Virus record (IMG/VR): IMGVR_UViG_3300033388_005412
Coordinates: 96,001 to 160,000 of that record
DNA from: a virus
Taxonomy: Duplodnaviria > Caudoviricetes
Strand: one strand, 5' to 3'
Length of the DNA stretch: 64,000 bases
The notes under the pieces are model-generated. The model made no database searches, had not been told where the DNA came from, and saw only the letters and a list, made by a program, of their open reading frames with translations. The stretch's first letter is position 1; the number at the start of each line of letters is the position of its first letter. Positions 1-64,000 of the stretch are shown here, piece after piece. A program made the position numbers and the translations under genes.

Positions 1-982
1 CTCCGCCTAATTTATTACGAAACTTTTCAACAACATCCCGGCTTATCTCACCTGTTGCTGGGATATCAGATAACAACTCTTTAATATTGGTTGTTGATGC
101 CAACCTAACAGATTGAACAATATCATTCGGATCATTTACATATTTAGGAAACTCCAGCATTTTATATGATAAATCACTGATTTTCGCAATAGCTGACGGT
201 ATATCACCAATCTGCTTAACACCCCTCATTTCGACACGAAATTTATTATTTCTGGCTTGGGTGTGATAAAGAAACTCCCTTATCGAGTTTTTATATTCCT
301 TTAGAATCGAAGCCGGGAGACTAGTTAAACTATCATTATCAAATGAATTAACCTCAAGACTGGGGTGTTTATTAACCATTCTTCTTTTTATATATTCAAT
401 TGAATTAACATCATCGATATTATCGCTTATATTTTCACCCCATTTTTTAATAACATCGCCACTGGTTGATTTCATAATATTCTGCTGTATCTCTTTATAA
501 CCAGCAAGCGGATCTTGAATTGATGATGCGCCGAATCCTTTAATACCTTCAGTCATATAGTTCATTTCAAATCTTTTATTTATATCAGTAATCTTTCCAA
601 TAGTATTTTTAATATTACCAACATAATCGGTCATAACATTATCAGCATCTCTCGTCAATTTCTTTACCGAATCAATTAACTGTGATTGCCCAGTAGTTAA
701 CTCCGGAACCCATTTATCCAGCTCAAAAGTGGCACCCGATGTCGCCTGTTTTGTTATTTCATTGTCCATCCACGGGAATAAATTCGCAATGGTTTTTTGA
801 AACTGACGAAGCGCTTCCGAAGACGGATAATGCAAATTATAACCAAAAATCTTCTTTGTATTATGATATTTCTTCATCAACGTATTCATAGACACACCAT
901 ATATTCCCGCAAAGGCCGTTATAGAAAATAACCTGGCGCCTAAATTCACATCTTCTCTATCTTTTCTGCTAAAATTTTTCAT
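1..982 (-). CDS. Hypothetical virion-associated protein, partial (runs off window edge, >=327 aa)
   Basis: ATG at 982 overlaps the TAA of the upstream 2851-aa gene (TAATG); frame MKNFSRKDREDVNLGARLF... stays open to position 1; lies downstream of the tape-measure-like gene. Confidence 0.75.
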   Translation of the reverse strand, partial: MKNFSRKDREDVNLGARLFSITAFAGIYGVSMNTLMKKYHNTKKIFGYNLHYPSSEALRQFQKTIANLFPWMDNEITKQATSGATFELDKWVPELTTGQSQLIDSVKKLTRDADNVMTDYVGNIKNTIGKITDINKRFEMNYMTEGIKGFGASSIQDPLAGYKEIQQNIMKSTSGDVIKKWGENISDNIDDVNSIEYIKRRMVNKHPSLEVNSFDNDSLTSLPASILKEYKNSIREFLYHTQARNNKFRVEMRGVKQIGDIPSAIAKISDLSYKMLEFPKYVNDPNDIVQSVRLASTTNIKELLSDIPATGEISRDVVEKFRNKLGG

Positions 983-3900
983 TATGTATTATAAACCATA
1001 ACACGATTGCTGCCGCCTAAACTCGGCGTTAGTGAAATCGAACCGTGAACACCAGCCCTGTCAAGCGCGATTTCAATTGTCCGCTTTATTTCCATATAAT
1101 TTTGAGTTGGTGTGTATGCTATGCCACCCGTCGGGTTTTCCATATTAATTGGCATAATACCCGGACTATTTGCCACTCTCCTGGCCTGGCGGTAATGACC
1201 GAGACCAAAATCATGAGACTGAAGACCTTCATTTTCAACTGTAACAAGTTTAACATCATCAATCGGAACTTCCGGCGCATATACCGCTGAATTAGGATGC
1301 GGCATCGGCGAAACCTGCTGTTTACTTACCACCATATCAATTGCTCTGCCGTCAATCGCGTTCCATTTAGTTTCAAGTAAATGACCCGTTTCGGCCGGAA
1401 CATATTTTAATATATTATCTCTTTCTTCCGGATCAGTTGTTTGTAAAAACGACACAATATGCTGTTTTTCCTGCGGGGGTGTGGCACGATACATATACGT
1501 CCATCCCTTTCCACTTTTATCACTGGGTAATAAACCCATCATCGTACCGCGGGCCTCGTCTAAATATTGCTCATCTCCTGTCATCTGATATAGCATATTA
1601 TTTTTGGTATATGTTAATTGATCAAAATATCTATTAATTTCACGACCCTTTCTAACACTCGCCGGTATGTATGTCGAACCTGTCACATCATTAACCACAC
1701 CATGAACTAATCCATATGCAGCCCCAACTGCCGCACCGGCTGCAGTACCAAGTCCAGGTCCGCCCACGAGTGTCCCAGCCCACGCACCGGGAATCGAACC
1801 TTGAAATGCTGTTGTTTTTGACATAAATCCCCGAGAATACGCATCAATCCAATGGTCATACGGCTCTGACCACATCTTAACACTTCTTCCATATAACATA
1901 TCTCTTTTGTATGCTTCCAATGGTGTTCTATATGGAAAAAACTTCCTGGAAAACGGCAAATCTGCATGCGACACCGTCTCCCAGACGCTTCCCATGAATC
2001 TCTCAGGTAATGAATATTCACTTGCGGCTTTTATATCCTCATTTAATGACATATTATTATATTCCGAATCAGGGGTTAAAACTTTTCCCCTAAAGCGATA
2101 TGGAAAAAGCTCTTCCTTCATCATGATCGCTTTTCTTTTTTTCAAAATTTTATTTAAACGATCTTCATGATCATACCCACCCATCATTTGCGCCTTTACA
2201 ATATCTAACTCCTGTTTGTATTCAGGACTGTATGGGCCCGTGTTCGCAAGAATATTTAGTCTATCGATATGGCTATACCCTTCAGTTCCAAAACCAAGCC
2301 CCCTGGAATACAATTCACCAGCCATGTGTCTAGCTTGACGAACCGCCGCGATGTCTCTGTCATATCGTTTTTCACTATATGTAGCGGGATGCATGGCCAC
2401 AGGTTTTCCACGCCACTGGTATTGAATATTGCCTTCATAAGTTCCGGTTTGCTTCATATAAAAATTAATCTCAGATATATCCTGTTCAGTCGGACCTATA
2501 AAACTATTTAATTCACTATCACTTAAGTTTTTAATTTTTTGAACAGATTTTCCACGAGTTCCTCTTATAATACCGTCATGCGCACCACTGATATTATTAT
2601 ATGCATCATACACATTAGCACCGGCCATTATCTCTCTGTTTTTACGATCTAATTCACTGGTTGCTCTTTCCAATCCTCTCTTGGGATATAGTCCCAAAAA
2701 CATACGGGTCACATCAGGCACACTCATACCCATCATCTCTCCCATCGCTGGCCATGTGAAATTAATATCAAATGCCGTTTCATGCCCCAAACCAGGAAGT
2801 AATAACTCACCCATTGGAATTTTCGAAAAAGGATTACCAGTTTTATACTTTTGAGTCATCCAAGACGGCATACGGTTACAATTATGAAGTAACATAAACG
2901 GCGTTGTGAATGATTCGCCTTTCTCAACTTGAATATCATAAACATTACCATTATAATGTTTAGTTTGAACATCAGTAACCATGGTAAATAAGATATCATC
3001 TTCGAAAAAATGTCTATGCCAACTTGATTTTTTATTATTTCGTAATTTCTTATTTTTTATTTTTATTTTATACCCATAGTTTTCATTTAATAATTTTACT
3101 AATTTTTCCTCATATTCTGATAAAAGAGTTAAATGATATGATCCTGTTGGTTTATATAAATGAACACAAGAAACACATTTAAACTGTAACAACAAATTTC
3201 TTAATGATAAAATTAAGGATAAAGATGGACTACTTGACTTTATAGCACACACATTGGATTTAATTGACCCATCGCCTTCAAAATGACCATGAAATAAACC
3301 CAAAATAAATTCTTTTGGGAAATGATATAATATAAAATCATCAATATATTTATTCTTTGCCCCTGACCCAAATAATTTTGAAAATAATTTATTATAAAAT
3401 GTAGAATAAATATCAATTTCAATACCATTTAAACTTGCTTTATATATATTTCCTTTAATATTTTTATTTTTAAACCATTTTAAAATATCCAATGCAAGAG
3501 TATTTCGTTCATCTTTATGTAAAGCAAATTTAACAACATGACCTTTTGAAGATGAAGATCCCTCACTCAAATATAAACCACAAATAAATCCAAAATTATA
3601 ATCTAATTCTATAAATCTATTATATCTTTTACCACAACCTTGTCCATTATATTTCCAAATTTTATCACCATCATTCCGATTATAATATTCTGACATAAAA
3701 TCATCACAATCTAAAGTTTGATAACACTCATCTGTTTTTAATATAGGATATCCAACAAAATCATATTTACTGATATCTTCAATATTTTTCCACTCTGGTT
3801 TATAATCTCTGTATTGTTGCCTTGTTTTATATCTTTTTTCATTAAAAGTATTATATCCGCATGTTCCACAAGATTTATATAATCGATTTTTAACACACAC

Positions 3901-6900
3901 TATATTTCGCTCTGGATGACTATGACAAAATTTAGTTTTTATAACATATAAGGGATGGTTATGTGTTAACCACACATTTTCAAAATTGTTATATAATCGA
4001 ATTTTATATACTTTCTCATTAACTAGTCTACTACTTTTTTTAATAACTTTTGTATAATCAAATCCAAAAACATTAGCACCTTTTTGTATATCTTGAATTT
4101 CTACAACTTTCATATTTTTAGTTACAATCATACTATCTTCAGTTAAACATATAGGATTAACAGTTTCAATCTCACCACTCATACCCCTTGGCCGCGGCAC
4201 AAGTCGGCGCCAAAGCTCTGTATTATGAACCGCAATACCTTCTGCAACATAATAATTTAAATCTTGTATCTGTAAATCGTACACATCAACATTTTTATCA
4301 TTTAATTGTTCAACTTTTTTAACTTTTATAAATAATTTATTATCATAAATAAAAGAATTTCCATTTTTAAAATCAGAAATATCCATACTTTTATCATATA
4401 ATAAATTATATATGCCAATAGATGACTGCTTATTCCAATGAATATAACTACTAATGCCCGGCTTTCTTATTGTCCCTTGAGGTAACAATCCACCACCTTT
4501 ATCATGATAATTTAAAACTAAATTACCATAAAAACCCAATATAAGTCCAATATCAAAAACATCCTTCACAAAATTAGACGAACACGAATGAAATCCAGCT
4601 TTCTTTATATTAGAATAACCATCTCCAAGTTGAACACCCTTAAAAAATTCCGAAACAATTTTTTTAGAAGATGATTTTATTATGTAATCTATTTTCTTAT
4701 TCTCAGCTCTTTTACCACATAATTGTGTAGCTAATATAGATAACGGTATACATTGTATTCTTAAAATTAATGTATTGTTTTTTACTTTTAATGTACCAAA
4801 ACTACCAAATTTAATTCGAACAATTTCTAATATTTGTTTTGCATATGCTATTTCATTTTTGTTCATCACAAAAGAAACTCGTCCTCCCTTTTCAACATAA
4901 CCCTCAGCCGCATACCATCCCAACAAATATGAAATACTCTCATCAATTTTAACATATCGATTAAACTTATATATTGTTACTCCACGTCTATGTTCCCGTA
5001 TAGCATCTTTAGCAATTTTATCAGAAATTCCATGATCTCGTAATTCTTTACGAGTATAAAAATTACTTGAAAGTAATTTTCGCGCCTTAATATATGATAT
5101 ATACCTCTGTTTATTTTTTATATTATTTGAATACATAAATTCATTATCGTGATACCTATCAGTATACTTTGATAAATCAATCACATATTCTTTCCCTTTC
5201 GGCTTTACAATTGGAACGACACAATAATCGCCCGGTTTGATGTCCTTAATATTTGTATCACACACCTCGATCTTGCTATTTCTTCGGGAACAAAAAAGAC
5301 ACTTCGCTTTATTTCCAGGAATACATGGTCTTGTATTTTTGTGAGAACTATCAATACACCTCGTTCTTTTAAATATCGGAATATGGTGTTTTGATGTTCC
5401 TATTAATTCAGTATTAATAGTGGCCAATTTCATCTTATATAAATCAGATGCTTTTTTATGAATTTTATCAACAACATTATGTAACTCGCCGTCTAACGAT
5501 AAAACTTTATCACCAACATTTACATCAATAATTTTTTTTAATCCATTATCGGTCGAAATATCAGTATCGGATAGAAAACATGCACCAGTTGGGTCGCCCA
5601 TATTCTGATCCCAAAATGCTCTTCTGAATGATGTGATGTCATTTGATGACGCCAATACCGGATTATCCTCAAACGTACGAGCGAAGCCAAGCATTTTTTT
5701 ACTCATTGTCTCGGCTCCGAAACCCCATAATCCCATATATTCAGTTAAATTATATAATTGTTTATCAATTGTTGATTTCACACCTGAAGCACTCATCGGC
5801 GCAACACCTCTCATTTCAGCGGTTCCCGGTATAAGCGGATTATCTCCGCCGCCTATTGTAACAGCACCGCCCTTAAATGCCGAAATATCGCCATGACCTC
5901 TGCCTGCATAACCCATTGACGATAATGCTCTGTCAACCTCTTCTTTATGCATTTCACGCGGCGGTAATATAGTGCGCCCAACCGTTGCGGCCAATGTTGG
6001 ACCAATAATAGGAAATTCTGAAAAAGGTACACCAGTCATTGGAAATGGCTGAGAATAATAATGACGGAACGCGTATCTTCTGCTTCCACCAAGAACATAA
6101 CCTAACGGATTAAAATCCAAAATCGGCAATGGTTTATATAAAAGCTGTTCAAGAGGATTTCCCAATCCTTCCGGAGTTGACTTATATTTTGATTTTGTCC
6201 TGGCAAACCAATTCGGTGTGAACATTTGTGTGCGATTGCCCTTCCATTGTCCACTGCTTAAAAGCCACCAACGACCTTTTCTATACGGAACCTCTTCTCT
6301 ACCGCTATATATTTCTTCTAACTCATCCTGAGATTTAGTTATATCAAATGCACCAAAACCCTGTGTCGCGCCCAGGCCGATGCCCATCAGCATACCATAT
6401 CCTGCTCCAGCCGGACCACCCCAAATTCCACCGATTTTTGCGCCTGCGGCAATTGGAACAACCGCGCCGCGCATTGCCCTCATAAACGGACTATCAATGA
6501 AACCAGGCATTAAACCTTCAGCATATTTGGCCGAATCTGTTATGCCCAAATCATCATTGACACGTGCAAAAAGCATTCGCCCCTTGACACCCTGTTCCGC
6601 AATCGCCGTGTTAAGACCCTCGTCAAATACAGTCCCGTCAAATAATGGATTCTGATCAGTTAACTTGTCGGCTATATCCCAGGCATTTATAGCTCCGGCA
6701 ATTGGTAAAACACGCTTCATCATCACACCTCTTGTGAATAAATCAGCGCCTGTTTTATATGCTTTCGGATCCAGACCAAGACCAAACCACTCGAACAATC
6801 TGGCTGATCTATTAATTGCGGCCTCAGAAAACACATTATTGAATAAAGATGATTTTTCTCCAATACCTGGCCAGAATCCATATAAACTTGTTACATCTGA

Positions 6901-9537
6901 CGGATCTCCTTCCGCAAAAAAATGAACTGGATCAGAATCACCCCTTGGGATTATACTATATCCCCCGGGTTTAAGTTCCGGCCTGAGAATTTCCATACTA
7001 GACTCAACTCTATGAAATGGCTCTGTGAACATTTTCATCCCTTTTGTGTATACAGACTCGACAGCTAATTTCATGTCTTTGTCATAATTTTTTAACATGC
7101 CGCTAACATCCTTCACAAAATCCGGAGTAGCTTTTTGACCAGCAGCATCATAATTAGCCTCAAAAATATGCCTTGTCAGCCAAACCCTCAAAGATGACGC
7201 CTGCTGCTCATTCATTAAACCCTTATTCATCATGGTTTCTGTTAAACTATTTAACGCGACTGATCCCGCGCCAGCTCCATTTTTAAGTAATTTACTTGCA
7301 GCTAAAAATTCCAGCATTTGTTCCCGACCGGACATAACATAACCGTCGGTTGTTTTTTTAGCAACACTTTTTAAAGTCCTATAATGAATATCATCTCGGG
7401 CATTATTCAACAAATGTTTAATATTATAATTTTTTAATAATCTCTCACCCTGAATATTAGCACCTTTTGCTAACTGAATCATACTAGCTTCTTTATCAAC
7501 ATTTTTAATTAATGCTTCCGGCGCCATGTCTATATCAACACCAATATTTCTCAAAATCTCAGGATTTCTAAATAATTTACTGGCTAATGTACTTGATTTT
7601 TTTAATGTTCTACGAATTGTTCTAATAAACGCGTCCCTCATTCCGGGTTTATTCGTTAACGCCGCATCTTCCAATGCCTTCAAACGCAATGGTGATTCTT
7701 GATGAAATACTTTATTCAAAACACCCTTTATATGACCAAAAACACCCGTTGTCGTGAACTTCTTAATATCTAGTGTTTTAGCAAGAAATCCGCGAACACC
7801 ACCAATATCACTTTCTAAACTATATTGCTGCGCTTTCCTACCTTCTGCGCTAAGTCCCATTGCCCTATTTATAGCAACCTCACCAAATGCGTCTGATTCG
7901 CCACTTTGAAACATTTTAAATTTAACACCCTTAGGTGTAACCCGACGCAATAATGATCCGCCTTCCTGTAAAGGATTTTTTTGAACATTATAAAATGAGC
8001 CGTCAACAAATAAACCATAATGATCGGGCTGAACCTGATAAATACCACGGCCCCTTAAAATTTTATCAGATAAATTCTTAAATCCTTTGGTTTCAATCCC
8101 ACGGCCTACCGCAAATGAATCACCTGGTTTCAACAAACGAAATGTCGGAGAATATGCCGCAATTGTATCCATTTTAAATAAACCGGGTATGCTAATATTC
8201 GTTCCTCCAACATGAAGTCTACCAAAATCAACTAAAAAATTTAATGATCTATCTAAAACTCTTTTTGGATTAATATTCCGTAAATCAATAAGTCCGTGGG
8301 CCCCCTTATAAATGCCCTTATCATAAAGAGGAATTCCCCTTTTGCTCATATGTCTCAATTGTTTTTCCCACACAACAGCGTCACGGGATCCCTTTGTTAT
8401 ATTATGTATCGCTTTATCCGATAAAATAGCCGGTCTTAGATTAAGAGCTTTCTCAAGCATATTCATTTTAGGATGCCCTTTATACCCTTTAATTGCTCTG
8501 CTGAATATACCCAGTTTCTTACGACCCGGCATTCCAGCAGCATCAAGTCCTGATATAACAGTACTCGCATATCCGGTCACTGATGGTTTGAACTCAGAAA
8601 CCCGCCTATATGCCCCTTTAAAGGCTTTTTTAGCTATATCCATGGATTTACCAGGCCTGCGCACTAAAGTCCCTAATCCAGCGTATTTGAGAGCACCAAA
8701 GAAGCTTCCAACCCCAGCCGAAATACCATATATACTGGGAATCTTATTTGCTATTTTACCTAAAACTGATGGCGCTAATTTTCCCATACCAGATAGTTCA
8801 GCACCGCCAACTATTGCGGCCCCACCAACCTCTTTGGTAAATCGAAAAGCGCCGCCTAAATTATTCATAGTCAGCAGCACCGGAAGTGTCTGTGCTGTGA
8901 ATTTTACATAATCTTTAACATGTCCAGGAAGATTATACCATGCCGGGGCATCGGCTTTTTCTCGGGCACCCGCAAATCCTAATAACTTATTAGCAAAATA
9001 TAGTGATGTTGTTGACTTCACTAATCTATTTGTATCATTAACAACTTTTCCGGTTAATCTATTACTTAAATTGTCAGGCTTCCAGAAATCTTTAATTCTA
9101 TCTCTTTCATACCGGGACACCCGCTGTGTTATTTTTCTGATATTACCATGATCACCCAATTTAAATTTCTTCTGATTTGCTTTGATCCTTGCCCAATGTT
9201 TTGTCCACTTTTCATACGCCGATGATTTTGCCGCCGTGGCTGATGTTATCTTACTTGTTAACGCTGTGTGTTCTTTTGCTACATCAGATATTAAACTTCC
9301 AATTGTGCCGCCCTTGCTGATCACCTTTTTTATAAGTGATCCACCAATACCGGCCAATGCTTTACCGCCTATTTGAACGGCTCCCATGGCTGCCATAAAA
9401 ACACCCATGTTTTTAGCAAAACCTAAAAGTGTTTTGCCTATTGAATTACCTTGTTTCTGTCGCGGGTCGCCAGAATATTGTGTTGCCGCCTTCCGCTCGT
9501 AGGGATCCTGATAAATTGTTTGTAACCCACCGGCCAT
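982..9537 (-). CDS. Tape-measure-like tail protein carrying two inteins (2851-aa precursor, about 1975 aa after splicing)
   Basis: Very long ORF directly after sheath, tube and chaperone genes; Gly/Ala-rich hydrophobic segments (GAKIGGIWGGPAGAGYG, GAWAGTLVGGPGLGTAAG); two Cys...His-Asn intein blocks. Confidence 0.75.
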   Translation of the reverse strand: MAGGLQTIYQDPYERKAATQYSGDPRQKQGNSIGKTLLGFAKNMGVFMAAMGAVQIGGKALAGIGGSLIKKVISKGGTIGSLISDVAKEHTALTSKITSATAAKSSAYEKWTKHWARIKANQKKFKLGDHGNIRKITQRVSRYERDRIKDFWKPDNLSNRLTGKVVNDTNRLVKSTTSLYFANKLLGFAGAREKADAPAWYNLPGHVKDYVKFTAQTLPVLLTMNNLGGAFRFTKEVGGAAIVGGAELSGMGKLAPSVLGKIANKIPSIYGISAGVGSFFGALKYAGLGTLVRRPGKSMDIAKKAFKGAYRRVSEFKPSVTGYASTVISGLDAAGMPGRKKLGIFSRAIKGYKGHPKMNMLEKALNLRPAILSDKAIHNITKGSRDAVVWEKQLRHMSKRGIPLYDKGIYKGAHGLIDLRNINPKRVLDRSLNFLVDFGRLHVGGTNISIPGLFKMDTIAAYSPTFRLLKPGDSFAVGRGIETKGFKNLSDKILRGRGIYQVQPDHYGLFVDGSFYNVQKNPLQEGGSLLRRVTPKGVKFKMFQSGESDAFGEVAINRAMGLSAEGRKAQQYSLESDIGGVRGFLAKTLDIKKFTTTGVFGHIKGVLNKVFHQESPLRLKALEDAALTNKPGMRDAFIRTIRRTLKKSSTLASKLFRNPEILRNIGVDIDMAPEALIKNVDKEASMIQLAKGANIQGERLLKNYNIKHLLNNARDDIHYRTLKSVAKKTTDGYVMSGREQMLEFLAASKLLKNGAGAGSVALNSLTETMMNKGLMNEQQASSLRVWLTRHIFEANYDAAGQKATPDFVKDVSGMLKNYDKDMKLAVESVYTKGMKMFTEPFHRVESSMEILRPELKPGGYSIIPRGDSDPVHFFAEGDPSDVTSLYGFWPGIGEKSSLFNNVFSEAAINRSARLFEWFGLGLDPKAYKTGADLFTRGVMMKRVLPIAGAINAWDIADKLTDQNPLFDGTVFDEGLNTAIAEQGVKGRMLFARVNDDLGITDSAKYAEGLMPGFIDSPFMRAMRGAVVPIAAGAKIGGIWGGPAGAGYGMLMGIGLGATQGFGAFDITKSQDELEEIYSGREEVPYRKGRWWLLSSGQWKGNRTQMFTPNWFARTKSKYKSTPEGLGNPLEQLLYKPLPILDFNPLGYVLGGSRRYAFRHYYSQPFPMTGVPFSEFPIIGPTLAATVGRTILPPREMHKEEVDRALSSMGYAGRGHGDISAFKGGAVTIGGGDNPLIPGTAEMRGVAPMSASGVKSTIDKQLYNLTEYMGLWGFGAETMSKKMLGFARTFEDNPVLASSNDITSFRRAFWDQNMGDPTGACFLSDTDISTDNGLKKIIDVNVGDKVLSLDGELHNVVDKIHKKASDLYKMKLATINTELIGTSKHHIPIFKRTRCIDSSHKNTRPCIPGNKAKCLFCSRRNSKIEVCDTNIKDIKPGDYCVVPIVKPKGKEYVIDLSKYTDRYHDNEFMYSNNIKNKQRYISYIKARKLLSSNFYTRKELRDHGISDKIAKDAIREHRRGVTIYKFNRYVKIDESISYLLGWYAAEGYVEKGGRVSFVMNKNEIAYAKQILEIVRIKFGSFGTLKVKNNTLILRIQCIPLSILATQLCGKRAENKKIDYIIKSSSKKIVSEFFKGVQLGDGYSNIKKAGFHSCSSNFVKDVFDIGLILGFYGNLVLNYHDKGGGLLPQGTIRKPGISSYIHWNKQSSIGIYNLLYDKSMDISDFKNGNSFIYDNKLFIKVKKVEQLNDKNVDVYDLQIQDLNYYVAEGIAVHNTELWRRLVPRPRGMSGEIETVNPICLTEDSMIVTKNMKVVEIQDIQKGANVFGFDYTKVIKKSSRLVNEKVYKIRLYNNFENVWLTHNHPLYVIKTKFCHSHPERNIVCVKNRLYKSCGTCGYNTFNEKRYKTRQQYRDYKPEWKNIEDISKYDFVGYPILKTDECYQTLDCDDFMSEYYNRNDGDKIWKYNGQGCGKRYNRFIELDYNFGFICGLYLSEGSSSSKGHVVKFALHKDERNTLALDILKWFKNKNIKGNIYKASLNGIEIDIYSTFYNKLFSKLFGSGAKNKYIDDFILYHFPKEFILGLFHGHFEGDGSIKSNVCAIKSSSPSLSLILSLRNLLLQFKCVSCVHLYKPTGSYHLTLLSEYEEKLVKLLNENYGYKIKIKNKKLRNNKKSSWHRHFFEDDILFTMVTDVQTKHYNGNVYDIQVEKGESFTTPFMLLHNCNRMPSWMTQKYKTGNPFSKIPMGELLLPGLGHETAFDINFTWPAMGEMMGMSVPDVTRMFLGLYPKRGLERATSELDRKNREIMAGANVYDAYNNISGAHDGIIRGTRGKSVQKIKNLSDSELNSFIGPTEQDISEINFYMKQTGTYEGNIQYQWRGKPVAMHPATYSEKRYDRDIAAVRQARHMAGELYSRGLGFGTEGYSHIDRLNILANTGPYSPEYKQELDIVKAQMMGGYDHEDRLNKILKKRKAIMMKEELFPYRFRGKVLTPDSEYNNMSLNEDIKAASEYSLPERFMGSVWETVSHADLPFSRKFFPYRTPLEAYKRDMLYGRSVKMWSEPYDHWIDAYSRGFMSKTTAFQGSIPGAWAGTLVGGPGLGTAAGAAVGAAYGLVHGVVNDVTGSTYIPASVRKGREINRYFDQLTYTKNNMLYQMTGDEQYLDEARGTMMGLLPSDKSGKGWTYMYRATPPQEKQHIVSFLQTTDPEERDNILKYVPAETGHLLETKWNAIDGRAIDMVVSKQQVSPMPHPNSAVYAPEVPIDDVKLVTVENEGLQSHDFGLGHYRQARRVANSPGIMPINMENPTGGIAYTPTQNYMEIKRTIEIALDRAGVHGSISLTPSLGGSNRVMVYNT
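2881..4149 (-). mobile_element. Intein 2 of tape-measure-like protein (423 aa, LAGLIDADG endonuclease)
   Basis: Starts CLTEDSMIVTK, block B WLTHNHP, ends VYDIQVEKGESFTTPFMLLHN followed by Cys; FICGLYLSEG and GLFHGHFEGDG motifs. Confidence 0.93.
4222..5580 (-). mobile_element. Intein 1 of tape-measure-like protein (453 aa, LAGLIDADG endonuclease)
   Basis: Starts CFLSDTDISTDNGLKKIIDVNVGD, ends VYDLQIQDLNYYVAEGIAVHN followed by Thr; LAGLIDADG-like YLLGWYAAEG and FFKGVQLGDG. Confidence 0.93.
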
Positions 9538-9542
9538 TTACA

Positions 9543-10205
9543 TCATCCCCTGTTATTTTTTATTTTACGCCATTCATTCTGTAATGCGATAGTTGATTCC
9601 TCAATTGAAATATTACTTAATTCGTCATTTGATAATCTTTTGACTTTTTTATCATGAACATATTTATTCGGTATTGTTTTACTACTTTTTACACTTCCTG
9701 TTTTATTATTTTTAGATGATTTTTTAGGCGTACCAATTAATCTTATACCGGACATTTCTTCGCACAAATAAACTAATTTAAAAAAATCAAAAGGTGATAA
9801 TTTTTTCAAACTTTTAAATGTATATCCCGGGAAATTTTTAATTATATGTGTCGACCAAATAAAAAAATCATCACGCTGTAAATCTTTAACAGCATTTTTA
9901 CTTCTCAATAAAAGTTCCTTAAACCCATCAGGTTCAAAAATTTTTGTTGATTTTAAAACATATTCCGCTAGTGAATTACAGACACCTATTATTTCGTTTT
10001 CGGCGGCAAAATCAACCGGATATAAAATACAGTTATTTAAAACAAAGTTCTCAACCTTAACGGGATCATCATTATATTTTTGAATATCCTGGCTTTCGCC
10101 TATACTTAAAACTCTATATATGTAAATTTTTTTATTAATAACAACTTTATAAATTTCATACATGGTTTTCCATGCATCAATTTGTTTAGAACTAGGGGCA
10201 TTCAC
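9543..10205 (-). CDS. Tail assembly chaperone-like protein (long paralogue)
   Basis: GTG start with AGGAGG; N-terminus IDAWKTMY...IYIYRVLSIGE resembles the 111-aa upstream gene; immediately precedes the tape-measure-like gene. Confidence 0.6.
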   Translation of the reverse strand: MNAPSSKQIDAWKTMYEIYKVVINKKIYIYRVLSIGESQDIQKYNDDPVKVENFVLNNCILYPVDFAAENEIIGVCNSLAEYVLKSTKIFEPDGFKELLLRSKNAVKDLQRDDFFIWSTHIIKNFPGYTFKSLKKLSPFDFFKLVYLCEEMSGIRLIGTPKKSSKNNKTGSVKSSKTIPNKYVHDKKVKRLSNDELSNISIEESTIALQNEWRKIKNNRG

Positions 10206-10247
10206 ATATATCCTCCTGAAAATATTGTTATACTTTTATGTATATAA

Positions 10248-10583
10248 TTATAAGGCGATAGGTTCCTCGTCAACGACAAAACCGGATGCGTTGGAAATGT
10301 ATGTCGCCAATACTGCTGGTGCTCCGGCAGGCATATCCGCAACTTTAGCATTAGACGGATGCACTACACAAAGCTCAACCATACCATCTTCGAGTTTAGA
10401 TGCCGCGTCCGGTGATAAGCCCTGTTGAGGATTAGATACGCCCATTACTTCGTGCTGCAGCGCTTCAAACTCACCTCGTTTCAAAGACCTGTAAACATAC
10501 GTTCCACCCGCGATTTGACATTTGAAAACCTGACCATACTGTTTCTTCCACGCATCAACTGTTTCCTGTTTCAACTCTTCCAT
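10248..10583 (-). CDS. Tail assembly chaperone
   Basis: VDAWKKQYGQVF...YVYRSLKRGEF pattern; position between tube genes and tape measure; AGGAGG RBS. Confidence 0.62.
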   Translation of the reverse strand: MEELKQETVDAWKKQYGQVFKCQIAGGTYVYRSLKRGEFEALQHEVMGVSNPQQGLSPDAASKLEDGMVELCVVHPSNAKVADMPAGAPAVLATYISNASGFVVDEEPIAL

Positions 10584-10605
10584 TTTTCCTCCTACATAAA
10601 AAGAC

Positions 10606-11607
10606 TCAGGTTAAAAGTTTCTTCAACCATGACTCTTTTCTCTTACCATCTTTTTTACTTATAGCTTTTTTCTCGTCCTCAGCCGCCAACTGATCTTCGG
10701 CGATCTGGGCCGGTGTCCTCTTGGCTTTTTTTTGAGCCTCATCAGCTATATCTTCAATAATATTTCTTTTACCGAATATTTTTATAGGTATATTTTCATT
10801 ACACGTTTCGGCGAAAAAAGCGTACATCTCGGCGATCGGGTCGCCGGTCGGCTCGCATACTTTAGATACCGACGTTATATGAACATTATTTAACGTTTCA
10901 ACTGTGCCGCCGCGGAATTCTTCACTCACATCACCATATGTTATTGTTATATCAAATCCTCTATTTATGATATTCCCATATTTGGTGTTTAAATAACCCC
11001 ACTTATCTGCCCTGCGTGGATTACCCTTTTCTTTCTCAGAAAATGCTAATTCGGCCGTACCTTCCCGCTCTTCCAGTAATTGCTCAATAGTTGTGATTTT
11101 TGCGGGATTTTCTTTTTTATAATTTTCTAAAATAGTTGTCAAATATCCCGTTTCCTTAAACGCAATAGCAAACTGGCCCTGAACAATTGTTGTTCCTCTT
11201 GTAACCGCATCGAAAGTTTCACTCATGTACCCATAAATCGGCGATTTATTATTTGTGAGATTATATTGAAGTGTAATTATATCATCAACCCACATACTTC
11301 CTATAAAGATCCCGACATCGGCGCCGGCATAATAATCTTCCCAATATCCTAATTTTTTATTTTTTTCTCGTTTTAATAACTCTTTAACGATATCTTCATT
11401 TATCTGTTTATTAGACGGGGGTATTAAACTTTTATTATATTCTTGAACAGATTGACGTAGTCTTAATACTTTATCTTTAGCTAATGAATATGGTAATCCC
11501 GCAATAATAAGTTCCTCATCGGCAGGAGGAAACCCCTGATCCATATTGTAATGTATTACACCATCTTCAGCAATATATTTACTCACATAATATGTATCTT
11601 CAGCCAT
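10606..11607 (-). CDS. Tail-tube-fold protein (possible tube initiator/baseplate hub)
   Basis: YYAGADVGIFIG...LQYNLTNNKSPIYGY...TIVQGQFAI aligns by eye with the tube at 14443-15126. Confidence 0.62.
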   Translation of the reverse strand: MAEDTYYVSKYIAEDGVIHYNMDQGFPPADEELIIAGLPYSLAKDKVLRLRQSVQEYNKSLIPPSNKQINEDIVKELLKREKNKKLGYWEDYYAGADVGIFIGSMWVDDIITLQYNLTNNKSPIYGYMSETFDAVTRGTTIVQGQFAIAFKETGYLTTILENYKKENPAKITTIEQLLEEREGTAELAFSEKEKGNPRRADKWGYLNTKYGNIINRGFDITITYGDVSEEFRGGTVETLNNVHITSVSKVCEPTGDPIAEMYAFFAETCNENIPIKIFGKRNIIEDIADEAQKKAKRTPAQIAEDQLAAEDEKKAISKKDGKRKESWLKKLLT

Positions 11608-11696
11608 GCATATAAATCTCCTTAAATAATCACACCAATCGCCCTATATATAATATAATATTTACTAACATTTTATCAATTTTGGCCGCATGTTTT

Positions 11697-11987
11697 TCAA
11701 ATACCTAATTTTTGAAATCCAACTTCATCAGAAACATTCATCGTCCAAAGATGTTCAAAATAATCTCTGTTTTTTGTATCTTCAACAATTTTAGTATCTT
11801 CCCTTTCAAAAGTTCCACCACAAACATAATGGCCGAGTGGGTGTTTATGATAAAATGTTATGTGTGTTTCAGTTACACTTTTTATCTTGAAAAACACTTG
11901 TGCATATGTGATAATATATTTGTAATATAAGCCAGCTTTAAAATTTTTAATACCTATGTGCTCTCCGGAACACTTATCACAAACCAA
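11697..11987 (-). CDS. Hypothetical protein
   Basis: 96-aa ORF coupled to the upstream 145-aa gene. Confidence 0.55.
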   Translation of the reverse strand: MVCDKCSGEHIGIKNFKAGLYYKYIITYAQVFFKIKSVTETHITFYHKHPLGHYVCGGTFEREDTKIVEDTKNRDYFEHLWTMNVSDEVGFQKLGI

Positions 11988-11990
11988 TTT

Positions 11991-12428
11991 TCACATCCAT
12001 GGTGTCACATCATCACCTAAACACATAAATGTAACTAATATTTTATCATCTTCTTTAAAATAATCAATAATGTTAACATTCTTCATCTGGCAGCGAAGTT
12101 TTTCACCTCGTTCATTAACAGCATACATCACAATTACCGGATTTGTCACAGACTCACACCATCCCACATGCTGACTAAATACATCAGACAACATTTTGGC
12201 CGTTTTTTCATCACAATAACCTTCACCATATACTACACTCGCAAAACGATAAACATTGCTTGGATCTTTTTTACCAAATTCATATCTAGGAATTTTACCA
12301 GCATAAACTTCACATTTACATTTCTCAAATTCACACATTTTCTTACCATCAAAACAAACATCAGCAGTCCTGTTTGTCCAATCAGAACATAATTTTAGTT
12401 CAATACAATCTTTTTGCGATACTTTCAT
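11991..12428 (-). CDS. Hypothetical protein, possible divergent tube-fold fragment
   Basis: AGGAGA RBS; C-terminal YAVNERGE...VTPW resembles tube AAANEYGQ...VTPW. Confidence 0.55.
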   Translation of the reverse strand: MKVSQKDCIELKLCSDWTNRTADVCFDGKKMCEFEKCKCEVYAGKIPRYEFGKKDPSNVYRFASVVYGEGYCDEKTAKMLSDVFSQHVGWCESVTNPVIVMYAVNERGEKLRCQMKNVNIIDYFKEDDKILVTFMCLGDDVTPWM

Positions 12429-12468
12429 TTTTCATCTCCTAATATTTAATCATATTTTATCTTGATAA

Positions 12469-12497
12469 ATATTACAAAAATAAAAACTACCTGTCAA
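12469..12497 (-). promoter_or_regulatory. Sigma70-type promoter TTGACA-N17-TAATAT
   Basis: Minus strand TTGACA GGTAGTTTTTATTTTTG TAATAT; same architecture at 41649-41677 and 46274-46302. Confidence 0.72.
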
Positions 12498-12521
12498 GTA
12501 GCAAAAAGTTGAAAACAAAAA

Positions 12522-14438
12522 TTATTGATTAACAAGGTACTGATAATTGAACGGAGTATTTCCATTTAATCCAGCAACTGTCTGTTCCCGACGAGAACCT
12601 GTAAAAATAGCGCCGGTCGGAATACCACCCTCTGATCCTTTCCTCTCCATCAAGTCTATATCCATAGCAACATATGACATTGTGTTTTCTGTATAGACAT
12701 CCTCGATAGAATGTGTTTGACCCTCGTCGGCGACTTGTATGCCGTATATGGCCATTGTTGATTCTAAACCGAATTCATTAACATAATTTAATATTATATC
12801 AAATGAAGGTAACTGATGCGCGATGACAACTTTTTTTGTCACATCACTTTTTGATTTTGATATGTCCCATAATGCACGCTGATTAAATACATTAAATATC
12901 ATTGATCCGGCGATTGTAATTGAATTATGAGATAAAAACATACCAAATAAATTATGATTATTATCGATCTCTAAATCATATGTTTTAAAAACTCCTATTT
13001 TTTTAATTTCTTTTATTTTAACCCATTTAAATTTCTCATAACAAGATGGTTTATATTTCCGTAAAAAATCAAAAATATGTTCACCTAATTTTTTCAACAT
13101 TTCATATGTAATTGTTTTTGAATTAAGTGTTGATATCCCAGCCCCAAATTTCTTTCTAATATTCAATTTATTATGTTCAATATAATCTCGCAAATCCTGA
13201 TATTTATATCCTAAATTATTCTTTAAAGATTCTAAAATATTTTCGTATCTTTCTTCTTTGCCAAAAATTCCAATTTCTGTTAAAAATCTATAATGATATT
13301 CCGCAGGTATAATAACATTATATGAATCATGTTTTCTTATAATACCCCATTTATTTTTCCTATTTTGTTCTTCATTTACCGGATTAAACCCTATATATGA
13401 ATATATACCCACTTTAGACAACAACTGCTTAATTTGAATAGCTAATTTATGGGAAGTTGTAGAATACGAAATTCTCACAGAATCATTTATTTTCTTTTTT
13501 CTAACATGTATAGTTCCGTCTGTTCCCCAAATTCTGTTCAAAAATAGTTGGGTTTGCGATATTGACATATTCATTAATAAATCAGGAACAGTTTTTTCAT
13601 ATGATTTTTTGCCATAAATTCCCAACGAACGTGTCCAAATAATGAATGGTTTGTAAATTCTTTGAGCCCAACCAGTTGATTTTTCACAATTATGAATTGT
13701 AATATTATAACAATTTCTATCAAATCTTTTATGATACGACAAATTATTTTTTAAACATTCATCTTCAATGTCCTTAACAATTTTCGCATCATAAACACCG
13801 GGTGTGAAAGAAAACCGCTTTTCTTTACCATTTTTATATAAACCAAATACACCATCACCAATTGAATATGCCATAAATTTTATATAATAATCAGGAATAT
13901 TGATATCATCATTAACTCCATAATCTAATGGGATCATTAATTCATCATTAACAATTAATTCAGAAACCGTTTTCCATCCTTCTTTAGTATAAACTAAATG
14001 TGTTTTAGTTAAATCCATTTTAGAACTATCTTGTAATAAAACAGAATAACATTCCTGTGAACCCTTATAAAATTTATTAGTGCACTTTTGGTATGAAACT
14101 TGATTGTTCTTCTCATCCAAAGATAAAATTTTATCACCAATAAAAATATCTTTTACTTTTTTATATCCTTTATCAGTATAAATAAGTTCATCACTAGCGA
14201 TACATCCTCTTGTAAATCCGCGAACTCTGTTACGCCCAAGTGTTCTGACGGCGCCCTTATCCTGATGTATACTGTAACTTAAAGTTGCTATATCTCCGAT
14301 GACAAAAATTTGATCTTTGCCTTCCCGATCCCGGCCGACACATACCGGGATAATATCGCAACCACTATATGTTGATCTCTCACGCCAGGGGGCTGTATCC
14401 AGACGAAAAAATGGTGTGTCGGCACCCCTGTTTTCCAT
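12522..14438 (-). CDS. Tail-tube paralogue interrupted by an intein (638-aa precursor, 211 aa spliced)
   Basis: Exteins TYSGCDI...LSYSIHQDKGAVRTLG...RG|SITIAGSMIF match tube motifs ISYSITRQKAPIYTMG...RGIAGSMI. Confidence 0.8.
   Translation of the reverse strand: MENRGADTPFFRLDTAPWRERSTYSGCDIIPVCVGRDREGKDQIFVIGDIATLSYSIHQDKGAVRTLGRNRVRGFTRGCIASDELIYTDKGYKKVKDIFIGDKILSLDEKNNQVSYQKCTNKFYKGSQECYSVLLQDSSKMDLTKTHLVYTKEGWKTVSELIVNDELMIPLDYGVNDDINIPDYYIKFMAYSIGDGVFGLYKNGKEKRFSFTPGVYDAKIVKDIEDECLKNNLSYHKRFDRNCYNITIHNCEKSTGWAQRIYKPFIIWTRSLGIYGKKSYEKTVPDLLMNMSISQTQLFLNRIWGTDGTIHVRKKKINDSVRISYSTTSHKLAIQIKQLLSKVGIYSYIGFNPVNEEQNRKNKWGIIRKHDSYNVIIPAEYHYRFLTEIGIFGKEERYENILESLKNNLGYKYQDLRDYIEHNKLNIRKKFGAGISTLNSKTITYEMLKKLGEHIFDFLRKYKPSCYEKFKWVKIKEIKKIGVFKTYDLEIDNNHNLFGMFLSHNSITIAGSMIFNVFNQRALWDISKSKSDVTKKVVIAHQLPSFDIILNYVNEFGLESTMAIYGIQVADEGQTHSIEDVYTENTMSYVAMDIDLMERKGSEGGIPTGAIFTGSRREQTVAGLNGNTPFNYQYLVNQ
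12924..14204 (-). mobile_element. Intein in tube paralogue (427 aa, LAGLIDADG endonuclease)
   Basis: Starts CIASDELIYTDKG, block B LTKTHLV, ends TYDLEIDNNHNLFGMFLSHN followed by Ser; FMAYSIGDG and FLNRIWGTDG motifs. Confidence 0.93.
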
Positions 14439-14442
14439 CTAA

Positions 14443-15126
14443 TTATACTGCTGGAATATCAGTCGCGGGATTGGTTCCCTGTTGAATCCACGGAGTTACC
14501 AGCCTGGCAATATATGTCATCTGAACCTCGTTTGATGTATCATCAATCGATATCCCGGAACCCTCATTCAGAATCTCAATAGCAAAAACCCTCATCATTG
14601 AACCCTGACCATATTCGTTGGCCGCGGCCATTGTACTGTCAAAAGGCAATAACTGATCCGCAAACATGGGCTTTGCCTGAACCGATAACGACCCGGGATT
14701 AACCGCTGTCGTATCAGGTAGTGTGGTTAAAGTTCCAATATCAGATACATTAACACCCTGAATGGCCTCTTCAATTGCACCCGTAGCAAGTGATATTGCT
14801 GGATCAGCTGCAACATATGGATTCGCAATTGATGTTTCTATGCTACCACGTTTAGCCGCAAAAACAGAACCCGCCATAAAATCACCAAGACAATGACGAT
14901 CAAATGTTGTCATTATCATGCTTCCGGCGATACCTCTTTTTGATCTCGCAATTGCCCGCGGATCAGGAGAGCCCATTGTATAAATCGGCGCCTTCTGCCT
15001 CGTTATACTGTATGAAATACCCTGAATCGTTGAAATAATACTATCATTAAATACAGAAAATATGTCCGTTCCTGTATGAACACTATATGTTTCTGTGTAT
15101 GACGATGTTCCTAAACTTGAACCCAT
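14443..15126 (-). CDS. Tail tube protein
   Basis: Immediately downstream of the sheath; 227 aa; AAGGAGG RBS. Confidence 0.75.
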   Translation of the reverse strand: MGSSLGTSSYTETYSVHTGTDIFSVFNDSIISTIQGISYSITRQKAPIYTMGSPDPRAIARSKRGIAGSMIMTTFDRHCLGDFMAGSVFAAKRGSIETSIANPYVAADPAISLATGAIEEAIQGVNVSDIGTLTTLPDTTAVNPGSLSVQAKPMFADQLLPFDSTMAAANEYGQGSMMRVFAIEILNEGSGISIDDTSNEVQMTYIARLVTPWIQQGTNPATDIPAV

Positions 15127-15198
15127 GTTACACCTCCTTTATTTATCCTTTAATACGTCTATTAACATATTATATTTTTTATCATTAAAATAACAACT

Positions 15199-18015
15199 TT
15201 ACGATGTTAGTTTAACCTCCACAGCAATTCTCCTTAATTCAAATGCCGGTCCTAACACCAAAGGAATTCTCGCAACACCAGCGACGACCTCAGCCGGCGT
15301 CTGATGTATCGCAAACGAAAAACTCCGTAATGCGCCGTCTTCCTGCATGGCAAGTAAACCCTTTGAAATAGCCGTATCAAGCGCTGCTTTTTTGGCATCA
15401 TTAAACCCTTCACCTAAGAAAGGTCTGCCAACAGCCCTAACCACATTCATGGCGGCCGCTGCTATTCTAAAAGTAGAAAGCCTCACCCAGTCACTTCCCG
15501 TGGCTGCCGCTGTAACACCGTCACAAACAACAGGACCAATACCTGATATAAGTCTACCTCCGACATATCTCAATTCAGTTAACTTATCAAGCTGTCTCGC
15601 TGAAAGATTATACCTCAATGCGAGAACTTCAGTTCCTAATGACTTATTAGTTGTCGCACTTTTAGGAACTAACTGAGACACCAGCCCGGCATAATGAGCC
15701 TCACCAGTGGCCGCATATGGATACGTTATCACATTATTAGCTATAACAGGCTCATATGCAACAACATTTATCAGTCTGGCATCGAGACCGGCCATAACAT
15801 TAGCGGCTCTTGTTAAATCAGATGTGCTTGTTACTGTTAACTTCGTAAACCAACTCGCAACATCATCAATCTTAGGACTATCGGCCGGTTTAACAGCCAT
15901 AACACCAAACGCTTCATTAACACCATCCATCATACTTTCAAGATGGGCGTTCAACTGCTGAACAAATCCAGCATTTACCTCAATTGGTAATCCGGTCTCA
16001 TCATCATACACAACTTTAGTATCATCCAAATATGTGTTCATAACTGTTATGATATCAACAGGATAATCCGCTATTGCGGCATATGTATCAGTCAAAACAT
16101 CATATTTATCAATGTTGCTCATTATAATGCCATTTGTGCCGCCCTGAAGGCTCTGTGAGGCCGATAAATTAACCCATTCAGGTTGATAGTCATAATCAAA
16201 CCCAAACACCCTAATATTGTCTATATCAGGCTGATTATCGCCCGCCGATATTGCGATTTTACCCGCAGCGGCATCTGATATAATAACATCCTTGTCTATT
16301 GTATAAACAACCTTAGCTGAATAATAAATAGCCATATCAGCCGGCTGAGCCGTACCAAATGTTATTTTCTTGCCGGCCGCGAAATACGACTTATAACTAT
16401 GTGTTGCGGTAACAGCTGATAATGTCGGATGCTGTGTTAAAGCAAATGCCTCACTGTTATAACTAACAGTAATTATCGACTTCGAGGACGGAGCCGGTTC
16501 AATAGTAACAGCCGCGACTTGTCCATCGCCACCGCCAACATCCGTTAACGTCCAACCAACTCCGGAACCATCATCTTTAGGCACCAAAACAGTTTGACCC
16601 GCCGTTGATGTCCTGAAAAATTTAAGCTCTAAATCGCCATCCCCATCGACAGCATCAGAATCAATAGCCTCATATGCTGTAAATGTAAAAGCTTTTGTTT
16701 CGCCGTCTCCAACACCTATATAACTGTTTCTCACAAGATGTTTGGCCTCTCCGTCATTAACAAGATCAACAGATCCATCTAATTTTAAAAGAGGAATCGA
16801 CAATGCTCCGCTCATTTGAATAGGATATGGTAAAGAAACGGCCGCCTTACCTGACGAACTCAATTCAGCCGCCATATCATTTAACTGATAAACTTCATTT
16901 AATTTCACAAGTCTGTTTGACGCTGTGACACTTGCCGGAAACGGAAAAACAGGAACATACTGTTCAACAACTGTACTATTTGCAGTTGTATGTGCGGCAA
17001 TAGTTGTACCAAACATACCTCGTTTATATTCATCCGCAGCAATAACACCCGTAGGCGCAACATCAACGATCTTAACACTATATGTCTTAGTTGCTATATC
17101 AACACCATCATACTGAACAATTTCCATATCGGTCACAACATCGCCGACTTTGTGATAAATCTTCAAATAACCCGTACTATCGGCCGCCATAAAAACAGGA
17201 AGAGCATCAGTTGTAACAACTCCACCATCAACAGCTGTCGGATCAACATTTATATTTGCCGCCAAATTAGCAACCGCAACATCCGACGTATCAACTGTAT
17301 AATCATCATCAGTATCAGCTAATTTAAAAGCATCAACTAAATTAATAACTATACTCCCACTCGCGTCGACATAAGGCATATCTTTTTGAACATCAAGTTC
17401 AAAAGATGTTCTGATTTCATTAGCCTCGGCCGTAACAATCCCCGCTAAATTAGTATCAGCATTAATAGCCGCCACTAAACCAACAACATCACTAACAGAC
17501 CCACTCACAACAGCAGTCGGATCAAATGGTATAACACTTTCCAATCCGGATACAGGGTTATAACCAACAACCGATAATTGTCCATTCACTATTTCCTGTC
17601 TGAATGACACACTATTATATATGTCACCAGGATCATTGGCTGTAACAGTCATCGCCGGTATGGCCAAACCGGTAACAGCGTCAACTGTTTCCGTTTTTTC
17701 TTCCGTTCCGGCCGATTCATTGACAATTAACTCCGCAGTATTACCGTTTGTTATTCTGCAAAGACGAATGTCTTTAACAGCACCCGGCGCATAATACGCC
17801 TCACAAAAACCCCTAACTAGTGTCCCACTTTCTGCAGATCCAAAAGCAGCAACTGCAGCCTCAGGTGTTCTAATAGCAGTCGGACTATTTTTTGGGCCCT
17901 TTGTACTAGTACCGAGAATCAATATACTATCTCCGCTACTCACAACCCTAGCTGTGTCTAAATTACCATCTTGTAACGTACTTACAATATTAGGTAAGTG
18001 ACTCAAATTTCTCAT
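15199..18015 (-). CDS. Contractile tail sheath protein (938 aa)
   Basis: N-terminal ILILGTSTKGP...AFG; C-terminal WVRLSTFRI...VGRPFLGEGFND...LGPAFELRRIAVEV sheath signature. Confidence 0.9.
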   Translation of the reverse strand: MRNLSHLPNIVSTLQDGNLDTARVVSSGDSILILGTSTKGPKNSPTAIRTPEAAVAAFGSAESGTLVRGFCEAYYAPGAVKDIRLCRITNGNTAELIVNESAGTEEKTETVDAVTGLAIPAMTVTANDPGDIYNSVSFRQEIVNGQLSVVGYNPVSGLESVIPFDPTAVVSGSVSDVVGLVAAINADTNLAGIVTAEANEIRTSFELDVQKDMPYVDASGSIVINLVDAFKLADTDDDYTVDTSDVAVANLAANINVDPTAVDGGVVTTDALPVFMAADSTGYLKIYHKVGDVVTDMEIVQYDGVDIATKTYSVKIVDVAPTGVIAADEYKRGMFGTTIAAHTTANSTVVEQYVPVFPFPASVTASNRLVKLNEVYQLNDMAAELSSSGKAAVSLPYPIQMSGALSIPLLKLDGSVDLVNDGEAKHLVRNSYIGVGDGETKAFTFTAYEAIDSDAVDGDGDLELKFFRTSTAGQTVLVPKDDGSGVGWTLTDVGGGDGQVAAVTIEPAPSSKSIITVSYNSEAFALTQHPTLSAVTATHSYKSYFAAGKKITFGTAQPADMAIYYSAKVVYTIDKDVIISDAAAGKIAISAGDNQPDIDNIRVFGFDYDYQPEWVNLSASQSLQGGTNGIIMSNIDKYDVLTDTYAAIADYPVDIITVMNTYLDDTKVVYDDETGLPIEVNAGFVQQLNAHLESMMDGVNEAFGVMAVKPADSPKIDDVASWFTKLTVTSTSDLTRAANVMAGLDARLINVVAYEPVIANNVITYPYAATGEAHYAGLVSQLVPKSATTNKSLGTEVLALRYNLSARQLDKLTELRYVGGRLISGIGPVVCDGVTAAATGSDWVRLSTFRIAAAAMNVVRAVGRPFLGEGFNDAKKAALDTAISKGLLAMQEDGALRSFSFAIHQTPAEVVAGVARIPLVLGPAFELRRIAVEVKLTS

Positions 18016-18041
18016 CTTATTCCTCCTTTTTTATATTTTCT

Positions 18042-18731
18042 TTAAACGTCTTCAATTCTTTTTTCAACTTCTAATTTAAGCTCCTTTAATATAGTAGTAT
18101 TAATTGTCGATAATTCCTCTGTTCTCACATAGTAAGCGAGCGTTCTAACATTAAGACCATTATCTAATTGGGTTGATGTGTCGTCAACACCGCGCCACCA
18201 AAACAAAATTTCAGAGAGCCCCATGTATTTAAAAAAATCCCTATGAGATGTCATAAATCGCTTAAACCATAATGCTGAAATATCGGCCTGCCAGTTTGTT
18301 AATGTCCATATATCAAACTGAACCAGAGTATCAAACCATTGGCCATATATTTGTGTATCCTTTTCATCTTTTGTTTCAGGGTTTTTAATTTGACGTAAAC
18401 GCGGCGCAACTTCCCTCGTGGTTCCAAACGGCTGTTTACTTCCGCCAATCGATCCAGGTTCTTCTCTCGTTATCTTATATGTTATCGTATCAACAAATTT
18501 TTCAGTCGGATTATCCATGGTCGCTTTATGTTCCTGCGTCCCCTTCATTAAATATCTTGGAAATGCCGGGGCTATAACAAGACCTGGTTTTTCGATATCA
18601 AGAACATGATACAACAACGCAAAAAATTGCTGCATTGTTAAATTGCCAAAAGCTTTTTGCGGCACCGGATACATGCCACTCAATTTATCAGCATATTTAT
18701 CGGCTGTTAAAACTTCACCGGATTCAATCAT
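18042..18731 (-). CDS. Putative neck/tail-terminator protein
   Basis: Position just upstream of the sheath; VQFDIWT...ADISALWF beta-rich pattern. Confidence 0.5.
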   Translation of the reverse strand: MIESGEVLTADKYADKLSGMYPVPQKAFGNLTMQQFFALLYHVLDIEKPGLVIAPAFPRYLMKGTQEHKATMDNPTEKFVDTITYKITREEPGSIGGSKQPFGTTREVAPRLRQIKNPETKDEKDTQIYGQWFDTLVQFDIWTLTNWQADISALWFKRFMTSHRDFFKYMGLSEILFWWRGVDDTSTQLDNGLNVRTLAYYVRTEELSTINTTILKELKLEVEKRIEDV

Positions 18732-19216
18732 GTTATCATATCCCTCACAGTAAACACTTTTTTAAATTCAATTCTCCCTAAATCACCTCGTTTAGGATCA
18801 ACACGCTTAACACTATATTTTCTTTTAGGACAAACCTTACCATCTGCTAAATTCTCATCACTTTTATCATAAACAATTGTCGGCCTTTCGGTGTGCTCCC
18901 AATCCAAATCATATATCTCATCATCAACAACAACAGGGACATTATGTTTTAGATAAAAAATCTCAGATGTGATATCCAAATCACCTGGACTTGTAACAAC
19001 AACACCCTCGCGCTTACTAACGGTACCGGAAACAGCAGGAATGGAATAACCCTCAATCAAAAAATCATTATATTCATATTTTGGACCGCCAATGGCCTCC
19101 TTTGTTATGTCATTCCAATAGGGACTTTTCTCGTCAGTAAACTTCCGCAAAAGAAGCCACCTGGCTATTCCCTCAAAGTCCGACATTATCGATGAAAATT
19201 CGCTTCTTATGTCCAC
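18728..19216 (-). CDS. Putative head-closure/neck protein
   Basis: Synteny between adaptor and terminator; ATGA coupling. Confidence 0.48.
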   Translation of the reverse strand: MDIRSEFSSIMSDFEGIARWLLLRKFTDEKSPYWNDITKEAIGGPKYEYNDFLIEGYSIPAVSGTVSKREGVVVTSPGDLDITSEIFYLKHNVPVVVDDEIYDLDWEHTERPTIVYDKSDENLADGKVCPKRKYSVKRVDPKRGDLGRIEFKKVFTVRDMIT

Positions 19217-19226
19217 AAATTACTCC

Positions 19227-20579
19227 TCATAACACATCGACACTATTATCTTTACTAAAATACTCATCTTCTAATCTTTCCCATGTTGGCCGACGCTCAT
19301 CGTAATCAGCCTTTACAGTACCAACAGAACTAACAAAAGATTGACCGGTTGTTATAATATTTAAATTTTTGGTAACACATATATTTAAACCTTCTATCCT
19401 TTTTTTAACAATATCAACAAAACCCCGACCATAACTAACTGTAAAATCATCCAGTGTCTTAGAAGTCACCGGACCACCTGCAAAATAAACTCTATGAATC
19501 AAATCTAATTTAGTTTTACATTCAACATAATCACGCGCCGCCTGGGGAACCGCGTCATCCTCCCATGCGGTTGTTGCCACACTCAATATATAAGACGAAT
19601 TTTCATATATTAACATTTCTATTTCAGAATCCTTAACTTTTCGTATCAAATCCCCTAAATTAGATCTAATTAATTTAACAGTACTATAATAAGGACTTAT
19701 AGCTGTTTTAAATGTGAATAAATAATCAGAACTGAGAACACCGCTTGCTGATATATCAGTTATTCCACTCTTCAAAACAACATTATATATACTCGATGGG
19801 GCATACTCATCGGCCAATACGCCGGACGGTGCAATTGTCAAAGTTTTTTCACTAACACTATTAATATATGTCTCAGAGTCAACAGGAAAACCAAGCAAAT
19901 CTTCACCTGTTATTAAAACTCTATTAACCAGTGAATCAGGGTCGGGCTCCAAATTAAATACGACTTTTATTTCACTTGTTATAACATTTGTCTCACCATT
20001 TATCGGACTCGTTGACGCAACTTCAAAAACTATCGGTGCATCAGGTGGAAAAATATATTGATCAGGACCCTGCGGTATCGGCGTGATCGTCCCGTCAATA
20101 CCAACTTCAGCTGCAGTTGTGACAATGTGTGAGACCGGCTCACCGGTGCGGCCAAATGTTTCAGCATAAATGCCATCCTCGCCTGTAAAATACGGGCCAT
20201 CAGTGGCGGCATCTCCAACCTGCGCTAGTGGTATTGTTTTATCAACAGTTTCACCAGTTGTAAAATACGATACAAAACTATTATCGTCCCAATTTTCGCC
20301 TAACAGTGTTTTAATTCCACTATCACCACCGACAAGTATTATGCTATATTTAGTATTTTTCTCTAAATAAGCATAGAGCTGAAAAGTAAGAGTTTTTGTC
20401 CCAACAACGTAGTCCGGAACTCCACTGACTATTTCTTCTGTATCTGTTTGAACTAAAATAACAGATGAATCTGTTATTGTTGATCTATCGAGTGCCTCAT
20501 CAAATTTAAAACTGAGAAAAACATTTAAAACAACTCCGGTCGCAAAATTATTGGGAAATGATTCCAGTATCTTTGCCAT
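19227..20579 (-). CDS. Ig-like-domain protein with C-terminal head-tail adaptor-like region
   Basis: Two Big_5-like repeats (SFPNNFATGV...FKFDEALD; STSPINGETNV...VFNLEPDP); helical C-terminus ending TLDDFTVSY. Confidence 0.58.
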   Translation of the reverse strand: MAKILESFPNNFATGVVLNVFLSFKFDEALDRSTITDSSVILVQTDTEEIVSGVPDYVVGTKTLTFQLYAYLEKNTKYSIILVGGDSGIKTLLGENWDDNSFVSYFTTGETVDKTIPLAQVGDAATDGPYFTGEDGIYAETFGRTGEPVSHIVTTAAEVGIDGTITPIPQGPDQYIFPPDAPIVFEVASTSPINGETNVITSEIKVVFNLEPDPDSLVNRVLITGEDLLGFPVDSETYINSVSEKTLTIAPSGVLADEYAPSSIYNVVLKSGITDISASGVLSSDYLFTFKTAISPYYSTVKLIRSNLGDLIRKVKDSEIEMLIYENSSYILSVATTAWEDDAVPQAARDYVECKTKLDLIHRVYFAGGPVTSKTLDDFTVSYGRGFVDIVKKRIEGLNICVTKNLNIITTGQSFVSSVGTVKADYDERRPTWERLEDEYFSKDNSVDVL

Positions 20580-20602
20580 CTCACTTTTTTAAAACTCCTA
20601 AA

Positions 20603-21160
20603 TTATTTAACAATAACTTCTTCATCATCCTTTTCATCCTTTTTTGCTACACCAACACGCTGTGTAACAGGAAGAGTGTGAATCTGATCAGTTATTGCGT
20701 CAATAATGCCACCACGAGATTGCGAACTGGGGTTATTGCCACCTCGTTCCAATTCCATAATTCTTTCTAATGTCGGCAAATCTTTAATCGTGCGAATATC
20801 CTGGATTATTAAATCTTCTATGTTTCTGTTTATTACTTTTATATAACGATCATCCTGCTGGTCAATTTTCTTCGGCGCTTTCACTATTGGTTGACGAGAC
20901 ACATCTTTATTTGCTACACCACCATATTTCAATGAAACATCTTTATTTTTCTGATAAACAAACAAAATACCAGCATTTATATTCTTCCGAATAAAAGTAG
21001 CATCCATTTTATCTGTCACAGTAATCCGATCTTGGCCCTTATCAAAAAAACTTAAAGTAAAATCATTTGAGGGATCTATATACATTCCACTCATTTTCGG
21101 ATTTAACACAACTTGACAACCAACTAAAGACTTTTCTTGATCCATCTGATCCATACGCAA
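20603..21160 (-). CDS. Hypothetical head-associated protein
   Basis: GAGGAGG RBS; directly downstream of the capsid gene. Confidence 0.6.
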   Translation of the reverse strand: MRMDQMDQEKSLVGCQVVLNPKMSGMYIDPSNDFTLSFFDKGQDRITVTDKMDATFIRKNINAGILFVYQKNKDVSLKYGGVANKDVSRQPIVKAPKKIDQQDDRYIKVINRNIEDLIIQDIRTIKDLPTLERIMELERGGNNPSSQSRGGIIDAITDQIHTLPVTQRVGVAKKDEKDDEEVIVK

Positions 21161-21178
21161 TAACCCTCCTCAGGATAA

Positions 21179-21204
21179 GGTCGGAGAGGTTTCCCTCTCC
21201 GACC
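21179..21204 (-). terminator. Perfect 11-bp hairpin after major capsid gene (weak terminator or processing signal)
   Basis: GGTCGGAGAGG-GAAA-CCTCTCCGACC followed only by TTAT. Confidence 0.5.
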
Positions 21205-21237
21205 AAACATCAATTCCGTTTATTTATTAACGGAAAC

Positions 21238-22476
21238 TTACAGGCCTAAATTCTTCTGCGTGTCCAACGCTGCTAACTGAACCTGGTTCACGTTATCGAA
21301 TATGTAGTTTCTATCAACAACCGCATTTCTACAAACAGCTATACCTTTACCCTGATCGAACACGTTTTCACCATATCTCTCACTGACGTGCACCTGACGG
21401 ACATCTCTCTCAAAAATATCATCCTCATCTGTTTCAGGATTTTGTCTTTGAACAAGAATACCACATCTTTGACTATCAGCCATTATAATATTTGTTAAAG
21501 GTTTCGTGTTTCCCGATCCCGGGACAAACGGCACCAAATGACTCACAAGAACTTTCATCGGAGTCGGTAAATAACTAGGCGGAATATTCCACGTAGAACC
21601 AACCGGCGTAAAAGTCTGCAAATAAGGATCCAATCCACTCAGATCGGTTTCCTTACCTGTTCCTGAATATTTAAGACCTAAACCCTTTGGACTAAAAATT
21701 TCAGGCCAGCCTTTGTTACCAGACCCAAGAGGCATTCTCCTGGTGGCTAACACGGCTCCCTTCATCACTATCTCCCGAAGCTGAGGATCGACCGCAAACA
21801 CTTTCCATGCCAACGGTGACATAAGTAAAGTATCCGGCACAAATCCACGAAGAGCAAGATATGCCCACATGTCAAAAATATCATTAATCGTTGCTGTGCC
21901 ATTCTGAGCACCAGCTATATTTCTGCCAGTAAGTACACCATTTTCACTGTTCGCAGGATCAGCATTATCATAAACGGTTATACCCATTTGATCGATAAGT
22001 CTAACACTCAAACTCTCTTTCAACCTTGCAAGAGCAGCACCAGCAGCACGAAGCCACAGTGTGATAACATCAAACTGATTATCATTTATAGCCTCTTTGG
22101 AAATATTAATCGCACACCCATATTTCGACACTGTTATTGCAACTGTTGACCCAACAGTATCAGTGGCAATTGTGGTTTGCGGATATACATCCCCCTGAGG
22201 GATCTTACCAGCCACAATTGATCCAACCGCACCTATCTCAACCATCTGACCTTCTGGGAGATCTAGACGTGTAAAAAGATTTGGTGTGATCAGCAAATTG
22301 GGCTCTACTGCTTCTATAATTATCCTCTTAACAACCTTAGGAACAAACGGGGCTAAATCCTCGGTTGTAACAAGATCGTTAATTGTTAATCTTGCATCGA
22401 CGTCATCGGCGAATCTACCATTGTTGGTAAAAACATCGTAGACACGACCTAACTTCTGCGTATCTGTTAATTTCAT
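21238..22476 (-). CDS. Major capsid protein (HK97-fold expected)
   Basis: 412 aa after protease and decoration genes; VSKYGCAINISKEAINDNQFD, PDTLLMSP, ERYGENV patterns. Confidence 0.85.
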   Translation of the reverse strand: MKLTDTQKLGRVYDVFTNNGRFADDVDARLTINDLVTTEDLAPFVPKVVKRIIIEAVEPNLLITPNLFTRLDLPEGQMVEIGAVGSIVAGKIPQGDVYPQTTIATDTVGSTVAITVSKYGCAINISKEAINDNQFDVITLWLRAAGAALARLKESLSVRLIDQMGITVYDNADPANSENGVLTGRNIAGAQNGTATINDIFDMWAYLALRGFVPDTLLMSPLAWKVFAVDPQLREIVMKGAVLATRRMPLGSGNKGWPEIFSPKGLGLKYSGTGKETDLSGLDPYLQTFTPVGSTWNIPPSYLPTPMKVLVSHLVPFVPGSGNTKPLTNIIMADSQRCGILVQRQNPETDEDDIFERDVRQVHVSERYGENVFDQGKGIAVCRNAVVDRNYIFDNVNQVQLAALDTQKNLGL

Positions 22477-22512
22477 TGTTACCTCCTATTTATATATTTA
22501 TACTCTCATCAA

Positions 22513-23583
22513 TTACATCTGTAATTGAATTCTAACATACCCTATTGCACCAGACCGCACAGCTGATAAAATATTACTCTTAGCAGCAGCAGCACCAGAT
22601 GCGACAAGAACATCCCTCGCGAATATATACAATTCGGTAGGAAGACCGGCTGTCTGATTACTAGGAATCATCATACCTTCATATGCCTGAATCGTGGAAC
22701 TTAAATCTTTCGGGAACCTACTATCACAAGATTTAACCACACCAACTGTCTGCGCCGTTCTAGCACCTGTCACAGCGTTACTCTGTGTTTTAAACCGACC
22801 ATACAAATCAGACTGCAGCAATGTACCCGGACGGGCTCCTTCAGCACTTCCATCAAAATAAAAGAAAGCGTTCTTTCTCCAAACAGTAGGATACGCTTTT
22901 CCAACCGTAGCAGGAACAACATCAGCGTCACTACCAAAATCGGCTACTTTATTAGTATCAACATAAGGAATTGTAACAAAACCCTTACACGCCACACCAT
23001 AAATATCATGCTTCTGATAATTAAGATATTGACCCCTTATATCCTGATACACATCCTGATAAACAACACCAACAGGTATATTAGCGGCAAGAACCAAACT
23101 GGAACTCGCTGAGCTTGTCCACCCCGCGTTATTATCATCAAGAACACTATACGGCGTTGTTGACTGCGCGCCACCATTGGCCGGAATCAATAATGCTGTG
23201 ACAGACTCCTGATATCCCCATGGGTTTTCATCAACAGGGACATAAATAAGATCTTTAGCGACTGTTGTCTGATCATTATACACAGGAACGGTACCACTCG
23301 CCGTCGGCGTAGGAATACCATAATCAATTGTTGTCTGATTTGTTATAAGAGACACAATGGTCCCTTTTGTTAACACGACAGCATCCGGATCAGGATTCCT
23401 CGATTCAACACCTCTTGCATCATTCCAAGCAACCGGCAAATACTTATAAGGATAAACAGGTAACCCAGCTGTAACAGCGTTTTGAACATCAAGTGTTCTG
23501 ACGTTAACCAGTCTATCTCCTAAATCAGTAAGCGGTTTTAAAGGAACTCTACGAACCACATCATTAAAATTTAACTTTTCCAT
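22513..23583 (-). CDS. Putative head decoration/minor capsid protein
   Basis: Synteny between scaffold/protease and capsid gene; strong RBS. Confidence 0.52.
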   Translation of the reverse strand: MEKLNFNDVVRRVPLKPLTDLGDRLVNVRTLDVQNAVTAGLPVYPYKYLPVAWNDARGVESRNPDPDAVVLTKGTIVSLITNQTTIDYGIPTPTASGTVPVYNDQTTVAKDLIYVPVDENPWGYQESVTALLIPANGGAQSTTPYSVLDDNNAGWTSSASSSLVLAANIPVGVVYQDVYQDIRGQYLNYQKHDIYGVACKGFVTIPYVDTNKVADFGSDADVVPATVGKAYPTVWRKNAFFYFDGSAEGARPGTLLQSDLYGRFKTQSNAVTGARTAQTVGVVKSCDSRFPKDLSSTIQAYEGMMIPSNQTAGLPTELYIFARDVLVASGAAAAKSNILSAVRSGAIGYVRIQLQM

Positions 23584-23604
23584 TATTTCCTCCTTTTAAA
23601 CGTT

Positions 23605-25389
23605 TTATTCACCTAAAACAACTCGTTTTATCCAACTTTTTCTATCTTCTTGTTTTTTCTCTTTATCTTTAACGATTTTTTCAAAATTATCAACAACAGG
23701 ATTTTCAATCAGCTCTGATACACCAGATAAATTCAAATCCTTTTTTAAATCATTGATTGAATCAATTAATGACTCCGATGACCGTGTTGCTAATTCATTA
23801 ACTTTTTCTGAATACTTTGCATCTCGCGCTTCCGTACTATCAGCGTCAAGTATATCATTAACATTTGAACGTTTTAACATGATCGACAAATCAATGATCT
23901 TCTCAGCCTGTTTTGCACGAAGATCTTTCATAAGCTCATTTATTTTCGTGTTTGCTTTTTCAAGCTCATTTTTAGATCCATCAGTCATAACAGCATCTTC
24001 AGCGATTTTCTTCTCCAATACGGCTATCTTATCCTTAAGAGCCTTCACATCATCGATCGCATCAGGTGTATTTACGGGTGTATTTACAGGCTCATTTACA
24101 TGTGCACTATTCTCAACTTCATCTTTCTTTTTGGACATCGGGCAATTAAGCGTTTTCGCTCTCCTGCGAACACATGCCGCTATTTTAGCACGAACACCCG
24201 AACTATATTTTTCAACAACTTTCGGCCATTTCAACATAGCTAACGCAACCGCACAATGTTTGCAATCAGGCACCGGAAATGTTTTTCCTGGGCCGCAAAA
24301 AGTTGTTTTCATTTTCTTTCTCGCTTTTGATCCTACCGGAGGAAGTTTTTTATCCTCAACTGTATCATCATAATCTTTATCTTCCGGACCATACCCGATG
24401 GATAAAGAAACAAATGACTCATAATCTTTAGCAAGCTCTTCTGCTTCTTTTTTCTCATCCTCGTTCTTCCAAACATCATCAACTTCATCCCCGCATGTCT
24501 CACATTCGTCCAATTCTTTCAAAGCATCAACTATTAACTTTTCAAAATCCTCGTCAGAAATAGGCTCAGAAACAGATTTAGGAACAGGTTTTGTTTTAAC
24601 TTCCATATCAACTCCCTCCTTATCAATTATATTATCTTTTATCTTACTCTCCACATTAACATTATCACCCACATTATCCAACTCAATGGAACCGGCCACA
24701 CTATCATCAACAAACTGCATAGAAACAACAGATGCAACATGATCATTACTATAATCAGCAGGACAATTAATAAAAGAAACTTCTTTATAATCCATCTCAC
24801 TAATTATCATACCACATAACTTACCATCATATACTTTACCAATCTGATGATCACAACTCAACGATGCCCCAAAACTACTATAACCAATTGGTTTTTTACA
24901 CACCGAACAAAGCGGCGCATCAACAGGTGAACCTCCGGTGGAAACAGTAAAAAATCTTTGATTTAAAACATCATCGATAGCACTCTTATCAGTGACCAAA
25001 ATCTTCAAACGAATTTTACCACTGGGCGCCCCGCGTAAAACTTCTACATTTTTTTCATCTTTCCCGGCATCGTTCGGAAAATGTGATCTCATTAATGGTA
25101 TAAACGCGGCCTGAACAACACGGCCGATTGCTGTTTTATCCTCAACATGATGAGATAAAACCGGTTTATTATATGGATGCAGCCAGCTGCTCACGGCTTT
25201 GGCCATTCCATCGTGTGAATAAAAATATAAATTATGATTAAAATAGCCGCAATGTGTCGCATCAACTGTAACTTCCAGAAATTTCTTATTTTCAGAATCA
25301 GAAATGTTTATTCTATCTTTTTTTAAACTATCAGTGAATTTAGCAGGTGACCTAACAACTATTTCGTCTTTCAAATACATTCTATTCAT
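23605..25389 (-). CDS. Prohead protease fused to scaffold
   Basis: ATHCG, HPYNKPVLSHH, TVSTG and EVSFINCPAD protease-type motifs; acidic coiled-coil C-terminus. Confidence 0.7.
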   Translation of the reverse strand: MNRMYLKDEIVVRSPAKFTDSLKKDRINISDSENKKFLEVTVDATHCGYFNHNLYFYSHDGMAKAVSSWLHPYNKPVLSHHVEDKTAIGRVVQAAFIPLMRSHFPNDAGKDEKNVEVLRGAPSGKIRLKILVTDKSAIDDVLNQRFFTVSTGGSPVDAPLCSVCKKPIGYSSFGASLSCDHQIGKVYDGKLCGMIISEMDYKEVSFINCPADYSNDHVASVVSMQFVDDSVAGSIELDNVGDNVNVESKIKDNIIDKEGVDMEVKTKPVPKSVSEPISDEDFEKLIVDALKELDECETCGDEVDDVWKNEDEKKEAEELAKDYESFVSLSIGYGPEDKDYDDTVEDKKLPPVGSKARKKMKTTFCGPGKTFPVPDCKHCAVALAMLKWPKVVEKYSSGVRAKIAACVRRRAKTLNCPMSKKKDEVENSAHVNEPVNTPVNTPDAIDDVKALKDKIAVLEKKIAEDAVMTDGSKNELEKANTKINELMKDLRAKQAEKIIDLSIMLKRSNVNDILDADSTEARDAKYSEKVNELATRSSESLIDSINDLKKDLNLSGVSELIENPVVDNFEKIVKDKEKKQEDRKSWIKRVVLGE

Positions 25390-25458
25390 TATAATATTTC
25401 CTCATATTGCAAAACCCTACCATATCCTATTAATATAGTAGTATCATTTAACATATTT

Positions 25459-27393
25459 TCAACATTTCTCTATATTTTTACGCACAACATCAAGATACCA
25501 ATCCAACAAAATATTTATACGATATCTTTGACTTTCAAATATTGAAACAGCATCACTAATTGTTTTAAACCTCGATAACCTTAACTGTATATCATCAAAA
25601 AAATCATTAATATTCCTAATATTAATATTGTGATAAAATTTTAACTTATCATCTGTTAACTTATCTGTTAAATTATTACCAGATAACAAAGACAATAAAT
25701 TAACAACAATTCCACTCGATTTATCAATAACAGTTTCCCGTGAGGCGCGCAATGAACTCTTATAATCATATTTATTATCATGTTCATATGAATCAATCAT
25801 ATCACTTAAAATTGAATCATACTGATCTAATAACAATGCGTGATATTTCTTTTTTATCTCACTAACAACCGCCCCATTATCTTGAACTATATTAATAGAA
25901 TCACGAATCATCAACTGTTCTCTATCATTCGCCGGTGGCCCTGCTTTCTTTTTCGTACCATATTGATTTTTTGGCTCCTCTGTTTGCGAAATTTTTTTCG
26001 GCGAAACACCAAAAAGTTTCTTAGCTAATGGACCCTGCAAACCCGGCTCATCAACGGATTGCAAAATAGTTCGCGGAAGTGTGACAAGTCTCCAATATGT
26101 TTTCTCACGATCTTTATCGGTAAATGGCTCCCTCCCAATCTCTTCTCTTGCCTCATCTTCAGTTATCATATTTCCCTCAAACATCGCAAGCGTATGAAAT
26201 TCTTTTCTTATTTTATCATCAACATCAATCTCAGGAATATATAACTCAACTTTATTAGCATCATTAAATGAATCAAAACCACCCTCTTCCAACAATTCAT
26301 TTATAATAAATTCATTAACATATACACGAATTCTTTTTTGAAATCTTTTAGCAGCGCCAAGTACAGCCTTATTCAATGCAATAGCAGCCCCACGAGAAGA
26401 CCCGGCCTCACCAAGTGAAATAGCTGATTGACCCAAACCTAAATAAATTCTACTTTTAAAATATTCAAGATAGAGATCGACACGCAAGGCTGATTTGCCT
26501 TCACCAACAGCAACAAGTTTATGCCGCTCAGGTGTGACAAGCATACCGTTAGCAGCCATATTAGCGACAGAAACCTCGGCATCTGTAATCTCATCGGGTT
26601 CAGCGGGAATCTCCTCAGTACCAACACTATAATGAATAAGAGGTATCGCGTGTTGAAAAACTAAAATCTCAACATTCTCCTCCATCCGCCTAAGTGCCCG
26701 AATATCATCAAGAACAGCGACGACAGCGGGTGTTCCAAATAATTTTTCAGGCTGCCGATCAAGCGTTATGTGTATAACATCATCTTTTTTATAAAACTTA
26801 GGCCTATCATATAACAGCTCCTGGTTGTATCCCAATAAAACACCAGTTTCTGAACTAGTAACAGCTTTGATTGCCGGAGTCTCCATCACAAAATAACCGC
26901 CAACCGGTAAAAGTTTTTTGCCATAAAATGTTGTCCTGCGGCGGCCGCCAGATGATGCTTCGGATCTCACTTTAACAACAATGGCATTGTAAAAAAGAAC
27001 AAGCTGTTCCGAGATTTCAGACAACAAAACCTCAGTTGGTGTTTCTGTCACCATTGCAATTTGTTTTAACCTTTTTTTAATATAATGAACTGTTTTCGGA
27101 TTTTTTCCAACTATTTCATATCCGTTTTCCCATATCAACTCACAATATCTATTTCTGGCCCTTCTAAGTATGCTGTCAACATTAAAAGCCTGTTGAATTA
27201 TATCAAAATCATAATCAGGTGAAACAAGATCATAATTCCTAGGTTGAATATACCGTTTTAAAGCAATATAAAGTTTTTTTGTAACAGGTTTTATACGCCT
27301 TTTTATGCGCTTCAAAGGTTCAATGCTATTTTTCACAATTGCATCACCAATAATGCCACTTTTTGATTTTTTGAATAAATTAATTAGTTTCAC
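25459..27393 (-). CDS. Portal protein
   Basis: 644 aa upstream of the protease; VIHITLDR...FGTP...LDDIRALR and MITEDEAREEIG portal patterns. Confidence 0.8.
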   Translation of the reverse strand: MKLINLFKKSKSGIIGDAIVKNSIEPLKRIKRRIKPVTKKLYIALKRYIQPRNYDLVSPDYDFDIIQQAFNVDSILRRARNRYCELIWENGYEIVGKNPKTVHYIKKRLKQIAMVTETPTEVLLSEISEQLVLFYNAIVVKVRSEASSGGRRRTTFYGKKLLPVGGYFVMETPAIKAVTSSETGVLLGYNQELLYDRPKFYKKDDVIHITLDRQPEKLFGTPAVVAVLDDIRALRRMEENVEILVFQHAIPLIHYSVGTEEIPAEPDEITDAEVSVANMAANGMLVTPERHKLVAVGEGKSALRVDLYLEYFKSRIYLGLGQSAISLGEAGSSRGAAIALNKAVLGAAKRFQKRIRVYVNEFIINELLEEGGFDSFNDANKVELYIPEIDVDDKIRKEFHTLAMFEGNMITEDEAREEIGREPFTDKDREKTYWRLVTLPRTILQSVDEPGLQGPLAKKLFGVSPKKISQTEEPKNQYGTKKKAGPPANDREQLMIRDSINIVQDNGAVVSEIKKKYHALLLDQYDSILSDMIDSYEHDNKYDYKSSLRASRETVIDKSSGIVVNLLSLLSGNNLTDKLTDDKLKFYHNINIRNINDFFDDIQLRLSRFKTISDAVSIFESQRYRINILLDWYLDVVRKNIEKC

Positions 27394-29582
27394 AGTTTTG
27401 CCGTCCCTTCGAGTATTTTTTGAATTTCCTGTAACTCACCGTCTGATAAAACTTTATCACAATTGCAATCCCCATCGCCGTCTAATATACGTCCAACTTC
27501 CTGCTGAGAATAACCCATAAAATTTGTCAATAAAATTTTCACCCCATCTATTGACCAAGGATCCGCATGCTTAAAATAATCCTCGGTCTCTTTCAACACT
27601 TGCTCTTCTTCAGCTGATAATTTTCTTTTTAAATCTTTTTTATCCGAATCAATACCCGTTACACTTTTACCTGTATATATAGTAGTAAACTTTTTGTCTT
27701 TTTTAACAATATCCTTCAACAAATTAGACATATATCTATCATCAATATCAGCAGCCGCCGCGGCGGCTAATCGCACATTCTCCGACTTCAAATCATCAAT
27801 TCCTGGCTCGACGTTTTCTACACAAAGTTCCCAGAATTTCATAAAACCTAAAACATTATCAATCATCCTAATCCATGATTCAAATTTGAGAACAAACACA
27901 GCATCATCCGTTATTTTCTTTGCTTTTAACGCGCTTAACCGGCCATTAGCAAATAAACTTGCAATATATGCACCAAATTCTTTCATAAATCTATCCAAGT
28001 AAAGACCTAATGTTGTCGTCAACTCAAGCCATGGTAAACATTCCCGTCCAAATGCTTTGTACCTAGTCAAATCTTTAGAATTCAAAGCATATTTATTTAT
28101 GCCAGAATTAATCAACTGACCTAACGATGAAAAAACTTTTCTAATTAATGAATTCACTAGTGTAATGACAAAATTCGCAAAATCAACGACAGACTTATTC
28201 AAATCCAATGTCATTATATTCAACGTGAACTCCAACAAACCTTTTATCATCAATAAATTTTTCTTTCCTAACGCTATCCTCTCACCATGTTCTCCGATAT
28301 GTGCAACTTGTTTTCCTAAATTAGCTATTTGTGTTATAATTCTTAAAACACAGCATAAAAAAGTTGGCGACATAACCCAGCTCTTCATGCCGTCTTCGAC
28401 TGACTTTATAAAATCATTATTAATTGTATCAAGAACTGATTTCATACCATTCCACTGTGACGAAAATTTAGTAGAACCATCAGCTCTAGCCTTCAAATAT
28501 TCTTCCGGCAAATTAGGCTCAAATTTAATGCCACCTGGAGTTTCAAAACCATCCGGAACATACAAGCTAGCGACCTCCTGCATTGTTTTTATATTTTGAA
28601 TCTGTGCCTCGTTTGCCTGCTTGATTGCGAACCATGCCGTGTGTTTTGGTGATTGTTCCCTAACCTTCTCATTCGCTTTTTCAAAAAAATCTTTTTCATG
28701 CTGAATACAATTAAACAATGAAATTTCCTGAGTAATTTGACCAATTGATGACACCGGATTTATATCAGCATATGCCTTGTCTTGCGCGACATCCATTTGT
28801 GCTTCACTATCTTCACCCGAATCAACAGCCGCCGTATCTTGAATTTTCTTAAGCTGTTTTTTTAACGGCAAATCACCGCCGCTTTTCAACGAATCTATGG
28901 CCGACTTAATTTTTTGGGGAATTTTATTAACAAATTTAACACCGGATAATGGCCTAAGCTGAACATAAATGAAACTCAAAACCCATATCAATATTTGATT
29001 CCAAACACCGCGCATCATTGTCTTAACCATATCATCAAATTTATCCTGCTGTTCCTTTCTGATATCATCCGGAGTTTTATAACCAACCTTATCGGGATCG
29101 GCATGGGAAAACAAAACTTTATTCCTATTATTTAATGATTTACGTTTTACGGCAAAATCTTCAGCTGTTAACTTATCACCCGCCGCCTTTCTACCACAAT
29201 ATGGGCAATTAATAGCATCATAAAGCAAACGATCTTTATCTTTGTCTATAGGAATTGATAAATCTTTTAATTGTTTATCGCATTCTTTATCAATCTCATC
29301 CAGCTTATTATTTATATAATCAGCATATTCAATATATTCGTCAATGACCTGTTGCTCCTCATATGGTAATAAATCTCTGGGGTTTTTAACACCACCAGCC
29401 GGTTCACTCGGCACTTTAATTTCACCAGGATGATGCTTCGCCATATGGGTATTATATTCCAAAACTGTTTTAAATCGTATATCACAGTATTTACAATAAA
29501 ATGGGTGAAACGGCGGAACTCCAAAATCACCATCAATTTTTCCGGGAATATGCTGGATAATAGGTTTTTTTAAATCATCCAT
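27390..29582 (-). CDS. Hypothetical 730-aa protein with N-terminal C2H2 zinc finger
   Basis: CKYCDIRFKTVLEYNTHMAKHH and a CPYC motif; between terminase and portal. Confidence 0.7.
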   Translation of the reverse strand: MDDLKKPIIQHIPGKIDGDFGVPPFHPFYCKYCDIRFKTVLEYNTHMAKHHPGEIKVPSEPAGGVKNPRDLLPYEEQQVIDEYIEYADYINNKLDEIDKECDKQLKDLSIPIDKDKDRLLYDAINCPYCGRKAAGDKLTAEDFAVKRKSLNNRNKVLFSHADPDKVGYKTPDDIRKEQQDKFDDMVKTMMRGVWNQILIWVLSFIYVQLRPLSGVKFVNKIPQKIKSAIDSLKSGGDLPLKKQLKKIQDTAAVDSGEDSEAQMDVAQDKAYADINPVSSIGQITQEISLFNCIQHEKDFFEKANEKVREQSPKHTAWFAIKQANEAQIQNIKTMQEVASLYVPDGFETPGGIKFEPNLPEEYLKARADGSTKFSSQWNGMKSVLDTINNDFIKSVEDGMKSWVMSPTFLCCVLRIITQIANLGKQVAHIGEHGERIALGKKNLLMIKGLLEFTLNIMTLDLNKSVVDFANFVITLVNSLIRKVFSSLGQLINSGINKYALNSKDLTRYKAFGRECLPWLELTTTLGLYLDRFMKEFGAYIASLFANGRLSALKAKKITDDAVFVLKFESWIRMIDNVLGFMKFWELCVENVEPGIDDLKSENVRLAAAAAADIDDRYMSNLLKDIVKKDKKFTTIYTGKSVTGIDSDKKDLKRKLSAEEEQVLKETEDYFKHADPWSIDGVKILLTNFMGYSQQEVGRILDGDGDCNCDKVLSDGELQEIQKILEGTAKL

Positions 29583-29588
29583 ATTTAT

Positions 29589-31316
29589 TTAAAATGTTTT
29601 CCTCTTCGGCGCCAGAACACTATTTCGCCGCATGATGCCGGCATTAACAGGTGAAATATGTTTTTTTCTAGCCTCTCGTTTTCTATTCAAATAATTTGGC
29701 ATATTTCGTGATATAAGTTTACGAAACTTCGACACATTAGAATCAAAACCATCATCCCTCAGCGGTATCGTTGTCGGAACATGATATGTGCTTAACTGCC
29801 TGGTGCATGTCGTTGTGTGATATTTCTTTTTCTCATTAATCTCCAAATTAAATCCAAGCAATGCCAAAAAAAGAGCATTAAGTGCATGATCATTGCCGCC
29901 GCCATCATAGACTGGTCTATCGGTCCCTCTTGAGAATTTAGCAACCTTGAATTCCCTCATTTGCCCAATTATTTTATTCTTATCATCCTCATCATCCGGA
30001 ATACTAATTAAATGATTCTCAACAACTATAACAGCATTATTAACCATATATGGTTTTGCCGGCTTATCTTCTTTTTTACCAGTAACAGGATCCCTGATTT
30101 CAAGATTTCCACCATAATCAATTGGTTTAACTTTCTTATCCAATTCAGTCATAGGGTTGTCCTTGCCGTGCTTCCGCAATGTCTCAATCTGCATTGTGCC
30201 GAATCCCTTATCAACATAGATGGCTAAAAAACTCATACTTTTTGCCAAATTAATAACTCGCTGAACAGATTCTGTTTGAGTATATTCGGATTTTTCAACT
30301 CTAATATTATCAAAAACTCTAAATGTACCAGTGTCTTTCATTCTTTCGAGTATAACAATAGCGGCGCCATATGTCTCATTCCAGTCAACTCCCATTATAT
30401 AAAGATTATCTTTATTATACTTCAACCCAGGTATTGTTTTTCCCTTTACAATTTTATCACGATAATTATACTTTTTCTTTATCGCATTAAGATCCTGATT
30501 TCTGAAAACACCTTCTTCAACTGTTCCCCAACCAGCCTCAACCTCGTGTATGTACGTGGTCCTTGACATACTCTTTCTCGCAAAATCATCAGCTTCCTTT
30601 GTCCAATTAGGACTCTTAAATGATGAGTAATGAAATTCTTTTATATCCGGACTAGTACACCACTGGTAAAACAACCCGCGCCGGCCGGAAGGTGTCGATG
30701 ACGCTATTATTGTCGCTCTTGGGTTATTAAAATATATAGGTAAAATAATTTCAGTTATAACATCATCCAATCCATGGTCCATCTCATCTAATAAAGTCAA
30801 ATCTGATTCTGAACCACGCATGCCGCCACCCTTTGATGAGCTCTTAGCTCCTAATGTGGCACCATTTATAATCGAACCATTCTCAAATTCCATAATAAAA
30901 GGCTTTTTGACATATCTTGATGGTTTAACACAAGAACCCATCATTAGTTTATCCAAAAAATTAAAAATAAGTCTTATTTGTGACTCATACGGCACAGCTA
31001 TCAACACTTTATAATTAGCATTTGTAAATGCAAACCATAATGCTTCAACCGATATAACCAAAGTTTTTCCTAATCTCCGGCCTGTCCTATAAACCTTAAT
31101 ACGATCTTGTAATATTTTTTTTCCATTTTCACCGACACCCCATGTTGCCTGATATCTCAGCATCTTTTTTTGATAACTCCGCAACCTAAGTGGTTTATAT
31201 GGATTATTAGGATCTCTTAATGTCGCCTCAGCCCACTTCACAGGGTCGCTTATAACCTTCAGTTCTTCAAGTTCTTCTTTTGTTAACGGCCTATCTATTT
31301 TTTCTATTTCACTCAT
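29589..31316 (-). CDS. terL: Terminase large subunit (intein-free)
   Basis: Walker A GRRLGKT, Walker B LTLLDEMD, motif III SSTPSG, nuclease MGVDWN and YVDKGFG. Confidence 0.92.
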   Translation of the reverse strand: MSEIEKIDRPLTKEELEELKVISDPVKWAEATLRDPNNPYKPLRLRSYQKKMLRYQATWGVGENGKKILQDRIKVYRTGRRLGKTLVISVEALWFAFTNANYKVLIAVPYESQIRLIFNFLDKLMMGSCVKPSRYVKKPFIMEFENGSIINGATLGAKSSSKGGGMRGSESDLTLLDEMDHGLDDVITEIILPIYFNNPRATIIASSTPSGRRGLFYQWCTSPDIKEFHYSSFKSPNWTKEADDFARKSMSRTTYIHEVEAGWGTVEEGVFRNQDLNAIKKKYNYRDKIVKGKTIPGLKYNKDNLYIMGVDWNETYGAAIVILERMKDTGTFRVFDNIRVEKSEYTQTESVQRVINLAKSMSFLAIYVDKGFGTMQIETLRKHGKDNPMTELDKKVKPIDYGGNLEIRDPVTGKKEDKPAKPYMVNNAVIVVENHLISIPDDEDDKNKIIGQMREFKVAKFSRGTDRPVYDGGGNDHALNALFLALLGFNLEINEKKKYHTTTCTRQLSTYHVPTTIPLRDDGFDSNVSKFRKLISRNMPNYLNRKREARKKHISPVNAGIMRRNSVLAPKRKTF

Positions 31317-31322
31317 AAATAT

Positions 31323-32093
31323 TTATATAATCTCAGAATAAAGCGATGCCTCGCGACCTATGCTTCGCCGGCCATTAAGGTGTGATCGTTGTATAGCTCG
31401 CACCGATCTCTGACGTTCGGTTTTAGCCGCTGATGTCATATAACCAGCACCAAGACCCTCTCCAAATTCTAAACGGCGTATGTTTTCAGATATACGATCC
31501 ATTGTATTAATAGCCGCAACGCCCATCTTGAATGTTGCGCCGGCCATACTGGATAACAACTCACCCGCAATAAGTCCACCCATTATAGGCAATGCCACTT
31601 TGCCAATTGCTGAGCCAATAACTGTCATTTTACCAAGAGTTCCAATTCCGGCGTCAATGGCACCGGCCATGCCAGCAACAGGAATATTCGCAGATTTCAT
31701 AGCCAACCCAAGATCATTGACGAATTTTGTCGGATTATAAGTTGAAATTGATGTCTTCTTCACGACACCACGAAGAGCTTTCATAAAAGGCGCTTTATAA
31801 TCACTTCCGATTTTTAAAGCGTCCATTATTTTAGCGCCGCCGCCCAAATGAACACCTTTCAACCATGACCTGGCATATCCCGCCGTTGTGCTTTTACCCA
31901 AAAAACCATACTCCGTTGGTAACATAGATGTTATCAAAGACGGAAATATAGTAACACCATGACCAGCCGCCATATGACTGGCGGTGTACAAACCGAAAAC
32001 CCCGGTTAATTGTGCTTTAATATCCGGAAATGGGTTTGCTATGTTTACAGCCGTACTAATTGGAAAGGGCAATCCTGGTCTATCTTCAGCCAC
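31323..32093 (-). CDS. Hypothetical Gly/Ala-rich basic protein
   Basis: GTG start with GAGGTG RBS; amphipathic/hydrophobic segments. Confidence 0.65.
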   Translation of the reverse strand: MAEDRPGLPFPISTAVNIANPFPDIKAQLTGVFGLYTASHMAAGHGVTIFPSLITSMLPTEYGFLGKSTTAGYARSWLKGVHLGGGAKIMDALKIGSDYKAPFMKALRGVVKKTSISTYNPTKFVNDLGLAMKSANIPVAGMAGAIDAGIGTLGKMTVIGSAIGKVALPIMGGLIAGELLSSMAGATFKMGVAAINTMDRISENIRRLEFGEGLGAGYMTSAAKTERQRSVRAIQRSHLNGRRSIGREASLYSEII

Positions 32094-32175
32094 TAATCAC
32101 CTCTATTAATTTTTCTACAACTTAATTTTTTATCAATATATAAATTGTATAAAATATCTTTATTTATATTCATAA

Positions 32176-32673
32176 TTATATTGTTGAAGCGTGTCTCATT
32201 TTGTGCAAAGCAAGCGAAATGCCATCCGAACTCATGTGGTTTCTAGGCATGCCGCTCCGTTTTGCCCACGATATATAACCGGGTCCCGTCCCTGAAGACG
32301 CAATCCGCCCAACTGGTTCGGATCTAAATGATTTCAAAAGCCCGCCTAACATATTAACACCCATGGTTAATGTTGTTAAACCAATTGCTGCCGTTTTCGG
32401 ATTTCTTCCTATTATTCCGCCAATAGTTCTGAACGGTTTTGGAATATTAGACATAAAATTACGCATCCATTTCGTATCAACTTTTGATAATTTTTCCAAC
32501 TGCATTGACCCTATACCTGAAAAATTTGAAACAAGTGAAACCCTTGCCGCAGTTGGCTGAATAGTTGGAATATCTGAAAAAGTTGGTATTTTAACAGACG
32601 GCATTCCAACAAAATCCTGTCCTCCGAAAACAGATCTAAGAAAACTCCAATTTTTAGGAGGCCATGCTGGCAT
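32176..32673 (-). CDS. Hypothetical protein
   Basis: TAATG coupling; hydrophobic stretch AAIGLTTLTMGVNMLGGLL. Confidence 0.6.
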   Translation of the reverse strand: MPAWPPKNWSFLRSVFGGQDFVGMPSVKIPTFSDIPTIQPTAARVSLVSNFSGIGSMQLEKLSKVDTKWMRNFMSNIPKPFRTIGGIIGRNPKTAAIGLTTLTMGVNMLGGLLKSFRSEPVGRIASSGTGPGYISWAKRSGMPRNHMSSDGISLALHKMRHASTI

Positions 32674-33392
32674 TATTCATACCCCCGTAATTTATTTCTA
32701 CTACGACGACGCATAGCATTCGTAAGCGCCGATGTCATAACACCCGACGATAATGCCGGTAAACCAACAACGGCCATATTAGATGTCAATGTGGGACCTA
32801 TTAATCTTTTACTTGCATGTGCCTGGTTTAAAAATTTAGTTGCCGTTCCAATAGCATTCGATGTTGCGCTTTCTAAATTAACACCGGATTTAATACTCAA
32901 TCCCTGCTTATTTATCGCAGTTTTAAGCAAATCCGGAACAACATTTGTTGGAACCGCGGATGATCCACCTAATATATCACTGTACCCTCTAACAGCGTCC
33001 ATTGTTGCATCCAGTACCTTTTTGCGTTTTTGATTGGCGCCCCATCTTATATTCTGTTTTAACATCTTATAAAGAGGTTTTGTAACACCAGATGACAACT
33101 CAGCACTATACCATTCAGATCCCGTCGGGGCCTTTTTAATAGCGCCAAGAGTTTTCGCGAATGCACCTCTTGCGCCAAAGTACTCGGATGCCGCACGGGG
33201 AATATTAATCATAGCCTTCATAACACCAATTACCGGTATAAAACCGGTGCCCCACCCATACTTTTGAAATGAACTTTGAAGTATTCTTTGCCCAACTTTG
33301 CTGGCGCCCACTGTATATTTCAAAGCACTTTTTGCCATTGCCGAAACACCAACAGCCAAACTGCCACCGACTAATAATGCGCCAACACTCAT
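32673..33392 (-). CDS. Hypothetical Gly/Ala-rich basic protein
   Basis: AGGAGA RBS; hydrophobic N-terminus. Confidence 0.62.
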   Translation of the reverse strand: MSVGALLVGGSLAVGVSAMAKSALKYTVGASKVGQRILQSSFQKYGWGTGFIPVIGVMKAMINIPRAASEYFGARGAFAKTLGAIKKAPTGSEWYSAELSSGVTKPLYKMLKQNIRWGANQKRKKVLDATMDAVRGYSDILGGSSAVPTNVVPDLLKTAINKQGLSIKSGVNLESATSNAIGTATKFLNQAHASKRLIGPTLTSNMAVVGLPALSSGVMTSALTNAMRRRSRNKLRGYE

Positions 33393-33394
33393 TT

Positions 33395-33625
33395 TTAATA
33401 ATTCTCCTGATCCTGATTTATGTGCCGTTTACCGCCAAAATTATTAAGAAAAAAACCCAAACCCGCGGCAGATCCAAGAACAATACCGGTTTTGGCACCC
33501 CTTCTCTTTAAAAACTGACTCAATTTTATATTCTTTTCGCTCATTGTCTGCAGCATTCTGATAACACCCTTTGCGCCATTTATAGGATTATTCATTATCT
33601 TCTCCTTCATCGGTTTTATCGACAT
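33395..33625 (-). CDS. Small hypothetical membrane-associated protein
   Basis: GIVLGSAAGLGFFL segment; GAAGGAGA RBS. Confidence 0.5.
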   Translation of the reverse strand: MSIKPMKEKIMNNPINGAKGVIRMLQTMSEKNIKLSQFLKRRGAKTGIVLGSAAGLGFFLNNFGGKRHINQDQENY

Positions 33626-35282
33626 CTTTTATTTCGCCGTCCATAACAACATTAACATCATGCTGCTCCTTCAATTGTCTAGCGTGTTCTCTTAATTTTG
33701 CCGAATAAGTTGAAGCATCATCCTTCATAGACGTAAATAATTTGGTTTTAGATTCCCTGGTTGCGACCATGCTTTTTAATATTTTATCCCGGCGGGCCTG
33801 AACCTTTGTTTTAACACTTAATGCAATATGTTCTTCTTTCCTTATCAACGCCTCGCCGGTTTGCTCATTGATGCCAACAACATTTTCCATGATAAATCCT
33901 TCAGTTGCCAAATAGGCATTCGCCCGGGCATTCAATATATCAATCTCAACAAGCTCCATAACTAAAGCCCTTTCAATTTTATCATCCCAATCTGCTTTCA
34001 ACGATACGATATACTCATCCCGCCATTTTTCCATATAAAGCTGCTCAAACGGACAATTATGAGTTGCAATTCCACCAGCAACATAAGTTTTATGTTTATC
34101 AACATCCAGTGAATAAACTAAACCCTTATAGTTTTCCTTTTTTACTGAAACCTCGACCCATTTTGTTTTTTCATACGTACTCCCATAGCCATATTCGAAT
34201 TTACTTTTTTTATCCTCAAACGTCGGAACATCCATAACACCCGAAATAATATTACAAGCCCTTATAAACATAGGCCATTTAACATATGGGCCCATTTCAG
34301 GATCATTTGAAAATCTACCCTTTTTCCACATGGGATATTCAATTGAAAGACCCAAAGAATTTAGAAATAAATCATACACACCATCATCCTGCAATAAACT
34401 TTCATGATGTTTTCGCATTTGTTCTGGTGTTGCCCATTTATACACACCATCCCATTTAGAATCAACTTTTCGCAAAGAATCAATAAAAGAAAGCCTACTT
34501 GTTTGCGTCTTTAATGAATAATATTCCTCTGCTAAATATGCCTCAGTATTTGTATTATAAACACCCAAAATCCACAATTTATCAGCATCTTCAGAAACAG
34601 CCCGTGAAGCAAAATTCATGTGCAATTTATGCCCATGTGTGCTATTTTTTATTCTATGAATTAATTTAGTTTTTCCTATCCTCCAAAAACGACCTCTTTT
34701 CATTAAATAAACACAAAATTTGCCTATCGCGTTTTCATTAAATTTTGCTGCTGATATATGATCATAAGTTACTTTATGTGAATGATTATTTTTTGTTAAT
34801 AATGTAACAACACATCCATTAAATCCATGTGACGACATTGAAAAAGAATAACCCTTTTTTGCTCCTTGCCTACCTTGCACAAATACACCATGTTTTCTAT
34901 CCCACCCTATTAATCCGTGTTTAGACGGATTTAATTTTTCCACAGGAACATATCCATCCTGAATTGTGTATATTAATTCACCAGGGGGATGACAAAGATT
35001 TCCAAGGGGTGCTTTTTTCGCCGCTTGAAGAGGACATTGTGCCGCAATTGAACATGCGTCGCCCAAACACACCATGGGAACAGATTTAAAATCACCACTC
35101 CCATGGAACCCCAAATATCTACCAATGTTTTTAATATCATCAGGTGTTAATTTTAAAGCTTTAACATAGTCCTCATCGCAAAATTTAATTAAATTACTAA
35201 CATTCATATTTTTAATTTCACTAACCTGTATAACACCCGACGGACTAATCGTTTGCAATTCTTTTGATTTCTTGTCTGACAT
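33588..35282 (-). CDS. Putative terminase small subunit-like protein carrying an intein
   Basis: Start moved to ATG 35282 for RBS spacing; helical C-extein (EHIALSVKTKVQARRDKILKSMVATRE) and position upstream of terL; spliced product has C-x4-C-x5-C-x13-C. Confidence 0.55.
   Translation of the reverse strand: MSDKKSKELQTISPSGVIQVSEIKNMNVSNLIKFCDEDYVKALKLTPDDIKNIGRYLGFHGSGDFKSVPMVCLGDACSIAAQCPLQAAKKAPLGNLCHPPGELIYTIQDGYVPVEKLNPSKHGLIGWDRKHGVFVQGRQGAKKGYSFSMSSHGFNGCVVTLLTKNNHSHKVTYDHISAAKFNENAIGKFCVYLMKRGRFWRIGKTKLIHRIKNSTHGHKLHMNFASRAVSEDADKLWILGVYNTNTEAYLAEEYYSLKTQTSRLSFIDSLRKVDSKWDGVYKWATPEQMRKHHESLLQDDGVYDLFLNSLGLSIEYPMWKKGRFSNDPEMGPYVKWPMFIRACNIISGVMDVPTFEDKKSKFEYGYGSTYEKTKWVEVSVKKENYKGLVYSLDVDKHKTYVAGGIATHNCPFEQLYMEKWRDEYIVSLKADWDDKIERALVMELVEIDILNARANAYLATEGFIMENVVGINEQTGEALIRKEEHIALSVKTKVQARRDKILKSMVATRESKTKLFTSMKDDASTYSAKLREHARQLKEQHDVNVVMDGEIKDVDKTDEGEDNE
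34056..34994 (-). mobile_element. Intein (313 aa) with non-LAGLIDADG, GIY-YIG-like core
   Basis: Starts CHPPGELIYTIQDG, block B VTYDH, ends VYSLDVDKHKTYVAGGIATHN followed by Cys; core CVYLMKRGRFWRIG...EAYLAEE. Confidence 0.9.
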
Positions 35283-35730
35283 AATTATCATCCTCCAACT
35301 GTTTATAATTAAATCTCACAACACGCCATCCGTTTTCTTTTGCTATTGCTTCTTTTATTCTATCATTTCTTTTATATTCCTCAAATTTTTGCTTAGTTTT
35401 GTGCATCATTTTATTAAACTGAAAATGCTGCCTGCCATCATATTCAATAATCAATTTTTTTCCAGGTACAGCTATATCAAATCGTCTATATAACAAAAAA
35501 GGAAAAACTATTTCTTGAAAAACAGGCTCTTTAAAAACACACCCATTAACAACATCTCTAACTGTTCTAAACACCATTGTCTGACCTTCGGATACTTTTT
35601 TTCTAGGCTTCAACACAACCATATTATATTTTTTATAATAAATATATTTCTTCCTGTGCCTCTCACATAAAAACCCGGATTTTATTCCATCGGCGCAGAC
35701 CCAACACGTTCTGCATTCCTTTTGTTCCAT
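35245..35730 (-). CDS. DUF559/Vsr-like PD-(D/E)xK endonuclease
   Basis: RFDIAVPGKKLIIEYDGRQHF...D.IK...GWRVVRF signature; Cys-rich N-terminus. Confidence 0.78.
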   Translation of the reverse strand: MEQKECRTCWVCADGIKSGFLCERHRKKYIYYKKYNMVVLKPRKKVSEGQTMVFRTVRDVVNGCVFKEPVFQEIVFPFLLYRRFDIAVPGKKLIIEYDGRQHFQFNKMMHKTKQKFEEYKRNDRIKEAIAKENGWRVVRFNYKQLEDDNYVRQEIKRIAND

Positions 35731-36044
35731 TCGTCCACCATATCCTCTGCAAAATCCTTTACATTTTTAAACCACAAATTCCGTCCGATTCCGGTTTTGT
35801 TCTGAAACACATTTTCAATAAATCCCACATCACTATGCTCCATATCAAGATTATCAACAACAGCAATAGAGGGAACATATAAAACGCCTTTGCTTAGCCC
35901 TCTTTCATAACCAGACGGCTTATCAAGACTAATTAATTCAACATCATGACCATCACCTATTGTGTTTTTAATAACCTCGACCGTTTTTTTACACAACTCA
36001 ACACTCATCGTGTCATTAGCTTTTCCGTACACCTCGAATTTCAT
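35682..36044 (-). CDS. Hypothetical protein, possibly thioredoxin-like fold without CxxC
   Basis: FEVYG...ELC...YVPSIAV pattern; AAGGAGGAG RBS. Confidence 0.45.
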   Translation of the reverse strand: MKFEVYGKANDTMSVELCKKTVEVIKNTIGDGHDVELISLDKPSGYERGLSKGVLYVPSIAVVDNLDMEHSDVGFIENVFQNKTGIGRNLWFKNVKDFAEDMVDEWNKRNAERVGSAPME

Positions 36045-36298
36045 ATGAAACTCCTCCTTTTCTTGCTCATAGGAACACTATCAATACCAAATTTATTAAT
36101 TAATTCTTCTTTTCTTTTTTGATGTTTTCTTCTCCGCACCTGTTCCCGATCTTTAATATGCCTCAAAGAACTTTCTTTCACATAAAATTGACGTTTCTTC
36201 ATTTCTTCTGCTAGATTAGCATTCAAACAAACACGGCGAAATCTATTAATAATAGACTCGATATTCTCGTTTCTTTTAACAATAACTTTAACACCCAC
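36041..36298 (-). CDS. rpsU: Phage-encoded 30S ribosomal protein bS21
   Basis: VKVIVKRNENIESIINRFRRVC..ANLAEEMKKRQFYVK.S..R matches the S21 pattern; GTG start after AAGGAGG. Confidence 0.85.
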   Translation of the reverse strand: MGVKVIVKRNENIESIINRFRRVCLNANLAEEMKKRQFYVKESSLRHIKDREQVRRRKHQKRKEELINKFGIDSVPMSKKRRSFI

Positions 36299-36321
36299 GG
36301 CGCCTCCTTCTTTCAATATAT

Positions 36322-36349
36322 ATTATAATTTTTTAAGACATAATATCAA
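36322..36349 (-). promoter_or_regulatory. Possible promoter TTGATA-N16-TATAAT upstream of bS21
   Basis: Minus strand TTGATA TTATGTCTTAAAAAAT TATAAT; AT-rich background lowers confidence. Confidence 0.4.
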
Positions 36350-36352
36350 TAA

Positions 36353-36673
36353 TTACGCAAATGACAATTGATCCTTATTTTGTTTATTTTCTATTTTCTG
36401 ATAACCTGGTTTGAAATACCATTTTTTCTTTTTCCATAAAAAAATAGTTCCCTTCTCGCGCCAATTATGTTTATCACAATCAATCACAAACCAAAAATAT
36501 GTATCTGTCGCCTGTTCAACAGTGAAATCAAGAACATCAATATCACAATCAGGTGTTTCACATATTTCATCAAACTCAATCATAATATCGTCAACATGAT
36601 CCTTTAGCCACTCAGCCGCCAAGGCCTTCTTAACAAAATGAATTGACTCCGGATCACCGAATTTTAATTTCAT
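36353..36673 (-). CDS. Hypothetical protein
   Basis: GGGAGA RBS, 106 aa. Confidence 0.6.
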   Translation of the reverse strand: MKLKFGDPESIHFVKKALAAEWLKDHVDDIMIEFDEICETPDCDIDVLDFTVEQATDTYFWFVIDCDKHNWREKGTIFLWKKKKWYFKPGYQKIENKQNKDQLSFA

Positions 36674-36718
36674 ATAAAATCTCCCTTTTTATTCCCGATG
36701 AGGTATAATTAAATCCTT

Positions 36719-36925
36719 TTACCCTCTTTTTCTTCTTTTTTTAACAACCTTTTTACCACATTTCACTAATTTATACCCGTTCGGTATTTTATATTCCACC
36801 CCGCCAATACGCTCACTATAATAATCCGGTAATTTCTCCATTTTACTAACCATTTCATTTATTGTCTTTTTTAAATCAGTAAAATCAACCACAAAATCAT
36901 CATATTTTTTATTTTGTTTCATCAC
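36719..36925 (-). CDS. Hypothetical protein
   Basis: AAGGAGG RBS, 68 aa. Confidence 0.55.
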   Translation of the reverse strand: MMKQNKKYDDFVVDFTDLKKTINEMVSKMEKLPDYYSERIGGVEYKIPNGYKLVKCGKKVVKKRRKRG

Positions 36926-37029
36926 CCCTCCTTTACACTTCCAGGGCGCTTAAGCCCGTTTGTGTCTTTTAATGCATCATACTCAGCCTGTTTTGCTTTC
37001 AATCGTTTTTCACGTTTCTTTTGTTTCAT
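36922..37029 (-). CDS. Small basic peptide (35 aa)
   Basis: MKQKKREKRLKAKQAEYDALK... after GGAGG; fills the gap exactly. Confidence 0.4.
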   Translation of the reverse strand: MKQKKREKRLKAKQAEYDALKDTNGLKRPGSVKEG

Positions 37030-37579
37030 TCATCCTCCCATGTTTTTTACCAACACAATTAAAATTATCCGGTCTGAGATCCATAATAGTCTTAACCTCA
37101 TCAAACGAATACGGCGAAAATGGTGTGTGTGTTTTTAAATGCCATGTGTCAACACCAACATCAAATGATTTTCCCTGGCCATGAAGTTTGTTATGACTAT
37201 GGCCGAACAAATGCCATGTATTATAATGACTTTTCGGCCAGGTACGCATCGCATAATGACTTAACATAATTAATTGCCCATTTATATTGACTTCTTTCAT
37301 ATATGGCAAGTTTCCATATAATTTCATAATTCCCTTATCATGACTTCCGCGGATAAATATGATATCACCATTCAATCTTTCTATAACTTGTTTTATCCAT
37401 CCTGGCGCACCAAATGCAAAATCGCCAATATGGTACGTTGTTCCATCCACCGGCACCACTTTATTCCAATTATTGATCAACAATTCATTCATGTAATGAA
37501 CATTCTTAAATGGTCTATTACAAAAACGAATAATGTTGGTATGACCAAAATGATAATCAGCGGAAAAAAACACACTCAT
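37010..37579 (-). CDS. Calcineurin-like metallophosphoesterase
   Basis: ADYHFGH, HIGDF, RGSHD, LSHY and FGHSH metal-binding motifs. Confidence 0.9.
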   Translation of the reverse strand: MSVFFSADYHFGHTNIIRFCNRPFKNVHYMNELLINNWNKVVPVDGTTYHIGDFAFGAPGWIKQVIERLNGDIIFIRGSHDKGIMKLYGNLPYMKEVNINGQLIMLSHYAMRTWPKSHYNTWHLFGHSHNKLHGQGKSFDVGVDTWHLKTHTPFSPYSFDEVKTIMDLRPDNFNCVGKKHGRMNETKET

Positions 37580-38586
37580 GCCTGCGCACCTGGAATTTTT
37601 TTTAATAATTCTGAACTAATAGTGCCCCGCAATTTTTCCATGACATTTTTTTCCAAAAACTGCATAACCATTTTCATATATAAAGCATTAACATCATTCA
37701 TATTATAAGTATGAGGCAGCTTTGTTTTTTTATACGCGTCTTCTATATCAGCCTCCAATGAGTCAGCATAATCAAGAACTTCTTTTAATTTCCATTTTCC
37801 CACTTTTATATCTTTAATCAAATCAGCATTCGGCAGTGGAAATTTTAATTCTTCATTTTTTAACAGCGTTACACCCTCGGCGAAGAGACGAATCAAATGT
37901 GAAGAAAATTTTGTATCATATCCATATTTTAAAACCAATTCCTTTCTATGCCCAACTTTATCTAATCTATCTTTAATATATTGTTTAACTTTTTTAATAT
38001 GTAAATTATCCTTAAAATTCAAATCACCTATAGCAACATTTGCGCCCTTAAAAACAATAAAGGGCAGTTTTTTATCTTTTAATTCTATAAGATATTTCAC
38101 ATCTCCGACATCACATAAATAATCATAAGCATTTTTTAATAAATTAAATTTGTCGGTTTTAATAATCATTTTATGTTTTTGCGCATGCGCATACCCGCAA
38201 AACCTATGATACAAACCTTTATGTAAAAACATATGCCGATTGTCCATTAAAAACTTACCAATATCATTTCTAAATAAAATATTCTCATCATTCACATACA
38301 TAAGCTCAAGAATATTTGGATTATTATTCATCAATAATCTTACATATTTTTCAAGAGAATACAAAACACAATCAACAGCATCCTTTGTGTTTTTGCCAGA
38401 ATCATCTTTACTTTTATCCGACAGATCAACTTGTTCAATTCTTTTAAGCCCCATTATATAATCAAGATCCGGAATAAAAATTCCCGAAAAATCTAAATCA
38501 GATGTTTCGGTATTTGTTCCATATAAATTAGATCCAACCCGAACCTTCAATATAATATTACGCAACGCCATTTCCTGTTCTTTCAT
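37576..38586 (-). CDS. Pol-beta-superfamily nucleotidyltransferase (PF10127-like)
   Basis: VGSNLYGTNTETSDLDFSG (GS...DxD), NNPNILE and KFSSHLIRL motifs. Confidence 0.85.
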   Translation of the reverse strand: MKEQEMALRNIILKVRVGSNLYGTNTETSDLDFSGIFIPDLDYIMGLKRIEQVDLSDKSKDDSGKNTKDAVDCVLYSLEKYVRLLMNNNPNILELMYVNDENILFRNDIGKFLMDNRHMFLHKGLYHRFCGYAHAQKHKMIIKTDKFNLLKNAYDYLCDVGDVKYLIELKDKKLPFIVFKGANVAIGDLNFKDNLHIKKVKQYIKDRLDKVGHRKELVLKYGYDTKFSSHLIRLFAEGVTLLKNEELKFPLPNADLIKDIKVGKWKLKEVLDYADSLEADIEDAYKKTKLPHTYNMNDVNALYMKMVMQFLEKNVMEKLRGTISSELLKKIPGAQA

Positions 38587-38746
38587 ACATCCTCCATACT
38601 TATCACCTTAACATCGGCCCTTCGCATGCACCACACGAATATAATCGTACATATTCAGCACACCCCTCGGTCTTTTAACGAAACTAGACCTACGCCTTTC
38701 TCGCCGACTTTTTAAATTTTATAAAACACCACACCAACATCAAAAC

Positions 38747-38832
38747 TGGAGCCGGCGAGAGGATTCGAACCCCCGAGGACTTACGTCACCGGTTTACAAA
38801 ACCGGTCCTATCAACCACTAAGGGACACCGGC
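38747..38832 (-). tRNA. tRNA-Thr(UGU), 86 nt, long variable arm, CCA encoded
   Basis: Acceptor GCCGGTG/CGCCGGC, anticodon stem CCGGT/ACCGG with loop TTTGTAA, TTCGAAT T-loop, U73-CCA. Confidence 0.82.
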
Positions 38833-39218
38833 AATTTCTTTGCACGACCTCTTCCAAAATGAGCTGCCATGCATTTTCGATTACAATAAAAATCTTTTTG
38901 CCCAGCTTTTATTTTATTCTTAATTCTATTTGCTCTTTTATTCTTTAATTTTCCGCAAAATGTACACCGAATTGTTATCATAGCTGGCTTGGATGCATGC
39001 CCGCTCGCATGTCTTTTTCTATCAGTTAATTCTAAATTTTCTATACGATTATCATGTATATCTCCATTAATATGGTGAACAATTTCACTGCTTTTTAATA
39101 TTCTTCCTATCTTTTGAGACATAACCCATCGATGCTTTAAAATCGCACCATTTCTATTTGCCATAGGATTCCCAATCTTACCACAAACATAATCATAAAA
39201 TTTTTTTTTATTTTCCAT
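38811..39218 (-). CDS. HNH homing endonuclease
   Basis: HRWVM...[16 protein letters not shown]...H; C-terminal CTFC...YCNRKC; its 3' end overlaps the 5' end of tRNA-Thr. Confidence 0.88.
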
Positions 39219-39243
39219 TTTATTCAAATATTCCTAAACATCT

Positions 39244-39270
39244 TTACTCTACCAACTGAGCCACACCCTG
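39244..39270 (-). pseudogene. Isolated 5' half of a tRNA
   Basis: CAGGGTG TG GCTC AGTTGGTA GAGT (acceptor 5' strand plus perfect D-arm); no matching T-arm follows, the HNH gene does. Confidence 0.6.
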
Positions 39271-39279
39271 TTTTTTTTT

Positions 39280-39353
39280 TCGAGCGGGCAGGATTTGAAC
39301 CTGCGACCTTCGGGTTATGGGCCCGCGAAGCTACCAAACTGCTCTACCGCTCT
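39280..39353 (-). tRNA. Initiator-type tRNA-Met(CAU), no encoded CCA, C33
   Basis: 1:72 mismatch, A11-U24, three G-C pairs closing loop CCCATAA, TTCAAAT T-loop. Confidence 0.82.
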
Positions 39354-39360
39354 TCATATA

Positions 39361-39438
39361 TGGTACCGATGGTGGGATTCGAACACACACCTGTCAGCAT
39401 TTTAAGTGCTGTGACTCTACCAATTGGTCTACACCGGC
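39361..39438 (-). tRNA. tRNA-Leu(UAA) with short (6-nt) variable region, CCA encoded
   Basis: Leu-type D-loop AATTGGTAGA, stem CAGCA/TGCTG, loop CTTAAAA, A73-CCA. Confidence 0.78.
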
Positions 39439-39445
39439 ATATTCT

Positions 39446-39475
39446 ATATTATTTTTATTTCACCCATATTATCAA
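39446..39475 (-). promoter_or_regulatory. Probable promoter of the tRNA cluster, TTGATA-N18-TAATAT
   Basis: -10 element ends 7 nt before the first tRNA base; same -10 hexamer as the three TTGACA promoters. Confidence 0.55.
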
Positions 39476-39493
39476 CTTAAGACATCAACACTA

Positions 39494-39694
39494 TCAGCAC
39501 CATCTGGTCAATGACCTTTTTTTATTCATAATATGATATTTAGCTTTATCTAAATCCTGCTGCTTAATATACCAGCATCCTTTGTGTTTATATCCCGGAA
39601 CTTTACCGTCATGCACAAGAGCACGAACATACTTCGGGTTTTTTTCACCATACATCTTAGCAACCATTGCAATTGTATACCCAGTGTAATCCAT
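39494..39694 (-). CDS. Excisionase-like helix-turn-helix protein
   Basis: YTIAMVAKMYG...YVRALVHDGKVPGYK.KGCWYI pattern. Confidence 0.72.
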   Translation of the reverse strand: MDYTGYTIAMVAKMYGEKNPKYVRALVHDGKVPGYKHKGCWYIKQQDLDKAKYHIMNKKRSLTRWC

Positions 39695-39704
39695 TTTTCC
39701 TCCT

Positions 39705-39917
39705 TTAGTTTTTTTTCTTTTTTAGTTTTTTACGATATTTATCAACTAAATTATTATATTCATCGATAAACTCTTTTTTTAATAAAATACCTTTCGATAG
39801 ACATGACTCACAAAACATGCCCTCAATAAATCGAAAAGAATCAGTCATCGGCGTTGAACCTACTGAATAACAACCCTTAATTTCATCACCACACCCATCA
39901 CAAAAATACTTAATCAT
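39705..39917 (-). CDS. Hypothetical protein with CxxC pairs
   Basis: CDGC...CESC; AAGGAGG RBS. Confidence 0.6.
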   Translation of the reverse strand: MIKYFCDGCGDEIKGCYSVGSTPMTDSFRFIEGMFCESCLSKGILLKKEFIDEYNNLVDKYRKKLKKKKN

Positions 39918-40090
39918 TTTTCCTCCTTTAGTTTTTCAACATATGATATTTCCATATTATCATAAGAATACTCTTCTTTTATTATTTTTTCAACTTTCTT
40001 TTTTGCCTCTTTTTTGTTCCTGGCTGTGACAGTGAACTCGTCATAATCACGCACTTCACAACCAACTACATATTCGTTAAGTTTTTTCAT
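39914..40090 (-). CDS. Hypothetical protein (58 aa)
   Basis: MKKLNEYVVGCEVRDY... after GGAGG; ATGA coupling to the next gene. Confidence 0.5.
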   Translation of the reverse strand: MKKLNEYVVGCEVRDYDEFTVTARNKKEAKKKVEKIIKEEYSYDNMEISYVEKLKEEK

Positions 40091-40592
40091 TTTTCAACAC
40101 CTCCAAACTCATTCTACATAAGGTAGAACTCTGATTTTTGACCATAAGAATAATATCCTTAAAACTTAATCTTGGCACATTAAATGCCTTTGCTTTTTTA
40201 GTAACTATTATATTACAACACCACCAATTTATATTTGTTATATCAATATCACACCGTGCACTAAACAATCCAAAATTACTATCTTTTAATTCATCTTTGA
40301 CAACATCAGAAATATCATCCGGTACACAATAATAAAATTTATAAGGCATTATCTCTGGGTATTTTTCTCTATATTTCCAAATTTTTTTATTCTTGTCATT
40401 TCTAAAATCAGCCAAAGAAGTCTTAATTTCTATTTCAATTAAATGTCTTCTATCATCAACAACTAAAACATCAGGACGATATCTATATTTATATTTACCA
40501 ATTCCTTGTTCACATACTACAATAGGGTACTGTTTTTCATACCTGAAATAACACATAACTGCTGATCGTAATATTTTATTTTTCCTATTCAT
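40077..40592 (-). CDS. MmcB-like PD-(D/E)xK nuclease
   Basis: RPDVLVV...IEIEIKTSLADFRND motif. Confidence 0.75.
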   Translation of the reverse strand: MNRKNKILRSAVMCYFRYEKQYPIVVCEQGIGKYKYRYRPDVLVVDDRRHLIEIEIKTSLADFRNDKNKKIWKYREKYPEIMPYKFYYCVPDDISDVVKDELKDSNFGLFSARCDIDITNINWWCCNIIVTKKAKAFNVPRLSFKDIILMVKNQSSTLCRMSLEVLKNEKT

Positions 40593-40595
40593 TTA

Positions 40596-40841
40596 TCAGT
40601 CCCATTCATATATTGTTTTTTCCCTATTCTCCAAACAACATTTAATAGCAAGCAGTATATCGCAGCCATAAACTAACACATCGCCGGTTTTTTCATCAAC
40701 CGCACACGTATTAACACCAAATTTTTTCCAAAATTTTTTATGATGTATTTTCAACGGCCTTATGATATCCAATACTTCTTTATTGGTATATCCTAATTTA
40801 TTCCTCGACTTCGGTAATTTGATTTCACGCATTTTTAACAA
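40596..40841 (-). CDS. Hypothetical protein
   Basis: GGGAGG RBS; 81 aa. Confidence 0.55.
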   Translation of the reverse strand: MLKMREIKLPKSRNKLGYTNKEVLDIIRPLKIHHKKFWKKFGVNTCAVDEKTGDVLVYGCDILLAIKCCLENREKTIYEWD

Positions 40842-41643
40842 CCTCCCTGTTATTCACTAAATAAGCAATTAATTTTTTTATATCTATTTTATCCAAAACT
40901 TTATTCTTAATACAACCTGAGACATAAACAGCTATAATGAGTTTTATCAAAAACGGCAAACCAAGAACACTGATAATATAAAATATAATAACGGAAACGG
41001 CTCCTCCCTTTAAAACATCACTTGATCTAATCTGTTTTTTTCTATACGCAAAAACAGCGGAAATTATCGTAAATACTCCCAATAAAGGGTTTGCCGCAAC
41101 AATCGAACATATGCTCATTGAACCGAGTATTTCACTAATTTCACCAGCATCTTTTTTCTTCAAACCAAAAATATAAACTGTTAGTGTTAAAACAGAACTT
41201 ATCAATTTAGCACCGTTTATTGATAATAATTTATAAATATATGATTTATCAACACCTGGAATAACTGACATCTTTTCAGCAATGCTGTTAAAACTCTTAC
41301 GACTTATTGTTACAATAGGTATTCCCATTTTAGTTACAAAATCTTTAACCAGTGCCGACGTATAACCGGCAATTTCCTGTCCCATGCCGTCCCCGGCACT
41401 AACACGCTCAACTCTATTCCATGCGCTTACAACATCGTGACCACCGTCGAAAAGCCTGTGATAAACACCGTATTTAACAACACCAGCTTTATCAATAGCT
41501 TTATCATATATAGAAACAGTTGTTCCAAAAAATTTATCAGATGCTTTTTTTAAAACATCTGTAAATAAATTCATTACAGTATCGGCCGAAAAAACGGCAA
41601 CTAGACCGGACATGTTTTTCTTCATTACTTTTATAAAATTCAT
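40825..41643 (-). CDS. Hypothetical multi-pass membrane protein
   Basis: Several hydrophobic helices in the C-terminal half; own promoter. Confidence 0.7.
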   Translation of the reverse strand: MNFIKVMKKNMSGLVAVFSADTVMNLFTDVLKKASDKFFGTTVSIYDKAIDKAGVVKYGVYHRLFDGGHDVVSAWNRVERVSAGDGMGQEIAGYTSALVKDFVTKMGIPIVTISRKSFNSIAEKMSVIPGVDKSYIYKLLSINGAKLISSVLTLTVYIFGLKKKDAGEISEILGSMSICSIVAANPLLGVFTIISAVFAYRKKQIRSSDVLKGGAVSVIIFYIISVLGLPFLIKLIIAVYVSGCIKNKVLDKIDIKKLIAYLVNNREVVKNA

Positions 41644-41648
41644 GGTTT

Positions 41649-41677
41649 ATATTACAAAACTAAATCAGCAATGTCAA
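41649..41677 (-). promoter_or_regulatory. Sigma70-type promoter TTGACA-N17-TAATAT (predicts leaderless mRNA)
   Basis: TTGACA TTGCTGATTTAGTTTTG TAATAT AAACC ATG. Confidence 0.7.
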
Positions 41678-41737
41678 CAACCAATTTCTCACCAATCACA
41701 TACAAGACATATTGCATATTGACACGGAAAAAAAAAT

Positions 41738-43921
41738 ATGGTAATAATTGACATGAATATGAATATAAATGAAACAATTTGCGGAACGATTAAATCGATT
41801 ATATTTCAATCGAAAGAATCCGGATTTACAATTGCGTCCTTTGAAACACAAAACAAAGATCGCATAAATATAACCGGTGACCTCGGAAATATATATGTTG
41901 ACCAAGAAATTACAGTCGGGGGCACATGGAAAACACATCCTAAATTCGGAAAACAACTTACAGTTAAAAATTTCAAAATTGCCGATCCCTCAAGCAAAAA
42001 AGGCATTAGTTTATATTTATCATCAGGACGGATAAAAGGTATTGGAAAAGAAACGGCAAAACTTCTTGTCAACGCTTTCGGCGAAGAAACACTTAATGTA
42101 ATTGAAAATGATCCCGACCGTCTTACCACAATAAAAGGAATTGGTAAGAAAAAAGCCGACGTCATAATAAAAGGCTGTAAAGAATTTAAATATGTTGAAA
42201 AAATAATGGTGTGGCTGCACGCTCAAAACATATCAGCGACATTCGCCAATAGAATATACAAAGTATATGGTAAAGACGCGATTTCCCAGGTGAAACGGGA
42301 ACCATACGAACTGATTAGAAATGTTGATGGGATAGCATTTCTCAGGGCCGACGAAATAGCCAAATCTGTCGGAATAGAACCCACATCAACAAAACGAATA
42401 CACGCGGGCCTGACATTTACACTAAAAGAATCTCATAGAATTGAAGGACAAATGTATTTACCTGAAAACGTGCTAACCAAAAAAACAAGCAAAATATTAA
42501 AAATAGATGAAAGCATTGTCAAAAGAACATTAAATACAATCAAAAACGGCACAGATGAATTCTCAAATGATTTTGTAGAAGAAAACGGCAATATATACAT
42601 GACATATGCTTTAAGCAATGAAAATAAATTAGCAGCAAATCTAAAAAGAATAAACAACAGTAGAAAACCATTATTACCTGATAACCAGGTTCGTGAATTA
42701 GAACTTTTTTTAAATGCCCAGAATCCTAAATTATCAGATAAACAAATTGACTGTATAATTAAAATACTTACAATTGGCGGCATACATATCATCAGCGGAC
42801 CGGCAGGAACGGGAAAAACCCTCAGCACGACACAGCTGCTGCAATATATAAACAACTTTCTTCCGAAACTTTCTTTTGAAATCGCTTGTCCGACCGGTAG
42901 AGCGTCACAAAATATAACAGAAATAACAAAACTACCATCACAGACAATTCATAGATTATTGAAATATAATCCGGTAAATAAAGATTTTGTTTTTAATGAA
43001 GATAATAAACTATCAACTGATTTTGTAATGGTTGATGAAACATCAATGCTTGATACACAAATGGCCAGAAAACTAACTGATGCTATTTCAGACGGAACGA
43101 CTGTTGTGTTTGTCGGCGATCCGCACCAGCTGCCGTCAGTGGGGGCCGGTAATGTTTTACAGGAATTAATACAGTCCCAGATATTTCCTAATTATTACTT
43201 CAGCCAAATATTTCGCCAAGATGAAGCAAGTGATATAATAAAAGCGGCGCACGATGTTCTTAATGGAAAATATCCGAAAATCCCGAATGACTCAAAACAA
43301 TGCCGATTCATATATAGAGATACAAATGAAGGAGTAGTCGGAACAATTAAAAATATAATTAATAAAAAACCGGAATATGACATCCAGGTATTATCACCCA
43401 TGAGAAAGGGCGAAGTCGGCGTCACACTTCTTAATCAGATTATAGAGCCGATATCCAACAAATACGGAATGAAAATAAAAGATACTAAATATCACATAGG
43501 TGATAAAATAATACAAAATAAAAATCATTATAACATGGAAACAATTGGCGGCCCAATGAATGTATTCAACGGTGACATAGGTGTAATTGAAGAATATAAT
43601 GATGATGAGAACGGCGCTGTCTTTTCCGGCAAAATCAGGGGTAACAATTTCATATATCACAACAGTGATTTACCAGAATGTGATCTCGCATATGCGATAA
43701 CGGTTCACAAAAGCCAGGGCAGTGAATTTGAAAATGTTATATTACCGGTTACACGAAGTCATTTTATAATGCTATCCAGAAATCTTCTTTATACCGCCAT
43801 GACAAGAGCATCCAAAAAACTATGTATAATCGGCACACCCCAGGCCATGATGATAGCAATAAGAAATAATAAAGCTATAAATAGATATACAAAACTTGCT
43901 GAAAAATTATCAATTTCTTAA
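41738..43921 (+). CDS. recD2: ATP-dependent RecD2-like SF1B helicase
   Basis: N-terminal HhH region (IKGIGK), SGPAGTGKT, VDETSM, GDPHQLPSVG, FRQ, YAITVHKSQGSE, LLYTAMTRA; start may be ATG 41753. Confidence 0.95.
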   Translation: MVIIDMNMNINETICGTIKSIIFQSKESGFTIASFETQNKDRINITGDLGNIYVDQEITVGGTWKTHPKFGKQLTVKNFKIADPSSKKGISLYLSSGRIKGIGKETAKLLVNAFGEETLNVIENDPDRLTTIKGIGKKKADVIIKGCKEFKYVEKIMVWLHAQNISATFANRIYKVYGKDAISQVKREPYELIRNVDGIAFLRADEIAKSVGIEPTSTKRIHAGLTFTLKESHRIEGQMYLPENVLTKKTSKILKIDESIVKRTLNTIKNGTDEFSNDFVEENGNIYMTYALSNENKLAANLKRINNSRKPLLPDNQVRELELFLNAQNPKLSDKQIDCIIKILTIGGIHIISGPAGTGKTLSTTQLLQYINNFLPKLSFEIACPTGRASQNITEITKLPSQTIHRLLKYNPVNKDFVFNEDNKLSTDFVMVDETSMLDTQMARKLTDAISDGTTVVFVGDPHQLPSVGAGNVLQELIQSQIFPNYYFSQIFRQDEASDIIKAAHDVLNGKYPKIPNDSKQCRFIYRDTNEGVVGTIKNIINKKPEYDIQVLSPMRKGEVGVTLLNQIIEPISNKYGMKIKDTKYHIGDKIIQNKNHYNMETIGGPMNVFNGDIGVIEEYNDDENGAVFSGKIRGNNFIYHNSDLPECDLAYAITVHKSQGSEFENVILPVTRSHFIMLSRNLLYTAMTRASKKLCIIGTPQAMMIAIRNNKAINRYTKLAEKLSIS

Positions 43922-43962
43922 ACAAAAATACGCCTATATTTTTGTATTTAGGTAGTTTTTTG

Positions 43963-45018
43963 TTATTTGCCGCAAACAAATATATTGTTAACAGGTTTTA
44001 ATATTTTCCAGATTAAATAGTCAGCTCTTTCTGATTTCCCATCGAGTAAAGAAAAACACGCTCCGCTCAGTTTTTTATCATGTTCCAAAATTAAAGACGC
44101 CTGTTCTTTCCTGTTATCTATTTTTTCAGCTTCAGCAACTATTTTTTTACAATCATTTTTTAATTTATTAAATTCAACCTGCAGATTTGTTTGAATATTT
44201 TTAACCCAGTTATAAAACTCATCCGGAACATCCTTTATAACAGGCTCCAAACTCACACCGTCGCGCATCATTTCCCATATTGATTTCGCCGAAACACCTG
44301 TTAATAATTTATGTAGCCTTTTATATTCATCGCCCTTGATTTTCACACGCAGGCCATTTAAATATCTAGCAACAAATCCTTCATTATTAGCATCTAATGT
44401 TTTAGCTATCTCGATTAATTCATTCGTGTTTTTATTATATATTTTCGGAATAGTAAACCCATAAGTTTTGATAATATCCATACTCAATTCGGCGCCTGTT
44501 TCATTATTAATAACAGCTAGCAAAACTAAATCTTTTTTATCGCCATAATTAACAATTATTTTATTTTCCGGAAATATTATTTCGAATAAATACGTATATC
44601 CCTTTAAAAATCTAACATCTGATTTATTATTATTCAACCATTTTGTCGCCCAGAGCGCCTGATCTGATTCAAAGCTGCCTCTGGTTGATATGCGGTTTTT
44701 TTCACCATCATTATACAAAATACCAAGTGAGCCATCCAATTTCTCAGTAACGACCGGGATTTCGGCGGGAAGATCCTTTAAACCACATCCGTTTCTCTCA
44801 TCCCCGATATTAAAAAATTTTGGAAAAGGACGGGCAACAATATTACCTTTAGTGTCTGTAATAAGACCCCTGCACATACGTGTATAATGATCCCATATAT
44901 TATCAAATTGGCACGCCGGGGTATAATTGAATATCAGTAAATCGGCCGTAGGATGGCGCTTTTCTGATATCAAACATTTTTCAACCCGTTTTCTTATTTC
45001 AATTAAATTAACTTTCAT
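43963..45018 (-). CDS. T4 Rnl1-type RNA ligase
   Basis: CRGLI, RPFPKFFN, EKLDGSLG, FEII, EGFV and KIK nucleotidyltransferase motifs. Confidence 0.9.
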   Translation of the reverse strand: MKVNLIEIRKRVEKCLISEKRHPTADLLIFNYTPACQFDNIWDHYTRMCRGLITDTKGNIVARPFPKFFNIGDERNGCGLKDLPAEIPVVTEKLDGSLGILYNDGEKNRISTRGSFESDQALWATKWLNNNKSDVRFLKGYTYLFEIIFPENKIIVNYGDKKDLVLLAVINNETGAELSMDIIKTYGFTIPKIYNKNTNELIEIAKTLDANNEGFVARYLNGLRVKIKGDEYKRLHKLLTGVSAKSIWEMMRDGVSLEPVIKDVPDEFYNWVKNIQTNLQVEFNKLKNDCKKIVAEAEKIDNRKEQASLILEHDKKLSGACFSLLDGKSERADYLIWKILKPVNNIFVCGK

Positions 45019-46076
45019 TGTGCTTGAAATCCGATAACAGGTTTTTTCTCTTCACTGAATGACATATCATCATAATTAAAAAGATTAGCCAACGACATTT
45101 CGCGATTTACATCAATTTTTAATTTTTTTGATAATTTTTTAACCTTCTTGACATCAAGATCTTTGAACTCCCATTTGGCAAACAAGCGGCCTTTTCTCAA
45201 TAACGCCGGATCAATTTTGTCAACCGCAACATTAAATGTCGCTATTATTTGAACATTAACACAATCACCGATTATACCGTCTGATAAATTAAGTATGTTA
45301 GACACTCCTTGTCCAGAATTAATATCTCGGTTTGAAACAACATTCTCAGCATCTTCCATAATTAAAACCGAATTAGGATGATCGAGCATAAATGGTATCA
45401 ACTCAGGATCTGATATTGAATTTATTAAATTAGATGGAATATAAATTATCTGTTTATCAATTAAATGTGTAAGGTATCGTATGTATGTTGTTTTGCCTGT
45501 TCCAACTTTACCATGCAATAACACCATTCCAGAACTTTTTCGGTTGTTTAAATTTTTAACTATTATATCATGAATGTCCGAAAACCCATCATTATAATAC
45601 AAATCAATGTCAATAACAGGCTTATTAATAGTAAATTCTCTCGTATAATACTGATCATTACTTTTACACAAAATATTTATCTTACCTTTATACGTATAAT
45701 AACTACAATCTATTTTTTTTATTTTTTTAATTAAATTTTTAATATTCTTGCCGGCCGGGTAATAAATAACTAAATTTCCCACAGAATGATCAGATATATC
45801 ATTAACCACGCCTTCTTCTGCGACCAACCATATGTCATTTCCAATATCAATTCCCATTTCAACAATATATTCAATATCTTTTTTGTTTTTTGTTATAGTA
45901 TTGGATTGCAACACAAAAGGTTTGCCAAATTTATTAATTAATAAATCTGTATTATAATAACCAGGTAAACAAAACATACTGGGATGAAAATCATGTTTTT
46001 CACAATACATTCGTTTAAATGGTATAAACATGCTCGACCTTCCCAACTCATAATAACCATCATATTTTTTGCACAT
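45015..46076 (-). CDS. AAA+ ATPase
   Basis: LLHGKVGTGKT, LIMEDAE, NLSDG, DPALLRKGRL; start moved to ATG 46076 (GGAGGAGA RBS). Confidence 0.88.
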   Translation of the reverse strand: MCKKYDGYYELGRSSMFIPFKRMYCEKHDFHPSMFCLPGYYNTDLLINKFGKPFVLQSNTITKNKKDIEYIVEMGIDIGNDIWLVAEEGVVNDISDHSVGNLVIYYPAGKNIKNLIKKIKKIDCSYYTYKGKINILCKSNDQYYTREFTINKPVIDIDLYYNDGFSDIHDIIVKNLNNRKSSGMVLLHGKVGTGKTTYIRYLTHLIDKQIIYIPSNLINSISDPELIPFMLDHPNSVLIMEDAENVVSNRDINSGQGVSNILNLSDGIIGDCVNVQIIATFNVAVDKIDPALLRKGRLFAKWEFKDLDVKKVKKLSKKLKIDVNREMSLANLFNYDDMSFSEEKKPVIGFQAQ

Positions 46077-46257
46077 TATATCTCCTCCATGCCCGTCGCA
46101 TTTCTTTTGTCGGTTTTCCGTTTTTGTGATATGACTTAAATACATGAAATTTTTTAATCACCGGATTATTTTTAAGTTCTTCCATAATTTTTACAGCATC
46201 AAATTCTTCGGGCATGCCCCATTTCTTTGTTTTATCTTCACTTTCACTTTGCATCAT
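46060..46257 (-). CDS. Hypothetical protein
   Basis: AAGGAGG RBS directly after promoter. Confidence 0.55.
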   Translation of the reverse strand: MMQSESEDKTKKWGMPEEFDAVKIMEELKNNPVIKKFHVFKSYHKNGKPTKEMRRAWRRYNVQKI

Positions 46258-46273
46258 TCCTCCTTTTTATAAA

Positions 46274-46302
46274 ATATTACAAAATCAGAAATCGGCTGTC
46301 AA
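46274..46302 (-). promoter_or_regulatory. Sigma70-type promoter TTGACA-N17-TAATAT
   Basis: TTGACA GCCGATTTCTGATTTTG TAATAT. Confidence 0.72.
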
Positions 46303-46515
46303 GAGGCAAAAATTTTGTATATTTTTTTTGATAAATTCACATATAAAAAATCCTATATATACTGAAAAATTCCAATGTTTTCTGAAAATTTTTGTATATT
46401 TTTTCACGGGTAGGTAGTGTTATATATATGATATAACAAACTAATTTCACGGCCCCCCTTCTGTGATATTATGTAAATGATGGGGATGATAATACATAAA
46501 TGAAAAGGAGGAAAC

Positions 46516-46668
46516 ATGGAACATTTCGTTGTGTTAACAAGCATTGAACCCATAACAATTGCAATGCGTTACATCAGATGGAAGTATGGGAAAGATGTGC
46601 TTGCTAGAGTTGTTCAAGAAGAACTTCATGATGTGATCATGAAAGTAGAGAAAAGGAGGTCATTATGA
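46516..46668 (+). CDS. Hypothetical protein (50 aa)
   Basis: AAGGAGG RBS; first gene after the strand switch. Confidence 0.55.
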   Translation: MEHFVVLTSIEPITIAMRYIRWKYGKDVLARVVQEELHDVIMKVEKRRSL

Positions 46669-46931
46669 CTATTTGTGAATCGTTGTTGTGTGGTGTGTTG
46701 GATAGTATTCCAGCATCTGCAAATGAAGTAGCTATGTCTGATTTAAACTATCAGGCAGGAAAAGAGTTCGGGCGCTCATTCAGTGAACTCGAAGCACACG
46801 AGGCCCTTCCCATAGCTAGGGAAATGGCCGATGTATGGAGTGAAGGAGTTGTGGCTGACTCTATCACACTAACGGATATATCAAGAGCCAGAAGACTTGA
46901 TAGAAAGATAGAAAGGAGGCGACTATGTTAA
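46665..46931 (+). CDS. Hypothetical protein, paralogue of 50845-51156
   Basis: LCGVLDSIPA...ELEAHEA...KIERR. Confidence 0.68.
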   Translation: MTICESLLCGVLDSIPASANEVAMSDLNYQAGKEFGRSFSELEAHEALPIAREMADVWSEGVVADSITLTDISRARRLDRKIERRRLC

Positions 46932-47071
46932 GCACATGGTGGGTTGTGTGGGTTGTTGGTGGAGAAATAAGAAGTGGAATCATGGACTCATGTGAGATCA
47001 TGCCAGTAAATGATGTTATCTCAAAACAAAGAGGTGATCTGGATGCTTTTGGTGACTTTTATAGTTATTGA
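46925..47071 (+). CDS. Hypothetical protein (48 aa)
   Basis: AAGGAGG RBS; MLSTWWVVWVVGG. Confidence 0.45.
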   Translation: MLSTWWVVWVVGGEIRSGIMDSCEIMPVNDVISKQRGDLDAFGDFYSY

Positions 47072-47079
47072 ATTAAACC

Positions 47080-47132
47080 AAAACTGAAGATATACAAGTT
47101 TAGCTACATTGTGCGGTATTTAAAGTATATCA
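47080..47132 (+). repeat. Bipartite upstream element, copy 1
   Basis: AAAACTGAAGATATACAAGTTT-N18-TTAAAGTATATCA just before an RBS. Confidence 0.8.
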
Positions 47133-47147
47133 TTAAAAGGAGGAATC

Positions 47148-47381
47148 ATGAGATTCTACAATCAGAGAGTGGCAACACGTCACTCAAGAAAGTTGGAGAG
47201 ACTGGCTGCCAAAGCAACACAACAGGCGGCAATGACTAAACTCAGAGGCTTGTTTGGTGACAAGCAGCCTGACCCAGCAAAACAACCGGTAGACAACACA
47301 CCAGATGAACGTGATTACGCTGCATGGAATCGAAAAAGAAGAATAAGAGATATACATATGTGTCTCTCGGGGAGGTATTAA
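47148..47381 (+). CDS. Hypothetical protein
   Basis: AAGGAGG RBS. Confidence 0.6.
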   Translation: MRFYNQRVATRHSRKLERLAAKATQQAAMTKLRGLFGDKQPDPAKQPVDNTPDERDYAAWNRKRRIRDIHMCLSGRY

Positions 47382-47406
47382 TGGAATAAACCTTGGAATG
47401 TTGGCA

Positions 47407-47459
47407 AAAACTGAAGATATACAAGTTTTATCATAATGCATGGTTTTTAAAGTATATCA
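47407..47459 (+). repeat. Bipartite upstream element, copy 2
   Basis: Both blocks identical to copy 1, with a different 18-nt spacer. Confidence 0.8.
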
Positions 47460-47473
47460 CAACAGGAGGAAGT

Positions 47474-47749
47474 ATGAAGCTTTTTGGAAAAATTGGTAAC
47501 GTGGTTGACAACGTGATTGGTGATGTGATCACAAAAACAGGAACGGTTACAAAAGCTGTCTATGAGTCATCACCCAAAGACACTGTAAAAGTCATTGGTG
47601 CAGGAATGAGAGGTGCAAAGGCAGTCATCAGCACATTGGCCGTAAGTACCAAAGAAGCTGTTGCCGCGAAACTGACAAAGTCTCCGGAAAAGAAAGAAAC
47701 ACCAGAAAACAAAACTGATGATTCTAACGACAGTGAAGAAGTAGCGTAA
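47474..47749 (+). CDS. Hypothetical protein (91 aa)
   Basis: Start moved to ATG 47474 after AGGAGG. Confidence 0.62.
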   Translation: MKLFGKIGNVVDNVIGDVITKTGTVTKAVYESSPKDTVKVIGAGMRGAKAVISTLAVSTKEAVAAKLTKSPEKKETPENKTDDSNDSEEVA

Positions 47750-47844
47750 CAACACATAGTCCTGAGCATGACTTATAAACTGCTCAAAAGGAGGTCTATG
47801 AAAACAAAACCTGGAACGTTGATTTTGAAGAAAGGAGAAATAAA

Positions 47845-48072
47845 ATGAAAGATGTTTTAAAAACAATTGGTAGTATGTATGCACTAGTTGGGATTTTGTA
47901 CTGGCCGATTATTCTGATGAGTCTCATCGGTTGGTCTATTGGCTGGGCTAATGAAGGGTTCAAATGGTTCATATGGAACTTTTCGCCGCCATATGTTATT
48001 AACATCGTTGTGTTAGTAGCTATTGGAACAACCTTTAATATGCTTGTGTGGCTGAAGAAACTTTATAACTAA
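47845..48072 (+). CDS. Small membrane protein
   Basis: Two hydrophobic helices; AAGGAG RBS. Confidence 0.62.
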   Translation: MKDVLKTIGSMYALVGILYWPIILMSLIGWSIGWANEGFKWFIWNFSPPYVINIVVLVAIGTTFNMLVWLKKLYN

Positions 48073-48076
48073 GGAG

Positions 48077-48418
48077 GTGAATGAAAACAAAAACTGGCCC
48101 GTTGATTTCGAAGAAGTAAAGGAGAACAAAATGAATAATTACCTTAAAAATTATTGCACAGCATGCTGGGTTGTAATATTGCTACTTCTACCATCATGGA
48201 TATGTATCACCATGGGATGGACGTATGCGATTATCAATAGTGGACTTAAAACATTCATCTGGAGTTACAACACAGAAGAAGTACTATTCGTATTGGTCAC
48301 GTGGGTGATGAGCATCCCATTAACTGTGATATGGATAAGAAATGTTATAACTAAAGATGATAATAATCTATGTGACGTAGCAGGGCAACTGTATCTAAAA
48401 CTAAGATCTGAAATATAA
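48077..48418 (+). CDS. Small membrane protein
   Basis: Two hydrophobic helices; start could be ATG 48130. Confidence 0.58.
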   Translation: MNENKNWPVDFEEVKENKMNNYLKNYCTACWVVILLLLPSWICITMGWTYAIINSGLKTFIWSYNTEEVLFVLVTWVMSIPLTVIWIRNVITKDDNNLCDVAGQLYLKLRSEI

Positions 48419-48428
48419 GGAGGAGCCG

Positions 48429-48680
48429 ATGAAAACAACAGTGTTAAAAGTTGTTCCGTATCATGCTGATATACTGTGTAAGAACATTGTTATATCATTC
48501 GGATTGACGCCCGAAAATAAGGTACGGGAAATGGCAAGATGGAAACCTGGAGCAGGCCGGATTTATAACCACAGTCAGTTACAAGTAAGTAAAGCGGAAT
48601 GGATCACCATGTACAGGAGGGCATGTGCGATCCTAAAGAAGTACATTGAAGATAAGAAGCAGTTAACGCTAGAAATATAA
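48429..48680 (+). CDS. Hypothetical protein
   Basis: AAGGAGG RBS. Confidence 0.6.
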   Translation: MKTTVLKVVPYHADILCKNIVISFGLTPENKVREMARWKPGAGRIYNHSQLQVSKAEWITMYRRACAILKKYIEDKKQLTLEI

Positions 48681-48693
48681 AAAGGAGGAGAAA

Positions 48694-48969
48694 ATGAAAA
48701 AGATAGTTTTTGAAGCTTTAGTTAACAGAGCCAGAAGATCATACGGAATGAGACCGATTAAAACACCGTTTGGTATAAAGAAGGCCCGTGTCGTGTTCTA
48801 TAACACAATGATCGGACACAATGTATCGAAAGATGATGCTCAGGCTGTAATGAAAACAGCCAGTATACCGCTGCATGCAGAAAAGGCTGTCCATGGGGTA
48901 ATCTTTGCCGGTTCTCATCTTATAACAACAAGCATTATGAGAGACGCGCTGAAAACAATCAAGACATGA
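48694..48969 (+). CDS. Hypothetical protein
   Basis: AAGGAGG RBS. Confidence 0.6.
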   Translation: MKKIVFEALVNRARRSYGMRPIKTPFGIKKARVVFYNTMIGHNVSKDDAQAVMKTASIPLHAEKAVHGVIFAGSHLITTSIMRDALKTIKT

Positions 48970-49145
48970 GTTATGACAACTGGCTTGAAAAGAAGTTTGG
49001 TGAAAAAAGGCGCCGGCTTAAATTAAAGAACGAAGAAAGAAAATTAAATTCCAGTAAAACATCAGATGAATTTCATCGAAAGTTTATGGATTTAATTGTC
49101 GAACGCGGAAAGAAGACAAGGAGGGACAATGCGATTGTATGTTAA
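48966..49145 (+). CDS. Hypothetical protein (59 aa)
   Basis: ATGA coupling; MSYDNWLEKKFG. Confidence 0.45.
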   Translation: MSYDNWLEKKFGEKRRRLKLKNEERKLNSSKTSDEFHRKFMDLIVERGKKTRRDNAIVC

Positions 49146-49299
49146 AATGTATGGATGGCTGAAGTTTTTGTTCATGAAATGGCCGGGATTGATTAAATAC
49201 ATCCCTTCCGCTGAATGGCAGACATTATGGGCCAACATAGTATGGGAACAGGAACATGTCAGATGGGCTGATGAGTTTGATGTTGAAATAGAAGATTAA
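49129..49299 (+). CDS. Hypothetical protein (56 aa)
   Basis: Start moved to ATG 49129 after AAGGAGG. Confidence 0.55.
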   Translation: MRLYVKMYGWLKFLFMKWPGLIKYIPSAEWQTLWANIVWEQEHVRWADEFDVEIED

Positions 49300-49310
49300 A
49301 GGAGGAATAA

Positions 49311-49643
49311 ATGAAAAAGAAAAAAGCTAAAATTGGTGATATTATCAAAGCATCAAGGGATCTCAAAACTCTTTCACCTGAAAAAAGATTAAGCAAACTT
49401 CGAAAACTTATAGATGAAATACCATCATCTAAAACACCACATAAGAGTAAGATAAATCATGTCATTCCACGGTGCAATAGTCCGCTATTTGCCAAACCAG
49501 AGTGGATAAGAGATAATTGTATATATTCACCTAAATATGGGTACATAATCAAACCAAATTGGATGAGAGATAATTGTCTATGCTCGCTCAAATCATTAAT
49601 GGAAGCTGCAACAAGTGGATTGAATATTGAGATTAAAGACTAA
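49311..49643 (+). CDS. Hypothetical protein
   Basis: AAGGAGG RBS; internal repeat WIRDNCIYS / WMRDNCLCS. Confidence 0.6.
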   Translation: MKKKKAKIGDIIKASRDLKTLSPEKRLSKLRKLIDEIPSSKTPHKSKINHVIPRCNSPLFAKPEWIRDNCIYSPKYGYIIKPNWMRDNCLCSLKSLMEAATSGLNIEIKD

Positions 49644-49652
49644 GGAGGTAAA

Positions 49653-49898
49653 ATGCAAATAATAGCAAATCTGATAATTCCTGATTATATTTATGAAAAT
49701 GGAAAAATCATAAAATATAAAAAATTATCAGACAAACAAAAACAGAATGTGAGAAAACAATGTCAACACGTAAGTATACTAAAACAACAACGCATGAAAA
49801 GGATGAAACAACATACTTCGATCGACATACAGAAACTTAATGGAGCATTCACTGCATCGGATCTTGAAAAAATAAGAAAAATAAAGGAGGTAAAATGA
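49653..49898 (+). CDS. Hypothetical protein
   Basis: AAGGAGG RBS. Confidence 0.55.
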   Translation: MQIIANLIIPDYIYENGKIIKYKKLSDKQKQNVRKQCQHVSILKQQRMKRMKQHTSIDIQKLNGAFTASDLEKIRKIKEVK

Positions 49899-50125
49899 CT
49901 AAATTAGAAATAGAATTTATGAAAAACTCGTTAATTTTCATTAAGAAATATAGTGAGTCTGATAAATTCAAAATTAAAAATCATACGGACTGTGCTCATC
50001 ATGTTGTGTTGTTACATAACAAAGATCTTAGTGCAGTAGATGGAATGAAAACATATAAAAAAGGAACAATGAAAGAAAAAGATATAAAAATGTTATTTGG
50101 ATATCACACAAAGGAGGTAAAATGA
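49895..50125 (+). CDS. Hypothetical protein
   Basis: ATGA coupling. Confidence 0.55.
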   Translation: MTKLEIEFMKNSLIFIKKYSESDKFKIKNHTDCAHHVVLLHNKDLSAVDGMKTYKKGTMKEKDIKMLFGYHTKEVK

Positions 50126-50268
50126 CAAGAAATCAATGGATTGGTTTAGGAGTTGTGGGAGTTATAGGCATAATTGCTTATAAGAAAAGAAAGAAGATTG
50201 CCAAAGTAACAAAGGAGATGTGGGACAAGGGAAAGAAAGCCTATGAAAACGAAAAGGAGGCTAAATGA
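50122..50268 (+). CDS. Small membrane peptide (48 aa) similar to the HIRAN protein anchor
   Basis: MTRNQWIGLGVVGVIGIIAYKKRKKIAK; AAGGAGG RBS. Confidence 0.6.
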   Translation: MTRNQWIGLGVVGVIGIIAYKKRKKIAKVTKEMWDKGKKAYENEKEAK

Positions 50269-50519
50269 ATAAAACACGCTCGATCATAGCTGACCGATTA
50301 AAAACTAAAAACTGGTGGATAAAAATGGTAGAACGGGATAGAGATAGATTTGAAGAATTGTTTATAACTGAAAAAGGAAAAACGATGAGATTAATTAACG
50401 TGCTAAAAAGAATAGCAAACATCGAATATAAGAATAAATCAGTTATAGATAAAAATGTTTTTATAACTATAAGAGGCATTATCTTAAAGGCAATTGCAGA
50501 TAATGAGAAGAATCAATGA
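50265..50519 (+). CDS. Hypothetical protein
   Basis: ATGA coupling. Confidence 0.55.
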   Translation: MNKTRSIIADRLKTKNWWIKMVERDRDRFEELFITEKGKTMRLINVLKRIANIEYKNKSVIDKNVFITIRGIILKAIADNEKNQ

Positions 50520-50542
50520 GATAATGTATTACTACCTGGAAT

Positions 50543-50798
50543 GGCCGCCGCAAGGCGGCCTCAATAAATAATGAATACTCAAAATCACCAAAATCAACAA
50601 AACAGTACTCAAATCAGTAATCAAATCAACAAAACAGTACTTAAAACAATAAATCAAATAATTAAATACAAATGTGATGAAATCACAAATCAAATAGTAT
50701 CAAACAATATCAAATAGTATCAACTATTATCTATTATATATAATAGGAAGAAACAAAGAGAAATGGTGTTAAATGAAGGCGGCCGCGGAAGCGGCCTT
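50543..50798. other. Non-coding AT-rich repeat tract bracketed by two GC-rich GNRA hairpins
   Basis: GGCCGCC-GCAA-GGCGGCC at 50543-50560; GGCCGC-GGAA-GCGGCC at 50781-50796; internal repeats AAATCAACAAAACAGTACT x2 and CAAATAGTATCAA x2. Confidence 0.75.
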
Positions 50799-50844
50799 GA
50801 ACCGATTGTCATATAGTAAAATATGAACAGCCAAAGGAGACAGA

Positions 50845-51156
50845 ATGTCAGAACAAGAACTGAGATTATGTGGAATGTTGGATGCTGTACCTGCCCGGTT
50901 GGGATGGGTATTTCAAAAGGATGCCGATTTGGTAGCCAGAGAGGAGTATCACAGAGAGTTCGGCGATTTGGAGGCCGAAGAGGCGATTTCTGTGAGTGAA
51001 GAGGTGATCAGCACTTGGCTTGTTGGCGGTGAAGGTCCGGTCATGACATGTGTTGGTGTACGTAAGTATTACAATCTCATGGATAAGATCGAAAGGAGGA
51101 TGGTTGAACTGAAGCATGATGTGATGCGGGTTGCCGAAATTACAGACACACCCTAG
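50845..51156 (+). CDS. Hypothetical protein, paralogue of 46665-46931
   Basis: LCGMLDAVPA...DLEAEEA...KIERR. Confidence 0.68.
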   Translation: MSEQELRLCGMLDAVPARLGWVFQKDADLVAREEYHREFGDLEAEEAISVSEEVISTWLVGGEGPVMTCVGVRKYYNLMDKIERRMVELKHDVMRVAEITDTP

Positions 51157-51166
51157 AGGAGAGATA

Positions 51167-51340
51167 ATGAAACATAAGATTGAATTAAGGACTAGAGATG
51201 GAACAGCTCGTGAACTTACTTTGATCATTAAACACAAATTAAATGATGGCAAGATTATAAAACTGTCTAAACATGCGGTTTTATTCAGGACTCTAACAGA
51301 GTCTTATGTTAAGGCAAGTAGGAGGAAAAAATGGAAATGA
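51167..51340 (+). CDS. Hypothetical protein (57 aa)
   Basis: GAGGAG RBS before ATG 51167. Confidence 0.5.
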   Translation: MKHKIELRTRDGTARELTLIIKHKLNDGKIIKLSKHAVLFRTLTESYVKASRRKKWK

Positions 51341-53316
51341 AAATGAATGTCATTAGTGACCTGATTGTCGCTGAGTTCCTTTATAAAGGAATTGGCGAAA
51401 AGTTAAGGGAAACGGCGAAATTGAAAGGTGCTGAGAGAAAACATGTAATGGGTAGGAGCCATCACATAAGTTTTCTAAGAAACAGGCCGAATTTAAGAAG
51501 GATATTCGAAAATACCTTTACAATTATGAAGGACAACGGTAGTTATACCGATGATGAATATCTTGATGTTTGTAAGAGGGCCAGGGAATCCGGTTATGTG
51601 CCGCAATGGAATGTTAAACGTGCTCATGGAGGAGGCCAGGGCGCTCATGCATGCGGTAAAATAGAATTCGGTAAATCTCAGATCATAGAAGATATCCTTA
51701 AAGAGGATAATATGCTGGAAGAATTTAGAAATCTTCCTATTGAGAAGAGATTAAATAGAATTCAGAAGCTTATAGGTGAGATGACAAGGTTTAAAACAGA
51801 ACCTAAAGTTAAGATTGGGTTTGCCGCCAAAACATACAATGGTATTGTATGGGCAAAACCGAGCTGGATGAGGCTTAATGGTATCTCAATGGGCGCGAAG
51901 ACCACAAATGTGTTAAAGTCTCTAATTATGCCTCTGGAGGCCTTGGAAGTGACTGATTATGACATGCTTGTGAGTCCGGAGGAAAATAAATTTAACTTAA
52001 GTGAGGAAAAGCTTGGTTGTTTAATCAGGTGGGTTCCAAGATTATCACCTAAATCTTTGTTCAGCAGGAACTTAAGAAGGAAGTTTTCAGATAAGCTTGG
52101 AAGAAATCCCCAGATGAAATGGGATTTATTAAGCTTGGTTAATCATATTCCGGATGTTGACTTGTCACATGAGAGGGATATGTACGAGAAGGGGCTTATC
52201 ACAGAAGAAGATGTAAAGGCTTTATTCGGTTATGAAAAGAATGGAGAAACAGTGATTCGCCCGGTAGGTAAGCGTATCCTGGCCGGGGAGTCTATATTTC
52301 ATCCGGATATATGGGTAGAGCTTGAAAAACCTTTTAAGAAAATGGTTTTGAATAAGCTGCAGCCGAGAATCAAGGGTATTTATGGAGTGGCTATGCCGAA
52401 ATCCATGTTAAAAATGATACCGAATGAGGCGATTTACTATAAAGCATGGGTTACGAGGTATCCCTGGGTTCTTCCTATTCTTACAAAGATAGGTGTATGG
52501 GAAGGTATGATATTTGTTGATGAAGAGTTATGGGAGATGTTTGGTGGTGATTTTGATGGTGATCAGGCAGCTGCATTTGATTGGGATTCTTTGACAACTG
52601 ATCTCTATCTGGATAGGGATAAAGAGTGGCTGAAGAAGGCCATGAAGATGCCTGTTAAAGAGCCGGCTAACTTTGAAGGCAGAACAGAAGAAGAAGTTAT
52701 AGCTAAGCAGCTTAGTCAGTATTCAGGCTGTGGAACTGTGTATAATAATGCTATGACTATAGTGGATGCTGCCAGGGCCGCGGAGTGGAAGTTTAATGAT
52801 CTTGTAAAGCTGCAGGCTTATTTGTATGCTAACATAGTTCAGCCTTTTATAGATGGGTTCAAATATAAAGGCGCCAACCATGTACCAAGTCTGTATGACA
52901 TGGTTACAAGAGTTGATGATAAGTTTGATTATCTTTCTATGAAGGAAACAATGAGACTTCGTGATTTTTATAGAGCAATAAGAAGCCGCGGTAGTTTTAT
53001 GGATTTAACTGATGTGGCTAAACTCGCCAACGCTGATTCTAAAAGCTTTTATGAAAGAGTTGTCTCTATCTTCAAGGGGTGGAAAAGAGGTGATTATATC
53101 CCGGTTCCCGCGCTTGATGAGACCATCGCGAAAACAGTGAAAACCAGTTTTGTGAAGTATGGCCGTAATGTTGAGGCGAGATATGATAGCTTTAACTATT
53201 TGATAACAAGTACTGAAGTACTGAAGGAGGTAATAAGAAATTGTTATGAGAGAAAGGATTACAGTTTGGCTGAGTATTTAGTTGTGAAATTGAATGTTGT
53301 TGCAGAGGAGGTGTAA
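51331..53316 (+). CDS. Single-subunit two-barrel RNA polymerase (YonO/cellular RdRP-like), 661 aa
   Basis: Catalytic GGDFDGD preceded by VTRYP; first-barrel motifs NGIVW...K...LKSLIMP...SPEENKF; downstream GTVYN and FIDGFK as in QDE-1-type enzymes. Confidence 0.8.
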   Translation: MEMKMNVISDLIVAEFLYKGIGEKLRETAKLKGAERKHVMGRSHHISFLRNRPNLRRIFENTFTIMKDNGSYTDDEYLDVCKRARESGYVPQWNVKRAHGGGQGAHACGKIEFGKSQIIEDILKEDNMLEEFRNLPIEKRLNRIQKLIGEMTRFKTEPKVKIGFAAKTYNGIVWAKPSWMRLNGISMGAKTTNVLKSLIMPLEALEVTDYDMLVSPEENKFNLSEEKLGCLIRWVPRLSPKSLFSRNLRRKFSDKLGRNPQMKWDLLSLVNHIPDVDLSHERDMYEKGLITEEDVKALFGYEKNGETVIRPVGKRILAGESIFHPDIWVELEKPFKKMVLNKLQPRIKGIYGVAMPKSMLKMIPNEAIYYKAWVTRYPWVLPILTKIGVWEGMIFVDEELWEMFGGDFDGDQAAAFDWDSLTTDLYLDRDKEWLKKAMKMPVKEPANFEGRTEEEVIAKQLSQYSGCGTVYNNAMTIVDAARAAEWKFNDLVKLQAYLYANIVQPFIDGFKYKGANHVPSLYDMVTRVDDKFDYLSMKETMRLRDFYRAIRSRGSFMDLTDVAKLANADSKSFYERVVSIFKGWKRGDYIPVPALDETIAKTVKTSFVKYGRNVEARYDSFNYLITSTEVLKEVIRNCYERKDYSLAEYLVVKLNVVAEEV

Positions 53317-53317
53317 C

Positions 53318-53854
53318 ATGGATAAAAGACTTTTGATTGGATTAGGTATTATAGGCGGCGCGCTTGGTGTCGTTGCCTATAAAAAGAGAGAAGAGCTTGC
53401 TGTGTTTGGGAAGAAAATGCTGAAAGCGTATATGATAGGCGCCAGACAGCATGAGGAATATATGTATGGTGATCCAGATGCGGCAGTTGGTGATATGCTT
53501 GATGGCGTTGGTGAACTTGCCAGGGCTGATGATAAGTATATCTCACATTTCTTTTCGTTTCATGCGACAGGTGTGACGTTTAAAGATAGACAGGATCTTA
53601 TAAGATATACGAATAAGGACACTGGCTTGCATTTTAAGAAGAATCCTGTTGAAGAAGACAAGAATGCTGTGGCGATTGTGGATGATCATAGTAGAATTCT
53701 TGGTTGGGTTCCTAGAACCATAGCTCCGCATATAGGTGGTAAGATGGACAAGGAGTTGATTAACATAGTGTCATGGAGAAAAGTAGGTGGGGAGAATGAT
53801 TATAAGTATGGTCTTGTTATAACTGTTGATGATAAAACAATTGAATATGCTTAG
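53318..53854 (+). CDS. HIRAN-domain protein with N-terminal membrane anchor
   Basis: FHATGVTF...NPVEEDKNAVAI...ILGWVPRTIA HIRAN pattern; LLIGLGIIGGALGVVAY helix; start moved to 53318. Confidence 0.75.
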   Translation: MDKRLLIGLGIIGGALGVVAYKKREELAVFGKKMLKAYMIGARQHEEYMYGDPDAAVGDMLDGVGELARADDKYISHFFSFHATGVTFKDRQDLIRYTNKDTGLHFKKNPVEEDKNAVAIVDDHSRILGWVPRTIAPHIGGKMDKELINIVSWRKVGGENDYKYGLVITVDDKTIEYA

Positions 53855-54066
53855 GTGTAGAGAGTTTATTCAAAACCCGGAGGATTCCCATTCTGAATAC
53901 CTCGCCCGGCAGAAGGCCGGGAATATGAAAGAGAAGAATCAGAAACGGACTCTTGTGAAGGGATTACACGTTTTTCCCATGAAAAATTGGCAGAATTACA
54001 CGTTTTTGACAGGAAGAATACAATTTGTTGAAGTAAAGAATGCCCATATAGGGTGAAGGAGATAAG

Positions 54067-54360
54067 ATGAAAACAAGAGAAGTTGAGCTGTTCATTGATG
54101 ATGAACTGATTAATCTGGTGGTTGATGAGCATGATCAAATCATAGCGCCGGAAGAGTACAAAGAAGATTCATTGATTGATCTGATACAGTATGAACATGA
54201 TTATGCGATTGAAATTGGTAGTGTTGAGTGGCTGGAGGGGATACGCAAAGCCAGGAAATTAAAGGCCGCGGCCCAGACTGCGGCATGGAACGATTTGGTC
54301 CCGGAGAACGGCCATCTGAAGAAGGACGGATACATAGGAGGAGCAGATGAAAGAAATTAA
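54067..54360 (+). CDS. Hypothetical protein
   Basis: AAGGAG RBS. Confidence 0.6.
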   Translation: MKTREVELFIDDELINLVVDEHDQIIAPEEYKEDSLIDLIQYEHDYAIEIGSVEWLEGIRKARKLKAAAQTAAWNDLVPENGHLKKDGYIGGADERN

Positions 54361-54562
54361 AGCATGGGAGACCAGTGATGATATGATTTTCGATTCAAAG
54401 AAAGATGCGAGAATTCATCAGCGGTTTATTGATTTCAAGCGTAGTGCCGAAAACTTTGTTGAGAAACATATGTGTCATGAGAATGATAAAGACGACGTCC
54501 TGAGAATGCTGCTTGAGCATAGACGTGAATTGTATGATATGCTCAAAAAGGCCGAAGATTAA
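54347..54562 (+). CDS. Hypothetical protein
   Basis: AGGAGG RBS. Confidence 0.6.
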   Translation: MKEIKAWETSDDMIFDSKKDARIHQRFIDFKRSAENFVEKHMCHENDKDDVLRMLLEHRRELYDMLKKAED

Positions 54563-54568
54563 TGCAAG

Positions 54569-54627
54569 GACTGAAGCATAGAACGAAGCATGGAACGTCA
54601 TTCCATGCGATCTTCTATGCTGCAGTC
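54569..54627 (+). other. Long interrupted hairpin (22 bp)
   Basis: GACTG/CAGTC, AGCATAGAA/TTCTATGCT, GCATGGAA/TTCCATGC. Confidence 0.75.
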
Positions 54628-54990
54628 GTGCAGTTATGTGATTTTTGGCACATAAATCATGAAAAAGGGTTGATTTACTACTATATATATACTTAACTTA
54701 TAATATATACTAGTAATTTATTATAATATGTTATTATAATAAAGAAACCTAACTAGAATATACATAACAATTATAATAAATCTTATTATAATAAAAAAGC
54801 TTATTAAAAATAGACACTATTATTATAATAAAATATCATAAGTCTATTAATGATATACTAGTATAATACAGTCTATTTAGGACTCATTTGACGAATCTAT
54901 CATCAGAGTCCAGTAGGGGCTACACTTGGACTCATATGATAGCCGCGAGGATACGTTACAGCTAAGAATATAACTGTGCAAATACTATTT

Positions 54991-55030
54991 AATAGTACTT
55001 TATAGTACTTAATAGTACTTAATAGTATTT
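54991..55030. repeat. Four tandem 10-bp repeats (A/T)ATAGTA(C/T)TT
   Basis: aatagtactt tatagtactt aatagtactt aatagtattt, preceded by an inverted copy. Confidence 0.85.
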
Positions 55031-55179
55031 GATTCAAATGAAGTTGGCGGAAAAGGGTCTCGCCTACTGCTATATATTGATTTTAAGATGGTACGATATG
55101 GTTCGTTTTCAGCATAAAAGGGGTCTTAGGCCTCATTGTGTGATGGAGACAGGAATAGGGGTGTTAAAAGGAGGTTGTT

Positions 55180-55350
55180 ATGAGTGATACACATGATGAT
55201 AATGACAAAACAGCTGGTATTATAAAGAAGCTGAAAGATATTGTCAAAGATAAGGATGAAGAGATAACGCGTAAGAATCATCGTATTGATAGTTATGAGA
55301 TGAAGATCCGCGAACTTGAGAATGAGCTGTACGGGAGGATTGATGAGTAA
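55180..55350 (+). CDS. Hypothetical coiled-coil protein (56 aa)
   Basis: AAGGAGG RBS. Confidence 0.55.
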   Translation: MSDTHDDNDKTAGIIKKLKDIVKDKDEEITRKNHRIDSYEMKIRELENELYGRIDE

Positions 55351-55585
55351 TTTGGAAAAATTCAATATAAATGAGCAATTATACTATCACGGAAACTTTC
55401 TTGAGCTTGATGAATCAATTGCGGAAAAGGTTGATGAGGTAGTTAATCAGGAAATCAATGAAATGTTTGGTGATATTGTGAAGAAAGTGAATAAAATAAT
55501 AGAAGATAGGACTCTTAAAATCAAAGTGGTATGGAAAGATTCGAAATGGGATATTTCAGAAAGGAAAGTCGGCAATCCGGACTGA
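55343..55585 (+). CDS. Hypothetical protein
   Basis: GGGAGG RBS before ATG 55343. Confidence 0.58.
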   Translation: MSNLEKFNINEQLYYHGNFLELDESIAEKVDEVVNQEINEMFGDIVKKVNKIIEDRTLKIKVVWKDSKWDISERKVGNPD

Positions 55586-55607
55586 AAATCGCCGAGGGAG
55601 GTAAAAA

Positions 55608-55817
55608 GTGCAGATAGAGATTAAAAAAGAACTAGTTAAGAAATTTGAAGACCTGAAAGTGGAAAGAGGGGATGGGTCCCCGGTAGACCTGGGTGATTAT
55701 GTAAATGGAGTCTTATTTAATGATTTAGCAATGGTAAAAGAAATTCTCGATAACAATCCCGGCCGTAAAGATAAATCTCCCGGTAAAGCTGGCGGCCTTG
55801 ATGATCTTCCTTATTAG
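55608..55817 (+). CDS. Hypothetical protein
   Basis: GTG start after GGAGGT. Confidence 0.55.
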   Translation: MQIEIKKELVKKFEDLKVERGDGSPVDLGDYVNGVLFNDLAMVKEILDNNPGRKDKSPGKAGGLDDLPY

Positions 55818-55851
55818 TCCATTAGTTTGTTGGTTTATTAGCCCATTAGTA

Positions 55852-55949
55852 TTACACTTTAATGTACAGAAGAATGTAAAAGTCTTTGCACTTTGATGTA
55901 CAGAGAAATGTAAAAAATGGTTTACATTTTAATGTACAGAAGAATGTAA
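55852..55949. repeat. Three 28-bp direct repeats with palindromic ends (TTACA...TGTAA)
   Basis: Copies at 55852, 55886 and 55922, separated by 6-8 nt. Confidence 0.85.
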
Positions 55950-56117
55950 TTTCTCGACGGTAAAAATAGTAAATATGTTTGTTCCGGTGTGTATAATGAA
56001 ACCAGAGAACAATACAACAATTATCAATATTAATGTTAAATATCAGCGGTAATGATAATCATTAACAATGACATCGATATTGATATTGTTGTAAAGGAGG
56101 AAAAATGGGAGGAATAA

Positions 56118-56321
56118 ATGACACTTAAAAGATGTATTGAGATTGGAAAGGCTTGTGGATTAACAACATTAGGAGAAGCATATGATAATATTGACATACA
56201 TGCCATTAGTTTATTTGGTTATTATGATATCAAAAAGGAACTTACTAAATTAAGAAGTGAAATTCTGAAAAAATATAATCAGACTTCAATCGATAAATGG
56301 ATTGATGATATAAAGATATGA
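56118..56321 (+). CDS. Hypothetical protein
   Basis: GGGAGG RBS. Confidence 0.58.
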   Translation: MTLKRCIEIGKACGLTTLGEAYDNIDIHAISLFGYYDIKKELTKLRSEILKKYNQTSIDKWIDDIKI

Positions 56322-56806
56322 TTTATGTTTTAAACTTCAGGGATATTGTGCCGGCAGGTGTAACGACTGTTAATATTACGAGTCGTTCTACTGGATGGTC
56401 AAGAAAGTTAAGTCCTTTCTTTCTTGGACCTGTTATGATAAATGATAGAAAGTGTATGAATGTTGAAAATGCCTGGCAGTTCTCAAAGGTTTATCCTGAT
56501 CATATTGATAGTAATGGTGATCCTACTGAAGAATACTTTATATGAAGAAATAAAGGATATTCTGATACTTGGGTTCACCGCCGGCCGAAAGGCAGAATGA
56601 AACCTGAGTATGCATGGCTGAATGGAAAAAAGCTGGGATATATTGAGTCAAGAAAACAAATATATATCCCTTTGTATTCTGAAGCTGTTCAGAATGCTTT
56701 GAAAATGTCATGGACTGATGTTGTGAATGATTCATCCAGAATAATGGGACATGGATTTGTTCTGAGTCAAATACTTAGAGAAAAAAGTGGTATTCTATGT
56801 ATATAG
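56318..56806 (+). pseudogene. Conserved hypothetical gene broken by an in-frame TGA at 56543-56545
   Basis: The 56318-56545 and 56597-56806 ORFs share a frame; readthrough gives EEYFI*RNKGYSDTW, where Trp would fit. Confidence 0.68.
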
Positions 56807-56839
56807 ATTTAGGATATCCCTTGAAGGAGAGTTATTAAA

Positions 56840-56962
56840 ATGGAATTTGTAATCGCTCTTATATGGATTTTATTGATTTTTATTCATTTGAAGCTTTATG
56901 ATGTAGACTTGAATGTGAAACGCATATTAAGAGAATTAGAAAGAAATAAGGAGGATGAATGA
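56840..56962 (+). CDS. Small membrane peptide (40 aa)
   Basis: MEFVIALIWILLIFIHL; AAGGAG RBS. Confidence 0.5.
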   Translation: MEFVIALIWILLIFIHLKLYDVDLNVKRILRELERNKEDE

Positions 56963-57255
56963 GTTTCAAAGATGATGTAATGTTAGGATTAGAAAATGGT
57001 CATATCAAAGAAAAAGTTAAATTTTTGCCGGAATGTCAGGGTGACTTACAAGGTGAAAAGTCTAAAACTTATTTTGTATTACCAGACATGGGGAATCCAT
57101 TACAGGACCGAGTATATATTACTCCGGTAAATCGAAAAGAAGGAGAAGAGACTTTTAGATACTCATATTCAAAGAGTTTAAGTTATTCGCCTGTTACAAA
57201 AAAGGATATTAATTCATATAGACAAATGCATTATCCTTTAAGGAGAAATAAATGA
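56959..57255 (+). CDS. Hypothetical protein
   Basis: AAGGAGG RBS. Confidence 0.6.
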   Translation: MSFKDDVMLGLENGHIKEKVKFLPECQGDLQGEKSKTYFVLPDMGNPLQDRVYITPVNRKEGEETFRYSYSKSLSYSPVTKKDINSYRQMHYPLRRNK

Positions 57256-57563
57256 GTGTTATTAATTATAAGGATTTAAAAGAACATCTTGGTCATCGAA
57301 TAGTTTGTGTTAGTTATGAAAGTCCCGGAGAAAATAAAGAGAACATTGCACTGGAATGTGAGGATTGTAATGAAGTTCTTTTGGATTTTGATAAAGAGGA
57401 AGTTGCCGATTCTAAGGAGCAGACTGCCGATTTCAAGACGGAATGGTCAATAAAGATAAAAGAAATTACATTAAAAATACGGGGTTGGTTATTTGATGGT
57501 GTTGATGTTCGTGCTATTCTGAATGAAAATGAAAATGATGTTTATTGGCAAATGCACGATTAA
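57252..57563 (+). CDS. Hypothetical protein
   Basis: ATGA coupling; ALECEDCNEVL motif. Confidence 0.62.
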   Translation: MSVINYKDLKEHLGHRIVCVSYESPGENKENIALECEDCNEVLLDFDKEEVADSKEQTADFKTEWSIKIKEITLKIRGWLFDGVDVRAILNENENDVYWQMHD

Positions 57564-57573
57564 GGAGTGAAAA

Positions 57574-57870
57574 ATGACTAAAATATTAATAAATCCGCCA
57601 CCGAAAGATGGCCGTTGTAATTGCTGTGGTAAAAAAGCTAAATTAATTAAAACATTTAGGGCTATGGCCCCGAAAGATGATATCAGAGAAACTCTTATTA
57701 ATGAAGTTGATGACTGGAATAAATTATTTATGCATAATAAAAGATTAGCAGCAGACTTGTCTTTTTATGATCAATTAGTAAATACAGTTGAAGCAAGCTG
57801 GGAATGTAATGATTGTATATCACTAGAAGGTGAAGAGTTTTATAATAAACAAGAAAGTAGAAATGAATAA
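57574..57870 (+). CDS. Hypothetical protein with CxxC pairs
   Basis: CNCC...CNDC. Confidence 0.62.
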   Translation: MTKILINPPPKDGRCNCCGKKAKLIKTFRAMAPKDDIRETLINEVDDWNKLFMHNKRLAADLSFYDQLVNTVEASWECNDCISLEGEEFYNKQESRNE

Positions 57871-58081
57871 ACCTGAAAAGAAAATTTGCAGTATGTCATA
57901 TACCGCATCAAAAGAAGAGAGTTATAAAAACATAGGATATAATCAAGCTATTGATGATTATGAAAAGTTTCTGCCGACTGAAGATGATTTACGACTTATA
58001 ATCTCTGAATTTACAGGATTTGATAGTGTAAAAGATAAGCTATCTAACATTCTTTCAAAAAGAATAAGAGGTGAAAAATGA
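57863..58081 (+). CDS. Hypothetical protein
   Basis: Likely start ATG 57863; GYNQAI motif. Confidence 0.55.
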   Translation: MNKPEKKICSMSYTASKEESYKNIGYNQAIDDYEKFLPTEDDLRLIISEFTGFDSVKDKLSNILSKRIRGEK

Positions 58082-58395
58082 GTGATAGAATAACTGTGGC
58101 TAACGGAAAATATACTGTTATTATGTATGATGACGGTAGAATGGAAGCGCTTAGACATGGCGAAAAATGGCAGGAATCTTTAAGCAGTAATTTGATAGGA
58201 ACATTAGCTAATGATTTATTAGAGGCTCGCGCAGAGTCAACGAGATTGACGAAGGCATTAGAAAAGATAAACAAACTATCCGCAAATCCATTAACAAAAA
58301 CAATGGGTAAAGAAAGGATAGATTTATTAAGAGGTATTGCAAAGATATTTGACATTACATTTAAAGAACTTGCCGAATATAAGGAGGATAAATGA
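58078..58395 (+). CDS. Hypothetical protein
   Basis: ATGA coupling. Confidence 0.6.
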   Translation: MSDRITVANGKYTVIMYDDGRMEALRHGEKWQESLSSNLIGTLANDLLEARAESTRLTKALEKINKLSANPLTKTMGKERIDLLRGIAKIFDITFKELAEYKEDK

Positions 58396-58922
58396 AAAAC
58401 AAACAAAATATGTTGTTTAATGGTATAAAATTTTTAATTGCTGATGAGATTAAAAATGATAAATGTGGGGTGCATTTTATAAAAATGTCTAAGTTTTTTA
58501 ATCGTATTAAAATAAAGATATGGCTTGAACGTCCTGGTTTGTTTATCGGGTATCATGGTCGAAAGATAGATGATATTCAGGCAAAAATTGAAGATAATTT
58601 TAAATTAAAAGTAAAATTTGTATTAAAAGATTATGAACCTCTGCCAATAGATTTGAACAGTAATTTGATAATACCATTAGCTAGTGATTTATTAGATGCG
58701 CTTACAGAATCAGCGAAATTGGCGAAGGCATTAAAAAAGTATGGACAACACGATGAGAGTTGTATTGCTTGTCAGTGGCGAGAAGGACGACCGACTGCCG
58801 ATGGAGGATATGAAAGTCTGTTCGGTTATGGAAAAAATGCCAAATGGTATAAGCGTAACGAATATCCAGAATGCACTTGTGGATTTGCCAAAGCACTCGC
58901 AGAATATAAGGAGGATAAATGA
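58392..58922 (+). CDS. Hypothetical protein, N-terminus resembles a KH-like segment
   Basis: IKIWLERPGLFIGYHGRKID recalls the ribosomal uS3 KH motif RPGxxIGxxG; weak. Confidence 0.55.
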   Translation: MKNKQNMLFNGIKFLIADEIKNDKCGVHFIKMSKFFNRIKIKIWLERPGLFIGYHGRKIDDIQAKIEDNFKLKVKFVLKDYEPLPIDLNSNLIIPLASDLLDALTESAKLAKALKKYGQHDESCIACQWREGRPTADGGYESLFGYGKNAKWYKRNEYPECTCGFAKALAEYKEDK

Positions 58923-59170
58923 AAATGCCGGATGAATGCTCGAATTGTGATTATGTTAAAGCGTGTTATTGGGAAGAATCCTGGCCGTTATGTATCCGTA
59001 ATCCAAAATCTAACTTAAATTTAGTAGGACAGTTGGCGAAAAGATTGAAGGTTATTGATAAAAATATAACGATTATCTTCATGCCTAATCAGGAAGTTCA
59101 GATAAGTGAAGATGATAATATTCCGACGAATTATGATTTTAGCGATGCGTCTGATAAGGAGGAAAAATGA
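58919..59170 (+). CDS. Hypothetical protein
   Basis: ATGA coupling. Confidence 0.55.
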   Translation: MKMPDECSNCDYVKACYWEESWPLCIRNPKSNLNLVGQLAKRLKVIDKNITIIFMPNQEVQISEDDNIPTNYDFSDASDKEEK

Positions 59171-59406
59171 TAAAATCAAAATTGTATAAAGTTGAAAATC
59201 CGGCTGTTGAAGACGGCATTGAAGTATGGTTGGTTGTGGCGAAAACAAGCGTGGAAGCAATGCAGATGGTAAGAAATACATTAAATGAAAAAGCATTAAA
59301 ATATATTGATGAGGCTGGAGGTTTTGATGTAAAAATAATCGAGCCGAAATATGGTATTACTGATTATATCAGCTGGTTTATCCCCGCTGGAGGACCCGGA
59401 GTATAA
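59167..59406 (+). CDS. Hypothetical protein
   Basis: ATGA coupling. Confidence 0.55.
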   Translation: MIKSKLYKVENPAVEDGIEVWLVVAKTSVEAMQMVRNTLNEKALKYIDEAGGFDVKIIEPKYGITDYISWFIPAGGPGV

Positions 59407-59415
59407 GGAGGAAAA

Positions 59416-59691
59416 ATGAAAATTGATAAATACATGATGGCGACAAAAGCGATGCATACACTGGGAGATATAAGCAGAGACGTTGAAGATATTTGTTGTA
59501 TTCATGAGGAAAAAGATGATTGTTATATTGGAAGCTGGATCTCGGGTTATGGTTTCATAAATGTTGAATTTCCAAAAGAAACAACCCGCGAACTTACTTC
59601 TGATGAAGTTAAAAAATATAATGGACGTAATTATCAGATTTCTAATCAACCGCCTTTTAAATTGAATATTAAAAATAAGGAGGAAAAATGA
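59416..59691 (+). CDS. Hypothetical protein
   Basis: AAGGAGG RBS. Confidence 0.6.
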   Translation: MKIDKYMMATKAMHTLGDISRDVEDICCIHEEKDDCYIGSWISGYGFINVEFPKETTRELTSDEVKKYNGRNYQISNQPPFKLNIKNKEEK

Positions 59692-60002
59692 GATGGTGTG
59701 ATATGTTCGGCGAATTGTTCTCCGAACCTGTGAAAATTATATGCGATCTTAAAGTTAATGGATCTGTTTACAGTGATAGACTATTCACATGGGATATGAC
59801 AAAACATAATGTCTTATGCGAAAAACATTTCGGCGATGCCGGACAAAAATGGGATGATCGTGATCCAGTTAAAATAGAATTGTTTCTCCAGGATTATCTT
59901 GGGAAAAAATTAAAACTTGTTAAGATTATAAAATCAACAAATGCAAGTACCGGATTTCCGGTATATCAATTCGCATATCATATAGCTGAGGAGGATAAAT
60001 GA
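59688..60002 (+). CDS. Hypothetical protein
   Basis: ATGA coupling. Confidence 0.6.
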   Translation: MRWCDMFGELFSEPVKIICDLKVNGSVYSDRLFTWDMTKHNVLCEKHFGDAGQKWDDRDPVKIELFLQDYLGKKLKLVKIIKSTNASTGFPVYQFAYHIAEEDK

Positions 60003-60199
60003 AGACTTATAATATTGTAGTTATCAATGGAAAAACAATTTTAGGTACCGTTAAAGGATTAACAAAAAAACAAGTTATGAGAATACTTAATATAACTTCC
60101 ATGGAATTTTACACTTATAAACAATATGGATGTTTTGGATTGATTAAGAAAAAATCCAATTTATTTTTTGGATACAAAATAAAGGAGAATAAAAAATGA
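59999..60199 (+). CDS. Hypothetical protein
   Basis: ATGA coupling. Confidence 0.5.
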   Translation: MKTYNIVVINGKTILGTVKGLTKKQVMRILNITSMEFYTYKQYGCFGLIKKKSNLFFGYKIKENKK

Positions 60200-60621
60200 A
60201 ATTTAGAGGAAAACGAAAAGATAATGGTGAGCGGGTTAAAGGTGATTTGTTGAGAAATAAAATATCCTTAACTGGAGAAGGTAAAATCAATGGACAAATA
60301 ACTATTGATAATAAAACAACATTCACTGCTATTGTTGATAGTGACGGAGTTTTATACGAAGTCTACCCCGAAAGCGTCGGAATGTCCATACTTCGAAAGG
60401 ATAAACACGGAGTTGAGATATTCGGCTCAATTCCTATTAATGGCAAGATGAGCAGGGGTGGGGATATAATAAAGACGACGGGAAGTATTGACAATATTGA
60501 AACGGCAAAAATAGAATTCAAAAGAGGATGTTTTAAAGATAATTATTATGGATTTTGTTTAAGTGACAACAAAGAATATCAAATAGAAATAATCGGCAAG
60601 CAGTATGAGGAGGATAAGTGA
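60196..60621 (+). CDS. YopX-family protein
   Basis: MKFRGKRKDNGE.V.GDL...VYPESVG...KDKHG.EI...GDII...IEIIG. Confidence 0.72.
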   Translation: MKFRGKRKDNGERVKGDLLRNKISLTGEGKINGQITIDNKTTFTAIVDSDGVLYEVYPESVGMSILRKDKHGVEIFGSIPINGKMSRGGDIIKTTGSIDNIETAKIEFKRGCFKDNYYGFCLSDNKEYQIEIIGKQYEEDK

Positions 60622-60767
60622 ATATATGTATCATATGTAAGAAAGAATGTGGTAATGGTGGAACAGAATTGGATGGTGTACGATATCCCATACATCTAGA
60701 TTGTTATAAAAATTCTAATGAAGAAATTTTGAGGAAAACAATAGAAAAAAATAAAGAAGATAATTGA
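60618..60767 (+). CDS. Small Cys-containing protein (49 aa)
   Basis: GTG start after GGAGG; CIIC...HLDC. Confidence 0.45.
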   Translation: MNICIICKKECGNGGTELDGVRYPIHLDCYKNSNEEILRKTIEKNKEDN

Positions 60768-60836
60768 ATTTTAAAGAATATTTTTTGTTGATTGCCCGAC
60801 GGTCCAAAGACGTTCGGGTTGAAAAAGGAGGTAATC

Positions 60837-61124
60837 ATGAAGATTACAGTCGCTGGTATCAAACCGGCTAAGAAAGAGAAGAATGATGGTACGCCGAATC
60901 CTGTGAAGGCCTATGCTGGTCTGCACCTGGGAACCGAGGAAATGCCTAAGATGTGGGGCATTCACGGTATTAAGGTTGTCAAAGGTAAAAACGGACTGTT
61001 CGTGGCTATGCCTGGTTACAAAAACGGGGATAAGTTTCAGGATCAGGCCCATCCCTTGACTAAAGAAGGAAGAGAAATCGTTACGAATTTGGTGCTTGAT
61101 GCTTTTAAGAAGATAAAAGTGTAA
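60837..61124 (+). CDS. spoVG: SpoVG-family nucleic-acid-binding protein
   Basis: VKAYA...IHGIKVVKGKNGLFVAMP...FQDQAHPLT.E.R...VLDAF; start moved to 60837. Confidence 0.88.
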   Translation: MKITVAGIKPAKKEKNDGTPNPVKAYAGLHLGTEEMPKMWGIHGIKVVKGKNGLFVAMPGYKNGDKFQDQAHPLTKEGREIVTNLVLDAFKKIKV

Positions 61125-61145
61125 GTACAGACTGAGGTATAATAT

Positions 61146-61313
61146 GTGGCCGTGGCGCACTGTGAGGCGTTATATCACTGTAAGTTCTGGGGAAGAACTC
61201 TGATCAAGCTCTCCGGACAACTGCAGTGACGAACAAATAAAGGACAAACGGCAATGTTCCTGTCCAACATGGGACTAAGTGAACCGTAGCAGGTAAGAAT
61301 CCTGCCGGCTGCA
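61146..61313 (+). ncRNA. Candidate tRNA-shaped ncRNA (168 nt) with expanded central domain
   Basis: Acceptor GTGGCCG/CGGCTGC plus A, D-arm GCGC/GCGT, T-arm GCAGG-TAAGAAT-CCTGC, structured ~100-nt interior. Confidence 0.6.
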
Positions 61314-61332
61314 TATAAAAGGAGATAAATAG

Positions 61333-61488
61333 ATGGAATATATGATTACAGCAAATATTGTGTTAGCTTTAGTTAATGTAACAACTTCTAAAGGCTGGCA
61401 CACGAGATTGGGGTGGATTTGTGCCGCGCTTTATGGCGCGGGATGGTTATTAGCAAGAATACAGTTGGCAAAAATAATGGAACGATGA
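61333..61488 (+). CDS. Small membrane protein (51 aa)
   Basis: AAGGAG RBS; two hydrophobic segments. Confidence 0.55.
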   Translation: MEYMITANIVLALVNVTTSKGWHTRLGWICAALYGAGWLLARIQLAKIMER

Positions 61489-61497
61489 ATAATATAA

Positions 61498-61574
61498 GGG
61501 GCGGTGGCGGAATATGCTTTCCGTTAAATGCGGGCTCGTCATTAAGTTGGCAAATCAGAACGGCCGCCCCGCAA
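61498..61574 (+). ncRNA. Candidate cloverleaf-like ncRNA (77 nt)
   Basis: 8-bp closing stem GGGGCGGT/GCCGCCCC, 6-bp arm GCGGAA/TTCCGT, two weaker arms, 3' GCAA. Confidence 0.4.
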
Positions 61575-61599
61575 TGGAATTAAGTAATGAATGTGAATG

Positions 61600-61758
61600 A
61601 TGAAAGCAATGTATATGCGGCTTATGGACGAACTCGGCAGAGAGCCGACGGAAGACGAAATGGGCAACGAAAACGCACGGCTAATTGATAAGGCAAAAGA
61701 CAAAGCCGACGATGAGGCTTTGCAAGAAAAAGCGGAGGCAAGTAATGGGCTATTATGA
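61600..61758 (+). CDS. Hypothetical acidic protein (52 aa)
   Basis: MKAMYMRLMDELGREPTEDE; weak RBS. Confidence 0.4.
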   Translation: MKAMYMRLMDELGREPTEDEMGNENARLIDKAKDKADDEALQEKAEASNGLL

Positions 61759-61996
61759 TTATCAGGAAGATGTTGAAATGTCAAAATTTGATGCATCACT
61801 TAACAGAATGTTTCCCGATGGTAAATTTAAGAAACACAAAAGAGCGAAACATTTTGAGTTAAGTAACGGCGATATAGCGTGTGGTGCTACAAGCACAATT
61901 GGAAGAAGGTTAAACAGAACTGTTGTTGTAAAAAATGTGACTTGTGCGATATGTAAACATTTAATTAAAAAAGAAACGGAGGCAAGTAATGGATAA
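61745..61996 (+). CDS. Hypothetical protein with Cys/His motif
   Basis: Start moved to 61745 after GGAGG; H...IACG...VTCAIC. Confidence 0.58.
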   Translation: MGYYDYQEDVEMSKFDASLNRMFPDGKFKKHKRAKHFELSNGDIACGATSTIGRRLNRTVVVKNVTCAICKHLIKKETEASNG

Positions 61997-62216
61997 GACA
62001 GCGAGGGATATTTTGAATGAGGCGTTTGCAGATTATAAAGAAGCTGAAGATATTGGGAAAATGGATAAAATTTTTGAGAATACCCTGAAAGAATTGCGGC
62101 GGCTCTTGCCGAAAAAAAAGAAACCTGTTGTTTTTAATATAAATACGCCGATTAAAGATTACGAAAATAACGGCTGGAATCACTGCCTCAAAGCGGTGCG
62201 GGAGGTGCTGAAATGA
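61989..62216 (+). CDS. Hypothetical protein
   Basis: GGAGG RBS; GWNHCL motif. Confidence 0.6.
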   Translation: MDKTARDILNEAFADYKEAEDIGKMDKIFENTLKELRRLLPKKKKPVVFNINTPIKDYENNGWNHCLKAVREVLK

Positions 62217-62629
62217 AAAAGATTAAATTCAGATTACGGAGAGATAAAAAAATTGTTGGTTATGAGAAATGGTATAGTGGCGAAATAGAAAAAGCTAATC
62301 CGTGGTGGTTATATTCCGACGACGGTAAAATTTGGAATCCCGGACATATACCTCACAATCAAAAAGACCAATACACCGGGCTGAAGGACAAGAACGATAA
62401 GGAGATTTATGAGGGGGATATTGTAAAACAGAATGGAGGCAGATGGTGTAGAAAAGAATATAAGAATAGTATTTATGAAGTATTCTGGGATAATGAACAC
62501 GCACAAATATCTTTCAAACATATAGGCGGTGGTAAAAGCAGTAGTATATTCAGACCTCACACAAGTTGTAAAGATTGTGGACTAAAAATAGTCGGCAACA
62601 TCTACGAGAACCCGGAATTTATAAAATGA
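62213..62629 (+). CDS. YopX-family protein
   Basis: IKFR...QYTGLKDKNDKEIYEGDIV...IVGNIYENPE. Confidence 0.9.
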   Translation: MKKIKFRLRRDKKIVGYEKWYSGEIEKANPWWLYSDDGKIWNPGHIPHNQKDQYTGLKDKNDKEIYEGDIVKQNGGRWCRKEYKNSIYEVFWDNEHAQISFKHIGGGKSSSIFRPHTSCKDCGLKIVGNIYENPEFIK

Positions 62630-62781
62630 CCGACCTCGCAAAGCTATTCCTGTTCGGGTTCGGCGTTATCTGCGGATTTTCCGGGGGCGTATGGTGGGCG
62701 AGGAATAACGTGAGTGACTGCGGCGAGATAAAACAGCCGGAGATAGACGAGGGGGAGGTAGGTATAGGAGGTAAACTATGA
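62626..62781 (+). CDS. Small membrane protein (51 aa)
   Basis: ATGA coupling at 62626; LFLFGFGVICGFSGGVWW. Confidence 0.5.
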   Translation: MTDLAKLFLFGFGVICGFSGGVWWARNNVSDCGEIKQPEIDEGEVGIGGKL

Positions 62782-62945
62782 TATGTGAACGATGTCAAAT
62801 GGAATTAGCGTATGCTGAGGGGCGAAAAATCATCTATAATGATGATGAATTATGGGTATGCGCAAAATGTCTTGAAGAAATAAGGCGGAAAAATATAAAG
62901 GAAAGTGAGGAAGAAGATAAAAAACAAAAAATATATAGGAAGTAA
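62778..62945 (+). CDS. Small zinc-ribbon protein (55 aa)
   Basis: AGGAGGT RBS; CERC...CAKC. Confidence 0.5.
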   Translation: MICERCQMELAYAEGRKIIYNDDELWVCAKCLEEIRRKNIKESEEEDKKQKIYRK

Positions 62946-62964
62946 ATATAGAGGAGATAGGGAT

Positions 62965-63225
62965 ATGAGTAAACTTAAAGCGTGTCCGTTTTGTGGAAAG
63001 AAAAATGTACTGTTATATCATCAAGCTGCCGGCAAATGGTATGTTGAATGTAATTGTCAAATTGAGCAATCAACAGAAGAAAAGGCAATCAAAGCGTGGA
63101 ACACCCGCTCCGTTGACGTGGCGGAGATTGAGGCGGTGATAAGAAATTATATGACAGAAAATCAATGCTGTATAGGTGACGAACATATAAAAACGATAGC
63201 GGAGAAGTTGGGGGGTAGATTATGA
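62965..63225 (+). CDS. Lar-family restriction-alleviation-like protein
   Basis: LKACPFCG...VECNC...EKAIKAWNTR; start moved to 62965. Confidence 0.78.
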   Translation: MSKLKACPFCGKKNVLLYHQAAGKWYVECNCQIEQSTEEKAIKAWNTRSVDVAEIEAVIRNYMTENQCCIGDEHIKTIAEKLGGRL

Positions 63226-63560
63226 AAAAGATTATTTTGATTGTGGCAGTTGTGGTGATGTGTGGGTGTTCACGCTCTTTGAGTATAAACCCATTTGACG
63301 AAAGCCATAATCCCGGACCATATAGACATCTACTAATAGGAGAAGTAGGGATTGGTCAGCCGACAGAAGAATACAGATTAGATTGTCTTGAAAAGAAAGT
63401 GGACTGGATTATGGAACACGAAGGATATTGGCAAATCAAAGAAGGGACAGTAACGATTAACCATTCACGATATAAAGACTGGATTGTGCCATTTCTTAAC
63501 ACAGGATATAAATTCAAAACGTGGGCTGAAATCTACGAGGAGGAGCACAATGACAAATGA
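63222..63560 (+). CDS. Putative lipoprotein
   Basis: MKKIILIVAVVVMCGC signal peptide with lipobox-like Cys. Confidence 0.6.
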   Translation: MKKIILIVAVVVMCGCSRSLSINPFDESHNPGPYRHLLIGEVGIGQPTEEYRLDCLEKKVDWIMEHEGYWQIKEGTVTINHSRYKDWIVPFLNTGYKFKTWAEIYEEEHNDK

Positions 63561-64000
63561 CATAGCATACTTAGGGCAGTTGAAAAAGCAGGAGGCGGAG
63601 ATTGATAGGTTGAAGGCGGAGAATGAGAGATTAACCGAAATAATAGAATCAACAGCGAGTGTATTAGACACTGAATGTCCTGATATTGGAGCATATCCAG
63701 ATGGGCATTGTAGTCTTGTAGAAGGAACAGAACTGTTAACGGCAGAGGTTGCGAAGTTAAGAAAAATCAATAGCGACGTATCTGAAATGTTATCTGCCAT
63801 TAGGGAATGTGATAATATAAATATCACAACCGAGACAAAGACGTGGATGGATGCTGTAGAGAAAGTAAACGAACTCCAATCACAGCTCAAAGCAATCCGT
63901 GAGGTGGCGAGCGTGGATAAGTTAAATAACATTTGTGAAGATATATTTATAAATAACTACCCTATTAGTAGTTGTAGACCATTACCAGAATATACAGAAT
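63550..64000 (+). CDS. Hypothetical coiled-coil protein, partial
   Basis: GAGGAG RBS; frame stays open to the window end. Confidence 0.6.
   Translation, partial: MTNDIAYLGQLKKQEAEIDRLKAENERLTEIIESTASVLDTECPDIGAYPDGHCSLVEGTELLTAEVAKLRKINSDVSEMLSAIRECDNINITTETKTWMDAVEKVNELQSQLKAIREVASVDKLNNICEDIFINNYPISSCRPLPEYTE

Follow-up and report, generated by a model that had tools for sequence, protein, structure and literature searches.

Two closely spaced inteins in the conserved core of a giant, probably virion-borne phage protein of the gp145 family

Results

The 64,000-nucleotide window analysed here belongs to an uncultured, 203-kb, contractile-tailed phage, the record of which is complete, with terminal repeats. 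Its minus strand encodes a giant open reading frame interrupted by two inteins (Table 1). Two chaperonin-like ORFs sit directly upstream and match gp143/gp144 of phage 0305phi8-36, with E-values of 9e-10 (10248-10583) and 7e-8 (9543-10205). Downstream follows a second giant protein of 2,103 aa that has one Cys and, at aa 1673, the sequence GGDSDGDEA, an RNA-polymerase-like DxDGD motif. The same gene order is found in 0305phi8-36, WH1, ME3, a Moorella phage and three metagenomic contigs. Within the N-extein, the first ~900 aa are weakly conserved and include a hydrophobic stretch rich in Gly (aa 37-69), and a conserved core begins near aa 1030, with a GRWW motif at aa 1088-1094.

Table 1. Features of the intein-bearing gene and its upstream neighbours (window coordinates)
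Feature	Position (nt)	Strand	Details
Two small ORFs (9543-10205, 10248-10583)	9543..10583	-	homologous to 0305phi8-36 tail chaperonins gp143/gp144
Precursor ORF (P0001)	982..9537	-	2,851 aa; open over 2,851 codons
Predicted mature spliced product of P0001			1,975 aa; both inteins removed
N-extein	5581..9537	-	aa 1-1319
Hydrophobic segment similar to the C-terminal glycine zipper	6346-6462		aa 1026-1064
Intein 1	4222-5580	-	aa 1320-1772, 453 aa; CFLSDT start, AVHN end, +1 Thr
Intein 1 LAGLIDADG motifs	4894-4926, 4612-4647		block B at nt 5374-5400
Extein island TELWRRLVPRPRGMSGEIETVNPI	4150-4221	-	aa 1773-1796, 24 aa, 72 nt
Intein 2	2881-4149	-	aa 1797-2219, 423 aa; CLTEDS start, LLHN end, +1 Cys
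Intein 2 LAGLIDADG motifs	3553-3588, 3262-3303		block B at nt 3943-3969
C-extein	982..2880	-	aa 2220-2851
Cas4/lambda-exonuclease-like PD-(D/E)xK fold	2227..2865	-	aa ~2225-2437; degenerate
Nuclease motif II Asp in P0001	2563-2595		kept
Nuclease ExK in P0001	2527-2544		K-I-K
Nuclease QxxxY in P0001	2458-2475		E-I-N-F-Y
C-terminal glycine-zipper hydrophobic segment	1696..1800	-	aa 2580-2614

Both inteins carry the residues expected for splicing and for homing. Specifically, each has a Cys nucleophile and a TxxH block B (C1320 and TSKH in intein 1; C1797 and THNH in intein 2), a C-terminal His-Asn ahead of a nucleophilic +1 residue (AVHN/T and LLHN/C) and two LAGLIDADG motifs with an acidic residue, LLGWYAAEG and GVQLGDG in intein 1 and ICGLYLSEG and GHFEGDG in intein 2. 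Pfam and whole-genome scans place Intein_splicing HMM matches at 4222-4566 (E 4.4e-8) and 2881-3108 (E 7.4e-8), in the C-terminal part of each intein, and LAGLIDADG_3 matches lie at 3115-3312 (E 5.9e-6) and 4780-4935 (E 3.2e-4); in intein 1 the N-terminal portion of the Hint domain scores below the Pfam gathering thresholds. Base composition changes sharply at the boundaries: the inteins have a G+C content of 0.283 and 0.247, the 72-nt island reaches 0.51 and the exteins lie at ~0.41. No stop codon breaks the reading frame along the 2,628 nt of AT-rich DNA that make up the inteins.

A sequence-only reading of this locus had reported both inteins with the lengths and +1 residues of Table 1, retained LAGLIDADG motifs in each, a 24-residue separation and a 1,975-aa product after excision, and re-analysis returned identical coordinates and lengths, with two LAGLIDADG motifs in each intein. 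The alignment with intein-free homologues that it had called for places the exteins colinear with P0003, an intein-free homologue that is itself 1,975 aa long; P0003 is 54% identical to the C-extein, and the junctions align without gaps. Both elements are thus, as far as their motifs indicate, genuine full-length class-1 inteins with LAGLIDADG homing endonucleases and predicted to be self-splicing, on evidence that far exceeds chance. That intein 1 is a false call, as its sub-threshold Hint region might suggest, is ruled out by the colinear intein-free homologues and by orthologous inteins at the same site.

The two inteins differ in their relatives. Intein 1 occupies site A of the family, which follows P0003 residue 1320, and its lineage is found at the same site in 11 other members of the sample; it is 54% identical to its counterpart in P0006 across its C-terminal 244 residues and 28-31% identical over its full length to those in P0020, P0032, P0047 and P0060. 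Intein 2 lies at site B, after P0003 residue 1341, which is filled in this phage only among 178 sampled members, and its nearest relative, two residues downstream in P0107, is 37% identical over its full length (E 4e-88). The two belong to unrelated lineages; the only similarity between them, 29% identity, is limited to a 120-aa part of the endonuclease domain. A recent duplication giving rise to both is ruled out by this short stretch of similarity and by the closer relatives that each has elsewhere.

Across the family, 70 inteins were mapped at 20 sites in 49 of the 178 members, a count that leaves out a 349-aa insertion in P0141 judged not to be an intein. Eight of the 20 sites fall within residues 1320-1371, a span of 52 residues in which conservation is the highest in the protein. 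Inteins separated by spacers of 10, 17 and 36 residues occur in relatives, and one relative, P0135, holds as many as five, so the tandem arrangement with a short spacer is not unique to this phage. The +1 residue is Ser or Thr in 64/70 cases, in keeping with a cysteine-free host protein. Intein sites are also better conserved than random positions (0.575 versus 0.456 +/- 0.029), a value reached in 0/20,000 permutations.

The suggestion that the short segment between the inteins is a conserved functional motif is borne out by its surroundings. The 56-residue segment starting at the intein 1 site ranks 6/1,020 in conservation among such segments, and it is where the invariant positions of the C-terminal half mostly fall (E1322, R1325, R1326, N1339, N1343, W1348, G1356, P1370 and G1371); the extein island itself holds invariant E..RR and NP residues. 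The consensus of the 52-residue segment reads [ST]E..RRF.P...NP..N.MP.W.P..F..GDPY.K...GE.RLPG..YE. For the most part the hot spot immediately precedes a nuclease fold, and its sequence is still present in members whose neighbouring nuclease has been inactivated or deleted.

This fold was recognized in an AlphaFold model of the C-terminal 1,076 aa of P0003, which is compact and multidomain (pLDDT 75.6, pTM 0.74). Model residues 480-640 (P0003 ~1380-1540) resemble Cas4, lambda exonuclease, LHK-Exo and MGME1, with Z scores of 8-11.3, and matches to the Cas4, RecB-family and lambda exonuclease group align 140-150 residues at Z 8.9-11.3; the best nuclease match is 7mi5_A (Z 11.3, 147 aligned residues, rmsd 3.9), others are 3k93 (Z 10.8) and 4ic1_A (Z 9.3), and the top Foldseek match is 4ic1 (E 4e-4). 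The core fold of a Cas4/RecB-type nuclease is therefore present in the model of this 54%-identical homologue. A profile alignment with Cas4 SSO0001 brings D, ExK and QxxxY into register, P0025 matches Cas4-type PHROGs (E 8e-15), and a Pfam scan of 35 family members gave one weak PDDEXK_1 match besides Tim17/Gly-zipper matches. The six catalytic columns read E-D-(E/D)-K-Q-Y in 119/178 relatives and G-D-K-K-E-Y in P0001, which indicates that the clade of this phage has lost its nuclease catalytic residues. A four-cysteine Fe-S cluster is likewise missing, the family alignment having no invariant Cys and the exteins being cysteine-free. The sequence-only reading had set an enzyme against its own proposal for the host protein, and this holds in part: the family has a nuclease fold, but the catalytic Glu residues have been lost here.

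By tblastn the host protein is homologous to 0305phi8-36 gp145, WH1 gp096, ME3 gp035 and Moorella phage CDS0026, and both core homology and gene order assign it to the gp145 family, for which a profile search (E<=0.001) returned 2,527 cluster representatives. Intein-free members are of similar length (quartiles 1,919-2,092 aa), and 112 of 130 have no Cys at all; the only one in the exteins of P0001 is the +1 residue of intein 2 (aa 2220), with which the C-extein begins. The literature searched assigns no function to the family. gp145 is not mentioned in Hardies 2007, and the ME3 genome paper does not give a tail length. Modelled separately, the intein-rich core (P0003 1080-1392, pLDDT 76) matched no chain at Z>=2 in a wide VIA-align search, had a best PDB match of E 5.8 with Foldseek, reached TM <=0.28 in the ESM Atlas shape search and <=0.77 in the Atlas feature search, and matched family members alone in BFVD. 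The modelled core thus has no detected structural relative, from which novelty of its fold does not follow; nor was a relative of the 52-residue segment detected by sequence.

Discussion

These data point with good confidence to two inteins with intact splicing and homing motifs in the most conserved stretch of a gp145-family giant virion protein, likely a pilot or channel protein. Going by the intact motifs, the precursor would be translated as a single 2,851-aa chain. Self-excision of each intein would rely on Cys1 as the nucleophile, on the Thr or Cys at +1 and on cyclisation of the Asn at the intein's end, and the 1,975-aa protein would remain. The endonuclease domains, in turn, would carry each intein into intein-free alleles at co-infection. 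The record of gp145 of 0305phi8-36 is annotated as a virion protein by mass spectrometry, and by analogy the protein of this phage would be located in the virion as well; it may travel in the particle and enter the host with the DNA. Such an entry is suggested by cysteine avoidance, the hydrophobic segments and the gene context, and a pilot or channel role seems more likely than that of a pure length ruler.

The sequence-only reading had described the host protein as tape-measure-like, and this description is not borne out in that form, given that the protein has no tape-measure HMM match, is a homologue of gp145 rather than gp146 and has a C-terminal body predicted to be globular. A true tail tape measure, in which the variable N-terminal part sets the length and the C-terminal body is appended, nevertheless deserves weighing, since the gene lies directly downstream of the chaperone pair, the canonical slot in an order common to relatives. 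The giant size, the hydrophobic Gly-rich segments and the variable length of the N-terminal region fit such a role, and the adjacent giant gene bears an RNA-polymerase motif and so need not be the ruler itself. Enzyme-fused tape measures are documented as well, for example gp96 of Thermus phage P23-45 (PMC10770324). Against this, P0001, P0003 and P0025 have no match to tape-measure families in Pfam (E<=0.1), PHROGs (E<=0.01) or NCBIfam, the compact C-terminal model is unlike an extended helix, and intein-free lengths are narrowly distributed. In addition, tape measures diverge quickly, and the authors who described 0305phi8-36 gave the role, from tail length, to gp146 and not to gp145 (PMC2147016); the host gene shows far more conservation than its giant neighbour, whose similarity between these phages is too low for BLAST to detect. 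On this balance, a tape measure is unlikely.

It is very improbable that the inteins serve as conditional switches, with delayed or condition-dependent splicing timing the maturation of the virion protein. Because the inteins interrupt the best-conserved motif, the precursor is probably inactive before splicing, intein 2 adds Cys residues to an otherwise cysteine-free protein, and redox-sensitive inteins exist in other systems. However, most family members, the closest homologues included, are intein-free at these sites, site B being filled in this phage alone, and intact homing-endonuclease motifs together with a foreign, low G+C content are the signature of a mobile parasite. That one or both inteins are splicing-dead and the unspliced product is incorporated or discarded is scarcely credible: although the N-terminal part of the intein 1 Hint domain stays under Pfam thresholds and block F of both inteins departs from the common H-N-F pattern, all nucleophiles and the terminal His-Asn pairs are intact, the frame is open throughout, the phage record is complete, and selection would act strongly against breaking up the invariant motif in a virion gene that is conserved.

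With mobile inteins in a probable pilot or channel protein as the preferred reading, their positions become informative. The inteins sit where they do because the protein is at its most conserved there, and their target DNA is therefore common to many phages and imprecise loss would be lethal. Intein insertion is almost restricted to residues that a protein cannot alter, and intein positions therefore constitute a free functional annotation. The many distinct sites recall multi-site intein hosts such as ribonucleotide reductases, replicative helicases and polymerases. The 20 sites in the family, with up to five inteins in one relative, speak for an essential centre, active or binding, rather than a passive ruler. 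Tentatively, the 52-residue segment might be the centre, either catalytic or partner- or DNA-binding, through which a particle-carried, host-injected protein exerts an undescribed activity. If so, the inteins would naturally chart where the active centre lies in a new kind of pilot protein, borne by >2,500 phage lineages and delivered beside a virion RNA-polymerase-like protein.

The inteins pick out the core of a family of giant virion proteins that is present in thousands of uncultured large phages and also in the cultured phages 0305phi8-36, ME3 and WH1, and the mapped sites offer direct targets for mutagenesis in these cultured relatives. The protein family furthermore constitutes a natural system for the coexistence of closely spaced homing inteins.

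Among the closest known systems is Bacillus thuringiensis phage 0305phi8-36, which has the same series of sheath, tube, tube paralogue, gp142-like protein, two chaperonins, this protein, second giant protein and hub. Its gp145 (ORF145, 'virion structural protein') is homologous in the core (29% identity, E 2e-16) and also has the Cas4-like domain; unlike the protein described here, it is without inteins and keeps the canonical triad D...DIK...QQLNFY. The domain resembles Cas4, RecB-family nucleases and lambda exonuclease (4ic1, 7mi5, 3syy, 1avq) in its fold and, in the family consensus, in D, ExK and QxxxY. It differs from Cas4 in sitting inside a ~2,000-aa virion protein and in having no Fe-S cluster, because no cysteine is conserved in the gp145 family, and from active Cas4-type nucleases in that this phage lacks the motif I Glu and the motif III Glu.

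P23-45 gp96 (PMC10770324) and the polyvalent proteins (PMC5512222) are likewise giant multidomain proteins whose genes lie among the late virion genes and whose enzymatic modules presumably reach the host with the DNA, but no common domain with them was found by sequence, and the polyvalent-protein paper makes no mention of the gp145 family, inteins or Cas4. One BFVD structural relative bears the name 'Large polyvalent protein associated domain-containing protein'.

For the inteins themselves, the nearest parallel is haloarchaeal MCM, in which neighbouring inteins occupy one gene (PMC10643990). In both cases the class-1 architecture of Cys1, His-Asn and +1 residue is combined with two LAGLIDADG motifs and a conserved target, and several insertion sites lie near each other in one gene. 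In contrast to MCM, the host here is a giant virion protein rather than a replication or packaging enzyme, and across its family 20 sites were mapped; a stretch of 52 residues holds eight of these, and the shortest spacer, in a relative, is 10 aa.

Results

The new analysis places both inteins in one open reading frame of a 203,294-bp virus record that has direct terminal repeats and a completeness rating of 100%; the window spans bases 96001-160000 of that record. Their coordinates, lengths, +1 residues and 24-residue spacing are exactly those of the sequence-only reading, and the LAGLIDADG motifs that it described as retained are present, two per intein with acidic residues intact, together with a block B TxxH. 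Both inteins are matched by the Intein_splicing and LAGLIDADG_3 HMMs, and G+C is 0.283 in intein 1, 0.247 in intein 2, 0.51 in the 72-nt extein island between them and about 0.41 in the exteins. Without both inteins, the mature protein measures 1,975 aa. Its nearest intein-free homologue, P0003 (54% identity, 1,975 aa), reads ...GDPIGA-TELWRRFLPRPR...NPL-V-NTMPSW... across the junctions. The +1 Thr of intein 1 is thus a native residue, and the +1 Cys of intein 2 stands in for a residue that varies and has an invariant Asn on either side. Just after block B, both inteins also contain a four-cysteine cluster (C-x10/11-C-x7/9-C-x2-C), which in intein 1 lies where about 70 residues exceed its orthologue in the family member P0006; like clusters occur in both inteins of another member, P0062. 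One possible reading is a zinc ribbon inserted into the Hint domain in place of a DNA-recognition region.

Positions of the two inteins, their host gene and further elements of the same genome
Feature	Window (nt)	Genome (nt)	Strand	Details
Precursor ORF	982..9537		-	2,851 open codons
Intein 1	4222-5580		-	aa 1320-1772; 453 aa; CFLSDT...AVHN; +1 Thr
Extein island	4150-4221		-	aa 1773-1796; 24 aa
Intein 2	2881-4149		-	aa 1797-2219; 423 aa; CLTEDS...LLHN; +1 Cys
Four-cysteine clusters	5290-5358 and 3859-3927		-	in inteins 1 and 2
gp143/gp144 (chaperonin) homologues	10248-10583 and 9543-10205		-
Third intein	12924-14204		-	inside ORF 12522-14438; 427 aa; CIASDE...LSHN; +1 Ser
Second giant protein	1-982 + upstream	90671-96982	-	L003 (same genome):12672-18983; 2,103 aa; one Cys
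Third giant protein		83581-90447	-	L003:5582-12448; 2,288 aa
Intein_splicing match		38899-39450	-	in 1,686-aa ORF; E 1.6e-16
Weak Intein_splicing match	34056-34217		-	ORF at 33588-35291; E 7.6e-5
LAGLIDADG matches		11310-11816 and 19429-19587	+	separate ORFs of 275 and 363 aa
Three tRNA genes	38747-39438		-	Thr-TGT, Met-CAT, Leu-TAA

The host protein belongs to a family of giant virion proteins. A search with the C-extein recovered 46 homologues, mostly of 1,940-2,100 aa and without any Pfam domain, and tblastn against phage records found relatives in Bacillus phage 0305phi8-36, whose ORF145 was identified as a virion structural protein by mass spectrometry, and in WH1 (gp096), Edson, KLEB27-3, Acinetobacter phage ME3 (gp035) and a Moorella phage. 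The gene order is uniform: sheath, tube, tube paralogue, gp142-like, two tail chaperonins, host protein, second giant and hub. The sequence-only reading had regarded the host as tape-measure-like and the segment between the inteins as a conserved functional motif; the motif is supported and the tape-measure assignment is not. The protein matches none of the tape-measure HMMs in Pfam, PHROGs and NCBIfam. In 0305phi8-36, the chaperonins lie 'one gene removed' from the assigned tape measure, gp146 (PMC2147016), and gp145 is not discussed in that paper. The exteins hold a single cysteine, the +1 Cys of intein 2 (residue 2220); 112 of 130 intein-free members lack cysteine altogether, and the neighbouring giant proteins are likewise near cysteine-free. 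We interpret this scarcity as pointing to passage by way of the tail and the oxidising envelope.

The surrounding genes carry features of their own. A third full intein (LAGLIDADG_3, E 4e-13; G+C 0.257 vs 0.409 in its flanks) interrupts a tail-tube paralogue, plainly a structural protein, which without the intein is 211 aa long and colinear with WH1 gp100 (E 1e-37). The second giant protein contains a GGDSDGDEA motif at aa 1673; of seven counterparts checked, three (WH1 gp095 and those on two further DNA pieces, L007 and L008) have D.DGD at the corresponding place, and the strict pattern is absent from 0305phi8-36 gp146, ME3 gp036 and the Moorella phage and L006 counterparts. The third giant protein, counterpart of the 0305phi8-36 hub gp147 (phrog_20474, E 8e-55), begins with a staphylococcal-nuclease domain (PF00565, E 1.4e-6, aa 60-153). 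With its additional Intein_splicing and LAGLIDADG matches, this phage genome is rich in intein and homing-endonuclease elements.

How are inteins distributed across the host family? An exhaustive profile search returned 2,527 cluster representatives, 1,181 of them at E<=1e-30, and large insertions with hand-refined boundaries were mapped in the best 150 members and the first 46 homologues, 178 proteins in all. Within this sample, 49 proteins carry 70 inteins at 20 sites, namely (P0003 numbering, -1 residue) 1100, 1107, 1163, 1173, 1274, 1320, 1341, 1343, 1346, 1352, 1359, 1364, 1371, 1388, 1478, 1557, 1637, 1646, 1654 and 1676, eight of which fall inside 1320-1371. Conservation at these sites is 0.575 vs 0.456 +/- 0.029 at random, a value reached in none of 20,000 permutations. 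The stretch starting at 1320 ranks 6th of 1,020 by conservation and gathers the invariant residues E1322, R1325, R1326, N1339, N1343, W1348, G1356, P1370 and G1371, which supports the functional-motif proposal. Occupancy is uneven: site 1359 is filled in 14 of the sampled proteins, site 1320 (intein 1) in 12, and site 1341 (intein 2) only in the window's protein. The 24-residue spacing is not the family minimum, since the two inteins of P0062 (aa 1183-1982) are separated by 10 aa (SHYFDRPYPK) and the three of P0085 (aa 1926-3013), one of them a 200-aa mini-intein, by 36 and 17 aa; P0135 (4,392 aa) carries five. The +1 residues of the mapped inteins (41 Ser, 23 Thr, 6 Cys) are biased in keeping with a cysteine-avoiding host.

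The two inteins represent separate invasions, as they are no more than 29% identical, over 120 aa, and each has nearer kin elsewhere, and these same observations rule out a duplication of one into the other. Specifically, intein 1 is 54% identical to the site-1320 intein of P0006 over the C-terminal 244 residues and 28-31% identical over its full length to four other inteins at that site, with which it groups; it also resembles the P0159 intein at site 1352 (32%, E 7e-75). The closest relative of intein 2 is the P0107 intein (aa 2028-2466; 37% over full length, E 4e-88), which follows N1343, placing it two residues downstream of the intein 2 site, and has +1 Ser, not Cys. By sequence comparison, the insertion point has apparently undergone a small shift within one lineage.

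Along the host, the first ~900 residues are poorly conserved and the remainder well conserved, with conservation peaking at 1050-1200, 1300-1400 and 1600-1650. P0003 900-1975 was modelled with AlphaFold from 35 intein-free sequences, and the model (pLDDT 75.6, pTM 0.74) indicates a compact multidomain body. Model residues 480-640 resemble the nuclease domains of Cas4, lambda exonuclease, LHK-Exo, MGME1, Exo5 and AdnA (Foldseek E 4e-4; VIA-align Z up to 11.3, 147 aligned residues, rmsd 3.9), and the family profile aligns with Cas4 SSO0001 with the motif II D, motif III ExK and QxxxY all in register. Family members P0025 and P0039 match Cas4-type PHROGs (E 8e-15) and, weakly, TIGR00372, respectively. 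The six catalytic columns read E-D-(E/D)-K-Q-Y in 119 of 178 members, and about ten lack the core. Hydrophobic segments of glycine-zipper type flank the core. In the window's clade the columns read x-D-K-K-E-Y, so both glutamates are missing and the nuclease is degenerate. Family members with a deleted nuclease core still keep the motif around the inteins, so the role of this motif is independent of nuclease catalysis. Folded alone, P0003 1080-1392 (pLDDT 76, pTM 0.72) shows few regular elements; it has no PDB match at Z>=2 in a wide VIA-align search (best Foldseek E 5.8), none in the ESM Atlas, and in BFVD only family members, one of them labelled a large polyvalent protein associated domain-containing protein. 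These blank searches do not establish a new fold.

Discussion

The available data favour a model in which each intein would excise autonomously, following established intein chemistry, through a Cys1 acyl shift, attack by the +1 Thr or Cys, cyclisation of the Asn and an acyl rearrangement. The host protein would be carried in the particle and enter the cell together with the DNA. The endonucleases would be expected to invade empty alleles, in which the two target sites lie 72 bp apart, when infections are mixed. Work on haloarchaeal MCM found that, when two neighbouring inteins are both active, an allele lacking both is a poor homing target and most invasions are of alleles already holding one (PMC10643990); by analogy, such behaviour would fit the common site 1320 and the rare site 1341.

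Actinobacteriophages are reported to carry inteins in structural proteins, tape measures among them (bioRxiv 10.1101/2025.01.02.630785), and closely spaced inteins are already known (PMC10643990). In the intein and phage literature searched, neither the gp145-like host family nor a comparable density of intein sites was found. The present analysis contributes a map of the sites, shows that the nuclease is degenerate in this clade, traces the lineage relations of the two inteins, and records the closer tandems in relatives and the lone +1 cysteine. Taken together, the main value of these findings is the light that the inteins shed on their host family; compared with known systems, both inteins are themselves ordinary class-1 LAGLIDADG inteins.

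Follow-up and report, generated by a model that had tools for sequence, protein, structure and literature searches.

A phage gene very probably encoding a small one-piece RNA polymerase on the two-barrel core of cellular RNA polymerases

Gene P0001 of a jumbo phage very probably encodes a small, one-piece RNA polymerase which, according to its predicted model, is built on the two-barrel core of cellular RNA polymerases. The protein is most probably a non-virion, single-chain two-barrel enzyme with which the phage can transcribe its DNA without the host polymerase. Other small phage enzymes that resemble it in fold, size and probable role have been described before; judged by sequence, P0001 represents a separate, unnamed family, without a Pfam or PHROG match.

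The gene and the phage genome

The window analysed here is a stretch of 64,000 nucleotides (positions 96,001 to 160,000 of record IMGVR_UViG_3300033388_005412), and it belongs to the genome of an uncultured phage. The genome is complete, 203 kb long with terminal repeats, and encodes a tail sheath, a capsid protein and a terminase; the phage is contractile-tailed. The polymerase gene and its neighbours lie as follows (window coordinates).

49311..50268, plus strand: remnants of a further polymerase cassette, from tblastn, hmmsearch and BLASTP
50845..51340, plus strand: two small upstream open reading frames, of 103 residues (50845-51156) and 57 residues (51167-51340)
51331..53316, plus strand: polymerase gene P0001, an open reading frame of 661 residues plus stop
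53294..53854, plus strand: downstream gene of 186 residues, overlapping the polymerase stop by 23 nt

The motifs listed in the original prediction were all found in the translation: NGIVW (170-174), K190...NVLKSLIMP (to 201), SPEENKF (215-221), VTRYP (374-378), GGDFDGD (405-411), GTVYN (468-472) and FIDGFK (506-511). The motifs are no chance occurrence: G171, K190, D407, D409, D411, G468 and K511 within them are invariant among 44 homologues. The ATG at 51331 has AGGAGG 5 nt ahead of it; the starts of homologues fall closer to M3 or M5, and the assignment of the start codon is slightly uncertain. The strong AAGGAGG ribosome-binding sites point to a host among the Bacillota.

Fold of the predicted model

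The AlphaFold2 model of P0001 (pLDDT 93.4, pTM 0.88) has fold matches exclusively among two-barrel RNA polymerases, over about 420-500 residues. Only RDR2, QDE-1, P74-26 gp62 and P23-45 gp64 were recovered from the PDB by Foldseek at prob 1.00. With VIA-align the highest score was obtained for maize RDR2 (Z 14.1, 448 residues aligned), followed by P23-45 gp64 (Z 12.8, 417-423 of 595 residues), QDE-1 (Z 11, ~495 residues) and the crAss-like phage protein gp66 (PDB 6VR4; Z 7.5, 529 residues); the gp64 and P74-26 gp62 structures compared were PDB 8F72 and 8F5M. Together, the solved RDR2, gp64 and QDE-1 superpose on residues 7-591 of the predicted model, the RDR2 and QDE-1 alignments beginning at residues 7-10. 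YonO was the best Swiss-Prot AlphaFold model (E 1.4e-7, TM 0.48, residues 60-654 against 113-788), and beta-prime chains reached only E about 0.3-0.9 with Foldseek. None of these fold searches listed a match to the beta-flap, funnel or switch-2 elements. The best ESM Atlas rows were RdRP-domain clusters (TM up to 0.62/0.58 over 542 residues), with fused beta/beta-prime and PolD proteins among the weaker ones.

These results bear out the placement of the protein in the YonO/QDE-1/RdRP clade of single-chain two-barrel polymerases, and YonO, QDE-1 and the crAss-like enzyme, which had been named as comparisons for an AlphaFold model, were all matched. The suggestion that the enzyme is unusually minimal does not hold: gp64 has 616 residues and is crystallised and active (PMC10770324), and RdRP-like proteins of 570-720 residues form large bacterial clusters in the ESM Atlas and AFDB.

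Domains along the chain

The following elements are predicted along the chain.

51331..51780, plus strand: N-terminal alpha/beta domain, residues 1-150, from model secondary structure
51781..52050, plus strand: predicted first barrel, DPBB-B (beta/Rpb2-like), about residues 151-240, from model and conservation
52051..52362, plus strand: helical connector joining the barrels, about residues 241-344, from model secondary structure
52363..52584, plus strand: predicted second barrel, DPBB-A (beta-prime/Rpb1-like), about residues 345-418, with R376-x-P378 and the Mg loop, from the model
52543..52563, plus strand: putative catalytic metal-binding loop G405-G-D407-F-D409-G-D411, with D407, D409 and D411 in 44/44 homologues and an hhalign match to gp64 ADYDGD
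52687..52779, plus strand: long helix 453-483, with G468 invariant and N472 in 41/44, from the model and an hhalign match to its gp64 counterpart
52792..52869, plus strand: conserved segment, aligning to gp64 'IQVAVDRQK'
52888..53316, plus strand: C-terminal helical domain, residues 520-657, and stop codon, from the model

Residues 151-238 of the model match the N domains of Cdc48/p97 and designed DPBB proteins (Z 8.3-9.0, rmsd about 2.4 A, ~80 residues). The second barrel is placed within the whole-chain alignments to solved two-barrel polymerases, not as an isolated domain, and its pattern in the model is E349-356, H357-362, E368-375, E383-390, E393-396, H398-403, E412-417. The connector may be a clamp element, a naming that follows gp64 (PMC10770324). 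Helix 453-483 of the model would be the equivalent of the bridge helix; C-terminal of it lies the conserved QPxIDGFK loop, which contains K511, and the functional assignment of segment 52792..52869 is putative. Generic helical repeats were the sole matches for residues 594-660, and the C-terminal helical domain is missing or shorter in many family members.

Conserved residues and the sequence family

Conservation was assessed in an alignment of 44 full-length homologues with 19-57% identity. G171, K190, G352, D407, D409, D411, G468 and K511 are invariant, and K196, D211, K220, P441, K443 and N472 are at least 90% conserved, the first-barrel counts being 40/44 for K196 and 42/44 for both D211 and K220. 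The R376-Y-P378 motif is more variable: 29/44 members have the R and 39/44 the P, although neither residue varies in the nine closest.

The GGD-x-DGD form of the Mg loop is common to cellular RdRPs and P0001, and the E. coli beta-prime loop reads NADFDGDQ. With beta and beta-prime of the multisubunit enzymes P0001 shares the RxP and DFDGDQ motifs and the paired lysines of the beta barrel. The Mg loop of yeast Rpb1 is 479-DFDGD-483, preceded by an R-x-P motif (R446/P448; R962/P964 in QDE-1), and the beta-type barrel carries a basic pair, K979/K987 in Rpb2 and R738/K743 in QDE-1 (PMC2919709). In P0001 the basic pair K190 and K196 sits in the segment that matches solved DPBB domains. Eight residues have been called invariant across all two-barrel RNA polymerases (PMC2919709), and seven of them can be placed in P0001: K190, K196, R376, P378, D407, D409 and D411.

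The candidate for the eighth, the carboxylate of Rpb2-D837 and QDE-1 D709, is position 170, a tentative placement by motif order only. This position is Asn in P0001, Asp in its nearest relative and Glu in its paralogue P0061, and it is Asp or Glu in 28/44 members. Asn170, together with the decayed copies adjoining the gene, which indicate cassette turnover, might suggest that P0001 is catalytically weakened or regulatory and that the paralogue is the working enzyme. This is quite improbable, as the remaining catalytic residues are all intact, the reading frame is full length, and the partial sequences P0002 and P0017 (92% and 82% identical) are free of stops where recovered. Moreover, position 170 varies across the family, being P, N, Q or Y in 12/44 members, so it need not correspond to the fourth carboxylate.

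With phmmer, the family comprises 56 cluster representatives, all metagenomic, and no protein of YonO length was among these matches. Sequence searches with P0001 against Pfam, PHROGs and the PDB gave no match, and megablast and tblastn searches of 50,697 phage records were likewise empty. A profile of the 44-sequence alignment retrieved no polymerase from PDB sequences, and a word-indexed profile search found no further or named relatives. Scanning viral contigs with a closer alignment yielded two loci. No member was detected by the family profile in two terminase relatives, Moorella phage MTATph1 and Bacillus phage 0305phi8-36.

Comparison with known polymerases

The closest parallel is gp64 of Thermus phage P23-45, a crystallised, active DNA-dependent non-virion RNA polymerase of 616 residues (Chaban et al. 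2024, PMC10770324). Like the 661-residue P0001 it is phage-encoded, compact and single-chain, has a two-barrel core and is encoded among small, putatively early genes. The two share the order of N-terminal domain, DPBB-B, connector, DPBB-A, bridge helix and C-terminal clamp part. Sequence similarity is marginal: hhalign of the P0001 family with gp64 covered 121 columns, from the Mg loop through the bridge helix to Q..D..K (Prob 57%, E 1e-4), and 102 columns with a four-sequence gp64 profile (Prob 24%). P0001 is therefore not of the same sequence family, and tblastn with gp64 found Thermus phages only. The phages also differ, P23-45 having an extremely long tail and gp64 as its single non-virion polymerase (PMC10770324), in contrast to the contractile tail and the two full paralogues found here. 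It is by gene position outside the structural module alone that P0001 may be likened to gp64 as a non-virion enzyme with a role in early or middle genes.

YonO of the Bacillus prophage SPbeta is likewise a single-chain two-barrel enzyme for DNA-templated transcription of phage genes (PMC5467207); its similarity to P0001 is structural, and it is longer, at 839 residues. [quoted passage not shown] A PF05183-positive ORF of 1246 residues in Bacillus phage 0305phi8-36 was listed beside YonO in a 2010 review (PMC2919709); a 26-column Mg loop is all that it has in common with the P0001 family.

RDR2 and QDE-1, of the PF05183 type, are among the best structural matches of P0001; they differ in their length of 900-1200 residues, their head and helical extensions and their action on RNA templates in silencing. 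The view that the template of P0001 cannot be read from sequence is upheld: its nearest structural relatives among eukaryotes depend on RNA, and QDE-1 accepts DNA as well as RNA templates (PMC9508822), so the fold does not fix the template. P0001 might then be an RNA-dependent polymerase, as QDE-1 and the plant RDRs are, and make double-stranded or antisense RNA from phage or host transcripts, whether to regulate genes or to interfere with the host. Consistent with this are the RDR2 and QDE-1 scores, the dual activity of QDE-1 and traces of PF05183 (RdRP, QDE-1/RDR type) in the family. Neither P0001 nor P0061 matches PF05183; seven of the 44 members do so below its gathering cut-off of 23.8 bits (best E 0.0015; 15.4 bits in one example), and in P0053, the one member examined, the sub-threshold match lies in the C-terminal part of the profile. 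An RNA template is nevertheless unlikely. All characterised phage members of the clade are DNA-dependent (gp64, gp96 and YonO, and gp66 according to the title of PDB 6VR4), with experimental evidence that gp64 (PMC10770324) and YonO (PMC5467207) transcribe phage genes from DNA. The likeness to gp64 is as strong as that to RDR2, and no RNA-mediated control of such a kind was known in bacteria according to the 2010 review (PMC2919709).

Neighbourhood and paralogue

Since the 57-residue gene overlaps the polymerase start codon, both small upstream genes and the polymerase probably form one operon. Here, as in four other contigs, the gene sits in an array of small ORFs that share its strand, a layout that would place it in an early block. 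It was also said to lie between two structured non-coding regions, which is roughly the case: 50530-50845 (z = -4.6 against shuffles) and 54690-55030 (z = -4.0) flank it, with four small ORFs intervening before the second. Within the window, Rfam identifies three tRNAs only.

P0061 is a full paralogue with 46% identity, 25 kb downstream. Both lineages have counterparts of 80-92% identity in other metagenomic sequences, so both have been kept. The ORFs of the remnant cassette match polymerase residues 119-185, 1-80 and, weakly, 265-302, and after them comes a piece of the downstream gene. Here hmmsearch gave E 3.5e-11 and 0.0098, while the BLASTP match to the N-terminus of the paralogue has E 2e-17 and that to the 186-residue gene E 8.6e-5.

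The 186-residue protein (phrog_18569, E 8.7e-6) has an N-terminal membrane helix and a C-terminal domain that is kept downstream of the orthologue P0004. It is 34% identical over 116 residues (BLASTP E 2.6e-26) to the gene following P0004 in contig L017, which has a faint HIRAN match. The 186-residue genes beside P0001 and beside P0061 are unrelated to each other.

Five TTATTATAATAA palindromes form an unusual array 1.4 kb downstream of the polymerase and are found nowhere else in the genome. HIRAN domains bind DNA 3' ends, and the translational coupling of a HIRAN-like protein to the polymerase, like the unique array, would suit an enzyme that provides RNA primers or origin transcripts when the phage DNA is replicated and is not a general transcriptase. 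Such a role is highly improbable. The phage carries a family-B DNA polymerase (PolB) and a DnaG-type primase fused to a DnaB helicase, so P0001 is not needed for priming, and the clade has no known primase. A reading of P0001 as a primase was set aside because the DnaG-DnaB gene is present.

Other transcription genes

In P23-45 a giant virion protein bears a second RNA polymerase; the counterpart here is a motif-only candidate.

1..982, minus strand: P0062, 5' part of a virion-module gene of 2103 residues (genome 90671-96982), from sequence

P0062 contains the motifs IRFP...GGDSDGD and GMKVLVKGLTKG, which make it an unproven, motif-level candidate for a virion RNA polymerase. hhalign covered 46 columns only (Prob 20%), searches of the PDB, Pfam and PHROG gave no match, and the viral-contig scan was also empty. 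It has one real homologue only, and the AlphaFold2 model from these two sequences (pLDDT 30) has no usable fold; a weak lead in the Atlas, at 0.87, points to an RdRP cluster.

A sigma-like gene lies near P0061 (phrog_1740, E 5e-4), suggesting that the host RNA polymerase is also used. Searches of the genome for k-mers and hairpins revealed no promoter motif for a phage polymerase. In 84 upstream regions, k-mers matched exactly or with one mismatch revealed nothing beyond Shine-Dalgarno words and a weak enrichment of TTGACA, and a sigma-70 consensus scan found 59 sites against 46.5 expected. GC-rich hairpins were rejected as promoter signals, being too few.

Proposed function and significance

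As a DNA-dependent transcriptase, P0001 would be made after infection from its operon in the plus-strand block of small genes, which faces away from the structural genes. The first barrel is predicted to supply the basic residues K190 and K196, and the second R376-x-P378 together with D407, D409 and D411, which would hold the catalytic Mg2+. By analogy with P23-45 gp64, YonO and crAss-like gp66, the enzyme would add NTPs to the 3' end of RNA on a DNA template. P0001 may read a promoter class of its own, in which case one temporal class of genes would be rifampicin-resistant, and the paralogue P0061 probably serves another class. A more speculative and rather doubtful extension is a programme of three polymerases, unprecedented in one genome: an injected P0062 would start transcription, P0001 and P0061 would divide the later classes of genes, or the types of template, between them, one of the two being coupled to a HIRAN-like partner anchored in the membrane, and the sigma-like factor would redirect the host enzyme.

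P0001 leaves the general picture unchanged. Its contribution is a further, unannotated sequence family of compact single-chain two-barrel RNA polymerases, a small set in which gp64 and YonO are the only characterised enzymes, and the very high confidence of its model makes P0001 well suited to expression and biochemical work. The pair of paralogues that this jumbo phage maintains is a natural test case for how minimal enzymes gain promoter or template specificity.

The polymerase gene and its homologues

The open reading frame predicted at 51331-53316 of the window (plus strand) encodes 661 residues, and this protein, P0001, contains all the motifs of the original prediction: NGIVW (170-174), K190 to P201, SPEENKF (215-221), VTRYP (374-378), GGDFDGD (405-411), GTVYN (468-472) and FIDGFK (506-511). 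A complete search of 1.84 billion cluster representatives yielded 56 relatives, every one an unnamed metagenomic protein. Across an alignment of 44 full-length homologues (19-57% identity), G171, K190, G352, D407, D409, D411, G468 and K511 never vary; conservation is 90% or more at K196, D211, K220, P441, K443 and N472. Given these relatives and the invariant motif residues, the motifs are, as judged by conservation, not chance strings. P0001 has no sequence match in Pfam, PHROG or PDB, and BLAST against 50,697 phage records gave no match. Weak matches to Pfam RdRP (PF05183) occur in 7 of the 44 family members (best E 0.0015; one example scores 15.4 bits where the cut-off is 23.8); in P0053, the one member examined, it is the C-terminal portion of the profile that is matched.

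Predicted structure and relation to known polymerases

The AlphaFold2 model of P0001, built on the 44-sequence alignment, is very confident (mean pLDDT 93.4, pTM 0.88; all five models at least 91.8). A Foldseek search had been proposed as a check on the fold, and its PDB matches at E <= 0.001 are two-barrel RNA polymerases only: maize and Arabidopsis RDR2, QDE-1, and the non-virion polymerases gp62 and gp64 of Thermus phages P74-26 and P23-45; bacterial beta-prime chains reach only E 0.3-0.9. VIA-align ranks RDR2 highest (Z 14.1, 448 residues aligned), followed by gp64 (Z 12.8, 417/595 aligned), gp62 (Z 12.8), QDE-1 (Z about 11, about 495 aligned), gp66 of a crAss-like phage (Z 7.5 over 529 aligned residues) and gp96 of P23-45 (Z 6.2). 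Among Swiss-Prot AlphaFold models the top match is YonO (E 1.4e-7, TM 0.48); behind it come RDRs of plants and fungi and the RNA polymerase of the Kluyveromyces killer plasmid. Taken by themselves, residues 151-238 of the model match double-psi beta-barrels, both solved and designed ones (Z 8.3-9.0, rmsd about 2.4 A), which verifies the predicted first barrel independently of the whole chain. For the second barrel, predicted at about 345-418, the support comes from its strand-helix pattern and its position within the whole-chain alignments.

At the level of sequence profiles, hhalign aligns the family with gp64 over 121 columns (Prob 57%, E 1e-4), covering the Mg loop, L-P-x-K, the G...N helix and Q..D..K; the probability is 24% when gp64 is represented by a profile of four sequences. 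With a 1246-aa ORF of Bacillus phage 0305phi8-36, a cultured jumbo phage and terminase relative of the present phage, only the 26-column Mg loop aligns. That ORF (207984-213047) itself scores higher than the Pfam RdRP cut-off (E 1.1e-20), and a 2010 review names it beside YonO (PMC2919709). Tests of membership place P0001 in neither PF05183 nor the gp64 family. The structural matches to RDR2, QDE-1, gp64 and YonO uphold the fold and clade first proposed: P0001 belongs to the phage/plasmid/RNAi-RdRP clade of Chaban et al. (PMC10770324), as its own sequence family because the alignments to gp64 and the 0305phi8-36 ORF are so limited. The family is new and unnamed; the kind of enzyme is already known.

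The protein had also been called unusually minimal, a description that does not hold. gp64, a crystallised, monomeric and active DNA-dependent non-virion RNA polymerase (Chaban et al., PMC10770324), has 616 aa by its record, against 661 in P0001, and AFDB clusters contain RdRP-like proteins of 570-745 aa. An ESM Atlas 'RdRP domain' cluster of 719 aa (517 members) matches with TM 0.62/0.58 over 542 residues and a 660-aa cluster of the Atlas with TM 0.59/0.59. Among the phage proteins in BFVD, ones of 563 and 1048 aa bear the RdRP name.

Catalytic residues

Eight residues are listed as invariant in all two-barrel RNA polymerases: R446, P448, D479, D481 and D483 of Rpb1, and D837, K979 and K987 of Rpb2 (Ruprich-Robert and Thuriaux, PMC2919709). 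Seven can be placed in P0001, as R376, P378, D407, D409, D411, K190 and K196. The remaining residue, the carboxylate of barrel B, is expected before the lysines, where the sole conserved acidic column is 170, beside the invariant G171. This position is Asp or Glu in 28/44 members; it is Asn in P0001, Asp in the 82%-identical metagenomic homologue P0017 and Glu in the paralogue P0061. By motif order only, position 170 is a tentative candidate for the carboxylate.

A paralogue and an apparent decayed copy

Two further polymerase loci are present in the genome:
Genome 172127-174073 (L002:6127-8073), 12 kb past the end of the window: P0061, a full-length paralogue of 648 aa
Window 49311-50268, plus strand: remnants of another polymerase cassette, small ORFs homologous to polymerase pieces, just upstream of P0001

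P0061 is colinear with P0001 (46% identity) and keeps all the placeable catalytic motifs. Two genes further downstream is a weak sigma-like gene, P0063 (phrog_1740, E 5e-4; region-4-like helix-turn-helix). A maximum-likelihood tree groups P0001 with the metagenomic homologues P0003 and P0004 (support 100); P0061 lies within the same seven-member clade (99/96), its branching there not resolved, so the duplication predates the split of P0001 from P0003 and P0004. Both copies have close counterparts: P0002 (92% identical) and P0017 (82%) for P0001, and an IMG/VR protein (90%) and P0036 (80%) for P0061.

The remnants correspond, in order, to polymerase residues 119-185, 1-80 and, weakly, 265-302, and end in a 48-aa piece of the HIRAN-like gene found downstream of the polymerase. 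The piece matching residues 1-80 is closer to P0061 (44% identity). The locus resembles an additional cassette copy that has decayed.

Genomic context

The window is part of a virus record that is complete at 203,294 bp and has direct terminal repeats. A minus-strand block carries terminase, portal-sized and capsid proteins, tail sheath and giant proteins with apparent inteins; the polymerase gene lies 5 kb inside a divergent plus-strand block of small genes. Two small genes precede it, the second overlapping its start codon. Other features of the window are:
982-9537, 12522-14438 and 33588-35291, minus strand: three structural-module proteins with apparent inteins
38747-39438, minus strand: phage tRNA genes Thr-TGT, Met-CAT and Leu-TAA
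50543-50845: non-coding stretch ahead of the polymerase operon (folding z = -4.6 against shuffles)
53294-53854, plus strand: gene that overlaps the polymerase stop codon; its membrane-anchored product of 186 aa has an N-terminal membrane helix
54718-54830: palindrome TTATTATAATAA, five copies within 115 bp

The C-terminal domain of the 186-aa protein is kept downstream of the orthologue P0004 on another contig, with a faint Pfam HIRAN match there. Homologues in four other contigs sit in similar gene arrays, and one of these contigs, like the present genome, has sigma70_r4 and SpoVG genes nearby. In the upstream non-coding stretch two GC-rich hairpins, GGCCGCCGCAAGGCGGCC and GGCCGCGGAAGCGGCC, flank direct repeats rich in A and C, with two copies each of ATCAACAAAACAGTACT and ATCAAATAGTATCAA. 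The TTATTATAATAA cluster is the only one of its sort in the 203-kb genome; its region folds more stably than shuffled sequence (z = -4.0), and it resembles an operator or origin. The three proteins with apparent inteins show Cys...HN-type boundaries and homing-endonuclease-like inserts, with apparently two inteins in the one of 2851 aa.

A candidate virion polymerase and the role of P0001

The virion module encodes a further protein with polymerase-like motifs:
Window 1-982 and upstream (L001:4671-10982), minus strand: P0062, 2103 aa

Its motifs, IRFP...GGDSDGD and K-x-K, are conserved in its only homologue; GMKVLVKGLTKG lies at residue 993 and GGDSDGD at residue 1671. On these motifs P0062 is a candidate virion RNA polymerase; its AF2 model (pLDDT 30) does not confirm the fold.

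For P0001 the best reading, by analogy with gp64 and YonO, is a transcriptase that would carry out host-independent, DNA-dependent transcription of one temporal gene class, with template, promoters and timing inferred. A search of the phage genome for a promoter motif found none. A role in priming is unnecessary, because the phage encodes its own PolB and DnaG-DnaB. Of greater interest is whether the phage deploys several polymerases in sequence.
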